This document shows, one piece after another, positions 1 through 64,000 of a stretch of DNA of 64,000 bases. A program made the translations under genes and the position numbers. The notes below the pieces were generated by a model, which saw nothing but the letters and a program-made list of their open reading frames with translations, ran no database searches and was not told where the DNA came from. Positions within the stretch are counted from its first letter, which is position 1; the number at the start of each line of letters is the position of its first letter. Origin of the DNA: a virus; the IMG/VR virus record IMGVR_UViG_3300020045_008546, positions 1-64,000 of that record, one strand, 5' to 3'.

Positions 1-346
1 AAGAAATATTGTTATCGCAAGTATAGTAAGTATCATTCTAGTAGTTGTTTTAATGCCTCTACGTCATTCATATTCCTTACTATCAATCCAATCCCACCGT
101 TATTATTTAAGGCGTTTAAAATGTTCTTACCACTATATTTCAAATATAGAAGCTAATAGAGTTTCATTTGGAATTAAGAAAGCTAATTTAATACTTTCTA
201 AACTTGGTTTTGAGATTATTCATTTAGTTAAATTAAATAAAATAAGTGAAGAATAAAGTCATTATTTTAGCACTTTTATTGTTGTGTTTTTCAATTATTT
301 TTAGTATATTCATAAACGTTTTACCAATTATTAAACAACTAATCAG

Positions 347-2061
347 ATGAATTTTTATCTTCCAAATGACGAAAGAATTAATGTTAAACAAAGGGAGTTT
401 TTGATAGCACATAATGAGTTGCCAGAGTTTAGTTATAAGTTACAAGTAAAGTATTCAGTACTAGGTTTTAGCTTTTGGAGAACAGTAAACAAGGCGGTTG
501 ATAGTAGTAGTTTAACGCCTTCAATGAGTATTGGTAAGATGAAGGAACGATTAATGTTAGTATAGTGGGATGGCTTATATGTTATCCGGTGTTATTTATT
601 TTTTTATTATTTATAGGAAAAAGAAAGAATGAAAAAAATATTTGATTTAAGTAAATTAGTAAGTATTTCTATTAAAGGTAAAGTTAATACATGGGGATAT
701 TTTTATCATAAAAAATCAACTAACTGGTATGGAAAAGAAATTAAAGAAGGATTCTATTATTATGGAGAATTCCAAGGTAGTTCAGTAGAAATAGTTTCCA
801 ATAACAACAAATTAATGGTTGAGGATAATGTACTTTACTATAAACCTAGTGTTACATTAAAGTTTGTTGATGGTTCAGAGACTGTTAAATACTTCCAAAA
901 CTTTGCAATGGCTAATAAATTTGGTCACGAATTAGCTAGTAAACATTTCACATCTAAACTTGAAATAAAAGAATGAGATCATATTTTTTCTTTCACAACG
1001 AATTTGAATTATTATCACATCTTGAAGATGAAGATGGTTTTATTGAAATAGATGTTCCTTTCGAATTATTGGCACACATGCAATTAGATGATATGGTTAC
1101 TAAGAAATTAGAAGGCTATACTGGCGAAGAAATAGAATTACATCTATTGGTTAATTCGAGAATGTTTGACTTCGTTAAAGACGAATTTTCGATACAATGT
1201 CAAATTGGTACACCCATAGAAGAAGGAGGAAGTAACTTAGGGTTTGGTCAATCTTTGAATTGATATGAATTTAGAATATAACATCGAAACATTAAAGGCG
1301 TTAAAAGAGCTTAAAAATAACTGGAATGGAGGAGATAGCGAACCTATACCACATAAATTTATTGATATAGCACTAGATCATATATCAAAGTTATTAATTC
1401 AACCAAAAGTTACGCCTTATGATAACGGTATTTGTTTTGAATGGGCGACTGGAAGCGACAATCTAATTCAAGTCAATATCTCAGACAATATTGAGTATAT
1501 AGTTTCAATCGAGCAAGATTTGGTCTACGATCAAATAATTGAATCTAAATTTATCGGGCAGTACGTGAATCGGATATTAAAGCAAGAACTTAAAAATACG
1601 CCTTACTGATGTTAATTAACTCAAAAATAAATATAGGCGATTCAGAGTTATTTTTTTTAATCAGTAAGGATATAAGCTGGTTTCATGATAATTGTAAAAC
1701 TCCTGATATATTGAAACTACTCCAAGTCCGAGATCATCTTGCCACTTGCTCATACAATTTAGCAAGTATTTGCGCTGATTTTAAAAGTAATTATAATACT
1801 AACTATTACATTCGTAAGATTGAAACAGCGCGTAAAAAACAAGGTTTAATTAATTCGGGGAAAAGTGCCGCACAAAGCGAAACGGATAGTATAGTAGCTA
1901 TGTCAGATCATTTTAAAAACGAATTAGAAGCAGAAGCTAATAGTTATAAAGTAGATTTACTTTTAAAGCAAGTTAACAAGATTTTAGACGCAATGAATCA
2001 AAGAATAGCTTTTGCAAGATCAGAAGAATATACGGCTAGGAAACAAGAAAATAATGTTTAG
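347..2061 (+). CDS. Block of five small hypothetical genes (347-565, 629-976, 973-1263, 1265-1609, 1609-2061)
   Basis: Closely packed or overlapping ORFs; the last is helical and coiled-coil-like; no family recognised with confidence. Confidence 0.7.
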
Positions 2062-2063
2062 TA

Positions 2064-2095
2064 TTTGGTAATTAAAAAAATTAATTGTACATTTG
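2064..2095 (+). promoter_or_regulatory. Bacteroidota sigma-A type promoter of the tRNA operon
   Basis: TTTG (2064-2067), 20-nt spacer, TACATTTG (2088-2095), matching the -33 TTTG / -7 TAnnTTTG consensus. Confidence 0.8.
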
Positions 2096-2099
2096 AATT

Positions 2100-2168
2100 A
2101 TGAAAACAACAAATTTATATAGCTATCTCTTTTGCTCGTGGAGTCGTAAGATTTTCCAAGTGGAATAG
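2100..2168 (+). CDS. Putative attenuator leader peptide MKTTNLYSYLFCSWSRKIFQVE (22 aa; not in ORF track)
   Basis: ATG 2100 to TAG 2168; codons 6-15 are TTA TAT AGC TAT CTC TTT TGC TCG TGG AGT, matching the amino acids of the downstream tRNAs; overlaps alternative hairpins. Confidence 0.85.
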   Translation: MKTTNLYSYLFCSWSRKIFQVE

Positions 2169-2191
2169 CTATATCAAATTTAAAAAGATAT

Positions 2192-2229
2192 AAACTCAAC
2201 TTGGTATAAAATCCGGGTTGAGTTTTTTT
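2192..2229 (+). terminator. Intrinsic terminator (attenuator) immediately 5' of the tRNA array
   Basis: Stem AAACTCAACTTGG / CCGGGTTGAGTTT (two G-U pairs) with T7 tract 2223-2229; tRNA-Phe starts at 2232. Confidence 0.85.
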
Positions 2230-2231
2230 AT

Positions 2232-2307
2232 GGAATTATAACTCAGTTGGTAGAGTGTCAGATTGAAGATCTGATGGTCATTGGTTCAAGTCCAATTAAT
2301 TCCACCA
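2232..2307 (+). tRNA. tRNA-Phe(GAA)
   Basis: Cloverleaf GGAATTA...TAATTCC-A-CCA; anticodon arm TCAGA TT GAA GA TCTGA; T loop TTCAAGT. Confidence 0.95.
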
Positions 2308-2315
2308 ATAAATAC

Positions 2316-2386
2316 GCATGAATCGTTCAATGGTAGGACGGCAGACTCCAAATCTGTTCATAGAGGTTCGAATCCTTTTTCGTGTG
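2316..2386 (+). tRNA. tRNA-Trp(CCA)
   Basis: GCATGAA...TTCGTGT-G; anticodon arm GCAGA CT CCA AA TCTGT; T loop TTCGAAT. Confidence 0.9.
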
Positions 2387-2392
2387 CGAAAT

Positions 2393-2466
2393 GGCTTTGT
2401 AGCCCAAATGGTAGAGGCAATAGACTTAGGATCTATTTAGTGAGAGTTCGAATCTCTCCAAAGTTA
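2393..2466 (+). tRNA. tRNA-Leu(TAG), short variable loop
   Basis: GGCTTTG...CAAAGTT-A; anticodon arm ATAGA CT TAG GA TCTAT; T arm GAGAG TTCGAAT CTCTC. Confidence 0.88.
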
Positions 2467-2473
2467 CAAGTAT

Positions 2474-2546
2474 AGCTCAATAGTCCAAAGGCAGAGACAT
2501 CGGTCTTAAACACCGTACAGTATGGGTTCGAGTCCCATTTGAGCCA
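2474..2546 (+). tRNA. tRNA-Leu(TAA), short variable loop
   Basis: AGCTCAA...TTGAGCC-A; anticodon arm TCGGT CT TAA AC ACCGT; T arm ATGGG TTCGAGT CCCAT. Confidence 0.85.
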
Positions 2547-2553
2547 CTAAAAT

Positions 2554-2638
2554 AGATGGATGCAGCCGTGGTGGTAATCTAGTATTGAAAACTAGCGCAG
2601 TCAGAAATGACGGGGTTCGAATCCTAATTCATCTGCCA
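2554..2638 (+). tRNA. tRNA-Ser(TGA), atypical D and T arms
   Basis: AGATGGA...TTCATCT-G-CCA; anticodon arm CTAGT AT TGA AA ACTAG; long variable arm GTCA GAAA TGAC. Confidence 0.75.
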
Positions 2639-2646
2639 ATTTAAAT

Positions 2647-2731
2647 TGAGAAGTGCCGGAGTGGTTGATCGGGACGCACTGCTAACGCGTTGATCAGAAA
2701 TGATCCAAGAGTTCGAATCTCTTTTTCTCAA
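2647..2731 (+). tRNA. tRNA-Ser(GCT)
   Basis: TGAGAAG...TTTCTCA-A; anticodon loop CT GCT AA; long variable arm GATCA GAAA TGATC. Confidence 0.9.
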
Positions 2732-2737
2732 CAAAAT

Positions 2738-2809
2738 GATAGTATGGCCGAGTGGACAAGGCATCCGATTGCAAACCGGACAACGTTGGTTCGAATCCGA
2801 CTATTATCT
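2738..2809 (+). tRNA. tRNA-Cys(GCA)
   Basis: GATAGTA...TATTATC-T (U73 discriminator typical of Cys); anticodon loop TT GCA AA. Confidence 0.92.
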
Positions 2810-2818
2810 CAATTATAT

Positions 2819-2902
2819 TCCAAGGTCGCTCAGCAGGAAACGGCGCAAAACTGTAAATTTTGTAATCCGCATGGATTGGGAGTTCGAGTCTCTCTCTTGG
2901 AA
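2819..2902 (+). tRNA. tRNA-Tyr(GTA)
   Basis: TCCAAGG...TCTTGGA-A; anticodon arm CAAAA CT GTA AA TTTTG; long variable arm AATCC GCAT GGATT. Confidence 0.9.
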
Positions 2903-2980
2903 CTATTTTTATTTTAAGCTATCTTAGCGATTTAACCCACTTCTAATATACTTCAAAAGGTGGTCAATTAGCTCCAAAAT

Positions 2981-3015
2981 AAAAAACCATGATAGATTAT
3001 ACTGTCATGGTTTTT
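2981..3015. terminator. Bidirectional intrinsic terminator between tRNA array and endolysin
   Basis: AAAAAACCATGATAG...CTGTCATGGTTTTT inverted repeat between convergent units. Confidence 0.8.
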
Positions 3016-3066
3016 GCAATACATACAACTAAACAAAATGAATGAAACGCGTCAAACAAATTATAT

Positions 3067-3705
3067 CTATAATACTTTTATGATCTTATTATATAGATCA
3101 GTTCTTTCAGCTAAGTGCGAATTCCCTCCGTTAATCTTACGAGTAGCACCTTTAATATCTTGCTTATCTGCAAACAAATTTAGTTTATTTTTACGCCAAT
3201 AAAAAGCACCTGCATAAAGGCTATTTTTAGGCTCTATAACAGCATCAGGATACTTAACAAAGTCATTGGATAAGAATACACCTAAATTATCAGTAAAGTC
3301 TCTATAATTAGATTTTCCGGTCAATTGAATCGTTCCTCTTCCAATATATTTCCAACCATCTCGTGATTCAAAATTTCCATTCCCGTTTTTATTTTCATAA
3401 GATGTACTAGCAATTAATTCTGGTTTTTTTTGAATAGATATTGCTAATTTATTGGGAACTTTAATCTTAGATAATGGATTAACGGCATATAACTTAGGCC
3501 AAGTATTAGCTAAGCCTTGCGCTGAATACATTAAATTTTCAACGAACTTTGTATAATATTGTGACTCAACACCAGTCTGAGCAAAGAATTGAGCTAAACG
3601 CCTTTCATTAGTTAATTCACAATACTCAACTACCTCAGAAAAATATGGGTCGAACTGCCCTATTTTAGAACCTTTAAAGATTTGTTTTATTTCGTTCGGT
3701 ATCAT
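3067..3705 (-). CDS. Endolysin, glycoside hydrolase family 19
   Basis: Motifs RLAQFFAQTGVES, ENLMYS, DGWKYIGRGTIQLTGKSNY, TRKINGG; likely start MIPNEIK at 3705 rather than 3891. Confidence 0.9.
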   Translation of the reverse strand: MIPNEIKQIFKGSKIGQFDPYFSEVVEYCELTNERRLAQFFAQTGVESQYYTKFVENLMYSAQGLANTWPKLYAVNPLSKIKVPNKLAISIQKKPELIASTSYENKNGNGNFESRDGWKYIGRGTIQLTGKSNYRDFTDNLGVFLSNDFVKYPDAVIEPKNSLYAGAFYWRKNKLNLFADKQDIKGATRKINGGNSHLAERTDLYNKIIKVL

Positions 3706-3707
3706 AA

Positions 3708-5519
3708 TCAATAAATTTCTGTACCAGATACATATGTCAAAACAGTTGATCCACTTGTAGAACCAACAATGCGGCAAAGAGCACCCGCTGGAATAGTAGC
3801 CGATAAGCAAGCCGTTTGAGCTGTTACTGAATTTAAAACAACTGCTAAGGTAACAGTATTTGAGTTCATTAACGTTCCTGCATTTATCCAAGTGGAACCG
3901 CCATTAGTTGAATACTGTAAAACAACTGAACCAGAAGATGCGCCCCCAATAGTAGCAGTACAAGTAATCGTAATATAATAATTAACATCAGCTTGCAATG
4001 TTGCAGAAGGTGTAAACGTAGTACTATTAATAGGTCTTGTTACAGCGTTAATAGTAGGCGTATATCTTCCCGGAATATTTAAAACACCAGTAGAGTTATT
4101 ATAAGTAGCAGCGGTTAAATCATTTCCTGTTGTTGTTAAACTTAGTGCAAGTCTAGCCTTTGTATCTGTGTATCCATCGGTAATGCCATAACCTGACATT
4201 GTAGTTGGTTTACCTGTAAGACTAGAAAATGATTGAGCCGGAACAGACGATATATAACCTGACGGATTACTTGAACTATACCCATCCGTAATTCCGTATC
4301 CCGATAATGTTGTAGGCTTACCCGTCAAGCTACTAAAAGTTTGATTTGGGACACTTGAAATGAAGTTAGCTCCGTTGGTAAGCTGATTTGTATTGCTAGG
4401 GATAGAAGGCTTATTTAATATTTGTCCTAATCCACTAGAAGCATTCCAATCAGCATTAATTTGAGCACTAGGTATACTTGGAAGTCCTATAAGGTCTGAA
4501 TAATTACCTGTAATAGAAACAGTACTAAGGGTTGGTTTCCCCGTTATTGATGCCCATGACTGAGCCGGAATAGAACTGATATAATTATTTGGGTTGCTTG
4601 CTAAATAGTAAACAGATAAATTCGGTTTATTTAGTATTTGCGACAGTCCAGAAGAGCTATTCCAGTCAGTGTTAACAGGTGAACTAGGTATAGTAGGAGT
4701 CCCGGTTAAATCGCTATATAAGCCACTTGTGGCGACTGTTGCAAATGTAGGCTTACCAGTTATAGATGAATAGCTTTGAGCAGGCACAGAGCTTAAATAA
4801 TTAGCGTCATTTGCGAATGCAGAAACATTACTTGGAATAGTCGGGATAGTTGGTTTCCCTGATAGATCAGAATATAATCCAGAATTAGCAACAGTAGAAA
4901 AAATAGGCTTACCCGAAACAGACAACCAAGTAGGAATATAATTAACTGATTTCCATTTTCCTGTTGTGTCAGATATTGCTAACCTTTTATTAATTCGATT
5001 AGACAAACTAACAGTATCTGGAATTACAGGTTTATTTAGTATTTGTGATGTGCCTGAATTGGAATTCCAATCCGAATTTACTTGTGATATTATTGTAGGC
5101 TTATTGGATAAATCATTATAACTACCTGACGTTGCAACCGAGCTAAATGTAGGTTTGCTAGTTACATTAATCCAAGATGGAACCCAGTTTATTGAACGCC
5201 AATGGTTACTAGTATCTGACTTAGATAACTTGGAATTGATAACCGTTTTCATAGATGCAATAGAATCACTAGCAACAGATATTTTCATATAAGGCGCATT
5301 ATTATGAACCAAGCTATCGTGCATCCATTTCATTTGAAACGCCCTTATTTTAATTGAATCTTGCTTAGCTACATAAATCCTATTGCCCGTACCTAACCAT
5401 AAAAAATTACTTACAGTTGTGTCTTTTGGGATAGCTTGCGTTGAAAGTAATGTTGCCGCTTGTCCGAATACTACATTGGATACGAAAATCAATGCAATAG
5501 TAAAAAATAAACTTTTCAT
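3708..5519 (-). CDS. Fibre-like repeat protein with N-terminal signal peptide
   Basis: Many (W/F/Y)xSITGKPT, SGxYSDL, DWNxSSG and TTLSGYGITD repeats typical of tail fibres; N-terminus MKSLFFTIALIFVSNVVFG-Q. Confidence 0.7.
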   Translation of the reverse strand: MKSLFFTIALIFVSNVVFGQAATLLSTQAIPKDTTVSNFLWLGTGNRIYVAKQDSIKIRAFQMKWMHDSLVHNNAPYMKISVASDSIASMKTVINSKLSKSDTSNHWRSINWVPSWINVTSKPTFSSVATSGSYNDLSNKPTIISQVNSDWNSNSGTSQILNKPVIPDTVSLSNRINKRLAISDTTGKWKSVNYIPTWLSVSGKPIFSTVANSGLYSDLSGKPTIPTIPSNVSAFANDANYLSSVPAQSYSSITGKPTFATVATSGLYSDLTGTPTIPSSPVNTDWNSSSGLSQILNKPNLSVYYLASNPNNYISSIPAQSWASITGKPTLSTVSITGNYSDLIGLPSIPSAQINADWNASSGLGQILNKPSIPSNTNQLTNGANFISSVPNQTFSSLTGKPTTLSGYGITDGYSSSNPSGYISSVPAQSFSSLTGKPTTMSGYGITDGYTDTKARLALSLTTTGNDLTAATYNNSTGVLNIPGRYTPTINAVTRPINSTTFTPSATLQADVNYYITITCTATIGGASSGSVVLQYSTNGGSTWINAGTLMNSNTVTLAVVLNSVTAQTACLSATIPAGALCRIVGSTSGSTVLTYVSGTEIY

Positions 5520-5572
5520 GAGTACTGATATTTGAGTTAGTTAATTTTCTCGTGTATCAGTGGGTTATTTCA

Positions 5573-6745
5573 TTAAGATCCTTTTACGATCCAATACATT
5601 CCATTATGAATAATTTCACTATTTTCACCTGTCATTAATGTCATAGTATTAGCTAACGCGCCAGATATATAAAAATCATTTGAACCACTAAAACTATTAA
5701 TAGTAACAGTTCCTACACCTGTATTAAGTAATGTTAAGGCTAATCCCCCATTACCAGTTAAAGTTGGCATAGTCCAAATAGATGAAGTAGAGCCAGTGTA
5801 TGTATAAACTCTATTTGTGCTAGTTAATGACAAGGTACTAGCAGAAGATATTGTTGTTTTTAATTTGATACTAGTAGAAAATACAACTAGACCATTAAAA
5901 GTAGTCGTTCCATTAAGTGTTTTATCACCTAAAATAGTTTGATTTGTCGTTAAATCTGCATAACTTGTATTAGTCGGGATAGCAGGAAATGTTACCCATT
6001 GTTTAAGACCGTTCCAGTACTGACCACTCGATCCACTAGTAATAGTCGGTTCTTGTATAACATTAAGTACATTCCCTAACCCAACTTTTGATTTAGTTAA
6101 TGTTAACCAACTTGGATCTGTATAACTACCTGATAATTGAACGCCTGTTGATGTTGTCAAGGCATCCGTTATACCGTAACCATTAACTGTTGTAGGCTTA
6201 GAAGTTATTGATGCAAATGAATGGGAGTGAAGAATAGGCGCATAATAAGTATCAGCACTAGCTTTTGTTAATCCATTAGATGTGATATAAGGCATTAAGT
6301 CTGTTTGATCTGTAATATCGCCTTCTATAAAACCCCAAGTACTGGCAGGATTTAATTCAGCATTGATATTAACTATTGTTTCATCACCTATAACAACTTG
6401 ATTAGTTATATCTTGATAATTACCCGGTTTATTAGTAGTAACACAATCACAAGCGATAATACTAGCACTACCATCTAAAATATATATAACAAAAGGATTT
6501 TTAAGTAGCTTTAACTTATCCGAAGAAAATACAATAGAAAGTAACTGACCATTAAAAGATAATACAGGTTGTATATCATCGCCAGTAATTACACTATTAT
6601 CTAATTTCTTATTTAACCTAACAGAAATATTAGACACATCGAAAGTATCGGGAAATGAAAATTTAATCGATATATTATTATCGACAAATAATTCTATTTT
6701 CCCTCCGTATGACGGCTTGTTTGATATAATACTTTCTGTGTTCAT
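5573..6745 (-). CDS. Tail fibre / appendage protein
   Basis: WGFIEGDITDQTDL, HSHSFASITSKPTTVNGYGITDA and KSKVGLGNV fibre motifs; shared N-terminal domain. Confidence 0.7.
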   Translation of the reverse strand: MNTESIISNKPSYGGKIELFVDNNISIKFSFPDTFDVSNISVRLNKKLDNSVITGDDIQPVLSFNGQLLSIVFSSDKLKLLKNPFVIYILDGSASIIACDCVTTNKPGNYQDITNQVVIGDETIVNINAELNPASTWGFIEGDITDQTDLMPYITSNGLTKASADTYYAPILHSHSFASITSKPTTVNGYGITDALTTSTGVQLSGSYTDPSWLTLTKSKVGLGNVLNVIQEPTITSGSSGQYWNGLKQWVTFPAIPTNTSYADLTTNQTILGDKTLNGTTTFNGLVVFSTSIKLKTTISSASTLSLTSTNRVYTYTGSTSSIWTMPTLTGNGGLALTLLNTGVGTVTINSFSGSNDFYISGALANTMTLMTGENSEIIHNGMYWIVKGS

Positions 6746-6766
6746 TGTGTCATGTTAATTAATATT

Positions 6767-6808
6767 TTTTGTTTTTCCCTAAGAGGAAGGGTGAGGGATA
6801 GGTGGGTT
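6767..6808. repeat. 42-bp direct repeat, copy 1
   Basis: TTTTGTTTTTCCCTAAGAGGAAGGGTGAGGGATAGGTGGGTT identical to 39945-39986. Confidence 0.95.
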
Positions 6809-6818
6809 GCCTCAGCGG

Positions 6819-8099
6819 TTATGTAATTTCATTAATCACTGTCAAATCCTTTTTAAATTGAGAATAAAAAGGAAGTGTTTTTATGTAATTATATAATCCG
6901 GTTTTCATTAATGCGTGCCCATACCCACCCGGATGTAATCTACTTCCTAACACTCTTTCCGCATTAGTAAAATTTAAATCAGCTGTTGCGGTAGCATTAA
7001 GCGCAAACGTTGTACTTAAATCAAAATAAGACAACTTCATAGCGGGATAAGGTTTATTGTTATTAGCAATGTCACTTAAAACAGCACGGTAATTTGGCAG
7101 TGTTGATCTTGCAGCAACATCTGTTACTGGGTCGCCTAATAAAATAAACTGTGCATCAGGATTTAATCTGTATAAATATTTCAGAATTGCCATGTAATTA
7201 GCTCTAAATGTATTTATATCTAATGCCAACCCTGCATCATTGGTGCTTGCTTGAATGGTACAAAAATCAAATTTTATAAAGTCGTATCTATGAGATAAAA
7301 CTTGTTCTAAAATTGCAGTGGATGTACTGCCCCCAAATCCATGATTAATATATCTAATATCAATACCATCATTCCTAAGCTGATTTTTAAGCCTTGCATT
7401 GTAATAACTATCACCCTTAAAAAGGATATTAGTGGTAACTTCATTTCCTAACCTTGACCAACCAATCGAATTTGATATAGATAAATAAGTATATCTGGCA
7501 TTCAGCTCTAATGATGATGTTATATACTCAATTGCTGCAACTAAGCTAACATTACAGGCCGTTGCAGATGTTTGAGTTACGGTTAAATTTATATAACCGT
7601 TTTCAAATATCACAGTATCTATTGGGATGTTAACTATTGCATCTTTCCCGTCAATAAGTGTCCTTGTCATTGTAAGAACTTCTGGATCATGATCACCCGG
7701 AATTGATGATTTCCTCATGGTCACCGTTGCTGTACATCCGCCTCCGTTATTAATTAACGACAGCGACTTCAATAACCCAATCTTACCCATAACTACTCTA
7801 ATCTCCCCTGAACTTACTTGATTCAAGGTTGTTGTAGCTACTGCAATATGGGAAGTACCATAAACTCCCTCCGAGGCTGCTATATCTTTTATTCTGGTAT
7901 AGATATTACCAATTCTCCCCCCTTCCTTCAACCCATTAGAGGCATTAGCGCCGTCTGTAACAGATGTTCTAAAAGAATCAAAATAAGATTGTGCTGCACT
8001 AATAATTACACTACCACCATTTTTTATAATAGTGGATGCGTTAAAAGCATTTGTTAACTTAGTAAAAAATGATGTTACTCCATCTATCTTTAATGCCAT
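6819..8099 (-). CDS. Appendage protein with C-terminal SGNH/GDSL esterase domain
   Basis: SGNH-like blocks ISNSIG, NHGFGGSTS, ASTND, RLHPGGYGH. Confidence 0.75.
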   Translation of the reverse strand: MALKIDGVTSFFTKLTNAFNASTIIKNGGSVIISAAQSYFDSFRTSVTDGANASNGLKEGGRIGNIYTRIKDIAASEGVYGTSHIAVATTTLNQVSSGEIRVVMGKIGLLKSLSLINNGGGCTATVTMRKSSIPGDHDPEVLTMTRTLIDGKDAIVNIPIDTVIFENGYINLTVTQTSATACNVSLVAAIEYITSSLELNARYTYLSISNSIGWSRLGNEVTTNILFKGDSYYNARLKNQLRNDGIDIRYINHGFGGSTSTAILEQVLSHRYDFIKFDFCTIQASTNDAGLALDINTFRANYMAILKYLYRLNPDAQFILLGDPVTDVAARSTLPNYRAVLSDIANNNKPYPAMKLSYFDLSTTFALNATATADLNFTNAERVLGSRLHPGGYGHALMKTGLYNYIKTLPFYSQFKKDLTVINEIT

Positions 8100-8101
8100 T
8101 T

Positions 8102-8938
8102 CTATGTATTAGTTAAATAGTCAGGGTCTAAACCTAAAAAAGCCACTTTCTTTCCAGAAGGTAGCGCGGGATTGTATATGTAAAAACTTGGTAGTCCTTG
8201 ATTGTAAGTAGGCGATACAGGATCATCATCTAAGTTATAAGCAGTATCAGCTATAACATCAATACGCCTGAATAACGAACCAGTAAATAAAGGAACCGCA
8301 TCATTATAAGTAGCGACTGTAACACTTGCATTGGATATAGCTACTATTTGATCCCTTGCCGCTTCTGACGCTATTCTAGCCGTAGTACTTAATCCTGCTT
8401 GTGTTGTTGATATTGCCGCCTGATTAGTTGATATAGTAGCTTGATTCGTTGCGGTTGTTGCTGAATTATAAGCGTTAGTAGCAAATGTTTGAGCTGAATT
8501 TTTAAATGTTTCAGCATCATCAGCCGCTTGTTCAGCACGTTCTACATAAACTTCAACTAACAAGGCGTCTATTACTTCAACAGATACAGAAGTAGCATCG
8601 CCAAGGATTACATTAAACGTTTGCAATACAGGGGTTCCACCAGAGGATTTCAACTCAACTGTTGCACCTATTATAGCATTTGCGCCTTTATATATGAAGA
8701 TTTGAAAAATAGGAAGATTAATAGAAATAAAATCTTCTTTTGTAAGTGTAGCAGTAACCGTTTGACCTGATACTGAAATAGAAACTAATCCAGTATGAAA
8801 TCGTTCTTTGTAGTATAATTTAGAAGTAATGTTACTTATATCGTATCCATCAGGAAATAAAAATGATAATTCCAGACTATGATCACGGAAGGCGTAAATT
8901 CTTGGTATGGAACTCGGTAAATTATTTGGATTGATCAT
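8102..8938 (-). CDS. Putative structural appendage adaptor (paralog of 41781-42632)
   Basis: N-terminal FRDHSLELSFLFPDGY domain, then an Ala/Thr-rich coiled coil. Confidence 0.6.
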   Translation of the reverse strand: MINPNNLPSSIPRIYAFRDHSLELSFLFPDGYDISNITSKLYYKERFHTGLVSISVSGQTVTATLTKEDFISINLPIFQIFIYKGANAIIGATVELKSSGGTPVLQTFNVILGDATSVSVEVIDALLVEVYVERAEQAADDAETFKNSAQTFATNAYNSATTATNQATISTNQAAISTTQAGLSTTARIASEAARDQIVAISNASVTVATYNDAVPLFTGSLFRRIDVIADTAYNLDDDPVSPTYNQGLPSFYIYNPALPSGKKVAFLGLDPDYLTNT

Positions 8939-9018
8939 TGCTCTGTCTCACGGTTCTCTTTCACTTGCAAAACAAAGATATAAATAAATTTGGTTAACTG
9001 AAAACAGTTTCGTATAGT

Positions 9019-9531
9019 CTATCTGAAACCGAATATTTTTTTAATCCAAGATCGTTTATGAGTACAAGAATCTACTTTAACTTCTGGCATATTTAAGTTA
9101 GCTTCTAGTTTAACTGAATCACCACTAGGAATAGGTTGAATTATTTTAGATTCAGCAATTAAAAGAGAATCGTAACGTAATTTTGAAAGAGTATTAGATA
9201 AAAGTATATTCTGATTAACAAGTATCTTTCTATTACTATTGATTATTCCAGTTACTTTTTTGCTAGCCTCGGTTCCTTCTGGAATTTTATCTATCTTTAA
9301 GTTGAAAGAATCTAGTTTTGATTGAATAATAGAGGAATCATTTTTAATTGGCAAAGTAAGATTAGTAAACCTCTTTTTATTTGGAGATTCAATACTTAAT
9401 GTCTGAGAAGATACTATTACCTTGGGATTGCCTATGATCGCCGTTAAGATGAAAATAGTTATCATTATAACATCTATTTTAAGGAATCGCAATTGATTTC
9501 GAGACATTATTAATTTGTTTTGTGATCTCAT
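9019..9531 (-). CDS. Single-TM membrane protein, possible lysis accessory
   Basis: Hydrophobic stretch VIMITIFILTAIIG; overlaps the upstream TM gene. Confidence 0.4.
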   Translation of the reverse strand: MRSQNKLIMSRNQLRFLKIDVIMITIFILTAIIGNPKVIVSSQTLSIESPNKKRFTNLTLPIKNDSSIIQSKLDSFNLKIDKIPEGTEASKKVTGIINSNRKILVNQNILLSNTLSKLRYDSLLIAESKIIQPIPSGDSVKLEANLNMPEVKVDSCTHKRSWIKKIFGFR

Positions 9532-9898
9532 GATTTCTCTTTAAGAGTTTCCTATTACTTTGTGTGGCGTTTAATCTTTCTTGATCTGCTTCTTCTCTTG
9601 CGTCTAATTTTTCTTGCAACTTAGCATTAGCCATGTTTAAAAGCTCAATGAATTTATCTCTGCTTTTATCATTGTCTAATCTACATTCAGATAGACTTAC
9701 TTGGAATACTTTATTAAGGCTATCTTCCCTTAAACTTTGTAAGCGATCCACTTGTTCTAACCTTCCTTCTAACACAGTTATTCTTGCTTCGGATTTATTT
9801 GAAATGTATATCATCCCCATTATTCCGGCAAGTAAAAGTGTTATATTTAAACTTCTCGGAGGTAAAGAAGTAAGATACTTAATTATATTCCAGTTCAT
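9479..9898 (-). CDS. TM plus coiled-coil protein, possible i-spanin or holin-like
   Basis: N-terminal TM (ITLLLAGIMGMIYI) followed by a long coiled coil. Confidence 0.4.
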   Translation of the reverse strand: MNWNIIKYLTSLPPRSLNITLLLAGIMGMIYISNKSEARITVLEGRLEQVDRLQSLREDSLNKVFQVSLSECRLDNDKSRDKFIELLNMANAKLQEKLDAREEADQERLNATQSNRKLLKRNHEITKQINNVSKSIAIP

Positions 9899-10098
9899 CC
9901 AAACGCTGAATTAAAGATACTAAAAATCTATTCCATATATTCGTAATTATCTAGTTTACAGTATAATTACGTAATTTTACGTATACTAAATTTATTAAAA
10001 GGTAATAGATTTTAAAGTCCTATTTTTACCTTTGCTTATATTGATACATAGTGTGTAAATTTTGCCCTATAAAAATACTTATTATCGCATAGTTACTT

Positions 10099-11151
10099 TT
10101 AACTAGCCAAAGGAGTATTGAAATATTTTTCAACAGATTCAAATCCTATTTTAATTCTTTTCTCAATCCATTCTTTTGATGGGTCTAATGTTTTACCTAA
10201 AACAGAATTGCCTAATTCGTCCGTTTCAACTTCTACATTATTCAATTGAGCGTATACTATTTTTTCGCCTATTCTGACATTCTCATATTTAAAGGCAATG
10301 TCATTCCATTTAGTAGTAGCCCGGATATCGCGTGAAAAGCCCTCGTTTAATAATATATCTATTGATAAACCGGCTTGTTTAATTAAATTTTTCTTACCTT
10401 CGTCTATTGTCTGTTTAATAGTATTACAGTTCATCGCCCATACAATATGATCGAATGAAGTTGTAATATTAGCGTAAGCCAAAGCAAGAGGCGACGAACT
10501 TCTGAGGCCTCCATCCACAGCATCATAAATATAACTTCCGTCTTTTAATTGAATCTTTTCAATAGGTTTCCAGAGAAAAGGAATAGTACTTGAAGCAGTT
10601 AGTGCAAGAGCTAAATCTTTATCAGTTTTAAATGACTTATGACTAAGATTGTAAAGTGATCCATCCCGTAAAGAGACAAGCGTAAAAAACATAGGAATCT
10701 GAAACTCTGATTCTTTTACGTGTTGAAGTAACAATTCTTGTAATGGCGAATTATCCATTACGCTTTCTATTTCATTGAAATTTTTACCTACTCTTTTAAT
10801 AAAACCACTACGCCCTTTTTTAGTAAGTAATCTTATTTTATCAAAAACATCAACGCCTGATAATAAAACATCTTCAATTTTATCAGCATCTATTTGAACG
10901 CCTCCATCTTTTAATTGAGCTAAATATCCTTTGGTAATAATATCTCCATTCCCATCACCAACTTTATCCCATAAATCAAATAGAAGATCATATTTCTTCA
11001 TAGATATAAGAGCCGAGTTTAAAGTCCCCACACTTGTAGAGGTCAATAAAACCGGCTCTATATTCCTTGATAAAAAACTTTTTATTGCCCCCACTTGCAC
11101 AGCCCCTCGGAAGCCTCCGCCGGGATTCACGAGCACATGTTTCATTTCCAT
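10099..11151 (-). CDS. Patatin-like phospholipase
   Basis: PGGGFRGA oxyanion loop, STSVG nucleophile elbow, ASSTIP and DGG motifs. Confidence 0.9.
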   Translation of the reverse strand: MEMKHVLVNPGGGFRGAVQVGAIKSFLSRNIEPVLLTSTSVGTLNSALISMKKYDLLFDLWDKVGDGNGDIITKGYLAQLKDGGVQIDADKIEDVLLSGVDVFDKIRLLTKKGRSGFIKRVGKNFNEIESVMDNSPLQELLLQHVKESEFQIPMFFTLVSLRDGSLYNLSHKSFKTDKDLALALTASSTIPFLWKPIEKIQLKDGSYIYDAVDGGLRSSSPLALAYANITTSFDHIVWAMNCNTIKQTIDEGKKNLIKQAGLSIDILLNEGFSRDIRATTKWNDIAFKYENVRIGEKIVYAQLNNVEVETDELGNSVLGKTLDPSKEWIEKRIKIGFESVEKYFNTPLAS

Positions 11152-11283
11152 ATCTTTCCCCTCTATCTATCTCACTATACAAACATAATCACCTAGTTAC
11201 AAATGTACTAAGATTAAGGTATTAATAAAAGTGAAATATTTTGACTGAAAAGTGATGTTTTAAAAATAAATTTGTAATAAGTA

Positions 11284-11347
11284 TTGTATATTAAAATAAT
11301 ATATTACCTTTGTTTATGTCCTCAACAAAGAGGGCGTTTAAACAAAA
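11284..11347 (+). promoter_or_regulatory. Conserved phage promoter plus 5' hairpin, copy 1
   Basis: TTGTATATTAAAATAATATA, TACCTTTG, hairpin with AACAAA loop, AAACAAAA; recurs at 48283-48342(-) and 54218-54280. Confidence 0.75.
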
Positions 11348-11352
11348 AGGTG

Positions 11353-11568
11353 ATGGAAGTGAAATACAAAGTAGGGACTAAATTTATTCCAATTTCAAAA
11401 AGAAAAGATACTCATACAATTATTGACATTTACACTACAAGGAATCTAAACAATGATATAATTGAAATTGAATACGCTTGTCAACATCAATTCATGAAAC
11501 AAATAGTAAATTCAAGGGTTATAAGAACTACGATTGATAGGGCGCAAATTATTTTCTTGCCAGAATAA
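11353..11568 (+). CDS. Hypothetical protein (start MEVKYKVG)
   Basis: ATG directly downstream of the conserved promoter/hairpin. Confidence 0.65.
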   Translation: MEVKYKVGTKFIPISKRKDTHTIIDIYTTRNLNNDIIEIEYACQHQFMKQIVNSRVIRTTIDRAQIIFLPE

Positions 11569-11786
11569 AAAGGTACTTATAAATACATAAGAAAAACATC
11601 AATTAAAGCATAATAAAGGTCTTTTTTGAGATTTTAAACCAATATGACATTATCGCCACAGTTGAATGAGATATGTGCCTAGGCAATCCACTAATAATAA
11701 AAAAAATATTATCTAACCCATCTTAGTATTTGCTATTGCGTAATATATATTGTATCTTTAAGTCATTACAAATATATAATATACAG

Positions 11787-12260
11787 ATGGATAAACCATA
11801 CATAAAGCAAGTGAAAACAAATAAGATTAGAGTATTCGATCCTGAAAATATTTCTAATGATGAGATTTTAACAGAAGGTCAAGAATTTGAAATGATCAAG
11901 GAATATGCGGTATTCAATAAGGCTGATGAGTTCCTTAGAGTTTACACTAGAATTCAAGGCGTTATTTTTGATCTAACGGAAACGGGAATTAAAACTTTCT
12001 TAGCTATCTCAATTTCTAATTACGGAAAGGATAATAAAATAATTCTGGTTAAGTCAGTTAAAGAAGAATTGGCTAAGATTATTAAATGTTCGTTGCCAAC
12101 AATTGAAAAGGGCATAAAAGAATTAGTTGAGAAATCTTTATTATCCCGGTCAGCTACTTCAACCTATTTAATTAACCCTGATTTGGTTTATTCGAAAACT
12201 GACAAGGAACGAGAAAAAGAGATTGTATACAATATTCTACTAAAATATAAAGGTAAATAA
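11787..12260 (+). CDS. RepL-like winged-helix protein
   Basis: ELAKIIKCSLPTIEKGIKELVEKSLL...YLINPDLVY resembles the RepL family HTH. Confidence 0.7.
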   Translation: MDKPYIKQVKTNKIRVFDPENISNDEILTEGQEFEMIKEYAVFNKADEFLRVYTRIQGVIFDLTETGIKTFLAISISNYGKDNKIILVKSVKEELAKIIKCSLPTIEKGIKELVEKSLLSRSATSTYLINPDLVYSKTDKEREKEIVYNILLKYKGK

Positions 12261-12617
12261 TTTAAAAAACTATGATGAATCAATTAATGCAAGATGTTTT
12301 AATGTGGGCTTTAACTATATCTTTGTCAATTGTACTAATAGGAAGTTCGATATATGCTGTTATAGCTATTCATAATATGATAAAAGCTGATAATGACAGA
12401 TGGAAAGATCATAAATCTAAATTTAAAAACTATGGATAAAAAAACTAACCAAATTAGTTGCACACACAAACGCAATGAATAGTATTTGTATATCATGCGC
12501 TATATGCAATCAAGGTATACCTGTTGATTATAAATTTATTGGCGTTGGAATTCAAATCTGTTCTGAATGTAAAAGTGATTTAAGAGAATATGTATTAACT
12601 AAACGAAAAGAAAAACA

Positions 12618-12779
12618 ATGAAAAAACTATTAACACTATTTATCATCCTTGTTTTATCATCATGTGAGAAACAAGAAATAAACACTGAGATTGAAAAGTC
12701 AGAAGTGGGGTATGTACAATTGGAAATTCAAATGCTTTCGGGAGAAGTAGAAACAACTCAAATATTATCACTGAAATGA
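12618..12779 (+). CDS. Small lipoprotein (53 aa; not in ORF track)
   Basis: MKKLLTLFIILVLSS-CEKQE: lipobox followed by charged residues. Confidence 0.65.
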   Translation: MKKLLTLFIILVLSSCEKQEINTEIEKSEVGYVQLEIQMLSGEVETTQILSLK

Positions 12780-13655
12780 AAGACTTACTAAGAGGTGATT
12801 TGGTTAGAGATTCAGAAAGCGGCAATGTTTATAGTTTTATAACAATGTTCAGGGATTTGTATTTAGTTACTAATGCCGGAATAAATGAACACCCAGAACA
12901 CTATTACTTTTTTGCTCTAAATAAAGTTGAGTGTATTGAGCCTAAAAGTGGAGATATGGTTTATACTATTGATAATTATGGGCAAAAGAGTCATTGGGCA
13001 TCAGAGTTTATTGGTAAACACGGAGAATTATATGTCTTATATGTAGGAGAAAATGGAGGTAGTGATCCATATTTTACATCTGAAAAAGTAGTTGTTGCTA
13101 ATATAAAGTTCCATGGAGAAACCCCCACCGAAAAATGAATTACTCGTTAAAACAAACTTTAAAAAGTAGTTTCAAATGGTTCTTTATTTTAGTTGGATGT
13201 GTCGCCTTATTTTACGGATGTGATTATTTGGAAGAATTAACTTATCCTGATAGAAATTGGAATTTAAATGTTCATTACTGTAACGGACAATCAGAAATAA
13301 TATCATATGTGTGTGATCAATATCCTGACATAAAAACTATTCACGAATCTGTACCAATTTTATACACTTGTTATAGTTCCAGAAGATTGAATGTTTGCAG
13401 TTTTGAAGTTATATCTAACGAACCTATCAAAAAATGAAAATAATAATCGCCATAATTTTAAGTTTAATACTATTCGTTTTAATATTGGCTTGTTATATTA
13501 CAGCAGATAACAACGACAAGATATTAGACTTAATGATTGAAATGGGGGACGAATTTAACCAAAACGGAATGACTGAAAAATATCATTTATGTGATATTAA
13601 AATTAAAAAATTACAAGAGGAAAATAATACTATCTATAACAAATTAAGTTTCTAA
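12776..13655 (+). CDS. Three hypothetical genes (12776-13138, 13135-13437, 13434-13655); last two membrane-anchored
   Basis: ATGA-coupled ORFs; hydrophobic N-termini in the latter two. Confidence 0.65.
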
Positions 13656-13658
13656 AAA

Positions 13659-14528
13659 ATGAAAAAATTACTATTATTTATTTTAACGCCTTTTATTATC
13701 AATGCTCAGACATTAACTGTTTCGAGTGACATAACTTTAACAACTGGAAATTACGGTGTCGTAGAAGTTAAAAATGGGGCAAAGATTACTATTGACGGTG
13801 ATGTGACATTTGGGAATATTAATCCTTTGAATAGTTCGTCTGTAAGTATTACAACTACAACAAAAGGCGTTCTTCATTTAACATCATCATTAAATATGAA
13901 CGGGAATTATACTTTTACTAACAATGGTAAATTATATAGTTCAAATGTTGAAATGCAAAACGGAACTACTGTTTTTAATAATTACGGTGAACATATTGTA
14001 TCAGGAGATATTCAGATAACCTCCTTAGGTAGCAAATATTCCAATTGTGGGACACTTAAAGTATCTAACTTTACAAATATTCATCAAGGTTATTATAGTG
14101 CTTGTAATTGCGGCATTTTAGAAACTAATGGATTAAATGTTAATTCAGCTAATCATGTAAGCGGAAAAGGATCTATCAAAGTAACTGGAAATTTAAACCT
14201 TAATAATTCACTAACTACGGATAATACGATACTTTTCTGCTATAATGGTAATATTAATCAACCTCAAAATCTAGGCGCGTCTATTCGTACTTGCGATAAT
14301 ACTTGTACACCAACGCCTTTAAATTTAAAGTATTCTGATTTAAAAGTTACTAAGGTTGATAATAAAAAATACGCTTTAACATTCAGAGTTTTAGAGAACA
14401 CATCTGTCAAAGAAGCAAGATTAAAGTTCTCTACGGATGCTAAAAACTGGACTGTTATAAAAGTTATTCAATCAAAAGAATTTTTAGTAGGTAAAGTATA
14501 TAAAGCTGAGTTTAGTATTTTCAACTAA
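13659..14528 (+). CDS. Secreted beta-solenoid-like protein resembling Bacteroidota surface proteins
   Basis: Signal peptide MKKLLLFILTPFIINA-Q; Asn/Gly-rich repeats; C-terminal Ig-like segment (PLNLKYSDL...FSTDAKNWT). Confidence 0.55.
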   Translation: MKKLLLFILTPFIINAQTLTVSSDITLTTGNYGVVEVKNGAKITIDGDVTFGNINPLNSSSVSITTTTKGVLHLTSSLNMNGNYTFTNNGKLYSSNVEMQNGTTVFNNYGEHIVSGDIQITSLGSKYSNCGTLKVSNFTNIHQGYYSACNCGILETNGLNVNSANHVSGKGSIKVTGNLNLNNSLTTDNTILFCYNGNINQPQNLGASIRTCDNTCTPTPLNLKYSDLKVTKVDNKKYALTFRVLENTSVKEARLKFSTDAKNWTVIKVIQSKEFLVGKVYKAEFSIFN

Positions 14529-14548
14529 AAAATAAAACAACTAGACAA

Positions 14549-15304
14549 ATGAAAGATGAATTAGGGGATAGAATGAAATCCCATTACGAAAGTAGAGCAA
14601 AAGTATTTTTACCAAGAAGGTCATATACATTGATTAGAGTTGACGGGAAAGCCTTTCATACTTACACTAAGGGATTGTCTAGTCCATTTGATGAGGCACT
14701 AATGGAAGACATGGATAATACAGCCGCTTATCTTTGTAAGAACATTATGAATGCTAAATTTGCCTTTGTTCAATCAGATGAAATTAGTATTTTAATCACA
14801 GACTTTGAAGATCAGAATACACAAAGTTGGTTTGATAATAACTTGCAAAAAATGTGTAGCGTATCCGCATCAATGGCAACATCTAAATTCAATCACCTAC
14901 GATTTGCAAGAAATTTTGGGTACATGGGATTAGAAGAAGTAGAAAAATTTAAATTAGCTGAATTTGATAGTAGAGTATTCCAAATACCACAGAAAACAGA
15001 AGTTGAAAATTATTTTATTTGGAGGCAACAAGACACTGTAAGAAATAGTATTCAATCCACTGGTCAATCACTTTATTCTGCGAAAGAGTTGCACGGTAAA
15101 AATATGAGTGAATTGCAAGAGATGATTTTTCAAAAAGGCGTAAATTGGAATGACTTTGAGCCTAAATTTAAAAGAGGGCGTATGATAGTAAAAGAATCAT
15201 ATCAGAAAGAAGAATCTATTCGCACAAGATGGGTTTCAATTGAAGTTCCAATATTTACACAAGAAAGAAATTTTCTATCTGATAAAATAGGAGATAATAT
15301 TTAA
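14549..15304 (+). CDS. thg1: tRNA(His) guanylyltransferase / Thg1-like 3'-5' polymerase
   Basis: IRVDGKAFHTYT, FVQSDEISIL, FDSRVF, YFIWRQQD motifs. Confidence 0.95.
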   Translation: MKDELGDRMKSHYESRAKVFLPRRSYTLIRVDGKAFHTYTKGLSSPFDEALMEDMDNTAAYLCKNIMNAKFAFVQSDEISILITDFEDQNTQSWFDNNLQKMCSVSASMATSKFNHLRFARNFGYMGLEEVEKFKLAEFDSRVFQIPQKTEVENYFIWRQQDTVRNSIQSTGQSLYSAKELHGKNMSELQEMIFQKGVNWNDFEPKFKRGRMIVKESYQKEESIRTRWVSIEVPIFTQERNFLSDKIGDNI

Positions 15305-15310
15305 AAAATA

Positions 15311-15340
15311 ATCCCGTAGTTAAATTAATAGCTACGGGAT
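15311..15340. terminator. Bidirectional terminator
   Basis: ATCCCGTAG...CTACGGGAT between convergent genes. Confidence 0.8.
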
Positions 15341-15349
15341 AAATATTTT

Positions 15350-17548
15350 TTATTCAATTTTTACTTTTATTTGTTTATCTAATCCACCCCCTGAATTTTT
15401 CCAAGTGTCCCAATATCCCTGAGTTCCAGAATACGAAGTGATTTTCCATGAAAATGGATCTCCCTGTGGTGTTGAAGTGATTTCTTTTTTCTGAATGTAA
15501 TCTTTTTGAAGTGAGTACAAAGCAGGAGCCAAGTCGTTAATATTATTTCTGCGTCCTCCATCGCCGGAAGAGAATGCCATTGAAAGGAAAAGATAATCAG
15601 CTCCTCTTTCAAATCCCGATTTTGCATATTTCAAAAACAATCCGGAATTTATTGGTGTTCCATATTTACTATTTCCTTCTGCACTAATATCTTCTGGATC
15701 AAACTCAAATGCAACTTTAGAATTTGGGAATGTTCCTCGGTTAACATCAATAGCAAATATCTTTCTATCCAGATCATAGATTGTGCCGCCGTCAGAACTG
15801 TATACACCGTCGTTTCCTGCGAATATTTTATTAAGTGGATATGTTCCAATCCAGGCACTTTGAGCCGCACCAGCATCGGGGTATACGCCCATAGAAAACC
15901 CGCCACCGGCTTGAATCCCTTTCCTAAAAGCCTCCTGAACATTAGTAAGACCTTGCGACATAAAATTGTACCAAGCCTTTCCAATTGGGGAGCTGTTCCA
16001 GAAATTGCCGGTATCCCATGCGTTATTAGGATTTGGGGATATAGGGGCCGGAGCGTCAGGTAATCCACGAGAAGCAAGGTAAATCTTCCAAGCGGCTCGA
16101 TCTACTGGAGCATAACTGGTAAGACCTATCGTGGTCGCCCAAATGCTTCCATCACTTTGAAGGTCAAAGCGCTTCATGGTGGGCATAAAAACTTCTTCAG
16201 TTTCGCCATAACCGCTTCTGATCGGAACCTTAAAACCCTGATACTTTACAAGGACCTGAGCTAAATGCTTGGTGGCATTCTCTAGTTTGGCAAGAGCAAG
16301 CCAAGAGTTGGGGGCTAGTGTATATTTATTGTTTTCAATAACGAAAAGGCTATCAACCACGTTCCCCCATTGATCACGAACACCACCAGCATGCGCCATA
16401 TCGGAACGAGGCAGGAAATTATCTTTCAGCTCTCGGTAAGGCCAAAAGAAAACGTACATTTTTAGGTTTCTAGCCTTACACCAGTTTATGGCATCAATCA
16501 GCTTGTCGTCGCGAAATTGACCTTCTTTTGGCTCGTAATCATACCATCGTACAGTTAACGTAACTGCATTAATCCCGGAAAATTTCTCCCCGTTATATTG
16601 CAAGCTTTGGAAATTATCAATACGGTCACGCCAGTCTTTATTGATACCCGTAATATCATTAATATCCCAACCATAGCCGGTCATGTTCATTATGATATTT
16701 CTATCAGAGGCAACAATAGTCGGAGGAACTACAACAGGAGGAGTTACAGCTCCGGTGTTATCGGATATAGAAAAAGGAACTTCAACAGGAGCTTGCGTGC
16801 AATTTATAGCAGTAAGCCTTATTTTATAATTGCCGTTGGCTTGTTCATTAAATGGAAAGAACAGCGTATTGCTAGTAGGATTATAAGAAGTGCTTTTTAT
16901 TGTAACATTTGCATTGTTAACTAATTCTAAGGTTAATGCGGTTAAATTCTCAGCATCAAATTTTACATATACACTAGATTTTGTGACATTGCTAATTACA
17001 AATGATATTTGTTTTGTACAGTTAGGTAGTACAACAACGGGCGGAGATGTATCAGAAGAAATAGTAAACTGTCTAGTTGATTTTCCAGTACAATTTAATC
17101 CTTCAAATGTTAAAGTATAAACACCTGATTTTAGTGGCGTTGGGAATTTAATAACAGGTTGATTATTTGTAGGAACCAGACTATCTACAATTAAAACATT
17201 ATCACCATTTATAGTATACTTTATTTTAAATACATCTTGCCCGTCAAATTTAGGTGTTATACTTGTTGAAGTTATCGCACTAATGCCTAGTATCTTCGGG
17301 CCTCTCTTGCATGTATCCATTACAGGGACTACAACAACTGGATTACCCTTGCTATTTGAAAGGCTATCAATCTTTTTTTGTTGAGCCGCTATTTGTGATT
17401 TAAGGCTAGAAACATCACTCTTAACTCCATTAATTTGCGCTTGTGTTGCGAAATCAGAAAAGTCAACAGTAGGGAATACTGTTCCGGGCTTTAATTGCGC
17501 TTGACAATAACTAGAAAAGATGAGTAATAAAAAAAGTAACTTTTTCAT
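15350..17548 (-). CDS. Secreted protein with Ig/Fn3-like modules and a clan GH-A-like TIM-barrel glycoside hydrolase domain
   Basis: Signal peptide ...CQA-Q; GINAVTLTVRWYDYEPKEGQF...KLIDAINWCKARNLK resembles GH42/GH35-type N-terminal motifs. Confidence 0.6.
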   Translation of the reverse strand: MKKLLFLLLIFSSYCQAQLKPGTVFPTVDFSDFATQAQINGVKSDVSSLKSQIAAQQKKIDSLSNSKGNPVVVVPVMDTCKRGPKILGISAITSTSITPKFDGQDVFKIKYTINGDNVLIVDSLVPTNNQPVIKFPTPLKSGVYTLTFEGLNCTGKSTRQFTISSDTSPPVVVLPNCTKQISFVISNVTKSSVYVKFDAENLTALTLELVNNANVTIKSTSYNPTSNTLFFPFNEQANGNYKIRLTAINCTQAPVEVPFSISDNTGAVTPPVVVPPTIVASDRNIIMNMTGYGWDINDITGINKDWRDRIDNFQSLQYNGEKFSGINAVTLTVRWYDYEPKEGQFRDDKLIDAINWCKARNLKMYVFFWPYRELKDNFLPRSDMAHAGGVRDQWGNVVDSLFVIENNKYTLAPNSWLALAKLENATKHLAQVLVKYQGFKVPIRSGYGETEEVFMPTMKRFDLQSDGSIWATTIGLTSYAPVDRAAWKIYLASRGLPDAPAPISPNPNNAWDTGNFWNSSPIGKAWYNFMSQGLTNVQEAFRKGIQAGGGFSMGVYPDAGAAQSAWIGTYPLNKIFAGNDGVYSSDGGTIYDLDRKIFAIDVNRGTFPNSKVAFEFDPEDISAEGNSKYGTPINSGLFLKYAKSGFERGADYLFLSMAFSSGDGGRRNNINDLAPALYSLQKDYIQKKEITSTPQGDPFSWKITSYSGTQGYWDTWKNSGGGLDKQIKVKIE

Positions 17549-17552
17549 GTGG

Positions 17553-18080
17553 TTATTCAGATTTGATTGTGATAATCTTTTTCACTGTTAATTGCAATAG
17601 GCACTCATAACCGTCTAATTCAAATTCACGGTCAAATAAATTTACTTTCTTTTTTTCGCCTGACAATAATTCTGCGTAGTCTTTATCAACTATTTCGATT
17701 GGCTTAATTTCAGAAGTTATTTCTTTTTCCCAAAGTTCACTTTCTTCTTTTTGTTTCTTTTTAATCTCTTCACTTTTTTTAATTTCTATTTGAAGATCAT
17801 AGTCAGCTTTTGCTTGAATTGGTTTAATTTCTTCTTCGCTTAATCCTTCTGTATCTTTTTCGAATTGTTCAACCAAAGGATTTTTAATTTCATCCACTAA
17901 TTCGTTAATCTTAGCCTTGATACTTTTAAGTTTATCGCCAATTTCAGAATCAATTTCATACAAAGCGTTATCTGCTAAAATAGATATTTGGCTATCGGCT
18001 TTAAATCCCATTTTCTTATAAAGCGGGATAATCGTAGAATAAATAGCAATAAGTCTTAAATCACTGTATTTCAAAGTCAT
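17553..18080 (-). CDS. Hypothetical acidic coiled-coil protein following the large tail gene
   Basis: ORF; probable start MTLKYSDL. Confidence 0.6.
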   Translation of the reverse strand: MTLKYSDLRLIAIYSTIIPLYKKMGFKADSQISILADNALYEIDSEIGDKLKSIKAKINELVDEIKNPLVEQFEKDTEGLSEEEIKPIQAKADYDLQIEIKKSEEIKKKQKEESELWEKEITSEIKPIEIVDKDYAELLSGEKKKVNLFDREFELDGYECLLQLTVKKIITIKSE

Positions 18081-18154
18081 AAAATAAAAATTATGTTTAG
18101 TTTCAATCAAATTTACCAAAAAATAATATACTTAACAAGTTATTTATCAACTTA

Positions 18155-21100
18155 TTAAGGCGCAGATCCACCACTACTAGCCCCTACCCATAATCTAGTA
18201 GCCATAATTCTCCATCCATAAGAAGATCCGTAATAACACCATAAACCCAACCCTGATCCACTATCGACAAAAACCACTAATCCAACTGGCGGACTAGATA
18301 TATTTTGCATTTGAGTTTCAGACATTCTAGGTAGCAAAAATCCTCTATTATTTGCATCTAAATGTAGTATAGCGGCAGGATTTAGTGAGCCAGACCCAAC
18401 TTTTAAAGCACTAGATGCGCTTAAATTGCCACTAGCGGAAATATTATAAGCAGAAAAATCAGCCGTCATAGATATAGTGCCAGAACCTGCATCGTAAATC
18501 CTGCTATCTCCTATACTTCCTGATCCTGTCCATTTAGCTAAAACATTGGTAGTTCCCGATCCTGTAATTGTTCCTCCGCTACTACTAATAGTAAAGCTAG
18601 GATTATTATTAATTGACTGAGTATTACCATTAATAGTTATTGTCCGATCAATAGGCATTTTCCCGTTAATCTGAGACTGTAAACTATTTGTTACACTTAC
18701 ATCAGCCTTTGAATTTAACGTCCCTGTTAAGCTATCTACATCGCTAATAGATATTGCACCGACAGACCAACTATTAGTTCCTAAACGTTTTAATACGCCT
18801 GTTCCTGTTAGATTCTCAATAGCATTAACATCATCAGCATTCGTTATCTGTGAAAGTGAATGTGTATGACTTACGTTAGCTTTCCCGTTTATTTGAGATT
18901 GCAAATCATTAGTAACACTTGTTTCAGCTTTGGCGTTAAGAATACCCGGCAAATCTGTAATGTCATAAATAGTTAATGTCGTAAGTGATATTGTTAAATC
19001 ACCTGAATTAACTAATCTATTTGACCCCGATCCGCTAAAAGTTATTTTTGATCCTGCTATTAAATTGCCTTTACTAAATGCACTTTCTTTCCCGCCAATT
19101 AATCCATCAACATAAGCTTTTGTAGTTGCATGAGCTGATGAAGTGGGGGTTTGAATGGTCAAAGGAAGATAAAAAGTAGTCTCCCCTGTTGCGCGGCTTA
19201 TCATAAATGAATTGCCAACGTAAGCACCGGCATCATTAAACCTAGACATATATAAATCAGAACCAACATTAGAGCCTGTTTCTAGTCCATTCTTTCCAAA
19301 GTTCCAACGTTGAGAACCTGAACTACTAAATATAAATCCTACAACACCACTGGATGAAGGAGAAGCGTTAGATTGAAGAACTTGCGCTGATAGTCCACCT
19401 GACGAATTAACATAACCGCCTGATTGAGATAAAATACTATCAGCAATAGAACTACTTGTTGCGAATAAAGGGATTGTATTAACCGTTCCAGATCCACCTA
19501 TTCCCGTTGTTGTACTGCTAATTGTTATATCACCCGTGCCTACTAATCTACTGGTTAAAGTTCCTGTTATACTTATTCCTGTTCCTGCAATGATATTACC
19601 TTTACTAAAAGAATTTTCTTTTGTTGCAACAGAAGTAACCAAGGCGTTAATTTGTCCCTGTGTTTTGCCAAACGCACCAAGTATTGTATCAGTAACTGAA
19701 ATAGTTGAATTAGCACCTACACTAAAACCTGTTAAGGCAGTAGCCAATACCCTAGCAACTGTAAAGTAAAGATTAGAGCCTTCTGTTAAATTAGTTGTAC
19801 TTTTAGTGGCTAACCTTGCATCAAATAAACTATTAAAGTTAGACGATAAAACGTATCCATTTACTAAGTTATCTACGTAAATCTTAGTAGTAGCGTGAGA
19901 ATTAGAAGTAGGAGTTCCAACTGATACAGTAGATTCAAAAGTAGCTGCACCTGTCGCCCTAACAACAACAATAGTATTTCCCAAGAAACCACCTGAATCA
20001 CTTAAACGTGAAAAGTAAAGGTCTGATCCTGAATTAGTGCCAGATTCTAAACCAAATTTACCTACAACCCAACGCACCGAACCGGCATTGGATAAAGTTA
20101 AACCATTAACATTACCATTTGAAGGAGCTGCATTTGATTCAACAGTTTGACCCGATATAATACCAAGCGCATTAACCCTCCCAGAAGTTTCTTCTAGTAT
20201 ACTATCAACTAACGTACTACTTGTGCCAAATTTAGACAGCCTTCCTACGGTTCCGGTTCCAGTCAAGCTATTTGCTAATCCCGTAATAGTAATGTCCCCT
20301 CCACCAACCAATCTATTAGTTAGAGTGCCGGATAAAGTTATATTAGAACCCGCAACTAAGTTCCCCTTAGAAAAGGCGTTTTCCTTAGTAGCTATTGAAG
20401 CCGTTAATCCATTTATTTGACCTTGCGTTTTGCCAAATGCAGATAATACAGTATCAGTAGCAAGTATTGAACTATTTGCCCCTACTGTAAATCCTGTTAA
20501 AACAGTAGCTAAAACACGCGCCTCTGTAAAATATTTATTTGTTGTTCCTTCTGTTAGATTATTAGTTGTTTTAGATGATAATCTAGTATCAAATAAACCA
20601 TTAAAATCAGAAGAAAGCATATAACCGGCTAAGGCATGATTACCCCAACCATAAGCGGTATTCCAGTTAGATACGTTAGTAGCACTGAAATGTTTTGTAG
20701 TCCAGATTTTATAAGTTGCAGTCCAAGTGTTCCAATCATTAACTGACTGTCTCCAACTCAATTCAGCATCAGTTCCAGCTAGTATCTGATTAATCCAACT
20801 ACTATTTGAATTTCCATTACCGTTTGCAGTATTACCTACAAAAGTTAAAGAAGTTCCACCCGGCCCGTAAGGTGAATTAATAGCCGATCCGCTCCAAGTC
20901 TTAACGCCACCTTCACGTATTAAATTAATATCAGTGTCTTCGCTTGGAAGCCCGTTCCATCTTGTATTATTAGAAACTATTTGCGCTTGAAGTTTGCCTA
21001 ATGATACAATAATAGTATCCGTAGCACTCAAAGCAACAGATGAAGTAGTAACTAATCCTGTTAATGGCGTGTCCCTTACCCTTTGTTCTGTAAAGTACTT

Positions 21101-24100
21101 ATTAGTTCCTTCTACTAGGTTTGTAGTTGTTTTTGTCCCAAACCGGGTATCGAACATACTATTGAAATTAGTATATCCTGTATAAGCTAAATCCCAATTT
21201 GAAATTTGAGTACTGGTTATAGCTTTAACCCAAGTTGGAACAGTAGGATCTATTTCAGCTCCTTGAACTTGAATAATTGTAATAGCAGTTGTCCCTACGG
21301 TAATAGGAGGCGAGTTAGTTACTTTCCATTTAGTTTGATTTGTCGTTAAACTTCCTTCTGTAACTAAGTATGTTGCACCTAATAATTCTGTTCCCGTATC
21401 GCTATCACTAGCACGAATCCAAGAACCAGAACTGGCAACATAACATCCATTTTCAGTTGCAGGTGATTGCGCTGTTACTAAAACCCTATCGCCCGATAAT
21501 AAAGTGTATCCATTGATAGTTTGAAGACCGGACAAACTAACAGAAGACGTAGCTACTGTTTTTACAGGTTGTTTATCGCCCCTGCCAGAAGCTAACGCGT
21601 TTAATACTTGACCATAAGTAGCTAAGTTGTTTAAATCAGTTCCCTCTAAATATACTTTTGGTGCATCATCAAAATACCATGTATCACCTAACAATTCCAT
21701 GTTAAGCGGTTCAATATCTATTTCTTCAATAGCTGATATCGTTCCATTCTCTGTTAGAGTTTCCCTTACAGTCTTACTTTTAGTGCCCCAAGTTCCTACA
21801 ACATCAGGATAAACAGGTAAAGTAGTTCCTTCACCTCCACAGCAATCTTTAACAGGAATAACAGGCGGCTCACTTCCATCTATTAATTCAAATTCAGTAG
21901 TTTTAGTACCTATTAAAACACCGTCTTTACTAAACTCGAATGATGCTTTGTATTGACCTACTTCGTCAATAATAACATTACCACCAGAACTATTTAAGTA
22001 TCTTAATCCATCGCCACCTGCAATACCTATTAAATAGGCAGTATCATCAGAAGGAGTTTCTACTACATCCGTTCCGCTAGGACTATTCCATTGAACAACA
22101 TAATCAGCACCAAAATAATGAAGTACTACATAAGCATCATCAACAAATTTTGAATATTTAACTTTAACGCTATCAAATAATTCCCCATTATATTCCCGTG
22201 CAGATACGCTATATAAACCGTTAGTAGGTAGTATATATTTAGTGCCTGTTTTAGGCATATTGCTATCTATAACCGTTATTGTTGATCCATCTACATTTAA
22301 GAATCTGGTTCCCGAATAATCATCCGGTTCAAGTGGAACTCTAAAAGCAAAGTCAGCTTGTTTAATAGCAACTACTTTACCAGATATACCACCTAGTTTA
22401 AATAACGCCTTTAATCTGAATGAACTTGGCGCACGGTGAATAGAATCAATATCAGTAGAATTTTTAAGCTCAAATACTAATATGTCTTTTTTCGTAGAAC
22501 CGTCTTCATATGATATAAATTGAGGTAAATTAGTGTATGTTTCAACATCAACTTCTGCCAAACCTCCCGTAGTACTATCGTATAGTTTCCACTCTACAAA
22601 GTCATAATCAACAGAAGGAACAGGAATTTTCAAACCCCAATTATCAGGTAAATCAGCTTGGTAATTAAATAGTGGTAAGCTATCAACAACACTATAATTA
22701 ATAGTATTAGCTTTGAATGTAATTAAATCTACACCCGCCTCTGGCAATACATCAGCTTCTGTAAATTCAAAACTTGCGTTACGTTGATAAACATCCGCAC
22801 CTAATAATGAAATTGTATAGGTTAAGTCATATTTACCCGCGCCATAACTAGCAACTACTGAATCAAAAAGATTATATTCTTTATCAGTAATAGCCGGATC
22901 ACTTTCATATTCAACACTAAAAACTTCAACACCATCTTTATTTAAAACAAAGCTTATTTTATCATGTTCTAAATCAGCAATGATTGTCTTAATATCAAAT
23001 GAAGGAACAGATTTAAAAGTATTATCACCTTCAATATCTATAACACCTAGTAATTCATCTTTACTAGTATCATAAAGTTCATTAGATGCTTTTGTTAGAT
23101 ACTCTTCATCATATAAAGTAAACTTGCCTTTTTCTAAGCTAGTTTGGAATGTTCCCCTATATACTTCTACGGTATAATCATAAACGCCCACTTCAAAGTA
23201 TTCGCCATCATCTAATTCAAAGAAAAGATAATTTCCTATATCTACTGTACTCTCAAACGGGCCAAAAGTTTTAGTTTGTGTTCTTGAATCACCAGAAGCC
23301 CCACCACCTGATATTGAAACTACTACTTTATCGTGCGTTCCATTTATCTTTGTCCTAAAATTAAGTAAAGCAGGAACAGGGAAAAATCCGGGAACAGTAC
23401 CAAGTATATCTAATGTTGTTCCATCAATGATTTGACTTACATTAGTAACAGGGTCTTGAATAACAATAGGAATAACGGCTAAATATGTTTCCTCTTCTAG
23501 TCCGGTTAATTCAATAACTATTTGATCATGTCCCTTAAATCTAGGCGTTCCATTGGCTGAGTAAATAAGTATATCACCATCAACACCTCTATCTTCATAA
23601 ATAGGATTCATCCATGTAGGATAATACACTATTTTAGTAGTCAACTCTTCTGGCAAATGACCGGAAATTATATAAGACCCTAAATCAAATATTTGAACAG
23701 ATTGCTTATTAACAGTAAAATAAATAGGGTCAATAATATCTAATTCAATAGGATCAATAGAAATAGTATTGCCACCACCACCAGAAGTAGAACCGCCAGA
23801 CGCATTGCCATATAATCTATTTCCCCTACTACCTGAACCTGATTTATCTAACTCTACATATTCTTGTTCAGAAGTTAACTTTTCTAATGAAAGTTCATTA
23901 ATCTTAACAGTATAACGCCTGTTTATAATATCCCATTTCCATCCTGTTACAGTATAGAATTTATCTGAATTATAAGCATCATCATATTGTAAAAATATAG
24001 AATTACTAGCCTTTAAATCATATCCTAGAAAATCGCCTTCTATAATTATCCTTTTACCACATAACTGTCTAAGTCGTTCTTTTAATGTTTTATATTGTAT

Positions 24101-25942
24101 TGGATAAGCAATACCATCGATTGGATCATCATTGCCACCTATCTTTCTTTTCCAAGCATATGTAAGATTATCGGTAAATGTTAAGGTCATATAGCCCGTC
24201 ATTACCCGGTTAGTTAATCTTACCTGTTCCGGCGTGAATATATTTAGCTTATCAGAAACAATAGAAGTGTAGTCTACTTCGTTTGCATTCCTAATAGGAA
24301 TATCAGCATCAACTATATAACTATGTTCACCTTCGTAAGCCGTTTCAGTAGTTACAGCAATAGAAATATCTTCTAATACAAGTAAAGGTGCTCTTTCAAG
24401 TTCATCCCCTAATAGCGTAGACTGATCATAAACAGTAGCAGGAAATATTCTGAAATAAATTTTACAAATAGCGTGCGGAATCCCATCAACATCACGTTTT
24501 AAATAATCGGTGATTGTATCGCTATTAATTTCAAAAGTCTGTATAGGCAATTCATTAGCAGGCGTCAATAAATTAGGCTCTACATTAACATTACCTTTTA
24601 TGATTATACCATGTCTATTCTTTAATTTTTTCTCTGGATTCCATTTGCCTGTTTCATCAAGCCAAGAAATAGTATCTTTTTCATTGTCATTAGTATAACA
24701 TTCCATATAAAGGCCATTAACGCCCCTTACGCGGTAAGCTCCACTAATTACAATTTTAACTTTTTGACCTTTATTAAATAACCCGGCATCTATTATAATT
24801 GGATCAGAAATATCAATATGATTCTGCTCACTATTCCCTGAATCAATTTGTTTCCCATTTGATGTAACCGCGCCTCTAATTTCAAATTTGTAAGGATCGT
24901 CAACCCTGCCAGTACCCGTCCTTTGCCATCCGGCAGGCTCTAATGGATCATCCGAAATTTGTTGTAAAGTATCTAAGTTAATATCCCATCCCCTTAAATT
25001 TCCTCCAAGTATAGGATAGGCAAATTGACCATTAAGCAATCGGTTAACAGCAATACCGGGACTAATCTGTGATTTTACAACAGAAGATGTATCTGCTATA
25101 CTACTGGTAACATTTTCAGTAGGTATTAAGTTAGGTATATCATTATCAAATGGTGTTCTACCTATACTTACCGCCTGATTAACTACATCGGCACTTTTAA
25201 ATACACCTTGAAAATCATATATTCTTCTATTGGTGGATAGAGCATTTAATTCGGGGATACCTTTAACTACCCAAATATCACCTTCTTGTACAACAAAGGC
25301 GTTAAAAGCATTTAATATGCCAGATAAGGCATCATAGCAAGTTACACCTCGCAATCCGTCAGGATCAACTTCTGCAAGAGCTAATGGGTCTCCACTAGCC
25401 ATTTGAATATCATACAAATCTACATAAGTATGAAAATCTAATTCTAACCCAGCAAATTGTAAACATTGTCCAATAGCATCCTTAATACTAGCTTTCCCTA
25501 ATACAAATTCACCATTATCAGAAGTAAATGTATAATCATGAAGAAAAAACAATCCACACCCCGCAGACATTTGAACATGATACGGCTTAGATTGAAATGG
25601 TTCTTTACAATCAACCGTAACTAAATACCCTGTAAAATAATTTACTAAAACATCACCTTCTTTTATCTCATATAGATATACCTTATATTTTTGGTCATCA
25701 TCAATGAATAAATCTTTAATTTCAAAATCATTTCCTTCCTCAGCAACCCATTCTATTGTAGCTTTTTTAGTTCGAATAGGAGAGTAAATATTATCTAGTT
25801 CAGTAACTTCAATAACAAAAGGATTTCCACTAGATTTAACTTCTATTGAATCACCCGAATAATCTCTTTGATGTATCTCAACTCTATAACCTATCTCTTG
25901 GTCATCTGCAAATTCAGAAAAGTATTTTAAACCGTATGCCAT
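18155..25942 (-). CDS. Giant tail tip / fibre protein (2595 aa)
   Basis: Directly after tape measure; C-terminal half has fibre repeats (TTNLxEGTNKYFTExRV x3, HATTKxYVD, HTHSLSQIT) and terminal GFLLPRM module. Confidence 0.8.
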   Translation of the reverse strand: MAYGLKYFSEFADDQEIGYRVEIHQRDYSGDSIEVKSSGNPFVIEVTELDNIYSPIRTKKATIEWVAEEGNDFEIKDLFIDDDQKYKVYLYEIKEGDVLVNYFTGYLVTVDCKEPFQSKPYHVQMSAGCGLFFLHDYTFTSDNGEFVLGKASIKDAIGQCLQFAGLELDFHTYVDLYDIQMASGDPLALAEVDPDGLRGVTCYDALSGILNAFNAFVVQEGDIWVVKGIPELNALSTNRRIYDFQGVFKSADVVNQAVSIGRTPFDNDIPNLIPTENVTSSIADTSSVVKSQISPGIAVNRLLNGQFAYPILGGNLRGWDINLDTLQQISDDPLEPAGWQRTGTGRVDDPYKFEIRGAVTSNGKQIDSGNSEQNHIDISDPIIIDAGLFNKGQKVKIVISGAYRVRGVNGLYMECYTNDNEKDTISWLDETGKWNPEKKLKNRHGIIIKGNVNVEPNLLTPANELPIQTFEINSDTITDYLKRDVDGIPHAICKIYFRIFPATVYDQSTLLGDELERAPLLVLEDISIAVTTETAYEGEHSYIVDADIPIRNANEVDYTSIVSDKLNIFTPEQVRLTNRVMTGYMTLTFTDNLTYAWKRKIGGNDDPIDGIAYPIQYKTLKERLRQLCGKRIIIEGDFLGYDLKASNSIFLQYDDAYNSDKFYTVTGWKWDIINRRYTVKINELSLEKLTSEQEYVELDKSGSGSRGNRLYGNASGGSTSGGGGNTISIDPIELDIIDPIYFTVNKQSVQIFDLGSYIISGHLPEELTTKIVYYPTWMNPIYEDRGVDGDILIYSANGTPRFKGHDQIVIELTGLEEETYLAVIPIVIQDPVTNVSQIIDGTTLDILGTVPGFFPVPALLNFRTKINGTHDKVVVSISGGGASGDSRTQTKTFGPFESTVDIGNYLFFELDDGEYFEVGVYDYTVEVYRGTFQTSLEKGKFTLYDEEYLTKASNELYDTSKDELLGVIDIEGDNTFKSVPSFDIKTIIADLEHDKISFVLNKDGVEVFSVEYESDPAITDKEYNLFDSVVASYGAGKYDLTYTISLLGADVYQRNASFEFTEADVLPEAGVDLITFKANTINYSVVDSLPLFNYQADLPDNWGLKIPVPSVDYDFVEWKLYDSTTGGLAEVDVETYTNLPQFISYEDGSTKKDILVFELKNSTDIDSIHRAPSSFRLKALFKLGGISGKVVAIKQADFAFRVPLEPDDYSGTRFLNVDGSTITVIDSNMPKTGTKYILPTNGLYSVSAREYNGELFDSVKVKYSKFVDDAYVVLHYFGADYVVQWNSPSGTDVVETPSDDTAYLIGIAGGDGLRYLNSSGGNVIIDEVGQYKASFEFSKDGVLIGTKTTEFELIDGSEPPVIPVKDCCGGEGTTLPVYPDVVGTWGTKSKTVRETLTENGTISAIEEIDIEPLNMELLGDTWYFDDAPKVYLEGTDLNNLATYGQVLNALASGRGDKQPVKTVATSSVSLSGLQTINGYTLLSGDRVLVTAQSPATENGCYVASSGSWIRASDSDTGTELLGATYLVTEGSLTTNQTKWKVTNSPPITVGTTAITIIQVQGAEIDPTVPTWVKAITSTQISNWDLAYTGYTNFNSMFDTRFGTKTTTNLVEGTNKYFTEQRVRDTPLTGLVTTSSVALSATDTIIVSLGKLQAQIVSNNTRWNGLPSEDTDINLIREGGVKTWSGSAINSPYGPGGTSLTFVGNTANGNGNSNSSWINQILAGTDAELSWRQSVNDWNTWTATYKIWTTKHFSATNVSNWNTAYGWGNHALAGYMLSSDFNGLFDTRLSSKTTNNLTEGTTNKYFTEARVLATVLTGFTVGANSSILATDTVLSAFGKTQGQINGLTASIATKENAFSKGNLVAGSNITLSGTLTNRLVGGGDITITGLANSLTGTGTVGRLSKFGTSSTLVDSILEETSGRVNALGIISGQTVESNAAPSNGNVNGLTLSNAGSVRWVVGKFGLESGTNSGSDLYFSRLSDSGGFLGNTIVVVRATGAATFESTVSVGTPTSNSHATTKIYVDNLVNGYVLSSNFNSLFDARLATKSTTNLTEGSNLYFTVARVLATALTGFSVGANSTISVTDTILGAFGKTQGQINALVTSVATKENSFSKGNIIAGTGISITGTLTSRLVGTGDITISSTTTGIGGSGTVNTIPLFATSSSIADSILSQSGGYVNSSGGLSAQVLQSNASPSSSGVVGFIFSSSGSQRWNFGKNGLETGSNVGSDLYMSRFNDAGAYVGNSFMISRATGETTFYLPLTIQTPTSSAHATTKAYVDGLIGGKESAFSKGNLIAGSKITFSGSGSNRLVNSGDLTISLTTLTIYDITDLPGILNAKAETSVTNDLQSQINGKANVSHTHSLSQITNADDVNAIENLTGTGVLKRLGTNSWSVGAISISDVDSLTGTLNSKADVSVTNSLQSQINGKMPIDRTITINGNTQSINNNPSFTISSSGGTITGSGTTNVLAKWTGSGSIGDSRIYDAGSGTISMTADFSAYNISASGNLSASSALKVGSGSLNPAAILHLDANNRGFLLPRMSETQMQNISSPPVGLVVFVDSGSGLGLWCYYGSSYGWRIMATRLWVGASSGGSAP

Positions 25943-25958
25943 TTTATATCGCCTCTAC

Positions 25959-28253
25959 CTATCTGAACTTATTATTTTTCTTTTCGCCTATGTTAACCGC
26001 AACCGCTAAATCTCCACTCCTAATATTTGCAGTCAATTGTCCGACAAAACCATTATCACGTCCCGAATTTCCGAAATTTCTATTGAAATTCCTACCCGTA
26101 TTTGTGCCATTGATCAATCCAAACATATTTGACTGTTGACGCTTGTTTAAAACTAGCTCCCCTGCCGTTAATCTAGCGGGTATTTTATCTGTTCCTGCCG
26201 GGCCTTGAACTAATCCACCAGTATATAATCCCTGACCATCGGCATCATTTATCTTAGTTTTAAGATATGCACCGGCAGCAACAGCAGCAATACCCGCAGC
26301 TAATGCAACAAATGGATTTTCAATACTTGTTTCTGCCGCAATCATTAAAGCCGCAAACGTTATCAAGGCCTTACCAATATCTTGAAGCATTTTAGCTAAA
26401 AGCAAACCAAATTGTTTCCCTGCATCTTCAAATCCAGAGCCACCCGCTAGTGCCGATCCGACCATTTCCCCAAATCCAAATGCCAAGTCAGATGCGGCTT
26501 GTCTAAGGGCATTATTAATATTAGTAGATAAGTCTTGTATTGCTTGTAAGTCTTGTAAGTCTTTCAGGGATTTTTTAAAATCCTCTCCTCCTTTTTGAGA
26601 AGCTCCTACAAAATCACCAAATCCAGCTTCTGTTGCGGATTGCAAACTACCAAAATGAGATATAAGATTAGTTTCAATTTCCTTTTGAACAGCATCAGTA
26701 CTATCTCTTAATTGAAACCAATTATCATTCCAATCTTTTTGCTCTTGCGTTAATTGTTCAATAGGCAATATTGGTCTATTTATTTTAGTAGACTTTCCAT
26801 CACCAGTAACTCCTTTTGCAAATTCTTCCCCTATTTTATCAAAACTATTTTTATCTAATATTGTTGATAATCCGTTTTTACTTTGCTCACCTATAACATC
26901 TTGAATCGTGCCATTGTATTTTCGATACGCCTCATTAATAGCTATCTCTGAATCAGATATTTTTATTTCAAGTGCTTGTGCTGCATTTTTTTTATCTTCT
27001 GCATCTAACTTTTTTTGAAGTGCGGCTTTTTGTCTAGCAGCCTTCTCCATCGCTTTTTTTTCTTTTTCAGCAATAGCTTCTATTGTTGGAACATCACCAA
27101 CTATATCAGGTAGTTTTCCAATAGTTCCACTAGCACCACTTAGTAATGATCCAGCGACACCCGACTTATCTCTACTAGGAAAAGGGTATTTAGACCCTAG
27201 TGGAACTGGCTTATTCTTTAAAGCATCGGCTTGTTTTTGACTTGCAAAGTTTGTGGCAGCCCCGGTAAGACCAAGTTTAGAAAATAAAGTATCAATACCA
27301 GTATTATTAAATAATGTCTGGAAAGTAGATTCCATTAAACCTAATAACGCAGCCCCTGCACCTACTTCTGTATTTAAAATTCTTAATTGCTTAATCAATG
27401 CACCAGCATCATCAGCAGCTTGACTAAAAAATCCTGTTAATCCAGTTCCCTTAGCTAATTCAGCTACAAATAAAGTTAATTGCCCGTTAGCGTATTCAAT
27501 ATTACTACCTAAACTATGCGCTCCTTCAATTGCATCGGTGCCGAATGTATTTAAAAGTTCATCAGACATTCTAGGTAAAAGATCAGAAGCTAAAACTTCT
27601 CCTTTTTGAAGCATAGTATTAAGCTCTGCCGTAGTTTTACCCATAGCACGTGCCGCAATATTGAACGCACCAAATAATCTTTCGCCCAATTGTCCACGCA
27701 ATTCTTCAGCTTGAACGGTTCCTTTCGATACCATCTGAATGAATGCCCTGAAAGTTCCATTCGTGTCATCCGTTGACATTTTAAGGGCAGCAGAAGCAAC
27801 CGTAACAGCTTTAAATAATTTTTCTGTTTCAGCCCCCTCTAAATTTGTTCCTTTGGTAGCAATTGTTAATTGGGCGAAACTTGCACCAAGATCAACAACA
27901 TTTTTCTTATATGTACTAGCCAGATCTTCAAGGAAAGACATATTCTTTCCAAATTGTTCTTGCCCACCGGATGCAGTTTTTAATTGGGTTTCAAATTTCT
28001 GAACTTGAAGTGTAGCATCTAATATATATTTACCCGCAGATAAAGCAGCTTGAAAAGTTAAATAACCAGCGGCCAATTTACCAACAGAACTAGTTAAACT
28101 AGAATTGGCGTTATCTAATTTTTTAGTAGAAGTAGATGCCTTTTCTGTTGCAGGTGTTAATTCTCCTAAACTAGATTTAAGTTTGCCAATTTGAGATTCA
28201 AGGTCTTTTGTATCGCCTTTAAATCGTATTATTAATTCTGGTTCCGCAGCCAT
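25959..28253 (-). CDS. Tape measure protein
   Basis: AFIQMVSKGTVQAEELRGQLGE tape-measure motif; Ala-rich helical; synteny. Confidence 0.92.
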   Translation of the reverse strand: MAAEPELIIRFKGDTKDLESQIGKLKSSLGELTPATEKASTSTKKLDNANSSLTSSVGKLAAGYLTFQAALSAGKYILDATLQVQKFETQLKTASGGQEQFGKNMSFLEDLASTYKKNVVDLGASFAQLTIATKGTNLEGAETEKLFKAVTVASAALKMSTDDTNGTFRAFIQMVSKGTVQAEELRGQLGERLFGAFNIAARAMGKTTAELNTMLQKGEVLASDLLPRMSDELLNTFGTDAIEGAHSLGSNIEYANGQLTLFVAELAKGTGLTGFFSQAADDAGALIKQLRILNTEVGAGAALLGLMESTFQTLFNNTGIDTLFSKLGLTGAATNFASQKQADALKNKPVPLGSKYPFPSRDKSGVAGSLLSGASGTIGKLPDIVGDVPTIEAIAEKEKKAMEKAARQKAALQKKLDAEDKKNAAQALEIKISDSEIAINEAYRKYNGTIQDVIGEQSKNGLSTILDKNSFDKIGEEFAKGVTGDGKSTKINRPILPIEQLTQEQKDWNDNWFQLRDSTDAVQKEIETNLISHFGSLQSATEAGFGDFVGASQKGGEDFKKSLKDLQDLQAIQDLSTNINNALRQAASDLAFGFGEMVGSALAGGSGFEDAGKQFGLLLAKMLQDIGKALITFAALMIAAETSIENPFVALAAGIAAVAAGAYLKTKINDADGQGLYTGGLVQGPAGTDKIPARLTAGELVLNKRQQSNMFGLINGTNTGRNFNRNFGNSGRDNGFVGQLTANIRSGDLAVAVNIGEKKNNKFR

Positions 28254-28259
28254 ACGCCT

Positions 28260-28562
28260 CTATCTTTTTGAAAATTTAACCTTATCTCTATCAGGATTGA
28301 AATACTGTTTCATTTCCTGTTCGGCTTTAACGTGTTCCTTTATTTTTAATAACTTCTCTTCACTTGGGAAAGTCATTAATTCTATTTCGCTTTTACTTTT
28401 CCCTTTTGGTGCGTTTATATTGTACAAAAGGCTATAAATGCTTCGGGTATGTCGCCATTTTTCTTCCCATCGCATATTATAGCCTTCTATTAGTGCCGTT
28501 AATTCAAACAGCGTTATGTCGCAATACTCTTGATAATTAAGGTTCAAATGGCCATGAGCCAT
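28260..28562 (-). CDS. Tail assembly chaperone, -1 frameshift (gpT-like) part
   Basis: In the -1 frame of the upstream ORF via A AAA AAG at 28595-28589; lies just before tape measure. Confidence 0.8.
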   Translation of the reverse strand: MAHGHLNLNYQEYCDITLFELTALIEGYNMRWEEKWRHTRSIYSLLYNINAPKGKSKSEIELMTFPSEEKLLKIKEHVKAEQEMKQYFNPDRDKVKFSKR

Positions 28563-28576
28563 TCCCCTTAAACTAT

Positions 28577-29029
28577 CTAAGTCAAATTCTTTTTTTTTAC
28601 TTCCTTGGATTTTTCTGTCTTTTCTTCATCTATTTCTTTTGGTAAAGTGCCACCATTTAAAATAGCCCTAGAAAAAGTAGATATAATTTGTGTCCCTTCT
28701 TTCGAGGTTAACCCAAGTTCAGGAAGCCAATCATCATACACAGTATCTAGCGAATAAAAGTTAATGCCTTTACCGTCCCTTTCGGCTACATAATTAGCAC
28801 CAGACCAAATTGATATAGCTAAAAACTTAATCAATTCAGTAGGCATAATAGCTATTGATTCCTGATTAGTATTAGGATCAGTGAAAGTTGTCATTTCAAA
28901 TAATGAAGGCAAATCTTTCAATTTAACCCCATACTCATTCATGAAAAACTCTAACGCCCTCAATCCGTACTTAACAGGAATAACTTCACCGTTAATATTT
29001 AATTCTGTATATCCGACTAATTTATTCAT
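28577..29029 (-). CDS. Tail assembly chaperone (gpG-like)
   Basis: Between tail tube and tape measure; ends in slippery GTA AAA AAA AAG. Confidence 0.8.
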   Translation of the reverse strand: MNKLVGYTELNINGEVIPVKYGLRALEFFMNEYGVKLKDLPSLFEMTTFTDPNTNQESIAIMPTELIKFLAISIWSGANYVAERDGKGINFYSLDTVYDDWLPELGLTSKEGTQIISTFSRAILNGGTLPKEIDEEKTEKSKEVKKKNLT

Positions 29030-29038
29030 ATACTATTT

Positions 29039-29458
29039 TTAAACTACAACAGCAGCTACAAGTGGCCCGTTTCCAGAAATCTCAGCAGTCCAAGTAACAG
29101 CATCTTCATAAGTAGAAGAAATATCTGCACTCATGATATAACCTGATCCTGAATAGGTATAAGCACCAGTAGTATTTTTACCAAACATCAGTTGAATAGG
29201 AGCGCGGGAAATAGCTAAATCCTGTATCGCCTGATAACCTGATTCATTTGAACCTACTATATAATCCACAACACCAGAAAGTGAAGCAGTCCATGTTCTT
29301 TGCCCCGGTAAAGTTTCTTTCCATCCGCCTGAATCACGAGTAGATACGTCAATTTCCGCATCCGAAATAGAGATAGATAAATCTCTTGTGTCAGCTATTG
29401 TTTTGTTAGGTGTCCCAACAATTTGAGCTATAAAATCTGAACCGTTGAACTTTGCCAT
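29039..29458 (-). CDS. Major tail (tube) protein, TP901-1-like
   Basis: EIDVSTRDSGGWKETLPGQRTWTASLSG motif. Confidence 0.9.
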   Translation of the reverse strand: MAKFNGSDFIAQIVGTPNKTIADTRDLSISISDAEIDVSTRDSGGWKETLPGQRTWTASLSGVVDYIVGSNESGYQAIQDLAISRAPIQLMFGKNTTGAYTYSGSGYIMSADISSTYEDAVTWTAEISGNGPLVAAVVV

Positions 29459-29472
29459 TTCGCCTCTACCTT

Positions 29473-29937
29473 TTAATTTAAGTTCCTATTTTGCCATACT
29501 AAATGTTGTATGGTTATTCTTTTTCTGTATGTGTATTTCGTGTCGCTGTAAGAATCTTCATCATCCATTCCTACTAGCACTGCATTACTTACTGTGAAAT
29601 CATCTAAAATAACGCCTGATTGACCGGGATTAGGAATAATCATTTCCATTATCTGATTACATATATTTTCCGCGTCTTCCCTGCCCCCAAAATCACCTTC
29701 AAACGTTGTATAAACTAATAGATTGACTGTAACTTCATTTCCAAAAGAACTCTTCGTATTCTCGCTAATTGTACTTATATCGCTTAAAATAACATAAGGC
29801 GTTTTAGCGGGATAATCAGCACGACTATCATAAACCTGAACTATATTATCATTAAAATACAACTTGTTTTCAGGATCGGTAATACCCGTAAGCAACTCAT
29901 AATATCCGGTTCTTAAAGGTTTTACTACGTCTTTCAT
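29473..29937 (-). CDS. Tail terminator protein
   Basis: VYDSRA...PYVIL motif; synteny. Confidence 0.75.
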   Translation of the reverse strand: MKDVVKPLRTGYYELLTGITDPENKLYFNDNIVQVYDSRADYPAKTPYVILSDISTISENTKSSFGNEVTVNLLVYTTFEGDFGGREDAENICNQIMEMIIPNPGQSGVILDDFTVSNAVLVGMDDEDSYSDTKYTYRKRITIQHLVWQNRNLN

Positions 29938-30405
29938 TTACCAAGCTACTTTTAATCCTTGTAATCTTTTAAGTAATCTTTTCTTTTCTTGCAAATAAGC
30001 AGGTATTAAAAATGGATGTGTTTTTAATCTACCTTTCCCGTTAATATAAAATGTCATCGCTAACGATCTATATTCACTTGGTAATGATGGTACATAACTT
30101 TGAGCATTTTTACCAGTACCAAATTCTAGGTAAGCAGCTATATTTTCAGGTTTAACACCACCGGCATGAACTTCGCCTTCTAATTTATGAGCCTCAATCT
30201 TATGTCCTATACTGCTTCGTACTGAATTAATCTGAGCTACTAATTCTTGACCTTCATTACCAAAAGGCGTTAATCTTGCCCTTGCGCTACTTACTGTTCT
30301 TTCTGCCGTTCCTTCAATCTCGTGGCTAATATCCTCTTCTATATCCCTGAAAACTTTATCAAGAGCATGAATCGCTTTGTCTATGCCTATGATTTCAAAT
30401 TTCAT
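29938..30405 (-). CDS. HK97 gp10-like tail completion protein
   Basis: AAYLEFGTG and HPFLIPA motifs. Confidence 0.85.
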   Translation of the reverse strand: MKFEIIGIDKAIHALDKVFRDIEEDISHEIEGTAERTVSSARARLTPFGNEGQELVAQINSVRSSIGHKIEAHKLEGEVHAGGVKPENIAAYLEFGTGKNAQSYVPSLPSEYRSLAMTFYINGKGRLKTHPFLIPAYLQEKKRLLKRLQGLKVAW

Positions 30406-30748
30406 CAGAAACTATATCTTTGGTTGCTTCGAAACTTAATAACCGCCTAACTGTATCTGTTTCCGTAACTGATCCTACTATGTATTTTGTACCGTAAGTA
30501 TCATACATAATCATATCAGTTTGTGGTCTATGTCCGTTACTCCATCGTATCGTTACTTTATACATTTGAGATAAATCTTTTTTCATCTCGTTAAAGCTAT
30601 TATACGCCTTCATTTTTTCAATCTTACCAAACGTTTTAAAAGCGAACAATTCAACCTTCTTAGAACCTCCTGAATTATTCTTTTCTCTTGATAGTTTATT
30701 AAAAGTCAAAGGATCTCTTAATTGTCCCGGATTTATCGCAATTGTCAT
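30395..30748 (-). CDS. Head closure / head-tail adaptor (SPP1 gp16-like)
   Basis: NPGQLRDPLTF N-terminus, KVTIRW; synteny. Confidence 0.8.
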   Translation of the reverse strand: MTIAINPGQLRDPLTFNKLSREKNNSGGSKKVELFAFKTFGKIEKMKAYNSFNEMKKDLSQMYKVTIRWSNGHRPQTDMIMYDTYGTKYIVGSVTETDTVRRLLSFEATKDIVSDEI

Positions 30749-31275
30749 TGTAAAAAGTTTTTACGGCCAAATCTTTTACAAGTATTCTTCCAGTCGTTAC
30801 CAAACGTTTGAATAGTTTGATTACCTCCAATACTAATTCCTGTACGTTGTTCAAAGTTATCCGTAGCGTGTTTCATTATCGCTAACTTAATCGCTGTTGG
30901 TACGCCTTGAACAAATCCTGCTTCGTAAGTAATAGATGTTGGATAAATTCTATCAGCAGTCACTTTTTTATAGCCTATACCAGAATAAGTAACATCAATA
31001 TCATCTACGCCATCTGTTGCACTAATAATCGTTTTAACAGGGCCGTATGGTAATTCAGAACTACAAATACTATCCCAATAAGCCGTTACCGTAGAATCAA
31101 CAATAGATATACCTAAATAAGCCTCTATATCTTCTCTTGCAGTTACTAATAACTCTTCAAGCAAAGTATCATGATCATCGAAATCAATAGACAAATGACG
31201 TTTTATAGCATCTAAATCAACAGGTTCAGCACCATATGATATTCTGTCTACTTGAAGTCCTGTATTACTTATCAT
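30745..31275 (-). CDS. Head-tail connector (gp6-like)
   Basis: EPVDLDAIKRHLSIDFDDHDTLL, VPTAIKLAI motifs. Confidence 0.88.
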   Translation of the reverse strand: MISNTGLQVDRISYGAEPVDLDAIKRHLSIDFDDHDTLLEELLVTAREDIEAYLGISIVDSTVTAYWDSICSSELPYGPVKTIISATDGVDDIDVTYSGIGYKKVTADRIYPTSITYEAGFVQGVPTAIKLAIMKHATDNFEQRTGISIGGNQTIQTFGNDWKNTCKRFGRKNFLQ

Positions 31276-31822
31276 TGATTACTTTCTTTTCATTTTTATC
31301 AGAAATAATTACTTTCTCTTTACTGTCAACTACTTCAACCTTTTCATCTTTTGCTTCCGCTATTAACTCGACCGCAACCCCTTTTTCTACTAAATCTTGC
31401 GCCTTTGCAATGGGAACCTTTAACTCTGCGTTTTCTAGGTGTAAAATCTCCGTTTCGCTGTCCCAAAAGTTTTTTATTGCTCGAATATCTTTCATATCGC
31501 ATTAGATAATTTTCTTAGGTTCCTTAGCTTCTTTTACTTTTGTAACCTTTGTTTCTTCTTCATCTTCTTTAACTTCTTTTTTATCAGAAGTAAGAATCTT
31601 TTCAGGTTCAGCAGGTTTGATATTATCAACAGTCATTGTACCTACTTCGCGTTTCGGTTTATCTTCAATATCAGGATTGCCCGGAACAATTTTAACATAC
31701 CCAAGATCAGCGTTTTCTTTTGCTATATCTTCGTACATTTTATACTTTTCGCCTTTGCTAACAGACTTATCTTTAAGTCCGTCAAACATATTTTCAATTG
31801 CCTCAACTGTTACAGTATTCAT
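31265..31822 (-). CDS. Two small charged hypothetical proteins (31265-31495, 31502-31822)
   Basis: ORFs within the head operon; Lys/Glu-rich tails. Confidence 0.6.
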
Positions 31823-32775
31823 CGTAAATAAGGTTTTTGGTTAACTGATTTAAGCCAGTCTTCGAACTTTTCTAATTGAGGTAACGGGTCTAACTCTAAT
31901 GCTCTTTCGTATACTTTGTCAGATTGACTTTTATATACTTTTGTATTTTCTAAGTTTTTTATCTCTTTAACCCAAGAATCTATATCGTTTCTTTCAACAA
32001 ATATTCCTGAATCAGATAAGCTACTGTTAAGTCCTTCGTTATTTGAAGCTATTACAGGAATACCCATACTTGCCGCTTCTATTGCTACTTGTCCCCAACT
32101 TTCGTATTTACTTGGAACAATTAGTATTTTAGTGTCTTTTAGATACTTCTTAATATCTTTCGTCTGTGGAACGTATTTGATATTAGTTAATGTTGTATCT
32201 TTAATCTGATCGTAATAACCGCCTTCAATACCTAAAAACTGTGTATCTGGCATTTTTTTAGCAATATCAATTAATATTTGACCGCCTTTATTTTCATTCA
32301 GATTAATGAGCGTAACGTACTTTGAATTCTTATTATTAACCCCTTCAAAGTCCCTATAATCAACAGGCGGATTTAAAATAATACTTTCCTGTTTGTATTG
32401 TAACTTATCTTTAACCCACTTACTATTATAAACTAAATATTGATTAGGCAATAAACAACGTAGAAAGCTATCATTATGACTATTATGAATAATGTGCACT
32501 ACTTTCTTTTTGTAAGCCTTAGAAGCGTTTTCCGTGTGCCCTGTTCTGTCTAAGTGAGTGAAAACTAAATCAGCATCTTGCCATAATTTATGAACTCTAT
32601 CAGACTTAGCATTATTCCAGATATTAACGCCTTCAAATACTGTATCTTCTCCCGGTTGTAACACTGTAACTTCATGCCCTTTACTTATCAGAAACTTAGC
32701 CATTCTATGTGCCATTGTTTCAGCACCTGCCATTTGATAAGGAACTGACATATGAAGATTAAATAATAACTTCAA
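31819..32775 (-). CDS. Glycosyltransferase, GT-B fold (GT4-like)
   Basis: GAETMAH N-terminus; PSKYESWGQVAIEAASMGIPVIAS motif. Confidence 0.92.
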   Translation of the reverse strand: MKLLFNLHMSVPYQMAGAETMAHRMAKFLISKGHEVTVLQPGEDTVFEGVNIWNNAKSDRVHKLWQDADLVFTHLDRTGHTENASKAYKKKVVHIIHNSHNDSFLRCLLPNQYLVYNSKWVKDKLQYKQESIILNPPVDYRDFEGVNNKNSKYVTLINLNENKGGQILIDIAKKMPDTQFLGIEGGYYDQIKDTTLTNIKYVPQTKDIKKYLKDTKILIVPSKYESWGQVAIEAASMGIPVIASNNEGLNSSLSDSGIFVERNDIDSWVKEIKNLENTKVYKSQSDKVYERALELDPLPQLEKFEDWLKSVNQKPYLR

Positions 32776-33347
32776 AATAATCTCTGTTTAGCGGTATCCC
32801 AAGCACTCGTATAATCTGCGTAACCATTAATAATATCGCTCTGTGAAGGTCTTTGAAATGCAACCATTGGATTCAACACAAAACATTTTCGAATTGGTAA
32901 AGCATTAACTCTAACCCATTCATCAAATACTAATTCACCATTCCAATTCTCTAAGCACCAGCTTCTAAATTCACGACTAAATAATGTTGCATGAGTATTC
33001 CAACCATTTTCTAACCAACTTAAATTATCACTGTATCTTCGTCTATGATCAGATTGTAAATTAGATCCAAGCCATAAACCGTCGTAATCGCTCGCCAACT
33101 CTGATAAATATTCCCGGTTAAAGTCGGATTCGAAATAGCAATCATCCTCGAATATGAAAAGGTTCTGTATATCTGCATATTTTTCGAAAATTGCTTTGAT
33201 TGACTTATTATAACCTTTCCATCCTACCTCCTCTACACATGCACTGAATCTTTCAAATACTATGCCTTGTTTATTTAATTCATTAGTAACTTGTTCTAAC
33301 CTATCAGGTCTTCTATCAAGGTTAAGTACTACTGAGGTAAATTGCAT
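32772..33347 (-). CDS. Glycosyltransferase family 25
   Basis: VLNLDRRPDRL, FERFSA, IFEDD motifs. Confidence 0.88.
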   Translation of the reverse strand: MQFTSVVLNLDRRPDRLEQVTNELNKQGIVFERFSACVEEVGWKGYNKSIKAIFEKYADIQNLFIFEDDCYFESDFNREYLSELASDYDGLWLGSNLQSDHRRRYSDNLSWLENGWNTHATLFSREFRSWCLENWNGELVFDEWVRVNALPIRKCFVLNPMVAFQRPSQSDIINGYADYTSAWDTAKQRLF

Positions 33348-33358
33348 AGATTTAAAGT

Positions 33359-33390
33359 ATACGAGTAGCCCAATTAAGAACTACTCGTAT
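33359..33390 (-). terminator. Hairpin downstream of the major capsid gene
   Basis: ATACGAGTAG...CTACTCGTAT inverted repeat. Confidence 0.7.
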
Positions 33391-33397
33391 TTCAATG

Positions 33398-34714
33398 TTA
33401 TGAAAGGATAGTAGCTAGATTGATCTTCATAAATGCCGCTGGTCTGTATACAGGTAGGGCAATTCTTTCTTCAATACGTAGCGTTACTAAGTTCTGACGG
33501 AAATTTGTAGAATCCTCATAAGAAATATCAAAAGTGATACCTTCACGAACAAGTAACTCAGCGTAATCCCATTCTCCAACCAATGCAGTAAGACGAGCAA
33601 TACGGTTAGACTTATAAATTGGAATACCCATAAACAAAAGCGTCGCGCGATTGTCGCCTGCAAATACAAGTCCCGGGAAATCAAATTCACCAGTAGTTGT
33701 TTTGTAACGTAGTAATTGAGCGTAATCACGAGGATGCAGCACAATTCCATTCACATAATAATTCAATGTTTCTTGTTGAGCAATTGCGTCTACCAAGAAT
33801 TCAAAGATAGTAGTATATGTAGCGTCAGTCCGGGTATATGTTGAGGCTTGGGTAATAATACCATTCAATTGATTGGTAGAATTGTTCCCATAAAGCAACT
33901 GTTGATCCTCAAAGGTTAGCAAATCTTCTGTCATACGTCTACTAGCGTAGCCGGCTAACCATGTGATGTCCTGCAACGCTTGCTTAGATACACTCATCCA
34001 AGCCGCAATAGTAACCGGCTTAACAAGCACCATTTGCAGATCATAGTCTACTTGGGGTTTAGTTAGGCCTTCTCCGCCTTGATATCCAATACCCCCATCT
34101 CCTCCTATTTCTTGTGGATATTCCAGAACAGCAGAATTCAACGTATTGATATTCAATAGTTCACGGATGTGAGTACGATTTTGCGGAGTACGCACAACAG
34201 TTTGAGAAATCTGGCGATTAGCATAACCATCAAGGTTAGCATTCGTAATAGTCCCTGCTGCTTTATTTGCAATTTGCTGAATTCCAAATTGTCCATCATC
34301 AAGAACGAAACGACTAGATTTGTTATTCAACTCACTTAGCTTTCCTTCTTCTTTTGCTTTAACAAACATCTCGTCAATTTGAGATTGCATGTTTTTAACA
34401 CGAGGGGCATTAGAACCGCCCGGTAGCGTAGATTCATTCAAACGAGTTGCAAGAGTTGAAATGTCATTGCCTTGTGCAGCGTATTTCTTTTCTAGTTCGT
34501 CATATTTATCTTCTGCACCTTTAATTTGAGTTGTCAAATCTGCGATGGTCTGAGAATCAGCCTTTGCTTTAATTTGCTCTTCTAGGGCAGTATATTGTTT
34601 CGTCAAGTCCCCTTGAACTTTACCAATCTGAATTTCAGTACTGGATTTAATTTCAGTCTTAGCAGCATCAACCACTGACTTAATTTCTTTTAGTGCTTTT
34701 TCTTCGTCTTCCAT
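33398..34714 (-). CDS. Major capsid protein, HK97 fold
   Basis: N-terminal coiled-coil delta domain; EGLTKP, EDQQLLYG, FRQNLVTLRIEERIALPVYRPAAF. Confidence 0.95.
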   Translation of the reverse strand: MEDEEKALKEIKSVVDAAKTEIKSSTEIQIGKVQGDLTKQYTALEEQIKAKADSQTIADLTTQIKGAEDKYDELEKKYAAQGNDISTLATRLNESTLPGGSNAPRVKNMQSQIDEMFVKAKEEGKLSELNNKSSRFVLDDGQFGIQQIANKAAGTITNANLDGYANRQISQTVVRTPQNRTHIRELLNINTLNSAVLEYPQEIGGDGGIGYQGGEGLTKPQVDYDLQMVLVKPVTIAAWMSVSKQALQDITWLAGYASRRMTEDLLTFEDQQLLYGNNSTNQLNGIITQASTYTRTDATYTTIFEFLVDAIAQQETLNYYVNGIVLHPRDYAQLLRYKTTTGEFDFPGLVFAGDNRATLLFMGIPIYKSNRIARLTALVGEWDYAELLVREGITFDISYEDSTNFRQNLVTLRIEERIALPVYRPAAFMKINLATILS

Positions 34715-35463
34715 TAGCTTAATGCCGTTTTAAGTAATTTTGCGTAATCAATCTTTTTCACTTCCTCTTTCACCTGCGCAATCGTTACGTCATCCGGCAA
34801 AGTGTTTTCCAACGGCTTTGTGTCAGTTGATGGCTGGTTGTTTATATCTTCTGATGTAGAATTCTTTAATAAAATTTCTGATAATTTTTCACTTAATGAT
34901 TTAAGTCTATCCTGCATAAGAATAAACATTTCGTCTGTGTAATTACCATTATGTAATGCTTTATCTAATTTCCTAGCCAATTCAAACATTTCTTCAAATG
35001 ATTTGATGCCAGTAACAGGCGTATTAGGATTTGCGGCTAAGAATTGGATGCCAGATCCCTCGTACAATTTTAATTCTGTAATTAGGTTTGTATTGGCATC
35101 TAATTTTTGCTCTTTAACTACGGAATATCCAATCGAATGTTGATTAATTATAAAATCAGCACATAAAGACAAATAATTTCGTCCGGCGTCGTGGTTGCCA
35201 ATTTTAGATTCAAAGTAAAGGCCAAAAGGAGTTTCTTCTAATAATTGAATTTTACCAACAGCTTTAAGATGGTCATGGTCTTGTAAATGAGCTATAAGCC
35301 CTACACCTTTCGGGCCTCGCTCAGATATTGTTTTACTGAATGATCCTTCTTGTATAATATCGCCATCTAAATCTTTGTTTCCAAAAGAAGCAAAAAAGCC
35401 GGTAACAACCCTACCGCCACTATCAACATCTTTTATGCTACCGGCTAATCCTTTGTATTCCAT
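34714..35463 (-). CDS. HK97-family prohead protease
   Basis: GFFASFGNKDLDGDII, HDH, SIGY, LYEGS motifs. Confidence 0.93.
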   Translation of the reverse strand: MEYKGLAGSIKDVDSGGRVVTGFFASFGNKDLDGDIIQEGSFSKTISERGPKGVGLIAHLQDHDHLKAVGKIQLLEETPFGLYFESKIGNHDAGRNYLSLCADFIINQHSIGYSVVKEQKLDANTNLITELKLYEGSGIQFLAANPNTPVTGIKSFEEMFELARKLDKALHNGNYTDEMFILMQDRLKSLSEKLSEILLKNSTSEDINNQPSTDTKPLENTLPDDVTIAQVKEEVKKIDYAKLLKTALS

Positions 35464-35588
35464 GTCGCCTCTATCAATTCCACTTAATCAAAACAAATCT
35501 AAAATAAAAATATTTCAATAAAAATTACGTTAATTTGTTTTACACAAAAAATGTGCATATATTGCTTATATATTTTAATATCATATAA

Positions 35589-35750
35589 ATGAAAGATAAT
35601 ATAAAAGAATCAAATAGGTTTCAAATGGTTTTTTATGGCGATCAATTAGGTAGGATAAGAGAACTCTGTAAACAAGAGGGGCATGCTACTATATCTAGTT
35701 TTATAAGATCCCTAGTAATTAATCATGTAAACTCAAAACTTAAAAAATAA
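35589..35750 (+). CDS. Small ribbon-helix-helix-like DNA-binding protein (53 aa; not in ORF track)
   Basis: MKDNIKESNRFQMVFYGDQLGRIRELCKQEGHATISSFIRSLV: beta-helix-helix pattern. Confidence 0.55.
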   Translation: MKDNIKESNRFQMVFYGDQLGRIRELCKQEGHATISSFIRSLVINHVNSKLKK

Positions 35751-36415
35751 TGAACGAGAATGAATTATTTTATCCATTAATTGGATATGAAGGTTTATAT
35801 GAGATTAATAAAAATTCAGAGATAAGGAGTTTAGATAGAACTGTAATTTCTAAAAATGGCAAGAAAATGTTTTTCCCTGCTCAAATATTAATTCCAGTTT
35901 TAAATAATCATGGATATCACATACGAACACTTTATAAAGATAAAATTAAAAGGCAATTTCAGGTTCATAGATTGGTAGCCTTAAACTTTTTACCTAATTC
36001 AAATAATTATCCAACGGTAAACCATAAAAATGGAATAAAAACTGACAATCGGATTCAAAATCTTGAATGGGCATCCATTAAGCAAAATACACAGCATGGA
36101 TTTGATGAATTGGGGAGAATTATTTACAATAGAAAATTAAGTGAAATTGAAGTAATAGATATATTTAAAAATACATCTTATAATAGCCATAATGCTTATA
36201 GGCCGGGAACAGTTACAGTTTCAGAGATGTCTAATAAATATTCTGTTTGTGAAAATGTAATTCTGAATATAGTTAAAAGGAGACATTATTTAGAAATTAC
36301 TAATACCCTCCCGGATATAGAAATAAAAATAAAAAAAGGAATGAATAGAGATGAAAGAAATTCAAGAAGAAGAGAAAGAAGATTGGAATTGAAACAACAA
36401 AAATTAAATAAATAA
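35750..36415 (+). CDS. NUMOD4-HNH homing endonuclease
   Basis: IGYEGLYEI...IRSLDR (NUMOD4); VHRLVA...VNHKNGIKTDNRIQNLEW (HNH). Confidence 0.93.
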   Translation: MNENELFYPLIGYEGLYEINKNSEIRSLDRTVISKNGKKMFFPAQILIPVLNNHGYHIRTLYKDKIKRQFQVHRLVALNFLPNSNNYPTVNHKNGIKTDNRIQNLEWASIKQNTQHGFDELGRIIYNRKLSEIEVIDIFKNTSYNSHNAYRPGTVTVSEMSNKYSVCENVILNIVKRRHYLEITNTLPDIEIKIKKGMNRDERNSRRRERRLELKQQKLNK

Positions 36416-36428
36416 AATTTATATAGCG

Positions 36429-39113
36429 ATGGCAGAACTTACAGACGACGAAAAATTAAGAATGTACACAAATCCCGAAATTTCACAAGAAGACCAAATT
36501 CAAAACGAAATCACCGGATACAACCGTTTAATTTCCGAAGCGCAACAATTCGTATTAGAAATTGAAACTATCCCACAGACTAAATTTTTAAGCGAACAAT
36601 TTATTATGTTCCATGAAAAAAGAATCACAGATAGAAACATCATTAAAAAGTTCTATGAGATTCTAATTGCTGACTGGCATTATAAAATTGATTCAGCTAA
36701 AAAAGAATTATCAACAATTAAAGGCGGCAATCCATTTATAACAAACGATGCAGTTGAGGAATCTACTGAAAAATTAAACGATCAGATTACAGATCCAAAC
36801 CCGGATGATATTAACGCTGAATTCCCTGTCAAGAAAAAAGGCAAGTTTTTATCCTTTCTTGAAAAGTTCTTTTCCTATGCTGATAAGACTGTTACTATTT
36901 TAAAAGAAACTAACGTAATTAAAGATAAGAAATGAAAGTACAAGAGTCACTAACGAAAGATAACTTTTGGAATGAACTTACTAAATCTTATCCATTAGGG
37001 ACAAAAGTATTTTACGATTGGATAGACGAATATAAAAAGGCGGTTAACTGGCAAGATTTATTCAGAGATCATTTAAATGCTGATGCTAAATTTAGTTCGC
37101 CTAAGTTTCATAATTTACCACATGCTATGCAACTTGGTATTTGGATATTCTTTTTAGATGAAATAGGAATCATTTATTACTATGATGATTTAGCTGATAG
37201 TGGACTTAAAGAACATATAACTCAAACTATGAAGTTAATTGAAATTGATAATATGCCATGAAAATAGAAATAGGTAAAACATATAAAGTTCGCAATCCTG
37301 AGTACTGTTTAGCTAATGGTTTTGTCTCACAAGATACTATCCTCAAAAAAGATGAAACACTAACCAAAGACTTTATTGGCGTTTCAGGAGAAGCGTATTA
37401 TATTAATGGAAGTGTGTATGGTATATATCAAAAATGGGAATCAGATTTAATAGAAGAGATATTATGACAGCAATAACTATTAACGCCTTAATTGATCGTA
37501 AATTTAAATCTGGTAAGTATTTTAAAGATGAATTTACTAAATCAACTAGACAAGGAGAACACACTATTATTTCAATTGAAATAGATATAAATAACTTTAA
37601 TGAAGTAACTGATATAGACATTAAAACTGAAACTAAAAAAGATCATTTTCATGATTCAGAAGTTACTTATATCTCGTTACCAGTTAGCACTTCATTAGAA
37701 GACATTGACCACTTAATTAGAATTTTAAATTTATGATAACTAGACAAGAATTAATAGATAGGGGGTTTACTAATGGTGACGTTCACGGTCAATTGAGAAA
37801 ATATACCCTTGATGGAGATGGCAATATATGGGCAATTGATATTCAAATAAAAGATGACGGTATCATTAAATATATAGATTTAGAGTGCGAAGTTTATGAT
37901 AATTATATAAACACTCTGTCTATGCCAACTAATACGCCTATTGAAGATATTGATAACCTTATTCGTATACTTAACTTATGACAAAGAACGCCTTACTTAA
38001 ATTGGGATTTATAGATAGGTCAGAAAATATTTTATGTTATATCATTAAAGAATCAAATGATTTTAGCATATATATCTATGCCGATTCTAGCTTTGAAAAT
38101 AACGAAGGTGTATATTTAACTTTATCAAGCATACAGAAAGTTATTAGCACCAATCTTCCTAATATTAAAACAGTTTCTCAACTAAAAACATTCATTAAAT
38201 TACTATCAAATGACAACAATTAACAAAAAAGAATACGAAGATATTCGAATCATAATTTACAGTGTATCTATTCTAATCATTGGTTTTTTAATCGGCTATT
38301 TTATCCCAACCTCAAAAACTAAAATAGAAAACAGTGCTATGATTCAAAACTTCAACAAGGCGCACAATAACATGCTTGATTCTGACATTTACAGAGAACT
38401 TTCAGACGAAAACAAGGTGGAATTCATTGAAGGATATAAACGTGGCTCAGAAGATCAAATTGACTACTACAATAAGCAGAAAGATGTTTATCTTAATGGT
38501 ATTATAAAAAATGATTACGAATCAAGTAGAAGAGTTTATTTAAAGTTTAAACCTGAATCATTCAAATGAAAATCTATAAAGACATATTAGAAAGTCAGTG
38601 CAAAGAATATACAAATTTGGATTTTGCAGGTTGCTGCGAAAGGTTAAGTCATACTGATCTATTAGAAATAATAGAATCTGCTGTTAAGATTTATACTTTA
38701 CAAGTTGGGAAAGATATAAGACAAAGATGTTTAGATAACGTAGAGGTTATAGAAGAATTCGAAGACGGAGATCCGATATGGCATATTAATGAAGATTCTA
38801 TTTTAAACATTGAAATTAAACTACCATGACCATATCAGAACGCAAACATAAATCTAACACAAAACTTGTAGGAGCTAAACAGCTATGCGATTTATTTAAT
38901 GCAGCTAGATACTTTTGTTGTGGCGTTATTTTTATTTCTGTTCTTCCTGTATGGGAAAGTAAAAGTATAGCAATGATATTTCTGTTTAGCTTTTTAGTGT
39001 TAGTATTGATCTGTAACTTACTTTATAATTTGTTTAGCAGAGTAATGGATGAGGCATTGAAAGAGCTAAGTGAGATTGACAAATTAAATAAGTGGATCAG
39101 CAGTTCTAACTAA
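36429..39113 (+). CDS. Block of nine small hypothetical genes
   Basis: Mostly ATGA-coupled ORFs; 37464-37736 and 37733-37981 share C-terminal EDIDxLIRILNL. Confidence 0.7.
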
Positions 39114-39901
39114 ATAAATCCGCCTTCTTTTTTACGATAATGCAAACGGCAACGACATCCGGCAATTTCTTTTATAGGCAAAACTTTATCGTATGGCATT
39201 CGAGCTTGATAACCGCCCACATTAAACTTAGATTCAATACCTATGTATTCAGTTGTTACATTATGATGAGAATTACGTAGGCGTTCGTCAAAAATACGCA
39301 TCCACTTCTTCTCTAACACAACATTTAATTCCCTAGATACATAAATTGCGGCATCTTCTTCACTTGTATTTGCTATATAAGATGTTTCAGTTAAAGCTAT
39401 TAATTTACTTCTATTCAAAGCGTATGTGCCTAGAATATTTTTTCTAAGTAAAGTCTTTAATTTATTAACAGTTAAATTTAACTCCTTACCCTTATCAAAT
39501 ATTTTCTTTATGTGATCTAATGTTGTTTTATGAATTGAATCAGTTCTAATAATACTTTCAGGTGAACGTATTATATCAGTAAGTTTTTGTTTCCATAATG
39601 ACAATCCAAACGAATCAGTGGTATCACTACTAAGACTTGCTTTAAGAGAAGAATAAGCACTTGTAAAAGCCGATATGCCAACAGTAGTATAAATAGTGCC
39701 AAGTATTAATAAAAGTTGATCACGGTCGTTTTTTGATTCAAGTATATTGATTGTCTCTTCAACAGAATAGTTATCTAGTAATTCAGATACATGAGCATAA
39801 GTAGTTTTGAAGTATACTAATATCTGTTTGATAGCATACTTCTCATATCTTAATTGCTCTTTCGTTTTTGACTTAAAATATGCTATCTCTTCTTTCGTCA
39901 T
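39110..39901 (-). CDS. Head morphogenesis / minor capsid protein (Mu gpF, SPP1 gp7-like)
   Basis: RSKLIALTE, KKW...DERLRNSH, PYD...EIAGCRC motifs. Confidence 0.85.
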   Translation of the reverse strand: MTKEEIAYFKSKTKEQLRYEKYAIKQILVYFKTTYAHVSELLDNYSVEETINILESKNDRDQLLLILGTIYTTVGISAFTSAYSSLKASLSSDTTDSFGLSLWKQKLTDIIRSPESIIRTDSIHKTTLDHIKKIFDKGKELNLTVNKLKTLLRKNILGTYALNRSKLIALTETSYIANTSEEDAAIYVSRELNVVLEKKWMRIFDERLRNSHHNVTTEYIGIESKFNVGGYQARMPYDKVLPIKEIAGCRCRLHYRKKEGGFI

Positions 39902-39944
39902 GTTTACTTTTTCTTACGCTGTTTTTTTTGTTTCCTCTTCCCCC

Positions 39945-39986
39945 TTTTGTTTTTCCCTAAGAGGAAGGGTGAGGGATAGGTGGGTT
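39945..39986. repeat. 42-bp direct repeat, copy 2
   Basis: Identical to 6767-6808. Confidence 0.95.
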
Positions 39987-40902
39987 ACCTATCCCATCCA
40001 AATTGAACAAACTTTCTATATTCTCTTAAAGCAATAATCTTATAACCAATTCCATTTAAATGTGTTATATCTCCGGTAGGTTTCATGCCTCTTGGAAATA
40101 TCCCATTTGCTATATCAGTAAGATCGTCTGACGTTGGAGTATATTTAATAAATGCCATTTCCTCCGTTGTTGGCGGTGTCATTTGTATATAATTATCTGG
40201 ATATAAATTTTTCAGCGAGGTGTTGTGTGCATCAACTTCCGCACGAGCAGGCGTTCCTGTTGTTTCAAGATTGTTTGGCAGAACACCAAAAACTAAAAAG
40301 CGTTTTGGATTAGCTAGATAATTCACACAGGCAACAATGCTTGCTAATATTTTCGTTTTATCTGGATCATTTCTACCCATCCAAAACGTGTTAATATCAT
40401 CTACCGCATTAAGCCCTGCATCGGGAATAAATATAGAATCTGGGGCAATTGTAGCATTTGCTCCAAAATAGTTAGCTGCCAATGCAATAGTATCGACTTC
40501 AACCTGACTAGGGGCTGTTCCTGTTGCAGATCGGAAAATAATACATCTTTGTTTTACGGCTACGTTACCCTGTGTAGTTAACAATGTACCCGAAGCATAT
40601 CGGCTTGTGTTATCTGCTGCTGTTCGCAGAAAATAAGAAGACATGTTAGATAATGTAACAGGAACACCAACAGTGCTAAATGCGCCGCCAGTTGCTGTTA
40701 CATAACATGGAATTGCTCCGAACCTAGTAGCTATCTGCGTACTAGTTTGCCCACCTATCCCATATTGATTGATAACTCTTTCTGTTGGTAAAAATCCCAA
40801 TAGATGCACAGTGACATTCATTCCATCACCTCCTGCACCTTGTACCATACTATCCCCCCATTTATTTATGGTTTTGCTAATTCCGTTATTAATATTTCCC
40901 AT
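39985..40902 (-). CDS. SGNH/GDSL esterase-like protein
   Basis: WGDSM, GIGGQTS, WMGRND, DITHLN blocks. Confidence 0.85.
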   Translation of the reverse strand: MGNINNGISKTINKWGDSMVQGAGGDGMNVTVHLLGFLPTERVINQYGIGGQTSTQIATRFGAIPCYVTATGGAFSTVGVPVTLSNMSSYFLRTAADNTSRYASGTLLTTQGNVAVKQRCIIFRSATGTAPSQVEVDTIALAANYFGANATIAPDSIFIPDAGLNAVDDINTFWMGRNDPDKTKILASIVACVNYLANPKRFLVFGVLPNNLETTGTPARAEVDAHNTSLKNLYPDNYIQMTPPTTEEMAFIKYTPTSDDLTDIANGIFPRGMKPTGDITHLNGIGYKIIALREYRKFVQFGWDR

Positions 40903-40905
40903 TTT

Positions 40906-41784
40906 TTAAAGTAAGGTTAAGTATGCAGAAGCGTATATATATACAGGATTTCCAGCAGTGGAAATTGAAATAGAAAAAGGGGTGTTCCCCGGAGCTTGTG
41001 GTGGTATATCGAATTTAAGGGCTAGACTTCCATTTGCCGGGACTGAAAAAGTGAGTGGATTTGTTCCGGTAATCGTAACTAACACCGCCGTGCTTTGCGT
41101 ATTTGTTAGGTAAATTTCCTTTAAGTTGTATATGAGACGTGTTGTACTTGCGGTGAATAACGCCTGACTAGTAGTAGTAGTAAGGGAATTTACTAGGTTC
41201 CTAAACAATGAAGTTGGATTCGCAAGCAAATTTAAATTAGGCTCAACCCAAATTTCCTGATGCAGAAAAATTTCTAAGGTGAAAAAACTAGTAGGATCGC
41301 TCGAATTTTGACTTTTTATAATCCTTAAAAATCTCCCTTTTTTATTTCCTTTATATACCGCTGTTCCGTTAACAGAAGAAATAACAGATGAATTATAAGG
41401 AGCGTAGCGGCTTCCTACATATGTAAATGCGTAAGGAGTGTTTAGGTTTATTGATGCGCCCATATATGTAGTAACTGCCGTAGTTATCCCCCCATCGGAA
41501 ACGATCATTGTCATCGACTCATAACCCTCTAAATCGATATCCGCAATAATTTGACCGCTAGCTACCGATATAGGTACGATATAAATTAACTTTTTAGCCG
41601 TCTTTTTGATTAATTGAGGATTGATATCTGCATCTTTCAGTGAAGCATTTACTTTCCCTCCTTCCTTCAACCCATTAGAGGCATTAACTCCATCTGTAAC
41701 AGCATTCTTAATGTTTGTGAAGAATAAAGCAAGTGATGCTAAGTAATCACCTATCGCCTTTGCAAGCGTTTGAAAATAATTCAT
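40906..41784 (-). CDS. Appendage protein, N-terminus paralogous to 6819-8099
   Basis: Shared VTDGxNASNGLKEGG motif and 27-bp identity (7921-7947 = 41660-41686). Confidence 0.6.
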   Translation of the reverse strand: MNYFQTLAKAIGDYLASLALFFTNIKNAVTDGVNASNGLKEGGKVNASLKDADINPQLIKKTAKKLIYIVPISVASGQIIADIDLEGYESMTMIVSDGGITTAVTTYMGASINLNTPYAFTYVGSRYAPYNSSVISSVNGTAVYKGNKKGRFLRIIKSQNSSDPTSFFTLEIFLHQEIWVEPNLNLLANPTSLFRNLVNSLTTTTSQALFTASTTRLIYNLKEIYLTNTQSTAVLVTITGTNPLTFSVPANGSLALKFDIPPQAPGNTPFSISISTAGNPVYIYASAYLTLL

Positions 41785-42632
41785 TGTGTAACTGTTGGTT
41801 GTGGATCAACAAGTGTTCCGTATACGTATAATTCTACTCCGTCCCAGTAATACGGTACTTTTTGTATTCCCTGAAACTCGTCATTTTGAACCGTGAAAGT
41901 CTTTGGATGATTCAACCTTAAAAGTGCTACCATTGCTGCGTAGGTTGCCGGTCGTGGATTGGCAACAATAGCCATTGCCTCATCTCTGATTGCAATCGTA
42001 TCAGTCTTGATCGTATTTGTATCACTCTTAATCTGATTCGTTTCAGACTTCAAAGTGGTAACATCAGTTTTCAGATTAACAACCTGATTGAGATATCCCT
42101 CAGTAGCCGCTCTTCCTGCTTCAACCTCTTGTTTGTCAGTATCTACTTGACTAGCTAAGGAAATATTTTGATTCGTAAGAGTAGTTACTTGAATTAATGA
42201 ACTTTCAGCACTACTAGCCGCCTCTTCTGCACGTTCAGTATATTCTAAGTTTTCCCGCGTGTCATTGAAACTTAATTGAACATCAATTCCATCTGAAATT
42301 GTCACATTGATAGTATCATTAACTGAACTATCGCCGCTAAACTTTAACTCTACTAATGCAGAAATTATCCCAACTCCGCCACTATAAATAATTAGTGTGA
42401 ATTGCGGTAATTTAATTGCCTGTAAATTTTCTTTGGTGATTGTTATTGTAGCAAGACTGCCTGATGAAGAAACCGTAGCTATTCCTTCTCTGAAACGCCC
42501 ATTGTAATATAATTTAGCTTCTAAGTCGCTTAAACTATATCCATCCGGGAAACGTAATTTTAATACAAGATCACTATCAAGAAACGCCTGAATAGTTTTA
42601 GACCTTGAAGGAATATTAGAAAGTATTGACAT
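41781..42632 (-). CDS. Putative structural appendage adaptor (paralog of 8102-8938)
   Basis: FPDGY...KLYY...TKE...VELK alignment with 8102-8938. Confidence 0.65.
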   Translation of the reverse strand: MSILSNIPSRSKTIQAFLDSDLVLKLRFPDGYSLSDLEAKLYYNGRFREGIATVSSSGSLATITITKENLQAIKLPQFTLIIYSGGVGIISALVELKFSGDSSVNDTINVTISDGIDVQLSFNDTRENLEYTERAEEAASSAESSLIQVTTLTNQNISLASQVDTDKQEVEAGRAATEGYLNQVVNLKTDVTTLKSETNQIKSDTNTIKTDTIAIRDEAMAIVANPRPATYAAMVALLRLNHPKTFTVQNDEFQGIQKVPYYWDGVELYVYGTLVDPQPTVTQ

Positions 42633-42700
42633 TTCTCACGTATCTATCTCACAAATTATGAAACAAATATAGCGATTTAATAGGTTTAAAGCAAATTGTT

Positions 42701-42913
42701 CTATTCCTTGTCTTTAATTATATAACCAGACAATTCTGCATTTAAAATACAGTAACTTCTGTTCTTGTACCCTTCTGTGCTTGCTGCAATTATTTTCCCG
42801 TTATTAGCTTTTCTACGCCATCTCCATTCACCGGCTTTATCTAAGTAAAACTCGAATTTACTTTCTTTCGTTTCCATCCCTAATAATTTTCTAATAAACT
42901 GTATAACACTCAT
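42701..42913 (-). CDS. YegP/DUF1508-family protein
   Basis: FEFYLDKAGEWRWRRKANNGKIIAASTEGY motif. Confidence 0.85.
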   Translation of the reverse strand: MSVIQFIRKLLGMETKESKFEFYLDKAGEWRWRRKANNGKIIAASTEGYKNRSYCILNAELSGYIIKDKE

Positions 42914-43675
42914 TAAAGCAAATGTTTAATTGGTTCAATAATCTCATTATACTTATCTTCTGTAATTAAACCTTCTTTCATGTCTAGCCACGCGTTTGCC
43001 GATAATCGATGGGCGTTAGTATTATTTTTACCAATACATACCTGATTAATAGTTTTGATTCTTACTATATCTCTCAACTCTTTATCTTTAATAAGGTCTA
43101 ATCCTTTTTGATAATTAGTCTTGTTAGATACCTTTGATTTTAAATTGTTCATGCTCTTATATCAGTTAAAGATAACTTAGGTTCACAATCTTTACTATCT
43201 ACCCATGCCCTAGTTGCTACTATTCGCCATTGATTATTATTATACATCCACAAACCTTTTGCAATTCCAATTGTAACATATCTTAATTCGCCTTCATTAG
43301 CTAATAAATTAAGCTCAGTAGGAATACTAAACTTACTTACCTCAACTGGCAATGATTTTTTACTAGTTGTTAAATCAAGAATAGCCGAACCAATAAATGG
43401 AACCCCAATTAGGTTCTTAATAAATGATAATCTATTCATATAGTATTATCGGAACAAGTGAAACTAATAGACCCATCTCTTGCGCTTGATATTATTTTAT
43501 TCACAGTGCCTATTTTTAAATCTTTATTGTGATTCATAGGTATAATTCCACAACGCTTAACAGAATCAAGTATATCTTCTGGATTAACGTCACTTCTGAA
43601 ATTATAATTTTTATTCTTTACGCCTACCATTAAAGGTAAAGCAACTATTGATCTTAAAAAATCTATACGATTCAT
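42913..43675 (-). CDS. Three small hypothetical genes (42913-43152, 43149-43439, 43436-43675)
   Basis: Coupled ORFs; two begin with Tat-like N-termini. Confidence 0.6.
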
Positions 43676-43947
43676 ATTGTCTTACGTTTTAAAATTTCCT
43701 CAATTACAAAAAGAATTATCGTTAACACAGCAAAGATGTAAATAACTTTCAATGCTAAATAATCGTGCTTTTTATTAATCATTGTCTGTAAAGTAATATT
43801 TAGTCATATAGTGCATCGGAACGTACATTAAAATAAAATATATAAAAAATTTAGCATCTATTATATGAGAATGTAAAGATCGCAAGAAAAAGAACATAGA
43901 TACTAATATCCAGATCAAAAGAAATAAACGAAACCAAATGTTATTAA

Positions 43948-44484
43948 TCATGACACTTTTCGTTGCACTAATTTACTAAATTTTGCTGGTTTTATAAGCA
44001 CTTCTGGTTTATTAAATTCTTTATTTAAAAAGGTATCACACTGAGCATAAAGAATATTTTCAGCAGTTAAATATTTTAATACATTGGCTATTCTTATCGC
44101 ATTACTAGGCGTTATAATTCTAGTTCCTTGCATTATACAAGTTATATTTTCAATAGATATTTTAGTTAGATTACTTAAATCTTTGTAAGTCATATTCTTT
44201 GACTTTAACGCCTCTTTAATTAATTCACTAGCTGACATACATTTGTTTTGTTGATTAGTTTTAAAGTGCTTTTGAAGCGTTAGAATTGTTTTAGAGCTAA
44301 TCTTATTGTCAAATCCTTTTGATAGCTTTACGGCTGTCTTTTCGGTTATTATATTAGTATCATTAACAATCTGACTTAATGCACTTGCATGTAATCCCGA
44401 TCTTTTAGCTAATTCAAAGTGAATTATTTTATAATCTCGACAAAAGCTAAATATATAATCGTTCACTTTATTTAGACTTTTCAT
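43948..44484 (-). CDS. Tandem XRE-HTH protein, HigA antitoxin-like
   Basis: Two repeats of ELA...LSQIVN...ITEKTAVKL / DLS...ITPSNAIRIA, the HigA/VapI pattern. Confidence 0.7.
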   Translation of the reverse strand: MKSLNKVNDYIFSFCRDYKIIHFELAKRSGLHASALSQIVNDTNIITEKTAVKLSKGFDNKISSKTILTLQKHFKTNQQNKCMSASELIKEALKSKNMTYKDLSNLTKISIENITCIMQGTRIITPSNAIRIANVLKYLTAENILYAQCDTFLNKEFNKPEVLIKPAKFSKLVQRKVS

Positions 44485-44900
44485 GGCGTTAAATGTCCAA
44501 AATAAATTTCATACATATCGCTAAAAACTTTATTAGCATTCTCATTATACATTACGCCTTTACTTGGATTACTGAACTGTAAAACAGTAGCGTCTTTAAG
44601 TAATATCTTATCGTTAACCCAATAAGCCGGATCAGAATAACTATTAATACCTAAATCGTTTTTATTGTTCAATTTAATAACTAGATTCTGAATAGATTTA
44701 ACCGTTGATCTAACTATTGAAATCTTATGTTTCATTCGAGGATAACAATAAGTAATCCTTTCAAAGCTGTTATGATACTTAAAGAATACTTGGTTAGTAT
44801 CTGGAAATATCATTAATAGACCTAGATTAATTCTTTCGTTTAATACACTTGAATAGTTGTAGTATAAAAGTGATGATATATAGTTTCCGGTGTAAGTCAT
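44481..44900 (-). CDS. DUF3037-like protein
   Basis: SLLYYNYSSVLNERINLGLLM and LQFSNP resemble DUF3037. Confidence 0.65.
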   Translation of the reverse strand: MTYTGNYISSLLYYNYSSVLNERINLGLLMIFPDTNQVFFKYHNSFERITYCYPRMKHKISIVRSTVKSIQNLVIKLNNKNDLGINSYSDPAYWVNDKILLKDATVLQFSNPSKGVMYNENANKVFSDMYEIYFGHLTP

Positions 44901-45038
44901 TTTCTTTGCTTTAATTCAAACATTAATTCCTCCAAAGTATTCTGATAGTGATATTTCAACAACCTACTACTTTTAAATCTAAGTAGTAGACGTTTATTTG
45001 ATTCTATCTTTTTAGTTATCTCTTCGATTGACAAACTT

Positions 45039-45461
45039 TCAATTTCCTGATGATCCATATCCTTTACTTCCCCTTTCGCTATCTTCAAGTTCATTTACTT
45101 CTTCTAGTTCAATTAAAGGTATTTCTACTATTACTATTTGGCCTATTCTATCGCCTATTTCATATTCACTATTAAATAAAGAAAGTCTCTTAAATTTAAA
45201 TGTGATTGACCCCAAAAAAAGAGAATCAATAACGCCTACCGAATTAGATAAGATTAATTGTTTCTTTGCATTAGAACTTCTAGGGAATAATAAACCTACA
45301 AATCCTATTGGCACTTCAATAGCTATTCCGCAATCGTAAACAACGTTGTTATCTTGATCGTAACTTTTACTAACCGCCGATAAGTCAAATCCTGCATCAT
45401 AAGTATGTGCCTTAAATGGAATCTTTGCGTCTGGATGGCATTTTTTAAATCTTACTTTCAT
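45039..45461 (-). CDS. dut: dUTPase (trimeric)
   Basis: AGFDL, PRSS, GVIDS, RIGQ, RGSKGYGSSG motifs. Confidence 0.95.
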   Translation of the reverse strand: MKVRFKKCHPDAKIPFKAHTYDAGFDLSAVSKSYDQDNNVVYDCGIAIEVPIGFVGLLFPRSSNAKKQLILSNSVGVIDSLFLGSITFKFKRLSLFNSEYEIGDRIGQIVIVEIPLIELEEVNELEDSERGSKGYGSSGN

Positions 45462-45491
45462 GTATCTGTTTAGTTGAATGTTTAATTATAA

Positions 45492-45615
45492 TTCCGCTCG
45501 ACAATCATATATCAATGATCAATTGACTTTTCGCACACTAAGTCTTTTGTTTCCTCATAGTGCACTTATGGTACTTTAATTAACTTAGCTTTTTTGTGTG
45601 ATTAATCGAGCGGAA
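45492..45615 (-). ncRNA. Candidate structured RNA in the intergenic region upstream of dut
   Basis: 10-bp closing stem TTCCGCTCGA / TCGAGCGGAA enclosing internal hairpins. Confidence 0.4.
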
Positions 45616-45628
45616 CTATCAAATATTT

Positions 45629-48552
45629 TTAATTAACGGACACCCCCTCGCTTAGTTCTCCTACTATAATATCAACACTATCACGCTTTCGATAATCTAA
45701 CCAATTTTCAATATCTGCATGATGTACAAATTGTTTGTTACCTTTTGAAATTAATTTAGTACGCTTATCCGATAAAAGATATTCGCCAAATGTTACTAGA
45801 TCATCTCTTGTGAATTGTTCCATTATTATTTTTATTTAAGTTTATCTTCTTCCATTAAAATATCAATTACTTCGCCTGTTGTTAAATCGTCAAAATCATC
45901 TCTGCCTGTTTCGATTGTAGTATATTGAAAAGGGTCATAGCCACTAGGTGTACACCATTTAATAGCTTCTGGCTCATCTGATACTAATTCTATTTCTGAT
46001 TCAGTAATAGATCCATATACTTCTGAGTGTTTGCCTAGAACTTCACCAAAATAAACTTTAATACCTTTATCAATCAGATACTTTACTTTTGCTTTTGATT
46101 CAATAAACACTCCTTCTAATTCACCGCTTCTTCCGCAATCGAAAGTCATTTTAAATACTGCTAAGTCGCTCATTTTTGTTTATTATTTAGTTGTTTAAAT
46201 TGTTTCACTTTCTGGATTATAAATAGGCGGTTCATTTTTCTTAACCTCGCCATGAACTACAAAATCACCACTGAATTCTAAGTCTTTAAATAATAATAAT
46301 TTATCGTATTGACCTAGCTTCAATTTAGATAAATCTTTATACGCAATCACTGGTGCATCTCTTTCATTTAAACGAATAACAACGCCATACGTACATTCAG
46401 TTGAGTAGCACTCTTGATTTAAATAAACTTTTACTAATTGTCCCGGTTTACAAAGGACTATATGAGCAGGTTGTTTCTTGTGTAATGTTTTATGCATTAA
46501 AATATCTTTTTATAACCTTGAATCTCAATTAGAATATACTTTAACGCGCCTATTAAATCTGTAAATGATCTGTAAGGAATGGGATTAAATAAAAACCCCG
46601 TATTCAAATCTTTAAAGTATATCCTGAATTTAATAACATCCTTATCTTTATATGAAAAGTAACTGATTAGTATATTATACTCTTCATAGTATTTAGCTTG
46701 TTGAATGAAGTATTGTTGTAATCCCATAATTAATATTTAACGCCTTTAAGTTTATCATCAACTCTTAGTGCCATTTCTTGAAAGTATCTTCTGTTCTTTG
46801 TTCTATATGTTATCTCGTTATTGGAACCAAAATTTATATTCATGCTATACTCAATACCAAAATTAATGAATATAGGGAAGTCTGAGTACATCGTTTTTAG
46901 ATTATCAAACAATTGTTCTATATCAAACTTAACACAAACAATTTTACTTGACTTAACTAATTCGCTTATTAAATCAAACTCTTTAATCTCTTGTTCAGTT
47001 GCGTAAAACTTATTTCGTTTCATAACCAAATTTAATTAATAACTACCTGAATACCTAAATTTTAACCGTTTATTTTATTAATAATATCCTTTGCAAAGTA
47101 ATTTAAACACGCGTCACTATTTTCAATCTCTTTGCAGAACTGATCACTAAAAGTTAATACAAAATAGTTTTTACTTCCTTCTTCTTGAAAATATAATTCC
47201 CATCCGTAATTGCTTTCTTGCATCCCTGAAAATATTTCTTTACCCGTTTTTTTGGCAACTATTGCATCTATTTTGAACAAGACGTTATACATTGACGAAC
47301 CTTTGTATATAAAATTAGCCTTTGAATATGGATCAATCATTTTATTTTAGGTTTAATATCCACTTCAATTAATTCATAACTTTCAAACAATTCAAGGCAA
47401 TCAGAACTAGTCATATTCATCCCCAAAGTATAAATAGTCTCAACATCTAAAAATAAAGTAGGAATGTTGTCTTTAAAGTTTCTTACAGTATAAAAATATC
47501 CTTCTTTACTATATTCTCCCCAAATAGGATTATCATTAGTAGAATCAATTCGCTTTAAGGCTTTCATAATCCTAATGCTATTTTCTCTTCCTTAGTTAAT
47601 TTACTTAAAGCTGATTTCTTTAATTCAGGCGTTTTGTTAGACATATATTCATCAAATGAATCATAAATTTTATATTGAATAGATTCAGCATAAACCTTTC
47701 CACCATAACCTCCAACTGTTTTAGCGAACCTATATGCCTCATCTTCGTTATAAAATCTAGCTAATATAGGATCATTACCGTAATCCCTCAATTCGCATAC
47801 TTTAAATACATTTTCATTTATAATTTTCATCGTCTATTCAATTTTAAAAGCTCTTCCAATACAATAGTAATGTTTGAACCGGATAACATTACACCCTCTA
47901 CTTGCTCAACACTTCCACTTAATCCAACTCTGAATCTATCACCTCGCCATGTGAAACGTAATTGATTTTCTAAGTCTAAATCTATCTCAGATATTTGACT
48001 AGGATAAGGGATTGATTTAATTATTGCTTGTAGTAATTCTGATTTATCTTTATACATGACAGTTATTTATTAATAAATTTAACAAAACTGGATTCTAAAT
48101 AAGATTTATATTCTTTTTCGTAAATCTTACTAAATTTATTAAAGTCTTTTTTGTTGGTAAAAATCAAATTTTGATTATTATTTGGCAACGAATCTAAACT
48201 CATTTTCCCAATCAGTAAACTAACTTTATTAAATGCACTCGATGCAATTGATTTAACTACCTCTATTTTATACATAATTAATTTTGTTTTATTGCCTCAT
48301 CGTTAAGACAAACGAAGATAGGTATATTATTTTAATATACAATTATTTATTTTATTATTTGTAGGATGTTATTATTTGATAACTCTTAATTAATGATGGA
48401 TGCAATAAATCAAATCTTTTGTCTTCTCTGAATTTATTAACAAAATAAGTATCATCCATTCTAATCATTTTTTTAATGTATAAAAACAGTATTTTATTAC
48501 GATCTTTTAAGCTACGAGAATCATCAAATAACTTTTCATAAAACTCTTCCAT
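45629..48552 (-). CDS. Block of about eleven small hypothetical genes
   Basis: Packed minus-strand ORFs of 64-113 aa. Confidence 0.7.
48283..48342 (-). promoter_or_regulatory. Conserved phage promoter plus 5' hairpin, copy 2
   Basis: Minus strand TTGTATATTAAAATAATATA, TATCTTCG, TGTCTT AACGAT GAGGCA, AAAACAAAA. Confidence 0.7.
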
Positions 48553-48727
48553 AATTATTCTTTTTTAAATGCTTGCGCGTAGAATATCCTATCAATACTA
48601 GCATCGTAAGCAATAGTAACTCCGCCCACTAATACCCAACCTTCTTTTATTTTAAGATTGCAGTGATACTCAAAGGTATCTTGTGGCTGTGTTATTACTA
48701 TATAAGTGTAATTTTCTATTCTCATGA

Positions 48728-49066
48728 TCAATAATTTAAAATGTTTACTTTCTTACCTTGCTTTCTAGCGTAATCAATGCTAAAAAAAGTCCCCTTAGAT
48801 AAACCATTCCATGCTGCTAATATTTCATCAGAAGCATCAACTATATACCTGTTTCGAATTATTCCCGCAGGTTTACCGTGTAGTTCCCAATCTGGTAGGT
48901 ATTCCGTGTATTTAATACCTTTCATTAAGGCGTAACTTTTACCATATAAATCGCAACCTCTCGCGCCACCTGAAATAATCTCAGTTATGTTATCGTATTT
49001 ATCTAACTCTTCAAACAGTCTCTTCTCATCTGTGAAAGTACGACCGCCTATTACTGATAACTTCAT
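48728..49066 (-). CDS. SLOG-family (YspA/DUF2493-like) protein
   Basis: VIGGRTF, IISGGARGCD, AGIIRN, WNGLSKGT motifs. Confidence 0.88.
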   Translation of the reverse strand: MKLSVIGGRTFTDEKRLFEELDKYDNITEIISGGARGCDLYGKSYALMKGIKYTEYLPDWELHGKPAGIIRNRYIVDASDEILAAWNGLSKGTFFSIDYARKQGKKVNILNY

Positions 49067-49235
49067 GGTAAATCATTTATGCTTGAAAATATACAATACC
49101 CTTTAAATGTTCCCGTGTTTTTAACATACCAAACATTAACTTCGCTAATAAATATCATATCACCTTCATTTACTTTTTTATACGCCTTCTCCATTATTTC
49201 AGGTAAAGTATATTCTTCGTATATAATAGTTTCGG

Positions 49236-50634
49236 TCATATCTTTTCTTTTTTAACTACCAAGCCTTTATTCATACTAGAATACATTCCCATTCCAGCCG
49301 ACATTTCAACGCCCGTAACAACATAAATCACATCATCAAACCAAACTCTATCACCTCTATTATAAGTCTCTTCGTCGTTAACTACCAGTACTGTTCCTCT
49401 TCCTGTTATTTCTAAACAAGATAGTACTATGGGTGATTTAATTGGCTTATCTTCTTTAAAAGATTCTAAATATTTAATTGCTGCATCTTCACCTTCTGTA
49501 TCTTGAATATAAAGTGCATGAGATAATACTTTTAAAGCGTTTCTCTTTTCGTTTATTTCTTTGTCGTTCATATTAACCTCTGTTTGCTCTGATTTGTTGA
49601 TCTATCTCAATTACCTTAACAACTTCATCTATGTTTAAATTAGCGCCTATCTGCTTATTAAAAGGCCAATACCATAGTTTAATATATACGTTATATAAAC
49701 TAGATTCCAAGCCTACTATTTTGTATGTGTTTTTACATATGTTCATTGTGATTTTATTTATAGTTCCCACATTTCACCTTCTATTCTTATTATTTCTCTT
49801 TTAGCCCACTGTTCTTTTGCCTCTTGTAATTTAATTTCAAATAAAACATCAGGATCAGGCGTTACAAAGTAAGTATATTCTTTATTAGTCATTGCAGTCC
49901 AGACAGGAAACCACCAACGATTAATTAACCATTTATTTTTACCGAATTTATATATATGAAAGTCCCTCATTGTTTAGTTGTTTTGGTTTATGTGTTCTAA
50001 CTTTTTAATTTGTTTAGCATACTCTATTACTTCATCATCACTATTATCTTTAATTAATTCGTATTCATCGCCTACTATTTCAGCGTAGTTATACCATTTT
50101 ATATGATCACCTCTAAAACCCGCGTAAGCATCGCATTGTTTAACTATTATACTTGGATCGCCTTTATAATTTAAACCCCTTACAACCGAAAATTTGCCGT
50201 CTAGTTCTTGTTGTTCTTTCTCTTTAAGGCTTATTATTTTAGCTACCCATCGGTAGGGTTCAGCCCACTTTTCATTATTTAGTAAAGCGTTACATACTTT
50301 ACATGTTACTTCTTCTTTAATTTCTGTTTTTAGTACGCCATAATTTGAAGCAGAGAATTCACATCCATCATCAAGATTAGTCCAATGTACTTTTTTATGT
50401 TTAGCCATTTTGTTTAGTCTGAATATAACATTCTTTTCTTAATAGATTAATACTTGCTGAATTGATTTCTAATTTATGCCTTCCTTTAAATCCGTTTCTA
50501 ACAATTATACATCTAAGATAAGTAACATCTTTCTCTTTATCAGTATTTTTATTTTCTATTTTATTAAAAATGTCTATTACTTCTATTGTTTGATCCACGC
50601 CTATTGCTGTGAACAAATCACCTACTTCAATCAT
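49236..50634 (-). CDS. Block of five small hypothetical genes
   Basis: Packed minus-strand ORFs. Confidence 0.65.
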
Positions 50635-50652
50635 TGCTATATGTTGTTTTTA

Positions 50653-51576
50653 TTACTTTTTGGGTGTCAATTTTATGACTACAATTTTACTAGTGGTCAA
50701 CACATCTAGCTTATCTAGATCATAAGAAGAATAAGAAAGTTTAAATTCGCTTAATTTATGATTAATAAACTTTTTACCTCTAAGTTTGAACTGAGAAGTT
50801 GTTTCTTTAATCAAAATACCGTTTTTATCTATTCTTGAACCATTAATACAACCAAAAAACCCATCATAATATAAATGGCGTTCTTCTGGCTTAATTAACT
50901 CGAATCTTCTACGCCAATTAATATAGCCTAGTGTTTTCAATAGTTTTTTGTATTTCTTAGCAGTCGTTTCAGATCTCCTATCCATTGACTTTGCTATATT
51001 TTTGTTACTAACAGTGAGATATCCATACTCGGTTTTTCGTTCGTACTTTTTCAACTTATCAAGGCGTTCTGTATCCTTTTTATTAAGCGGTCTAAGTACT
51101 GATTTACTAGTAAGTATTTGCCTTTCAACAGATATATTTAATCTCTTCTCTTGGTAACGTAATTTAGCGACGAATAGAATTCCCCGTATTGATATTTTTG
51201 TTTCTGATAATTTCTTGCTTGCGTAAATTGTTATAGACTTCTCATCAGGATATTTACCAATGAATGAAGGATATATTTTTTGTAACTTCTTTTTAGTTAA
51301 AACACAAATATTCCCATCCCGTAAATGAACAATGCCTTTATCAACTAAAATATTAAGATGGAACTTTAATGTATTATAAGATACGCCTAACTTTTCAGCT
51401 AGTTTTCTTTTATTGCAATTGTAAATAATTGGATTTTTGTAGAGAGTACGTATCTGTACGTAATAGGAAAGTGTATTAAGTAAATCCTCTTGGTAAAATG
51501 ATGAAAACATCTTACAAGGAATTTGAACTTGATACTTACTTCGATTCTTACCTATTTTAACTACCTCTTCTGACAC
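50653..51576 (-). CDS. Basic two-HTH DNA-binding protein, possible replication initiator
   Basis: KRKLAEKLGVSYNTLKFHLNILVDKG wHTH; second HTH-like NKNIAKSMDRRSETTAKKYKKLL; GTG start. Confidence 0.5.
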   Translation of the reverse strand: MSEEVVKIGKNRSKYQVQIPCKMFSSFYQEDLLNTLSYYVQIRTLYKNPIIYNCNKRKLAEKLGVSYNTLKFHLNILVDKGIVHLRDGNICVLTKKKLQKIYPSFIGKYPDEKSITIYASKKLSETKISIRGILFVAKLRYQEKRLNISVERQILTSKSVLRPLNKKDTERLDKLKKYERKTEYGYLTVSNKNIAKSMDRRSETTAKKYKKLLKTLGYINWRRRFELIKPEERHLYYDGFFGCINGSRIDKNGILIKETTSQFKLRGKKFINHKLSEFKLSYSSYDLDKLDVLTTSKIVVIKLTPKK

Positions 51577-51840
51577 AACAAATCCGTTCTGGGCTAATGA
51601 AGAATTTTAAGTGTCAAGTTAAAGTCTTCCCAGAACGGATCACATATATTTTGTAAACGCAGCTAAATTGGGTAATGCAAAGTCTTTAATTCAATTCATT
51701 TATACTATAACTTGACAACACAAAAATACTAAAAACTATTTTAAAAACCAAATGAAAATAAATAAAAAATATGTTGGTTAAAATTAGGATAAGAAATATA
51801 AAAGTTTCATATTTGCAATACAATAAAACAACTAAAAATT

Positions 51841-52233
51841 ATGAAAATAAGATTTGAGCGTGGCAAAAGTAAATTTTTCAAGCCCGATGAAGTGATACCA
51901 TTTATGGTAATTATTGAGAAAAGCGAGGATGATGATTACTGTTATTTTGCTAGAACTATTGATGAGGCAAAAGATTTTTATTCTCAATATCTAATGAATA
52001 ACCGCGATCAGTTTCTTGATGATGTATCTTATGATTTAAGTAGTTTCTTAAACGTGTTTGATTTTATCAACGTAAGTAAGTTAGCTAAAACATTAGGCGT
52101 AAATGAAAGTCTTATGAGACAATACGCAGCAGGAAATAAAAAACCATCTAATAAGCAATCTAAAAGAATAATAGATGGAATACGGGAAGTATCAAAAGAA
52201 TTACTTGCAATTAATTTAATTCAAAACAACTAA
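51841..52233 (+). CDS. HicB-like antitoxin with C-terminal HTH (no adjacent toxin)
   Basis: YDLSSFL...INVSKLAKTLGVNESLMRQYAAGNKKPS resembles Bacteroidota HicB. Confidence 0.75.
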   Translation: MKIRFERGKSKFFKPDEVIPFMVIIEKSEDDDYCYFARTIDEAKDFYSQYLMNNRDQFLDDVSYDLSSFLNVFDFINVSKLAKTLGVNESLMRQYAAGNKKPSNKQSKRIIDGIREVSKELLAINLIQNN

Positions 52234-52237
52234 CAAA

Positions 52238-55200
52238 ATGAAAATACATAGCGAAACAAATACAATAACAGATGTATCAGAATCTAACGGATGGTATAGT
52301 GTTAGATGTGGCTCAATGGGAACAGGCGTTAATAGCAAATACGGAGTAGTGCCAAAGGTTGGAGATATTATGACAGTTCATAGTACTACTATGTTTGGAA
52401 CGATCAGAGGCATTGAAATTAACGGTAAGATGTTATTCTTTAAAAGTGATCAAGAACTAGAAGATCACAGAAAAAAAGAACTAGCTAAATACGAACAAAA
52501 GAAAATTGATGACTTCGCTAAGAATAAATCAAAACTAGATTCTGAATATGAATCTTTACCACAAGTATTTAAGGATAGAATTGATAGATTTAGAACTAAC
52601 AATCCTAATTTCAGGGTAGAATTTGAATCTTACGAATTATTTTGCTGTACAGAGGCGGTTAAGATAGCGGAAACATTAAAAACAGTTGAGGAAGTTAAAT
52701 TATTTTGGAATGCTGATTGGGATAAACAAATGAAATTAGTTCCAATGCTAAATGAAGGTCATAGTGGCAATACTTTTGGGTGCGCCTGTAAATTAGCTGT
52801 TCTATATTTAGAATCACCTGAATTAGTTGCTAGAATACATGGTAGTTTATCACCATTAGTAGGATCGGAAGCATTTGGAGATATTAAAACAAACTAACCA
52901 ATGAAAGACCTAAAACAACTAGTAATAGAAGAGGCGACAAACATTAAACTTTACGCCACTGAAAAGGAGATTGATAATTTGGATATAGGCACTTTCGATG
53001 CGGAAAATGGGAATCGATGTATTTATGGACAAATGGTTGGAAATTGTTTTTCTTATGAAGCAAATTTATTATTAAATAAATGCACTAAACCTTATTCAAG
53101 AGAGCTTCATGTAGTGACAAGTCCAATTAACGATGAGTTTATAAATAATAGATCAGAATTCTCACCAATAGAATACTATATTTTACAACCAAAATCTAAA
53201 AACAAAACACTAATTGACTTCATTAAAGGAGATATTCAAGAGTTAACCGTAGATATGTTATGAAACCAAAAATAGGAGATAAAATATATATTCCTTCTGC
53301 TTTTTATATTTCAAGAGGCGAAGATGATGTTAAAGGAGGATTGGCTACAATAAGTATAATTAAAGAATCTGATTTCTTGGCGAAAGACCATTATAATTAC
53401 TTAATGATAGGCGTTAGGGGATTTGAAGGAACATTGTATAATTATCGTCATTTAATGGAAAAGCAAGATAAATTAAGAGAACAATTTGGAGAAGAACTAG
53501 CGGCTCACGATCCAGATATTAATACGCCTTGGATTCAATCAGGAGATATAGTTAATGGAAGTATTTATAATGGTCAAGACGTTTGGTAGCTATGGAACAA
53601 GAAACACAATTCAACAAGGCGGTTATAGTAAAAATGGATAGCCTTTATGTAACAGATGATTTATCTTATAGTAGAGATATTCTCAAAGCAAAAGTCTTTA
53701 ACATTAAAGATGCTAAAAGATTTGTTAAGACTAATAATGTTGGTGTAGTTAAAATCCTAAACCAATACGAATACAACAATATAATCTTAGATAGAATCGA
53801 AGAGTTAAAAGGTAAACTGTTAATACTGAAATAATGGGATTAAAAATAGTAAGTTTTCAAACCGCATTAGAAGCGAGAAACAAGGGATTTGTAGAAGGTA
53901 GTAATTATTATTACGACATATACACCGAAGAGTTAATAGATAATGGTAAAGCTATTTTTATTAATGGATTAGATGGACGTTTAGTTGAAGCACCTTATCA
54001 GGCGTTATTAACTCAATGGATAAGGGAAAAACAAAATTTACATATATCTGTAAAATACATGTCAGATGAAGTTGAAAATAATTACGAGGTAGATGTTTAT
54101 ATATCCTATAATAATTATCATGGATCAATACATAAAGAAATTTACGCCACTTACGAAGAAGCATTAGAAGGGGGTTTAATTAAAGGATTGGAACTAATAA
54201 AATAAACCAAATAACATTTGTATATTAAAATAATATATTGTACATTTATGTCATCCTAACAATGGGGTGATTAAACAAAAGAAATATGAATAACAGTAAA
54301 GTAGATTTCAATAAAATTTATCAATACATTCCTTTTTGTTTAAAGTCTGGTCAAAGTGCACTAGCTTTTGGTTTAGAAGATCCGCTAATAAAGATTGTTG
54401 ATAACTATAACGTAATGAATTTTGTTGAAGGAAATACTTCTGCTAAAATTATATTATATCCAATATCTGATTTAAATAATAAAATATTTTCAAACAAAGA
54501 ATCCTTTATTCCATTAAATAGGCTAAATGATATTATTACTTTGGGGGATACTGATATTTACAAATTAAATAGTTTTATTAAATCGCCTTGGACTTATTAT
54601 TTTCTACCTCACTTGATTATAGAAAAATTATTTGAATGGAAGTTTGATATTTACTCTTTGATTGAAAATGATTTAGCTATTGATGTTAATACACTTAAAG
54701 ATAATCCTTACAAATGAAAACGCTAGCATATTTTTTAAATAAAGTTTCATTGGAAAAACACGGTAATAATTGGTGGTTTATTATTAGTCATTTATCTCCC
54801 GAAATTATGCAACCTATAATTGATGAGGCATGTAATAGATATACAATGCAATGTTGTGAATTTTTAAGACAAAGATGTGCTGATAATGCTACTACTTGTA
54901 AGTTAGAAAGTAAAACTAAGGATATTACAATAGTTAATTTGGATTCTATTTTAAACACTGAAATTATACTGCCGTAATATGAGCTACAACATAACAACTT
55001 GGAAAACAAAAAAGATTGATGGATTAAGAATACCTATTGATTGCTTTAACGGTAAAAAACATAAACATTACCAACAAGAAGTAACGATTAATAACAGTCA
55101 TGTAATTATAGAAGCCGGTGAAGGTAAAATTGAAGGATACTTACAGATTGATGATGCGGTTTATATTACAGATATAAGTATATGTGGTGAAACTTCTGGC

Positions 55201-56327
55201 ACATTCTTTCGTGAAATATTTTATAACGCCTTAGAATCAGCAGAAGGAACTATGGAAGCTGTTTTAATTTGGGAAGGCGGTGATAATATTACAAGATTAG
55301 TAGTTAGTGAAGATGAATATTCAAACGAAGAAATAGAATTATGAATTATAAGAAAAAGTATCAAATAGCATTAGTATGTATTATATTATATCAGGCAGCT
55401 ATATTAGTCAATGAAAATAGTTTGATGTTCACTAAGATAATTAATTTCATATCCTTAGTTATAAATGTAGGCGTATTAATTTCAACTTTTGATAATAAAT
55501 GAAACTATCAGAAAAAACAAAAGAACTTATCACAACGACATTAATTATAATCGCCTGTATAATTACCATTGTTCTTATCTTAGGATTGGTTGTTGGATAT
55601 TATTATTTCTTGTCGGAGTTTATATTGAAATGTTTAAATATTATCTTTAATCACAAATAAAAATGAGTAATTCGAGTAAATTTTGGGGTGTAATTGGTTT
55701 AATTGCAATGCTGTATGGTAATTATTTAATATATAATTTCATATCTTCTACCGATAAAGACAGAGTAGATAAGCAATATTGCGGGAAAGTAGTTAAAAAA
55801 TCAGATGAGGAAGTAACAATTAAACATGGAAGTAGAACTGACCTATATCTTATAGTTGAATTTGATCAGATAGGATTGAGATCAATAGAAGTAGAGCCAA
55901 ATACTTATTTTACACATAATAAAGGCGATAGGGTTTGTTTTGGATTAAACAATTACGACTTAAACGGCAGAAAGCAAATGACTTTCAAAGAAAGTGCGCT
56001 AGATTTATTAAAGTTTCTATTCATGTTTCTAATTGGAATAGCAAATATAGTATTGATATTTATAAGTATTGGATTGTCTATTGAAGCACTTAATAAAAAA
56101 TTAGACGGGAAATGAATTTAAGATGTAATTGTGGTAATGAATTGCCAGATTCTGACATTGAATTTGGCGGTGAAAGTTGTAATGATGAAGGCGAATCTTA
56201 CTATGTAGCTACTGTATATTGTGAAAAGTGTAACATATCACACGAGATTAGCGATTGGGGAGAATATGAAGATATAGATCATGTTAAAGAAGAATTCGTT
56301 TATAAAACTTATTTAACGCTTGGTTGA
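52238..56327 (+). CDS. Block of about ten hypothetical genes
   Basis: Packed plus-strand ORFs; 54714-54977 is a paralog of 38566-38829 (RQRCxDN...DSILNxEIxLP). Confidence 0.7.
54218..54280 (+). promoter_or_regulatory. Conserved phage promoter plus 5' hairpin, copy 3
   Basis: TTGTATATTAAAATAATATA, TACATTTA, GTCATCCT AACAAT GGGGTGAT, AAACAAAA. Confidence 0.7.
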
Positions 56328-56424
56328 AAGAAAATGAATTTTAGGAGGAAGTATTCAAATGACTATCTGTTTTTAACGGGTAGTTATTTTTTTGTAACTT
56401 TACCTTATCATAAAACTACCAACA

Positions 56425-59073
56425 ATGAAAAAGTATTTAATCGCTTTACTTCTTTTATCTTCGTATATAGGGTATAGTCAAACAGTCTCTTCTTTACCTT
56501 CTAATCTTGGTTCGTTAGTTCTGTTTAGAGATAATCCGGTTACTTTAAAAGCTGTGTTCCCTTCTGGTTATTTATCCAGTTCAACTGTTTCGTCGGACGT
56601 GTATCAAATAACCGGAATCTCTGGAACCAAGATAGCTTCAATAATACCTACTACATCTAAATCAGGCGATACAATTAAAGTTTCACTTACCACTTCACAA
56701 GTAGGTAGATTAGCTAGTATTTCAGGATCAATAGGATTGTTTATTAAGATTAATACCACTTACGTATTAGGTTCAACAATTACCGTTAGGGTAGGTTCAG
56801 GAAATGCTAATACTACGCCTTTTACAGTTAACTTACCTGAAATAGGTATTGTTAAAATTAATTTAGTTGGTGATGTAGGTTCTGCTTTAAGATATGCCCA
56901 TTTAGCTGATTCATTAGCAACAATAGCAAAAACAGCTAGTACTAATGCACAATCTAATGCTTCAATAAGTATAGCAGCAAAGGATAGTGCAAGAATTTAC
57001 GCCTTATCAACAGCTAATAAAAAGGTTTATACATCCGAAACATTAACTAATTTACGATCATTAGCACCAACAGATACTAATTTAGTATACATTCTTTCGG
57101 ATAAGCTAAGATACGGACAATTTAAATACGATCCATTAGACGTTAGTTCATTAGATAATGGCGGTACTATAATCGTAACATCAGGCGGTAAAAGATTTAA
57201 AAGAATTATTCAGGGAACAGAATTAAGACCTGAATGGTTTGGCGCGAAAGTAGATGATGAAGTAGATGATGCACCTGCAATACAAGCTATGTTTAATGCA
57301 GTTTCACCGTCAGGAGCGATACTATTATTTTCATCAGGTATTTATTATGTAGGATCAGAATTAACCTTTAAATCACAAACAACAGCACCGGCATATAATT
57401 ACAAGATTTCTTTACGTGGTGCAGGGGTAGGGCGAACACAGATATTTGGCAAAGTAGGCTTTACTGGCAATATGTTTGAACTTAACACCGGAACAGATTC
57501 AGGAACATCAAAAGATTTATACATTACTATTCAGGATATAGAATTCAGGGCTAACACAGCAAGCAAGATTATAAACGCTACTGAAATAACAAGCGTTAAG
57601 ATTTATAATAGCATGTTTTTCGGTGGTCAGGATGTAGGTATTCAGGTAGGCAATCCCGGAGGTATAGGGGGTTATTCTGTTTATATGTACAATAACTACC
57701 ATAACGGACAAAGATACGGTAACGGTCAAAATAACGGGCTTATGAGGTTTAATAACATGCGCTTCGCAGTTATAGATGGAATGGAATCAGACGGGGGTAA
57801 ATATGGCGTTGAATTCCTTGGATCTTCTGATAAAAACATTGTTATTAATTCCAAGATAGAAGGGACTAAAAGAGCAGGTATATTATTCGATAATACAAAT
57901 GGAAGCGGAGGAGGTGAAAACAAGATCATTAATACAATGATTAACCCATATGCAGGAACAGAAGCACAAGGATTATTTGATGGTCAAATTAATTGCATTG
58001 AGATTAACTCGCAAGGCGGGGGAAATATCGAGAATATAATCACAGGAAATACTTTATACGCCCCTAGATTAACAAGCTTACCTAATGTATTTATTGTTAA
58101 CAGTGAATCAGGAACATTTACACCGGGAGCAGGAGTAGAAGTATTAGGCTTAACATCAGGCGCACAAGGTCACATGGAAGGATTTAACACATCAGCACAT
58201 AGAATGCTTGTAACAACTTATTCAGGCACATTTACAGTAGGCGAAACAATAAGACAAGTTAGCAATTCAGTTACAGCAGTTATAGCATCAGAAACACCTC
58301 GTATTAGCTCAGGAATAAAACTTTCAGGAGGCGGTGGAACTAATATTATAAACGGTAACAACATCAGCGGATTACCTGTTTACGGAATTTATAACGAACA
58401 GAATGACAATGTTATTTCTAACAATACTATTCTAGCTAATACAGGACTTTACGCCAGTCATACAGGTAGAATTCAGGTAACTAATAACTTCTTTTACAGC
58501 GCATCAGGAACAGGAATAAACAGGGCTAATATAGGTGAAATAATAAACACTTCTAACAGCTTTGTTGACGCAACTAATATAAACACCTCAGACTATTATT
58601 TAAAGTCCACAGGAGGCACGGTAACAGGAGCAACAGTACTAAGTGGAACTACTAATACAATAACAGGATTAAGAACCACAGGAGACTTTTTACCAACTAC
58701 TGATCAGAATACTAATGCAGGATCTGACGCGGCTAGATATTTATCAATGTATGGTATTTATTTTAACGGTGACGCTTTTATAGCAAGAACAACATCAGGA
58801 ATGAGTGTTCAAACATCAGACTTAAATACACGCGCTCAATTCGCTAATGATGGAAGTTTAATTATTCAACCCGGAAGTGGTAGTTTTAGCTCTATTGCCT
58901 CAGCAGCTTTGCAGGTTAATAGTACTTCAAAAGGCGCGTTATTACCCCGAATGACAACAACACAAAGAGACGCTATAAGTTCACCAGCAGAAGGAATTGA
59001 AATATACAATATCACTGTTCATAATAAGCAATTTTACAACGGTACAGTTTGGAAGACAGTAGTTACGGATTAA
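56425..59073 (+). CDS. Tailspike-like beta-helix (pectate-lyase-like) depolymerase with signal peptide
   Basis: DNGGTIIV...PEWFGAKVDDEVDDAPAIQA motif; Asn/Gly beta-helix repeats; C-terminal KGALLPRMTTTQRDAI. Confidence 0.8.
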   Translation: MKKYLIALLLLSSYIGYSQTVSSLPSNLGSLVLFRDNPVTLKAVFPSGYLSSSTVSSDVYQITGISGTKIASIIPTTSKSGDTIKVSLTTSQVGRLASISGSIGLFIKINTTYVLGSTITVRVGSGNANTTPFTVNLPEIGIVKINLVGDVGSALRYAHLADSLATIAKTASTNAQSNASISIAAKDSARIYALSTANKKVYTSETLTNLRSLAPTDTNLVYILSDKLRYGQFKYDPLDVSSLDNGGTIIVTSGGKRFKRIIQGTELRPEWFGAKVDDEVDDAPAIQAMFNAVSPSGAILLFSSGIYYVGSELTFKSQTTAPAYNYKISLRGAGVGRTQIFGKVGFTGNMFELNTGTDSGTSKDLYITIQDIEFRANTASKIINATEITSVKIYNSMFFGGQDVGIQVGNPGGIGGYSVYMYNNYHNGQRYGNGQNNGLMRFNNMRFAVIDGMESDGGKYGVEFLGSSDKNIVINSKIEGTKRAGILFDNTNGSGGGENKIINTMINPYAGTEAQGLFDGQINCIEINSQGGGNIENIITGNTLYAPRLTSLPNVFIVNSESGTFTPGAGVEVLGLTSGAQGHMEGFNTSAHRMLVTTYSGTFTVGETIRQVSNSVTAVIASETPRISSGIKLSGGGGTNIINGNNISGLPVYGIYNEQNDNVISNNTILANTGLYASHTGRIQVTNNFFYSASGTGINRANIGEIINTSNSFVDATNINTSDYYLKSTGGTVTGATVLSGTTNTITGLRTTGDFLPTTDQNTNAGSDAARYLSMYGIYFNGDAFIARTTSGMSVQTSDLNTRAQFANDGSLIIQPGSGSFSSIASAALQVNSTSKGALLPRMTTTQRDAISSPAEGIEIYNITVHNKQFYNGTVWKTVVTD

Positions 59074-59093
59074 GTTTGGTTTGATGATAGTTT

Positions 59094-59126
59094 AAATTCC
59101 CGTAAGATATATTCCTACGGGAATTT
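59094..59126. terminator. Bidirectional terminator
   Basis: AAATTCCCGTA...TACGGGAATTT between convergent genes. Confidence 0.8.
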
Positions 59127-59130
59127 TATT

Positions 59131-59862
59131 TTAAACTAATGTCTCAGACACAATAGCATAAATCTTATCAATATGCCCTAGTCTTTCTGCTAATTCAAGA
59201 TTAGATTCTCTTTTCTTCTTCATGCAGGCATTTAAGTTAACACCATATCTATAATATAGTTTCTCATAAATAGAACGCCATACACTTTGTTGATCCAATC
59301 CCTTTGCGCCGCAATATTGATTAACTATTTGTCTAATGTTAGCTCGTTTAGTTAAATCAGGAACTTTATCAGTAGACCTTTCGACACTTAACAATAATTT
59401 AGTTGCCTCAGCCTTTTCTTTTTTGTTGTCCTCAATATACTTTTCAATATTACTAACCGATTCTTTTAATAAACCAATTTGCTTTTCCTGATCGGCCAAC
59501 ACCTGAGCACTTTGAAGAATTAATTCAATTTGACTTAATGGCTTAGGTTGTTCAAAAACTACTTTATTAGCCTTTTCTAGCTCAATAAAATAAAGCCTAA
59601 CGATCTTTCCACGTTCTGTTCTTTGTAGCATGGATATTTCTTTTGCCATGTCTATTATAATAGCATAATCAACTCCATCTCTTCCTCCTGAGCTTTTCAC
59701 CCGAATAGGGGTAAAGTCTAAACCCTCTTCAAATCCATATTTAAACATTGATTTAGCCCATGAACTAAAATCTTTTCTAACGCCTAATGATTCATGTAAA
59801 TTCTTTAAACTTACAATATCAACACCGTTTTCATTTTTTACTACTTTAACTATTTCTTCCAT
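59131..59862 (-). CDS. AntA/AntB-family antirepressor
   Basis: LHESLGVRKDFSSW...YGFEEGLDF...DMAKEISMLQRTERGKIVRLYFIELEK. Confidence 0.9.
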   Translation of the reverse strand: MEEIVKVVKNENGVDIVSLKNLHESLGVRKDFSSWAKSMFKYGFEEGLDFTPIRVKSSGGRDGVDYAIIIDMAKEISMLQRTERGKIVRLYFIELEKANKVVFEQPKPLSQIELILQSAQVLADQEKQIGLLKESVSNIEKYIEDNKKEKAEATKLLLSVERSTDKVPDLTKRANIRQIVNQYCGAKGLDQQSVWRSIYEKLYYRYGVNLNACMKKKRESNLELAERLGHIDKIYAIVSETLV

Positions 59863-59985
59863 AATTGTAAAATAAGAAATCCCAACTAACTAAAAGGCTG
59901 CAACCTCTTTCGTCAATCGGGATTAATATAATTTTGGTTATCTGTTGCAGCAGATTTATCTATACACAAATATAGTAAAATTAAC

Positions 59986-60672
59986 TTAACTTTCCAAAGT
60001 ATTTTTTGACCTAATAAAACCAATAGAAACGATAATCATTAACACTATTTCAAAATAATAAGGTATATGACAAACAAAATAAAGTGCCTCATGATTATCC
60101 CAAGTAAAATACATATTATATAAAGCACTCGTGAACATTGAAGAGCAATTATAGGCTAGTAATCCACAGACTATACAAAAATGGCTTGAACGCGTTAATT
60201 CGGCCAAATAAACCTCTTCTATTAACTCATATAAAAACAAAAAGCAATACGAACATATTATTATACATTTAATAGGTGAAGCATATAAAACAAATTTAAT
60301 ATCACTAGAAGTTAAAGAATCTAAATTGCAAATAGCTAAATCTATAAAAAATATAATAGTAAAAATAACACCACAATATTTAATATACTTTTTATATCCC
60401 AAATCAAAAAATACATTGTAAAAATAATATGACACTATCCAGAAGCTAACTATTAACCATAAATTATTATAAGCTATATTGTTAATTCTATTAGCTGAAT
60501 ATATATCTGTTATAATATCTATAATTAATTTAACTATTAAATAATAAAAGAAAATGCGTAAGGACTTTGATTCATCCCTACGCATTAACAATATTATTAT
60601 TGGGAATATTGTGGATATCAACACTCCAAAATGTAATGGATAATTTTGAAAGTATTGTATCTGTTTATCCAT
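59986..60672 (-). CDS. Multi-pass (about 7 TM) membrane protein of Bacteroidota type
   Basis: About seven hydrophobic segments; NNIAYNNLW and FCIVCGLLAY motifs. Confidence 0.75.
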   Translation of the reverse strand: MDKQIQYFQNYPLHFGVLISTIFPIIILLMRRDESKSLRIFFYYLIVKLIIDIITDIYSANRINNIAYNNLWLIVSFWIVSYYFYNVFFDLGYKKYIKYCGVIFTIIFFIDLAICNLDSLTSSDIKFVLYASPIKCIIICSYCFLFLYELIEEVYLAELTRSSHFCIVCGLLAYNCSSMFTSALYNMYFTWDNHEALYFVCHIPYYFEIVLMIIVSIGFIRSKNTLES

Positions 60673-60676
60673 ATAT

Positions 60677-60961
60677 TTACCTACAATCTGGTGGGCATGG
60701 GCTTCCTTCTGACATTGCTTTATAAGTCAATACGCCTGACTTGAATACCAATTCGATAACTGTTTTAGTTTTACCGTCAATTAGTCCATGCTTAATATTA
60801 ACACCATCTACGGTTGAAATATCAACTCCTGCGATAAGCTCCTTAATCGTATCTATACTAAAAAATTCACTCTCGATATACTTAGATCCCTTTTTAACTT
60901 TCCCTGCCCTATGTTTTTCAGTTATCTTATCAGCAGTCGCTTTGTCAATTAATTTACTCAT
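60677..60961 (-). CDS. Small protein with C-terminal PCPPDC motif
   Basis: SEFFSIDTIKELI...GVNI...SPCPPDCR. Confidence 0.75.
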   Translation of the reverse strand: MSKLIDKATADKITEKHRAGKVKKGSKYIESEFFSIDTIKELIAGVDISTVDGVNIKHGLIDGKTKTVIELVFKSGVLTYKAMSEGSPCPPDCR

Positions 60962-61134
60962 TATATCTGATGGTTTTATGTGTCTTCAAAACTACCAAAA
61001 ACTAGGTAATTTTAAAAACCGTTTAATCAATTTGAAAAAATAAATTGAAAATAATTGCAATTAAATTAGGCACTTAAATTAAATATACTTACATTTGAAT
61101 ATCGAAACGAATCGAGAAATAAACAAAATAGATT

Positions 61135-61320
61135 ATGTATATTTTAACTAATTAATTTGAGGATGAATTTATTAATTCAGGAGATGATGAAAATATGGAA
61201 GATTTCACGACAGATATTAATGATGCAATGAAATGGAGTGATGATCGAAATGCTATTCGCATGTCTGAGCTATTCACAAAAAGAACAGGTATTAAATTAA
61301 TTATAAAACAGATATTATGA
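61135..61320 (+). pseudogene. Small ORF interrupted by in-frame TAA at codon 7
   Basis: ATG TAT ATT TTA ACT AAT TAA TTT GAG...; frame stays open to TGA 61320; preceded by promoter TACATTTG (61090-61097). Confidence 0.5.
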
Positions 61321-61466
61321 AAGTAGGAAGGCCAAAAGGAATAAATAGTGTTCACAAGAGTTTTAATTTAGACAAGCAACATTTGGATTTCTGGAACTCA
61401 CAGCCAAACAAAAACCGAATGGTTAACAACGCGATTGAAAAACTTAAAAACGAAACTAAATTATGA
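61317..61466 (+). CDS. Small DNA-binding protein (49 aa, GRPKG plus RHH-like; not in ORF track)
   Basis: MKVGRPKGINSVHKSFNLDKQHLDFWNSQPNKNRMVNNAIEKL; ATGA-coupled on both sides. Confidence 0.55.
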   Translation: MKVGRPKGINSVHKSFNLDKQHLDFWNSQPNKNRMVNNAIEKLKNETKL

Positions 61467-63661
61467 TAGGCGAGATTGAATTAAAGAGAATAGGCGAAGG
61501 GTATAACGAGGTGTTTAATAAAATGCAAGAAGTTATTATCAAAAAGGATAAAGAGTTAATACTATCCAATCAAATGTATTTTAAATCAGCTACTTTAAAT
61601 ATTCAACTACTGGAATACATAACGCAAAATAAGCACATAAGCGAATTAACTAAAAGTGAAATAGCTGATATAGTAGCACTAAACAAATGAAAACAATCCA
61701 CAAAGCATTAGAATACGTAACACTAAATACTTCTCTTGAACAAAAAAGAGTAGGTGATTTATTGAAGTGGCATGTAGTTTTAGGTGAAATTAAAGGGCGA
61801 GTAATGGGTGTTAAAACTTTGTATAATTGCAATATTTATCCAGATATGTCTTTTAGTCATGAAAGAGAACTTTACATTGATATCAAAGAATCTGAATTTA
61901 TGGCGTATGTTATTGAGTTAAGTGATGGTAAAAGAGTTTATTCAACTATTTAAAAAAATAAAATTATGGGATGCGATATTCATGTATTTGTAGAGTACAA
62001 AGAAAAAAAAGGTGATTGGTGGCAAGGGTTTGGCTCTGAGATCCATTTAGATAGAAATTATTCAATGTTTAGTTTTATGTGTGATGGCGTAAGAAGTGAT
62101 CACGATAATGGATATAAGGCAAGAGGGTTGCCGGAAGACTTATCGCACAGAGCTAAGGATTCTAATTGGTTGTACATAACAGAAGAAAAAGATGAATGCA
62201 ATACAGCTACATTAGAAGAAGCTGTACGGTGGCATAGGGATGGCAAAGGAAGTATAATTAAATATGATACAAAAGGTGATCCACAATACGTTGAACATCC
62301 CGATTGGCATTCCCATTCTTGGCTAAATACTAAGGAATATGAAGATTGTTTAAATAAATCTGACCATATCACACCAGATTATAGAGCCATTTTAGCTTGC
62401 ATGAAATCATTTGAATCAGATAATTGTGAAGCAAGGTTAATATTTTGGTTTGATAATTAATCATGAGCGAAGAACTAAAAGAACTATTATCAACTCTAAA
62501 AGAAGAGCTAGTAAGAAAAACAGAAAACCTTGAAGAGACTAGATTAAGGTTAATAGAAGCTAATACTGTTATTTACGAGATAAGTAGATTAATGAATGAT
62601 GTTCATATACCAGATACAAAGTATTGTATTGAAGAAATTATTAAACAATATTTAACTAAACCGAAATGAGCATTATTAGCGAGATGATTGATGATAATAT
62701 AGAAATGAATAATAGATGTATTTCTTCTATGAAATCCTTAATCGATGGAATTGAAATTAGGGATAAAATTATTGAACAACAAGAAAAAATAATTGTCAAT
62801 CAAGATTTATTAATTAAGGAGCTGAAATTAAAAATAAATTCAAACCTATGAAAACAACTACAAGACCTTTAAATATGAGTGAATTGGGATCTGCTTTGCA
62901 TTTATCAGTATGCTCTTCAATGATGATAGATTTACTTGATAAGCTATCTTATACTAACATCTACAAGCATAAATTAAAGCTAGTAACTAAGGCGTTCTTA
63001 AAAGAAATAGAATTGCATCAAGAAGAAAACTTATGGAAATCATCAGTAGCTAATAGTAATATTGATACAGCTAACGAACAAATGCAAGGGTTAGTAGATT
63101 TCTTAGGCAACTTGTTTTTAATCGGTATAGCTTCTGAAAAGATTGATCCTGAAATACAGAAAAGTTTCTTTGAAAGAATAGATCAGGTTTGCGAAGAGTT
63201 TAATATACCTTTGGAGTTAAAGAGTGATGGAAGTATGCAATTTAGAGAACAGAAAGTTTTAATTGAAGAGGTATGAAATATTACTTTATTAGTTATACAG
63301 AAGTATACAGTGGCGGTAATGTTAGATTTAGAAACGCCTTTATTGAAGGTCATCCACTTAAATGGCTAGAAGACAAAAATGACCCTCGATACAATAGTAC
63401 TTATTTTTACACATTAATTAATTGGAAAACTATTCCAGAATCAGATTATAAATTTTACAGACAATGACAAATAGATACATTATATTAAATGAAAGTCAAT
63501 CTGCACATTGCTGTTTCACTCATTCAGTTATTGACACAAAAGAAGGAGTAGAAGATTATAGTAATAAAGAAACCATCTATTGGAAGAAATGCATAGCAGA
63601 AACATTCAGTCTTGAAGATGCAAAACTAATAGTTAACGCCTTAAATAATTTAGAACAATGA
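61463..63661 (+). CDS. Block of eight hypothetical genes, including an MGCDIH...FWFDN phage protein (61966-62460)
   Basis: Packed plus-strand ORFs. Confidence 0.7.
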
Positions 63662-64000
63662 GCGATAATGTAAACAACCCATCTCATTACGGTGGGAAAG
63701 ATAGCATCTATGAAGTAATTAAGATTGCAGAATATTACAATGCCGATCTTTATATCTTTAATTTGTTGAAATATTGCCTTCGTGCCGGTGTTAAAAATGA
63801 GGCAACTGAGCTAGAAGATCTCAAAAAAGGTGCGTGGTATCTACAAAGAAAAATAGATCGCTTAGAAGCACAAAAACAAGGCGTAGAGATTAATCTTAGT
63901 TGTGAAGATAAACTATCGCCAGATTTCGTAGTTACATGTCAACAATTAGAAGATATTATATCTAATTCTGATCAACCAAAAGTAATTGAAGAATTAAAAG
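63658..64000 (+). CDS. DUF3310 (T7 gp1.7-like) protein, runs off the window end
   Basis: MSDNVNNPSHYGG...NLLKYCLRAGVK...EDLKKGAWYL. Confidence 0.85.
   Translation, partial: MSDNVNNPSHYGGKDSIYEVIKIAEYYNADLYIFNLLKYCLRAGVKNEATELEDLKKGAWYLQRKIDRLEAQKQGVEINLSCEDKLSPDFVVTCQQLEDIISNSDQPKVIEELK

Follow-up and report, generated by a model that had tools for sequence, protein, structure and literature searches.

Phage tRNA genes are usually viewed as constitutive cargo, which matches codon usage or replaces tRNAs cut by host defences. The locus described here raises the question of whether an array of such genes is placed under the control of the ribosomes that use its products. We analyzed a 64,000-nt stretch of viral DNA (IMG/VR record IMGVR_UViG_3300020045_008546, positions 1 to 64,000), referred to below as the window, in which a promoter, a 22-codon ORF and an intrinsic terminator precede a set of tRNA genes. 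An earlier note on this DNA had read the arrangement as an attenuator, and codon-matched leaders together with co-varying antiterminators in further units now support that reading. It is very likely that the window holds a ribosome-mediated (leader-peptide) transcription attenuator controlling a phage tRNA operon, and the phage probably makes these tRNAs only when ribosomes are short of them.

Promoter and predicted transcript start

The promoter previously placed upstream of the ORF could be identified as a −33 element, TTTG (2064–2067), read from the sequence 20 nt 5′ of a −7 element, TAcaTTTG (2088–2095), which fits the Bacteroidota −33/−7 consensus; the consensus used for the two elements was TTTG/TANNTTTG (PMC6847099). 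The Bacteroidota promoter type lies outside the coverage of the sigma-70 promoter scan. In Flavobacterium, the −7 box lies at −12 to −5, with the start site 4–5 nt beyond it (PMC6847099, PMC9723704). Applying this spacing to the box at 2088–2095 makes position 2100 the +1. Because the ATG at 2100 is only 4 nt past the −7 box, the leader mRNA is predicted to be leaderless, and the same 4-nt spacing is found in 10 of 13 units (the window unit and 12 others, see below). Leaderless mRNAs form a minority in Flavobacterium, about 5.5% (PMC9723704), which counts against a leaderless leader. A copy of the promoter-to-ATG cassette (G000:90330–90373) heads an 88-aa ORF of the same phage, and a like cassette precedes the leaders of Maribacter phage Panino, Tenacibaculum phage Gundel_1 and a number of IMG/VR contigs. 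All features of the unit in the window, from the promoter through the last tRNA, lie on the + strand.

Leader ORF and sensor codons

The leader ORF was found exactly where it had been reported, at 2100–2168 (ATG at 2100, 22 codons, TAG at 2166–2168), and translates to MKTTNLYSYLFCSWSRKIFQVE. The predicted regulated transcript thus begins with a short ORF whose start codon is usable. Codons 6–15 (2115–2144: TTA TAT AGC TAT CTC TTT TGC TCG TGG AGT) form a ten-codon sensor run within segment 1, the 5′ arm of the 1:2 hairpin. As the earlier note had claimed, the run specifies only Leu, Tyr, Ser, Phe, Cys and Trp; it samples all eight tRNAs of the array, with TTA and CTC present for two tRNA-Leu genes, and the leader codons are enriched for what the operon supplies. 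Strict wobble pairing by an array tRNA covers nine of the ten codons, while CTC requires four-way wobble by U34. The caveat originally attached to CTC, that Leu-UAG would read it by superwobble, is thus borne out in the anticodon count.

Two features of the ORF count against the attenuator reading: the superwobble needed for CTC, and codon 5 (AAT, Asn), which has no matching tRNA in the window's array. A run of at least ten in-set codons was found in 4 of 1137 control short ORFs (p ~0.004), taken from six-frame translations of the phage, two complete relatives and array-bearing loci. Across the six frames of the genome, 10-codon windows that are entirely in-set have a frequency of 2.6e-4. Taken alone, and chosen after it had been seen, the codon run in the window is only suggestive.

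A search of sequencing runs found no RNA run among those containing the stretch and two DNA runs with small shares of it, which yielded a 176-nt groundwater contig over the leader and a soil contig over tRNA-Ser-Cys-Tyr. In the groundwater variant the reading frame stays open and all three leader structures are kept. Two changes within the sensor run, CTC>CTG and TCG>TCA, are synonymous and give a better fit to Leu-UAG and Ser-UGA, and one Phe>Ile change falls outside the run.

tRNA array

The array begins with tRNA-Phe (GAA; 2232–2307; ARAGORN; Rfam 74 bits), and its start at 2232, 2 nt beyond the terminator T tract, agrees with the distance first reported. It is followed by tRNA-Trp (CCA; 2316–2387), tRNA-Leu (UAG; 2393–2467), tRNA-Leu (UAA; 2474–2547), tRNA-Ser (UGA; 2554–2638), tRNA-Ser (GCU; 2647–2732), tRNA-Cys (GCA; 2738–2810) and tRNA-Tyr (GUA; 2819–2903). 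Of the eight genes originally counted, seven are firm, being called by ARAGORN at default settings and by Rfam. The eighth, tRNA-Ser (UGA), is a weaker call, made by ARAGORN at a relaxed threshold only and by the Rfam tRNA clan at 22 bits; its 3′ end is identical in the soil contig. Beyond the array, a hairpin at 2979–3017 (read from the sequence, no strand assigned) lies ahead of a converging endolysin gene and is probably a two-way terminator marking the right edge of the unit. This hairpin is conserved in the relative L009, which is without the cassette.

Folding of the leader RNA

The intrinsic terminator reported at 2192–2229 (segments 3 and 4; −16.6 kcal/mol) was confirmed between the leader and the tRNA genes, with a 13-bp stem at 2192–2225, an 8-nt loop and a T run after the stem. 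Upstream, the 1:2 hairpin (2111–2181; −19.2 kcal/mol), the putative anti-antiterminator, overlaps the regulatory codons. Segment 2 (2155–2165), which lies within the ORF and is complementary to the terminator 5′ arm (UCCAAGUGGAA), ends 1 nt before the stop codon, which in the window is positioned for a terminating ribosome to block it. Positions 2096–2235 fold with a minimum free energy of −37.7 kcal/mol (z = −5.9; equalled by 0 of 200 shuffles), and this fold consists of the 1:2 hairpin, as proposed, and the terminator.

Constrained folding gave both of the alternative states that the earlier note had predicted. When the sensor codons were masked, the 2:3 pairing (2156–2164 with 2196–2204, plus TATATC/GATATA) became the minimum-energy fold and sequestered 9 of the 13 nt of the terminator 5′ arm. 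When a ribosome was masked at the stop codon (52–82), the terminator returned in the constrained fold of the window leader. The duplex of segment 2 with the terminator 5′ arm has an energy of −8.3 kcal/mol, compared with a shuffle mean of −4.1 (p = 0.024). Thus, by constrained folds and by complementarity above that of shuffles, the leader contains an antiterminator that excludes the terminator.

The antiterminator, at −9.7 kcal/mol, is outweighed at equilibrium by the terminator, at −16.6 kcal/mol. A thermodynamic switch was dropped because the terminator stays in the equilibrium fold of the full transcript with the sensor masked or a ribosome stalled. Given these energies, any switch has to be kinetic, like that of the trp leader, and the attenuator as modelled would depend on co-transcriptional kinetics and close ribosome-polymerase coupling. 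With a realistic footprint, a stall at codons 14–15 frees the lower 1:2 stem, which would be expected to re-form behind the ribosome unless a second ribosome queues. Because a stall at the last codons leaves this stem free, an OR gate may be of unequal strength among the sensor codons.

The same unit in other phages

The unit, consisting of promoter, ATG, leader, terminator and tRNA array, was found in at least 12 further instances beyond the window. Its carriers are Gundel_1 (two units), Panino (three units) and the IMG/VR contigs L109/L142, L143, L177, L192, L195 (two) and L255/L238 (two scored; a third, with a GTG start, was excluded from the count). Homologous ORFs with an MKT start occupy the equivalent place in 10 of the 12 other units, and the first tRNA lies 2–8 nt past the T tract where this was measured. 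Two annotated ORFs of Panino, CDS0063 and CDS0108, are probable leader peptides, and several tRNAs lack an annotation.

Whether homologous arrays are preceded by codon-matched leaders, and whether leader codons co-vary with array content in related phages, had been named as tests of the attenuator. Both came out in its favour. Eleven of the 12 further leaders spell the amino acids of their own array; the twelfth belongs to L177, whose array is eroded, with Phe alone detected, and which was omitted from the anticodon count. The leader QRLHQELEQP precedes the array Pro-Glu-Gln-His-Leu-Leu-Arg, FNSFWSYSNCSSCNC precedes Tyr-Ser-Ser-Asn-Trp-Phe-Cys, and the array Ala-Lys-Ile-Gly is preceded by leaders rich in Ala, Gly, Ile and Lys. 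In a matrix of leaders by arrays, three array classes correspond to three distinct leader vocabularies. For most leaders, the longest run of in-set codons is 9–15 against their own array and 0–3 against arrays of another class, and the observed length is reached by 0–4 of the 1137 control ORFs.

Within classes, codons for Asn, Glu and Leu follow the presence of the matching tRNA. Asn codons occur in U-type leaders only where the array has tRNA-Asn (Panino, L109, L195, L255). Gundel_1 carries its tRNA-Asn in the other array, whose leader has four Asn codons, and L192 has neither tRNA-Glu in its array nor a Glu codon in its leader. The L192 leader also has Leu codons, and only a tRNA-Leu-like remnant is found downstream, an observation that counts against the codon-array match. 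Every tRNA of every array counted is sampled by its own leader, and tRNAs of the same array read 89 of the 103 sensor codons by strict wobble, or 100 of 103 if U34 reads all four.

The antiterminator segment also co-varies with the terminator sequence across units. Each leader ORF contains a complement of its own terminator 5′ arm, for example CCAAGU/ACUUGG in the window, AGCAGGA/UCCUGCU in Gundel_1 and GCAAGAC/GUCUUGC in L195. Tested against 1000 dinucleotide shuffles, this complement is stronger than expected at p < 0.06 in 9 of 12 units. Combining the 12 units by Fisher's method gives p = 3e-9, a value that overstates independence because leaders within one class are homologous. In each of the 12 units folded, the antiterminator became the fold of lowest energy once the sensor codons were masked. 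Segment 2 of Panino-type leaders is 17–38 nt upstream of the stop codon and would stay uncovered by a ribosome terminating there, a point against the attenuator reading. The elements of the unit, their mutually exclusive pairings and their conservation can be observed directly, as can the variation of leader codons with the array and of the antiterminator with the terminator.

Relatives of the phage

Megablast of positions 1–8000 found no match among GenBank phages, where the best match to the major capsid protein had 28% identity. Matches to the leader in GenBank phages by blastn were mostly chance or the promoter alone; that in Cellulophaga phage phiST was rejected as falling within a gene, and that in Tenacibaculum phage Larrie as the promoter only. 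Neither an IMG/VR search for an exact tRNA-Phe word nor single-protein IMG/VR scans with the upstream protein and the capsid protein gave a match, and among the matches listed from broad IMG/VR pattern scans most were an unrelated MKTTLSERLKEARLARG... regulator gene and were set aside. None of the relatives found through the upstream protein carries the unit. L009 (85% amino-acid identity) keeps the upstream gene and has an ORF of ~70 aa in the place of the cassette, and two complete relatives (96 and 100 kb) have zero tRNA genes. Relatives at 81–85% are known only from Logan/ENA.

Alternative explanations

Chance could produce such a locus if the terminator served the upstream gene, an ORF had arisen by accident in an AT-rich spacer, and T-rich codons happened to match UNN-reading tRNAs. 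T-rich codons, abundant at the 31.7% GC of this genome, do encode the amino-acid set of the window, and the four control ORFs noted above equal its run. Coincidence leaves unexplained the 12 further units, which include CNN-type and Ala/Lys/Ile/Gly-type leaders whose codons are not T-rich, and also the co-varying antiterminators. The promoter sits between the upstream gene and the terminator, and the closest relative keeps that gene without the whole cassette, both of which also speak against coincidence. We therefore consider coincidence extremely improbable; as far as sequences can tell, it is the comparison among phages that decides for the proposed attenuator over chance. It is also very improbable that the short ORFs encode functional micropeptides whose likeness to the array is a by-product. 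A Cys/Gly-rich motif (...NCSxCNCGGT... in Panino-type leaders) is conserved at the C terminus in Panino, L109 and L177, and two of the ORFs are annotated as hypothetical proteins in Panino. However, the window's peptide is without the Cys motif, the conserved GCGGAGG in that motif is the complement of a terminator arm, and conservation from one class to another extends only to the MKT start and to agreement in composition with the array, not to the peptide sequence.

The promoter and terminator also delimit a discrete, very stably folded RNA of 130 nt (z = −5.9), which might be a structured small RNA (an sRNA, a processing or stability element, or a decoy) with the ORF untranslated and the tRNAs made by constitutive leak. 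Attenuated leader RNAs can act in trans in other bacteria, as is reported for rnTrpL (PMC7968998), and such action would be compatible with attenuation as an addition to it. A small RNA in place of attenuation seems improbable: it does not explain the frame-specific match of triplets to tRNA identity in three array classes, nor the conserved ATG at +1 with frames that stay open at least as far as segment 2, and both changes within the sensor run of the groundwater variant are synonymous. We judge it about equally improbable that the leader is a true translational sensor of some other signal (amino-acid starvation, ribosome availability or speed, an infection-stage timer), or that stalling leads to termination or cleavage. 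Any slowdown in decoding, including that caused by uncharged tRNA, would give an equal stall. A general sensor, however, need not sample each tRNA of its own array, and leaders differ between arrays of one phage (Panino, L195, L255). With the sensor codons placed in segment 1 and the complement of the terminator in segment 2, the polarity is that of trp, in which a stall leads to readthrough.

Proposed mechanism and implications

In the attenuator that we favour, transcription would start at the A of ATG 2100 or directly beside it, and a ribosome would translate the 22-codon leader of the leaderless mRNA. Codons 6–15 would then demand exactly the tRNAs encoded downstream. With fast decoding, the ribosome would reach the TAG and cover segment 2 (2155–2165), allowing the terminator at 2192–2229 to form; in the absence of a ribosome, segment 1 would pair with segment 2 and the terminator would again form. 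Transcription would stop in either case, leaving an RNA of ~130 nt. If any tRNA of the array were scarce, the ribosome would stall within segment 1, segment 2 would pair with the terminator 5′ arm before the 3′ arm was synthesized, and the antiterminated RNA polymerase would read into Phe-Trp-Leu-Leu-Ser-Ser-Cys-Tyr. The new tRNAs would relieve the stall, and the supply of tRNA would therefore be demand-driven and self-limiting. Here we infer translation of the leader, stalling, regulated readthrough and the natural cause of tRNA depletion. Loss of host tRNAs to anticodon nucleases is proposed as a candidate trigger, and the circuit would respond to any shortfall in decoding capacity for the sensor codons.

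Codon-matched leaderless attenuators are likely, with somewhat less assurance than we attach to the window itself, to be a general and modular control device of phage tRNA operons, with one promoter-leader-terminator cassette per tRNA block and a vocabulary rewritten when tRNAs are gained, lost or moved. If so, phages would possess a homeostat of decoding capacity for each block, and the leader would be a readable record of the tRNAs that the phage expects to be scarce, as might follow cleavage or degradation of host tRNAs. With such a built-in sensor, phages would monitor decoding capacity at the level of individual codons and produce tRNAs when needed, and the molecule sensed would itself be the product under feedback control. 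A well-established mechanism would be extended to target genes of a new class, and the tRNAs that share one transcription unit could be predicted from sequence only. Two of the carriers, Gundel_1 (host Tenacibaculum sp. AHE14PA) and Panino (host Maribacter halichondriae), are cultured phages of Flavobacteriia with cultured hosts.

Comparison with known systems

Leader-peptide attenuators are well known from amino-acid operons, including trpL, hisL, leuL and pheL of E. coli and Salmonella and the multivalent thrL and ilvGMEDA leaders. Similar to the trpL/hisL type, the phage unit has a short ORF rich in regulatory codons, exclusive 1:2, 2:3 and 3:4 hairpins, a terminator ahead of the regulated genes, and the polarity in which a stall would give readthrough. 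Like the thr and ilv leaders, the window's leader samples several amino acids. Classic leaders repeat one codon, whereas here six amino acids and eight anticodons are covered, in most cases by a single codon each. The phage unit also differs from the trpL/hisL type in its predicted regulation of tRNAs rather than enzymes, the product being the molecule sensed, in being phage-borne with an mRNA predicted to be leaderless, and in having no sequence homology. Rfam leader families gave no match in 1500–3500, and the downstream genes are tRNAs only. The unit is thus predicted to work like the trpL/hisL attenuators and appears not to be a member by descent.

Leader-peptide control of a component of the decoding apparatus is known from the E. 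coli pheST attenuator (pheM leader); pheST is cellular, controls a synthetase gene and senses one amino acid. A literature search with little coverage of subscription journals did not find leader-peptide control of tRNA genes. T-box riboswitches resemble the phage unit in sensing the state of specific tRNAs and switching between terminator and antiterminator, but they bind uncharged tRNA directly through one specifier codon, with no translation. Neither a T-box nor any other cis-regulatory Rfam family matched 1500–3500 in a cmscan with E values up to 1.

In Anabaena sp. PCC 7120, translational stress induces the trn operon, a long array of tRNA genes (PMC8421152, PMC10272220). As proposed for the phage unit, this accessory array is silent until translation is impaired; unlike the phage unit, it resides on a cyanobacterial megaplasmid and is reported to be governed by a protein repressor, TrcR, rather than by a leader peptide matched in its codons. 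Closer to the hosts, candidate leader-peptide attenuators have been described upstream of amino-acid operons in Flavobacterium psychrophilum (PMC9723704). These have amino-acid biosynthesis as their target, with tRNA genes unmentioned, and share with the phage unit both proposed ribosome-mediated attenuation and sigma-A −7/−33 promoters. The host group itself appears to use leader-peptide attenuation for its amino-acid operons.

The leader-tRNA unit in the window

The unit opens on the plus strand with a promoter at 2064-2095 (TTTG, 20 nt, TAcaTTTG) that matches the Bacteroidota -33/-7 consensus (PMC6847099). Four nucleotides past the promoter, a 22-codon leader ORF (MKTTNLYSYLFCSWSRKIFQVE) can be read from the ATG at 2100 to a TAG at 2166-2168, followed on the same strand by an intrinsic terminator (2192-2229; 13-bp hairpin and T tract) and a tRNA array whose first member, tRNA-Phe, starts at 2232 according to ARAGORN. 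The RNA from 2096 to 2235 has a minimum free energy of -37.7 kcal/mol (z = -5.9 against 200 shuffles) and is predicted to fold into the terminator and, before it, a long hairpin spanning 2111-2181. With promoter, ORF, terminator, tRNAs and fold all recovered where the earlier note had placed them, its description of the unit is accurate. Of the eight tRNAs it had counted, seven are called by ARAGORN (Phe, Trp, Leu-UAG, Leu-UAA, Ser-GCU, Cys and Tyr), while the eighth, Ser-UGA (2554-2638), is a weaker call, found by ARAGORN at a relaxed threshold and by a weak Rfam match. This array holds every tRNA found in the 95-kb virus record. The phage has no tRNA-His; a complete gene for a Thg1-like tRNA-His guanylyltransferase lies at 14549-15304 (phrog_4717, E = 1.4e-85).

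Leader codons 6-15, the putative sensor run, are restricted to Leu, Tyr, Ser, Phe, Cys and Trp, which have T-rich codons and make up 27% of residues in the phage's long ORFs. Of the stop-free 10-codon windows in six-frame translations, a fraction of 2.6e-4 falls wholly within the set, and a run of 10 is reached by 4 of 1137 control short ORFs. Taken alone, the run is only suggestive, and it was chosen post hoc, after inspection.

Matching units in other phages

A tRNA-Phe match led to Tenacibaculum phage Gundel_1, where we inspected the sequence that precedes the tRNA array. Its first unit consists of TAtgTTTG, 4 nt, an ATG, the peptide MKTKLYSYSCFSSWFKNRAG and a terminator, with tRNAs beginning 2 nt further on (Tyr-like, Trp, Phe, Ser, Cys, Ser); at 26-28 bits, the Tyr-like and Trp genes fall slightly below the Rfam cut-off. 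A second Gundel_1 unit joins leader MKTNNLHIQQNNLP... to Pro, Gln, a CAU-anticodon tRNA, Asn and Leu. Maribacter phage Panino, found by promoter match, carries three units: leader MKTKGNTFSWFNYSNCSDCNC... with Tyr, Ser, Ser, Asn, Trp, Phe and Cys; leader MKTQRLHQELEQPTN... with Pro, Glu, Gln, His, Leu, Leu and Arg; and leader MRAATGIAIIGRTKDK... with Ala, Lys, Ile and Gly, an inserted gene, then Asp, Thr, Val and Met. In the MKTQRLHQELEQPTN leader, 10 consecutive codons specify exactly the six amino acids of its seven tRNAs. Pattern scans of IMG/VR contigs gave, among the matches listed, further units at loci L109/L142, L143, L177, L192, L195 (two, in tandem) and L255/L238. Rfam confirmed the Cys tRNAs of L109 and L195; those of Panino and L255 are weak calls from relaxed ARAGORN and alignment (GCA loop, paired acceptor stems).

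The tRNA blocks are sorted roughly by first codon letter, each with its own leader (window 2232-2903; L138, which is Panino 24300-28800; L017, also Panino; L195 6839-8133; L255). The UNN block holds Phe, Tyr, Cys, Trp and Ser, sometimes with Leu-UAA or Asn; the CNN block Pro, Gln, His, Leu and Arg plus Glu; and the ANN/GNN block Ala, Lys, Ile, Gly, Asp, Thr, Val and Met. The window has the UNN-type block only, plus Leu-UAG and Ser-GCU. In Gundel_1, L255 and Panino, genes are inserted between leader/terminator and tRNAs or within a block: HNH endonucleases in Gundel_1 (locus L015, 3579-4085) and L255 (reverse strand, ~4830-5310), and a 160-aa membrane protein in Panino (L138 2653-3135).

Several of these elements bear on GenBank annotation. 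The Tyr-like and Trp tRNAs directly past the Gundel_1 terminator (L015 2848-2992) are unannotated, and the anticodon loop of a tRNA labelled 'undetermined' in that phage is GCA (Cys). Panino's CDS0108 and CDS0063 correspond to leader ORFs, its reverse-strand 'hypothetical protein' CDS0106 overlies a Cys-like tRNA, and annotation gaps lie at L017 3532-3603, L017 2532-2633 and L138 1007-1102.

Leader codons follow array content

We compared all leaders with all arrays across the three leader-array classes (U-type, C-type and Ala-Lys-Ile-Gly-type). The longest in-set run is 9-15 codons for most leaders against their own array, versus 0-3 against arrays of other classes. For most leaders the observed run is reached by 0-4 of the 1137 control ORFs, the exceptions being the Gundel_1 second unit (17) and the L255 C-type leader (16). 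A further exception is L192, with a run of only 2 against the strict set and a tRNA-Leu-like remnant past its array. There, beyond tRNA-Arg (reverse strand, 3037 to ~3150), a UAA (Leu) anticodon loop lies in an incomplete cloverleaf before a terminator, possibly a decayed tRNA-Leu whose codons persist in the leader. Each tRNA of each array is sampled by its own leader, and under strict wobble an own-array tRNA can read 89 of the 103 sensor codons (100 of them if U34 is allowed to read all four).

Differences in array content are mirrored in the leaders. Asn codons occur in U-type leaders where the array has tRNA-Asn (Panino, L109, L195, L255); in Gundel_1 tRNA-Asn sits in the other array, whose leader has four Asn codons. 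L192 lacks both tRNA-Glu and a leader Glu codon, and the window, with two tRNA-Leu, has TTA and CTC within its run. Leaders are homologous within a class, so the 13 units are not independent events. The three classes, together with the shifts in Asn, Glu and Leu codons, amount to separate changes that agree with one another. Co-variation of short upstream ORFs with array content, which the earlier note had proposed looking for, extends across three classes. We regard the same unit with different vocabularies in unrelated phages as the decisive evidence.

That the match is both frame-specific and class-specific also bears on other accounts of the leader. An untranslated sRNA would give little reason for a match confined to one reading frame, and coincidence or a sensor of something other than tRNA supply would explain poorly why each class follows its own array; all three fit much less well than control by tRNA supply. 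The same holds for a functional micropeptide. The Cys-rich peptide of Panino-type leaders may itself have a role. These U leaders share a conserved ...YSNCS(D/S/N)CNCGGT... stretch (L017 2577-2603; L109; L177), conserved also at the nucleotide level, which encloses GCGGAGG, the complement of the terminator arm.

A predicted antiterminator in the 12 units folded

Each unit's ORF contains, towards its 3' end, a segment complementary to the 5' arm of that unit's own terminator, and the segment varies along with the terminator: CCAAGU/ACUUGG in the window, AGCAGGA/UCCUGCU in Gundel_1, GCAAGAC/GUCUUGC in L195 and GGAGG-type/CCUCC-type in others. For 9 of the 12 units the duplex is stronger than in 1000 dinucleotide shuffles of the ORF 3' part (p < 0.06; window p = 0.024; Fisher's combined p = 3e-9 over the 12, whose leaders are homologous within classes).

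Folding was then run on each transcript as far as the terminator loop, with a mask over the sensor codons. An antiterminator was predicted in 12 of 12 units, sequestering 6-12 nt of the 5' arm; with no mask, the 1:2 hairpin formed and left the arm free in the window and four other units. In the window, the 1:2, 2:3 and 3:4 structures have energies of -19.2, -9.7 and -16.6 kcal/mol, and a ribosome mask at the stop codon gives the terminator fold. The earlier note had proposed that a stall at any one codon masks segment 1; by these folds, a stall at codons 14-15 frees the lower 1:2 stem unless a second ribosome queues. On full-length window RNA the terminator beats the antiterminator even with the sensor masked, so in this folding model the switch must be kinetic, like the trp leader.

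Leaderless translation is predicted

The -7 box of Flavobacterium occupies -12 to -5, with the start site 4-5 nt past the box (PMC6847099, PMC9723704). The box-to-ATG gap is exactly 4 nt in 10 of 13 units, which predicts a leaderless mRNA beginning at the AUG. Leaderless mRNAs are a minority in such hosts (~5.5%), which also show signs of leader-peptide attenuation at amino-acid operons (PMC9723704). The promoter cassette, along with its ATG and an identical TACATTTGAATTATG, occurs a second time outside the window in the same virus record, G000 (G000:90330-90373; L002 1501-1544), and there heads an 88-aa ORF (MVQEAIDLYRSLGK..., G000:90371), which suggests that this phage may use leaderless mRNAs for ordinary genes too. 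The motif TTGTAYATTTG-N4-ATGAAAACA has no connection with tRNA leaders. It is very common in Bacteroidota proviruses (L029, L042, L045 and at least ~85 other IMG/VR loci), an abundance owed to the conserved gene that it precedes, which starts MKTTLSERLKEARLARGLTQKALGD and whose product looks like a DNA-binding regulator.

Close relatives of the window phage

The 150-aa protein encoded upstream has homologues at identities between 85% and 57%. In the 85% relative (L009 2037-2300) the flanks are kept, a ~70-aa ORF replaces window 2062 to ~2920 and the whole cassette is absent; no tRNA genes were found in two complete relatives (96 and 100 kb). By this comparison, the promoter-leader-terminator-tRNA unit is an accessory cassette that behaves as a mobile module. 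The leader is also present on a 176-nt contig from groundwater, with a one-base deletion (a single A lost 3' of the stop codon) and four letter changes, three of which are listed, too few for a test. Within the sensor run, 2129 C>G (CTC>CTG) and 2138 G>A (TCG>TCA) are synonymous and better fit the Leu-UAG and Ser-UGA anticodons, respectively; 2154 T>A (Phe>Ile) lies outside it. Folding retains the 1:2, 2:3 and 3:4 structures.

Discussion

The unit is probably a ribosome-mediated attenuator of the classical kind, with tRNA genes as its target, as judged from codon content and predicted folds. Scarcity of any tRNA of the block would stall the ribosome in segment 1, the antiterminator would form and the block would be transcribed, and the newly made tRNAs would relieve the stall. 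Candidate causes of depletion are host anticodon nucleases, phage-induced host shut-off and late-gene codon demand.

No description of tRNA genes controlled by a leader peptide turned up in our literature search. The nearest published item, the trn operon of Anabaena, is likewise a tRNA array and is induced by translational stress; it differs in that its control is reported to lie with a repressor, TrcR (PMC8421152, PMC10272220). Ribosome-mediated attenuation is itself an already known kind of mechanism, and the new aspects here are tRNA genes as its target, the multivalent design of one codon per tRNA and the predicted leaderless start.
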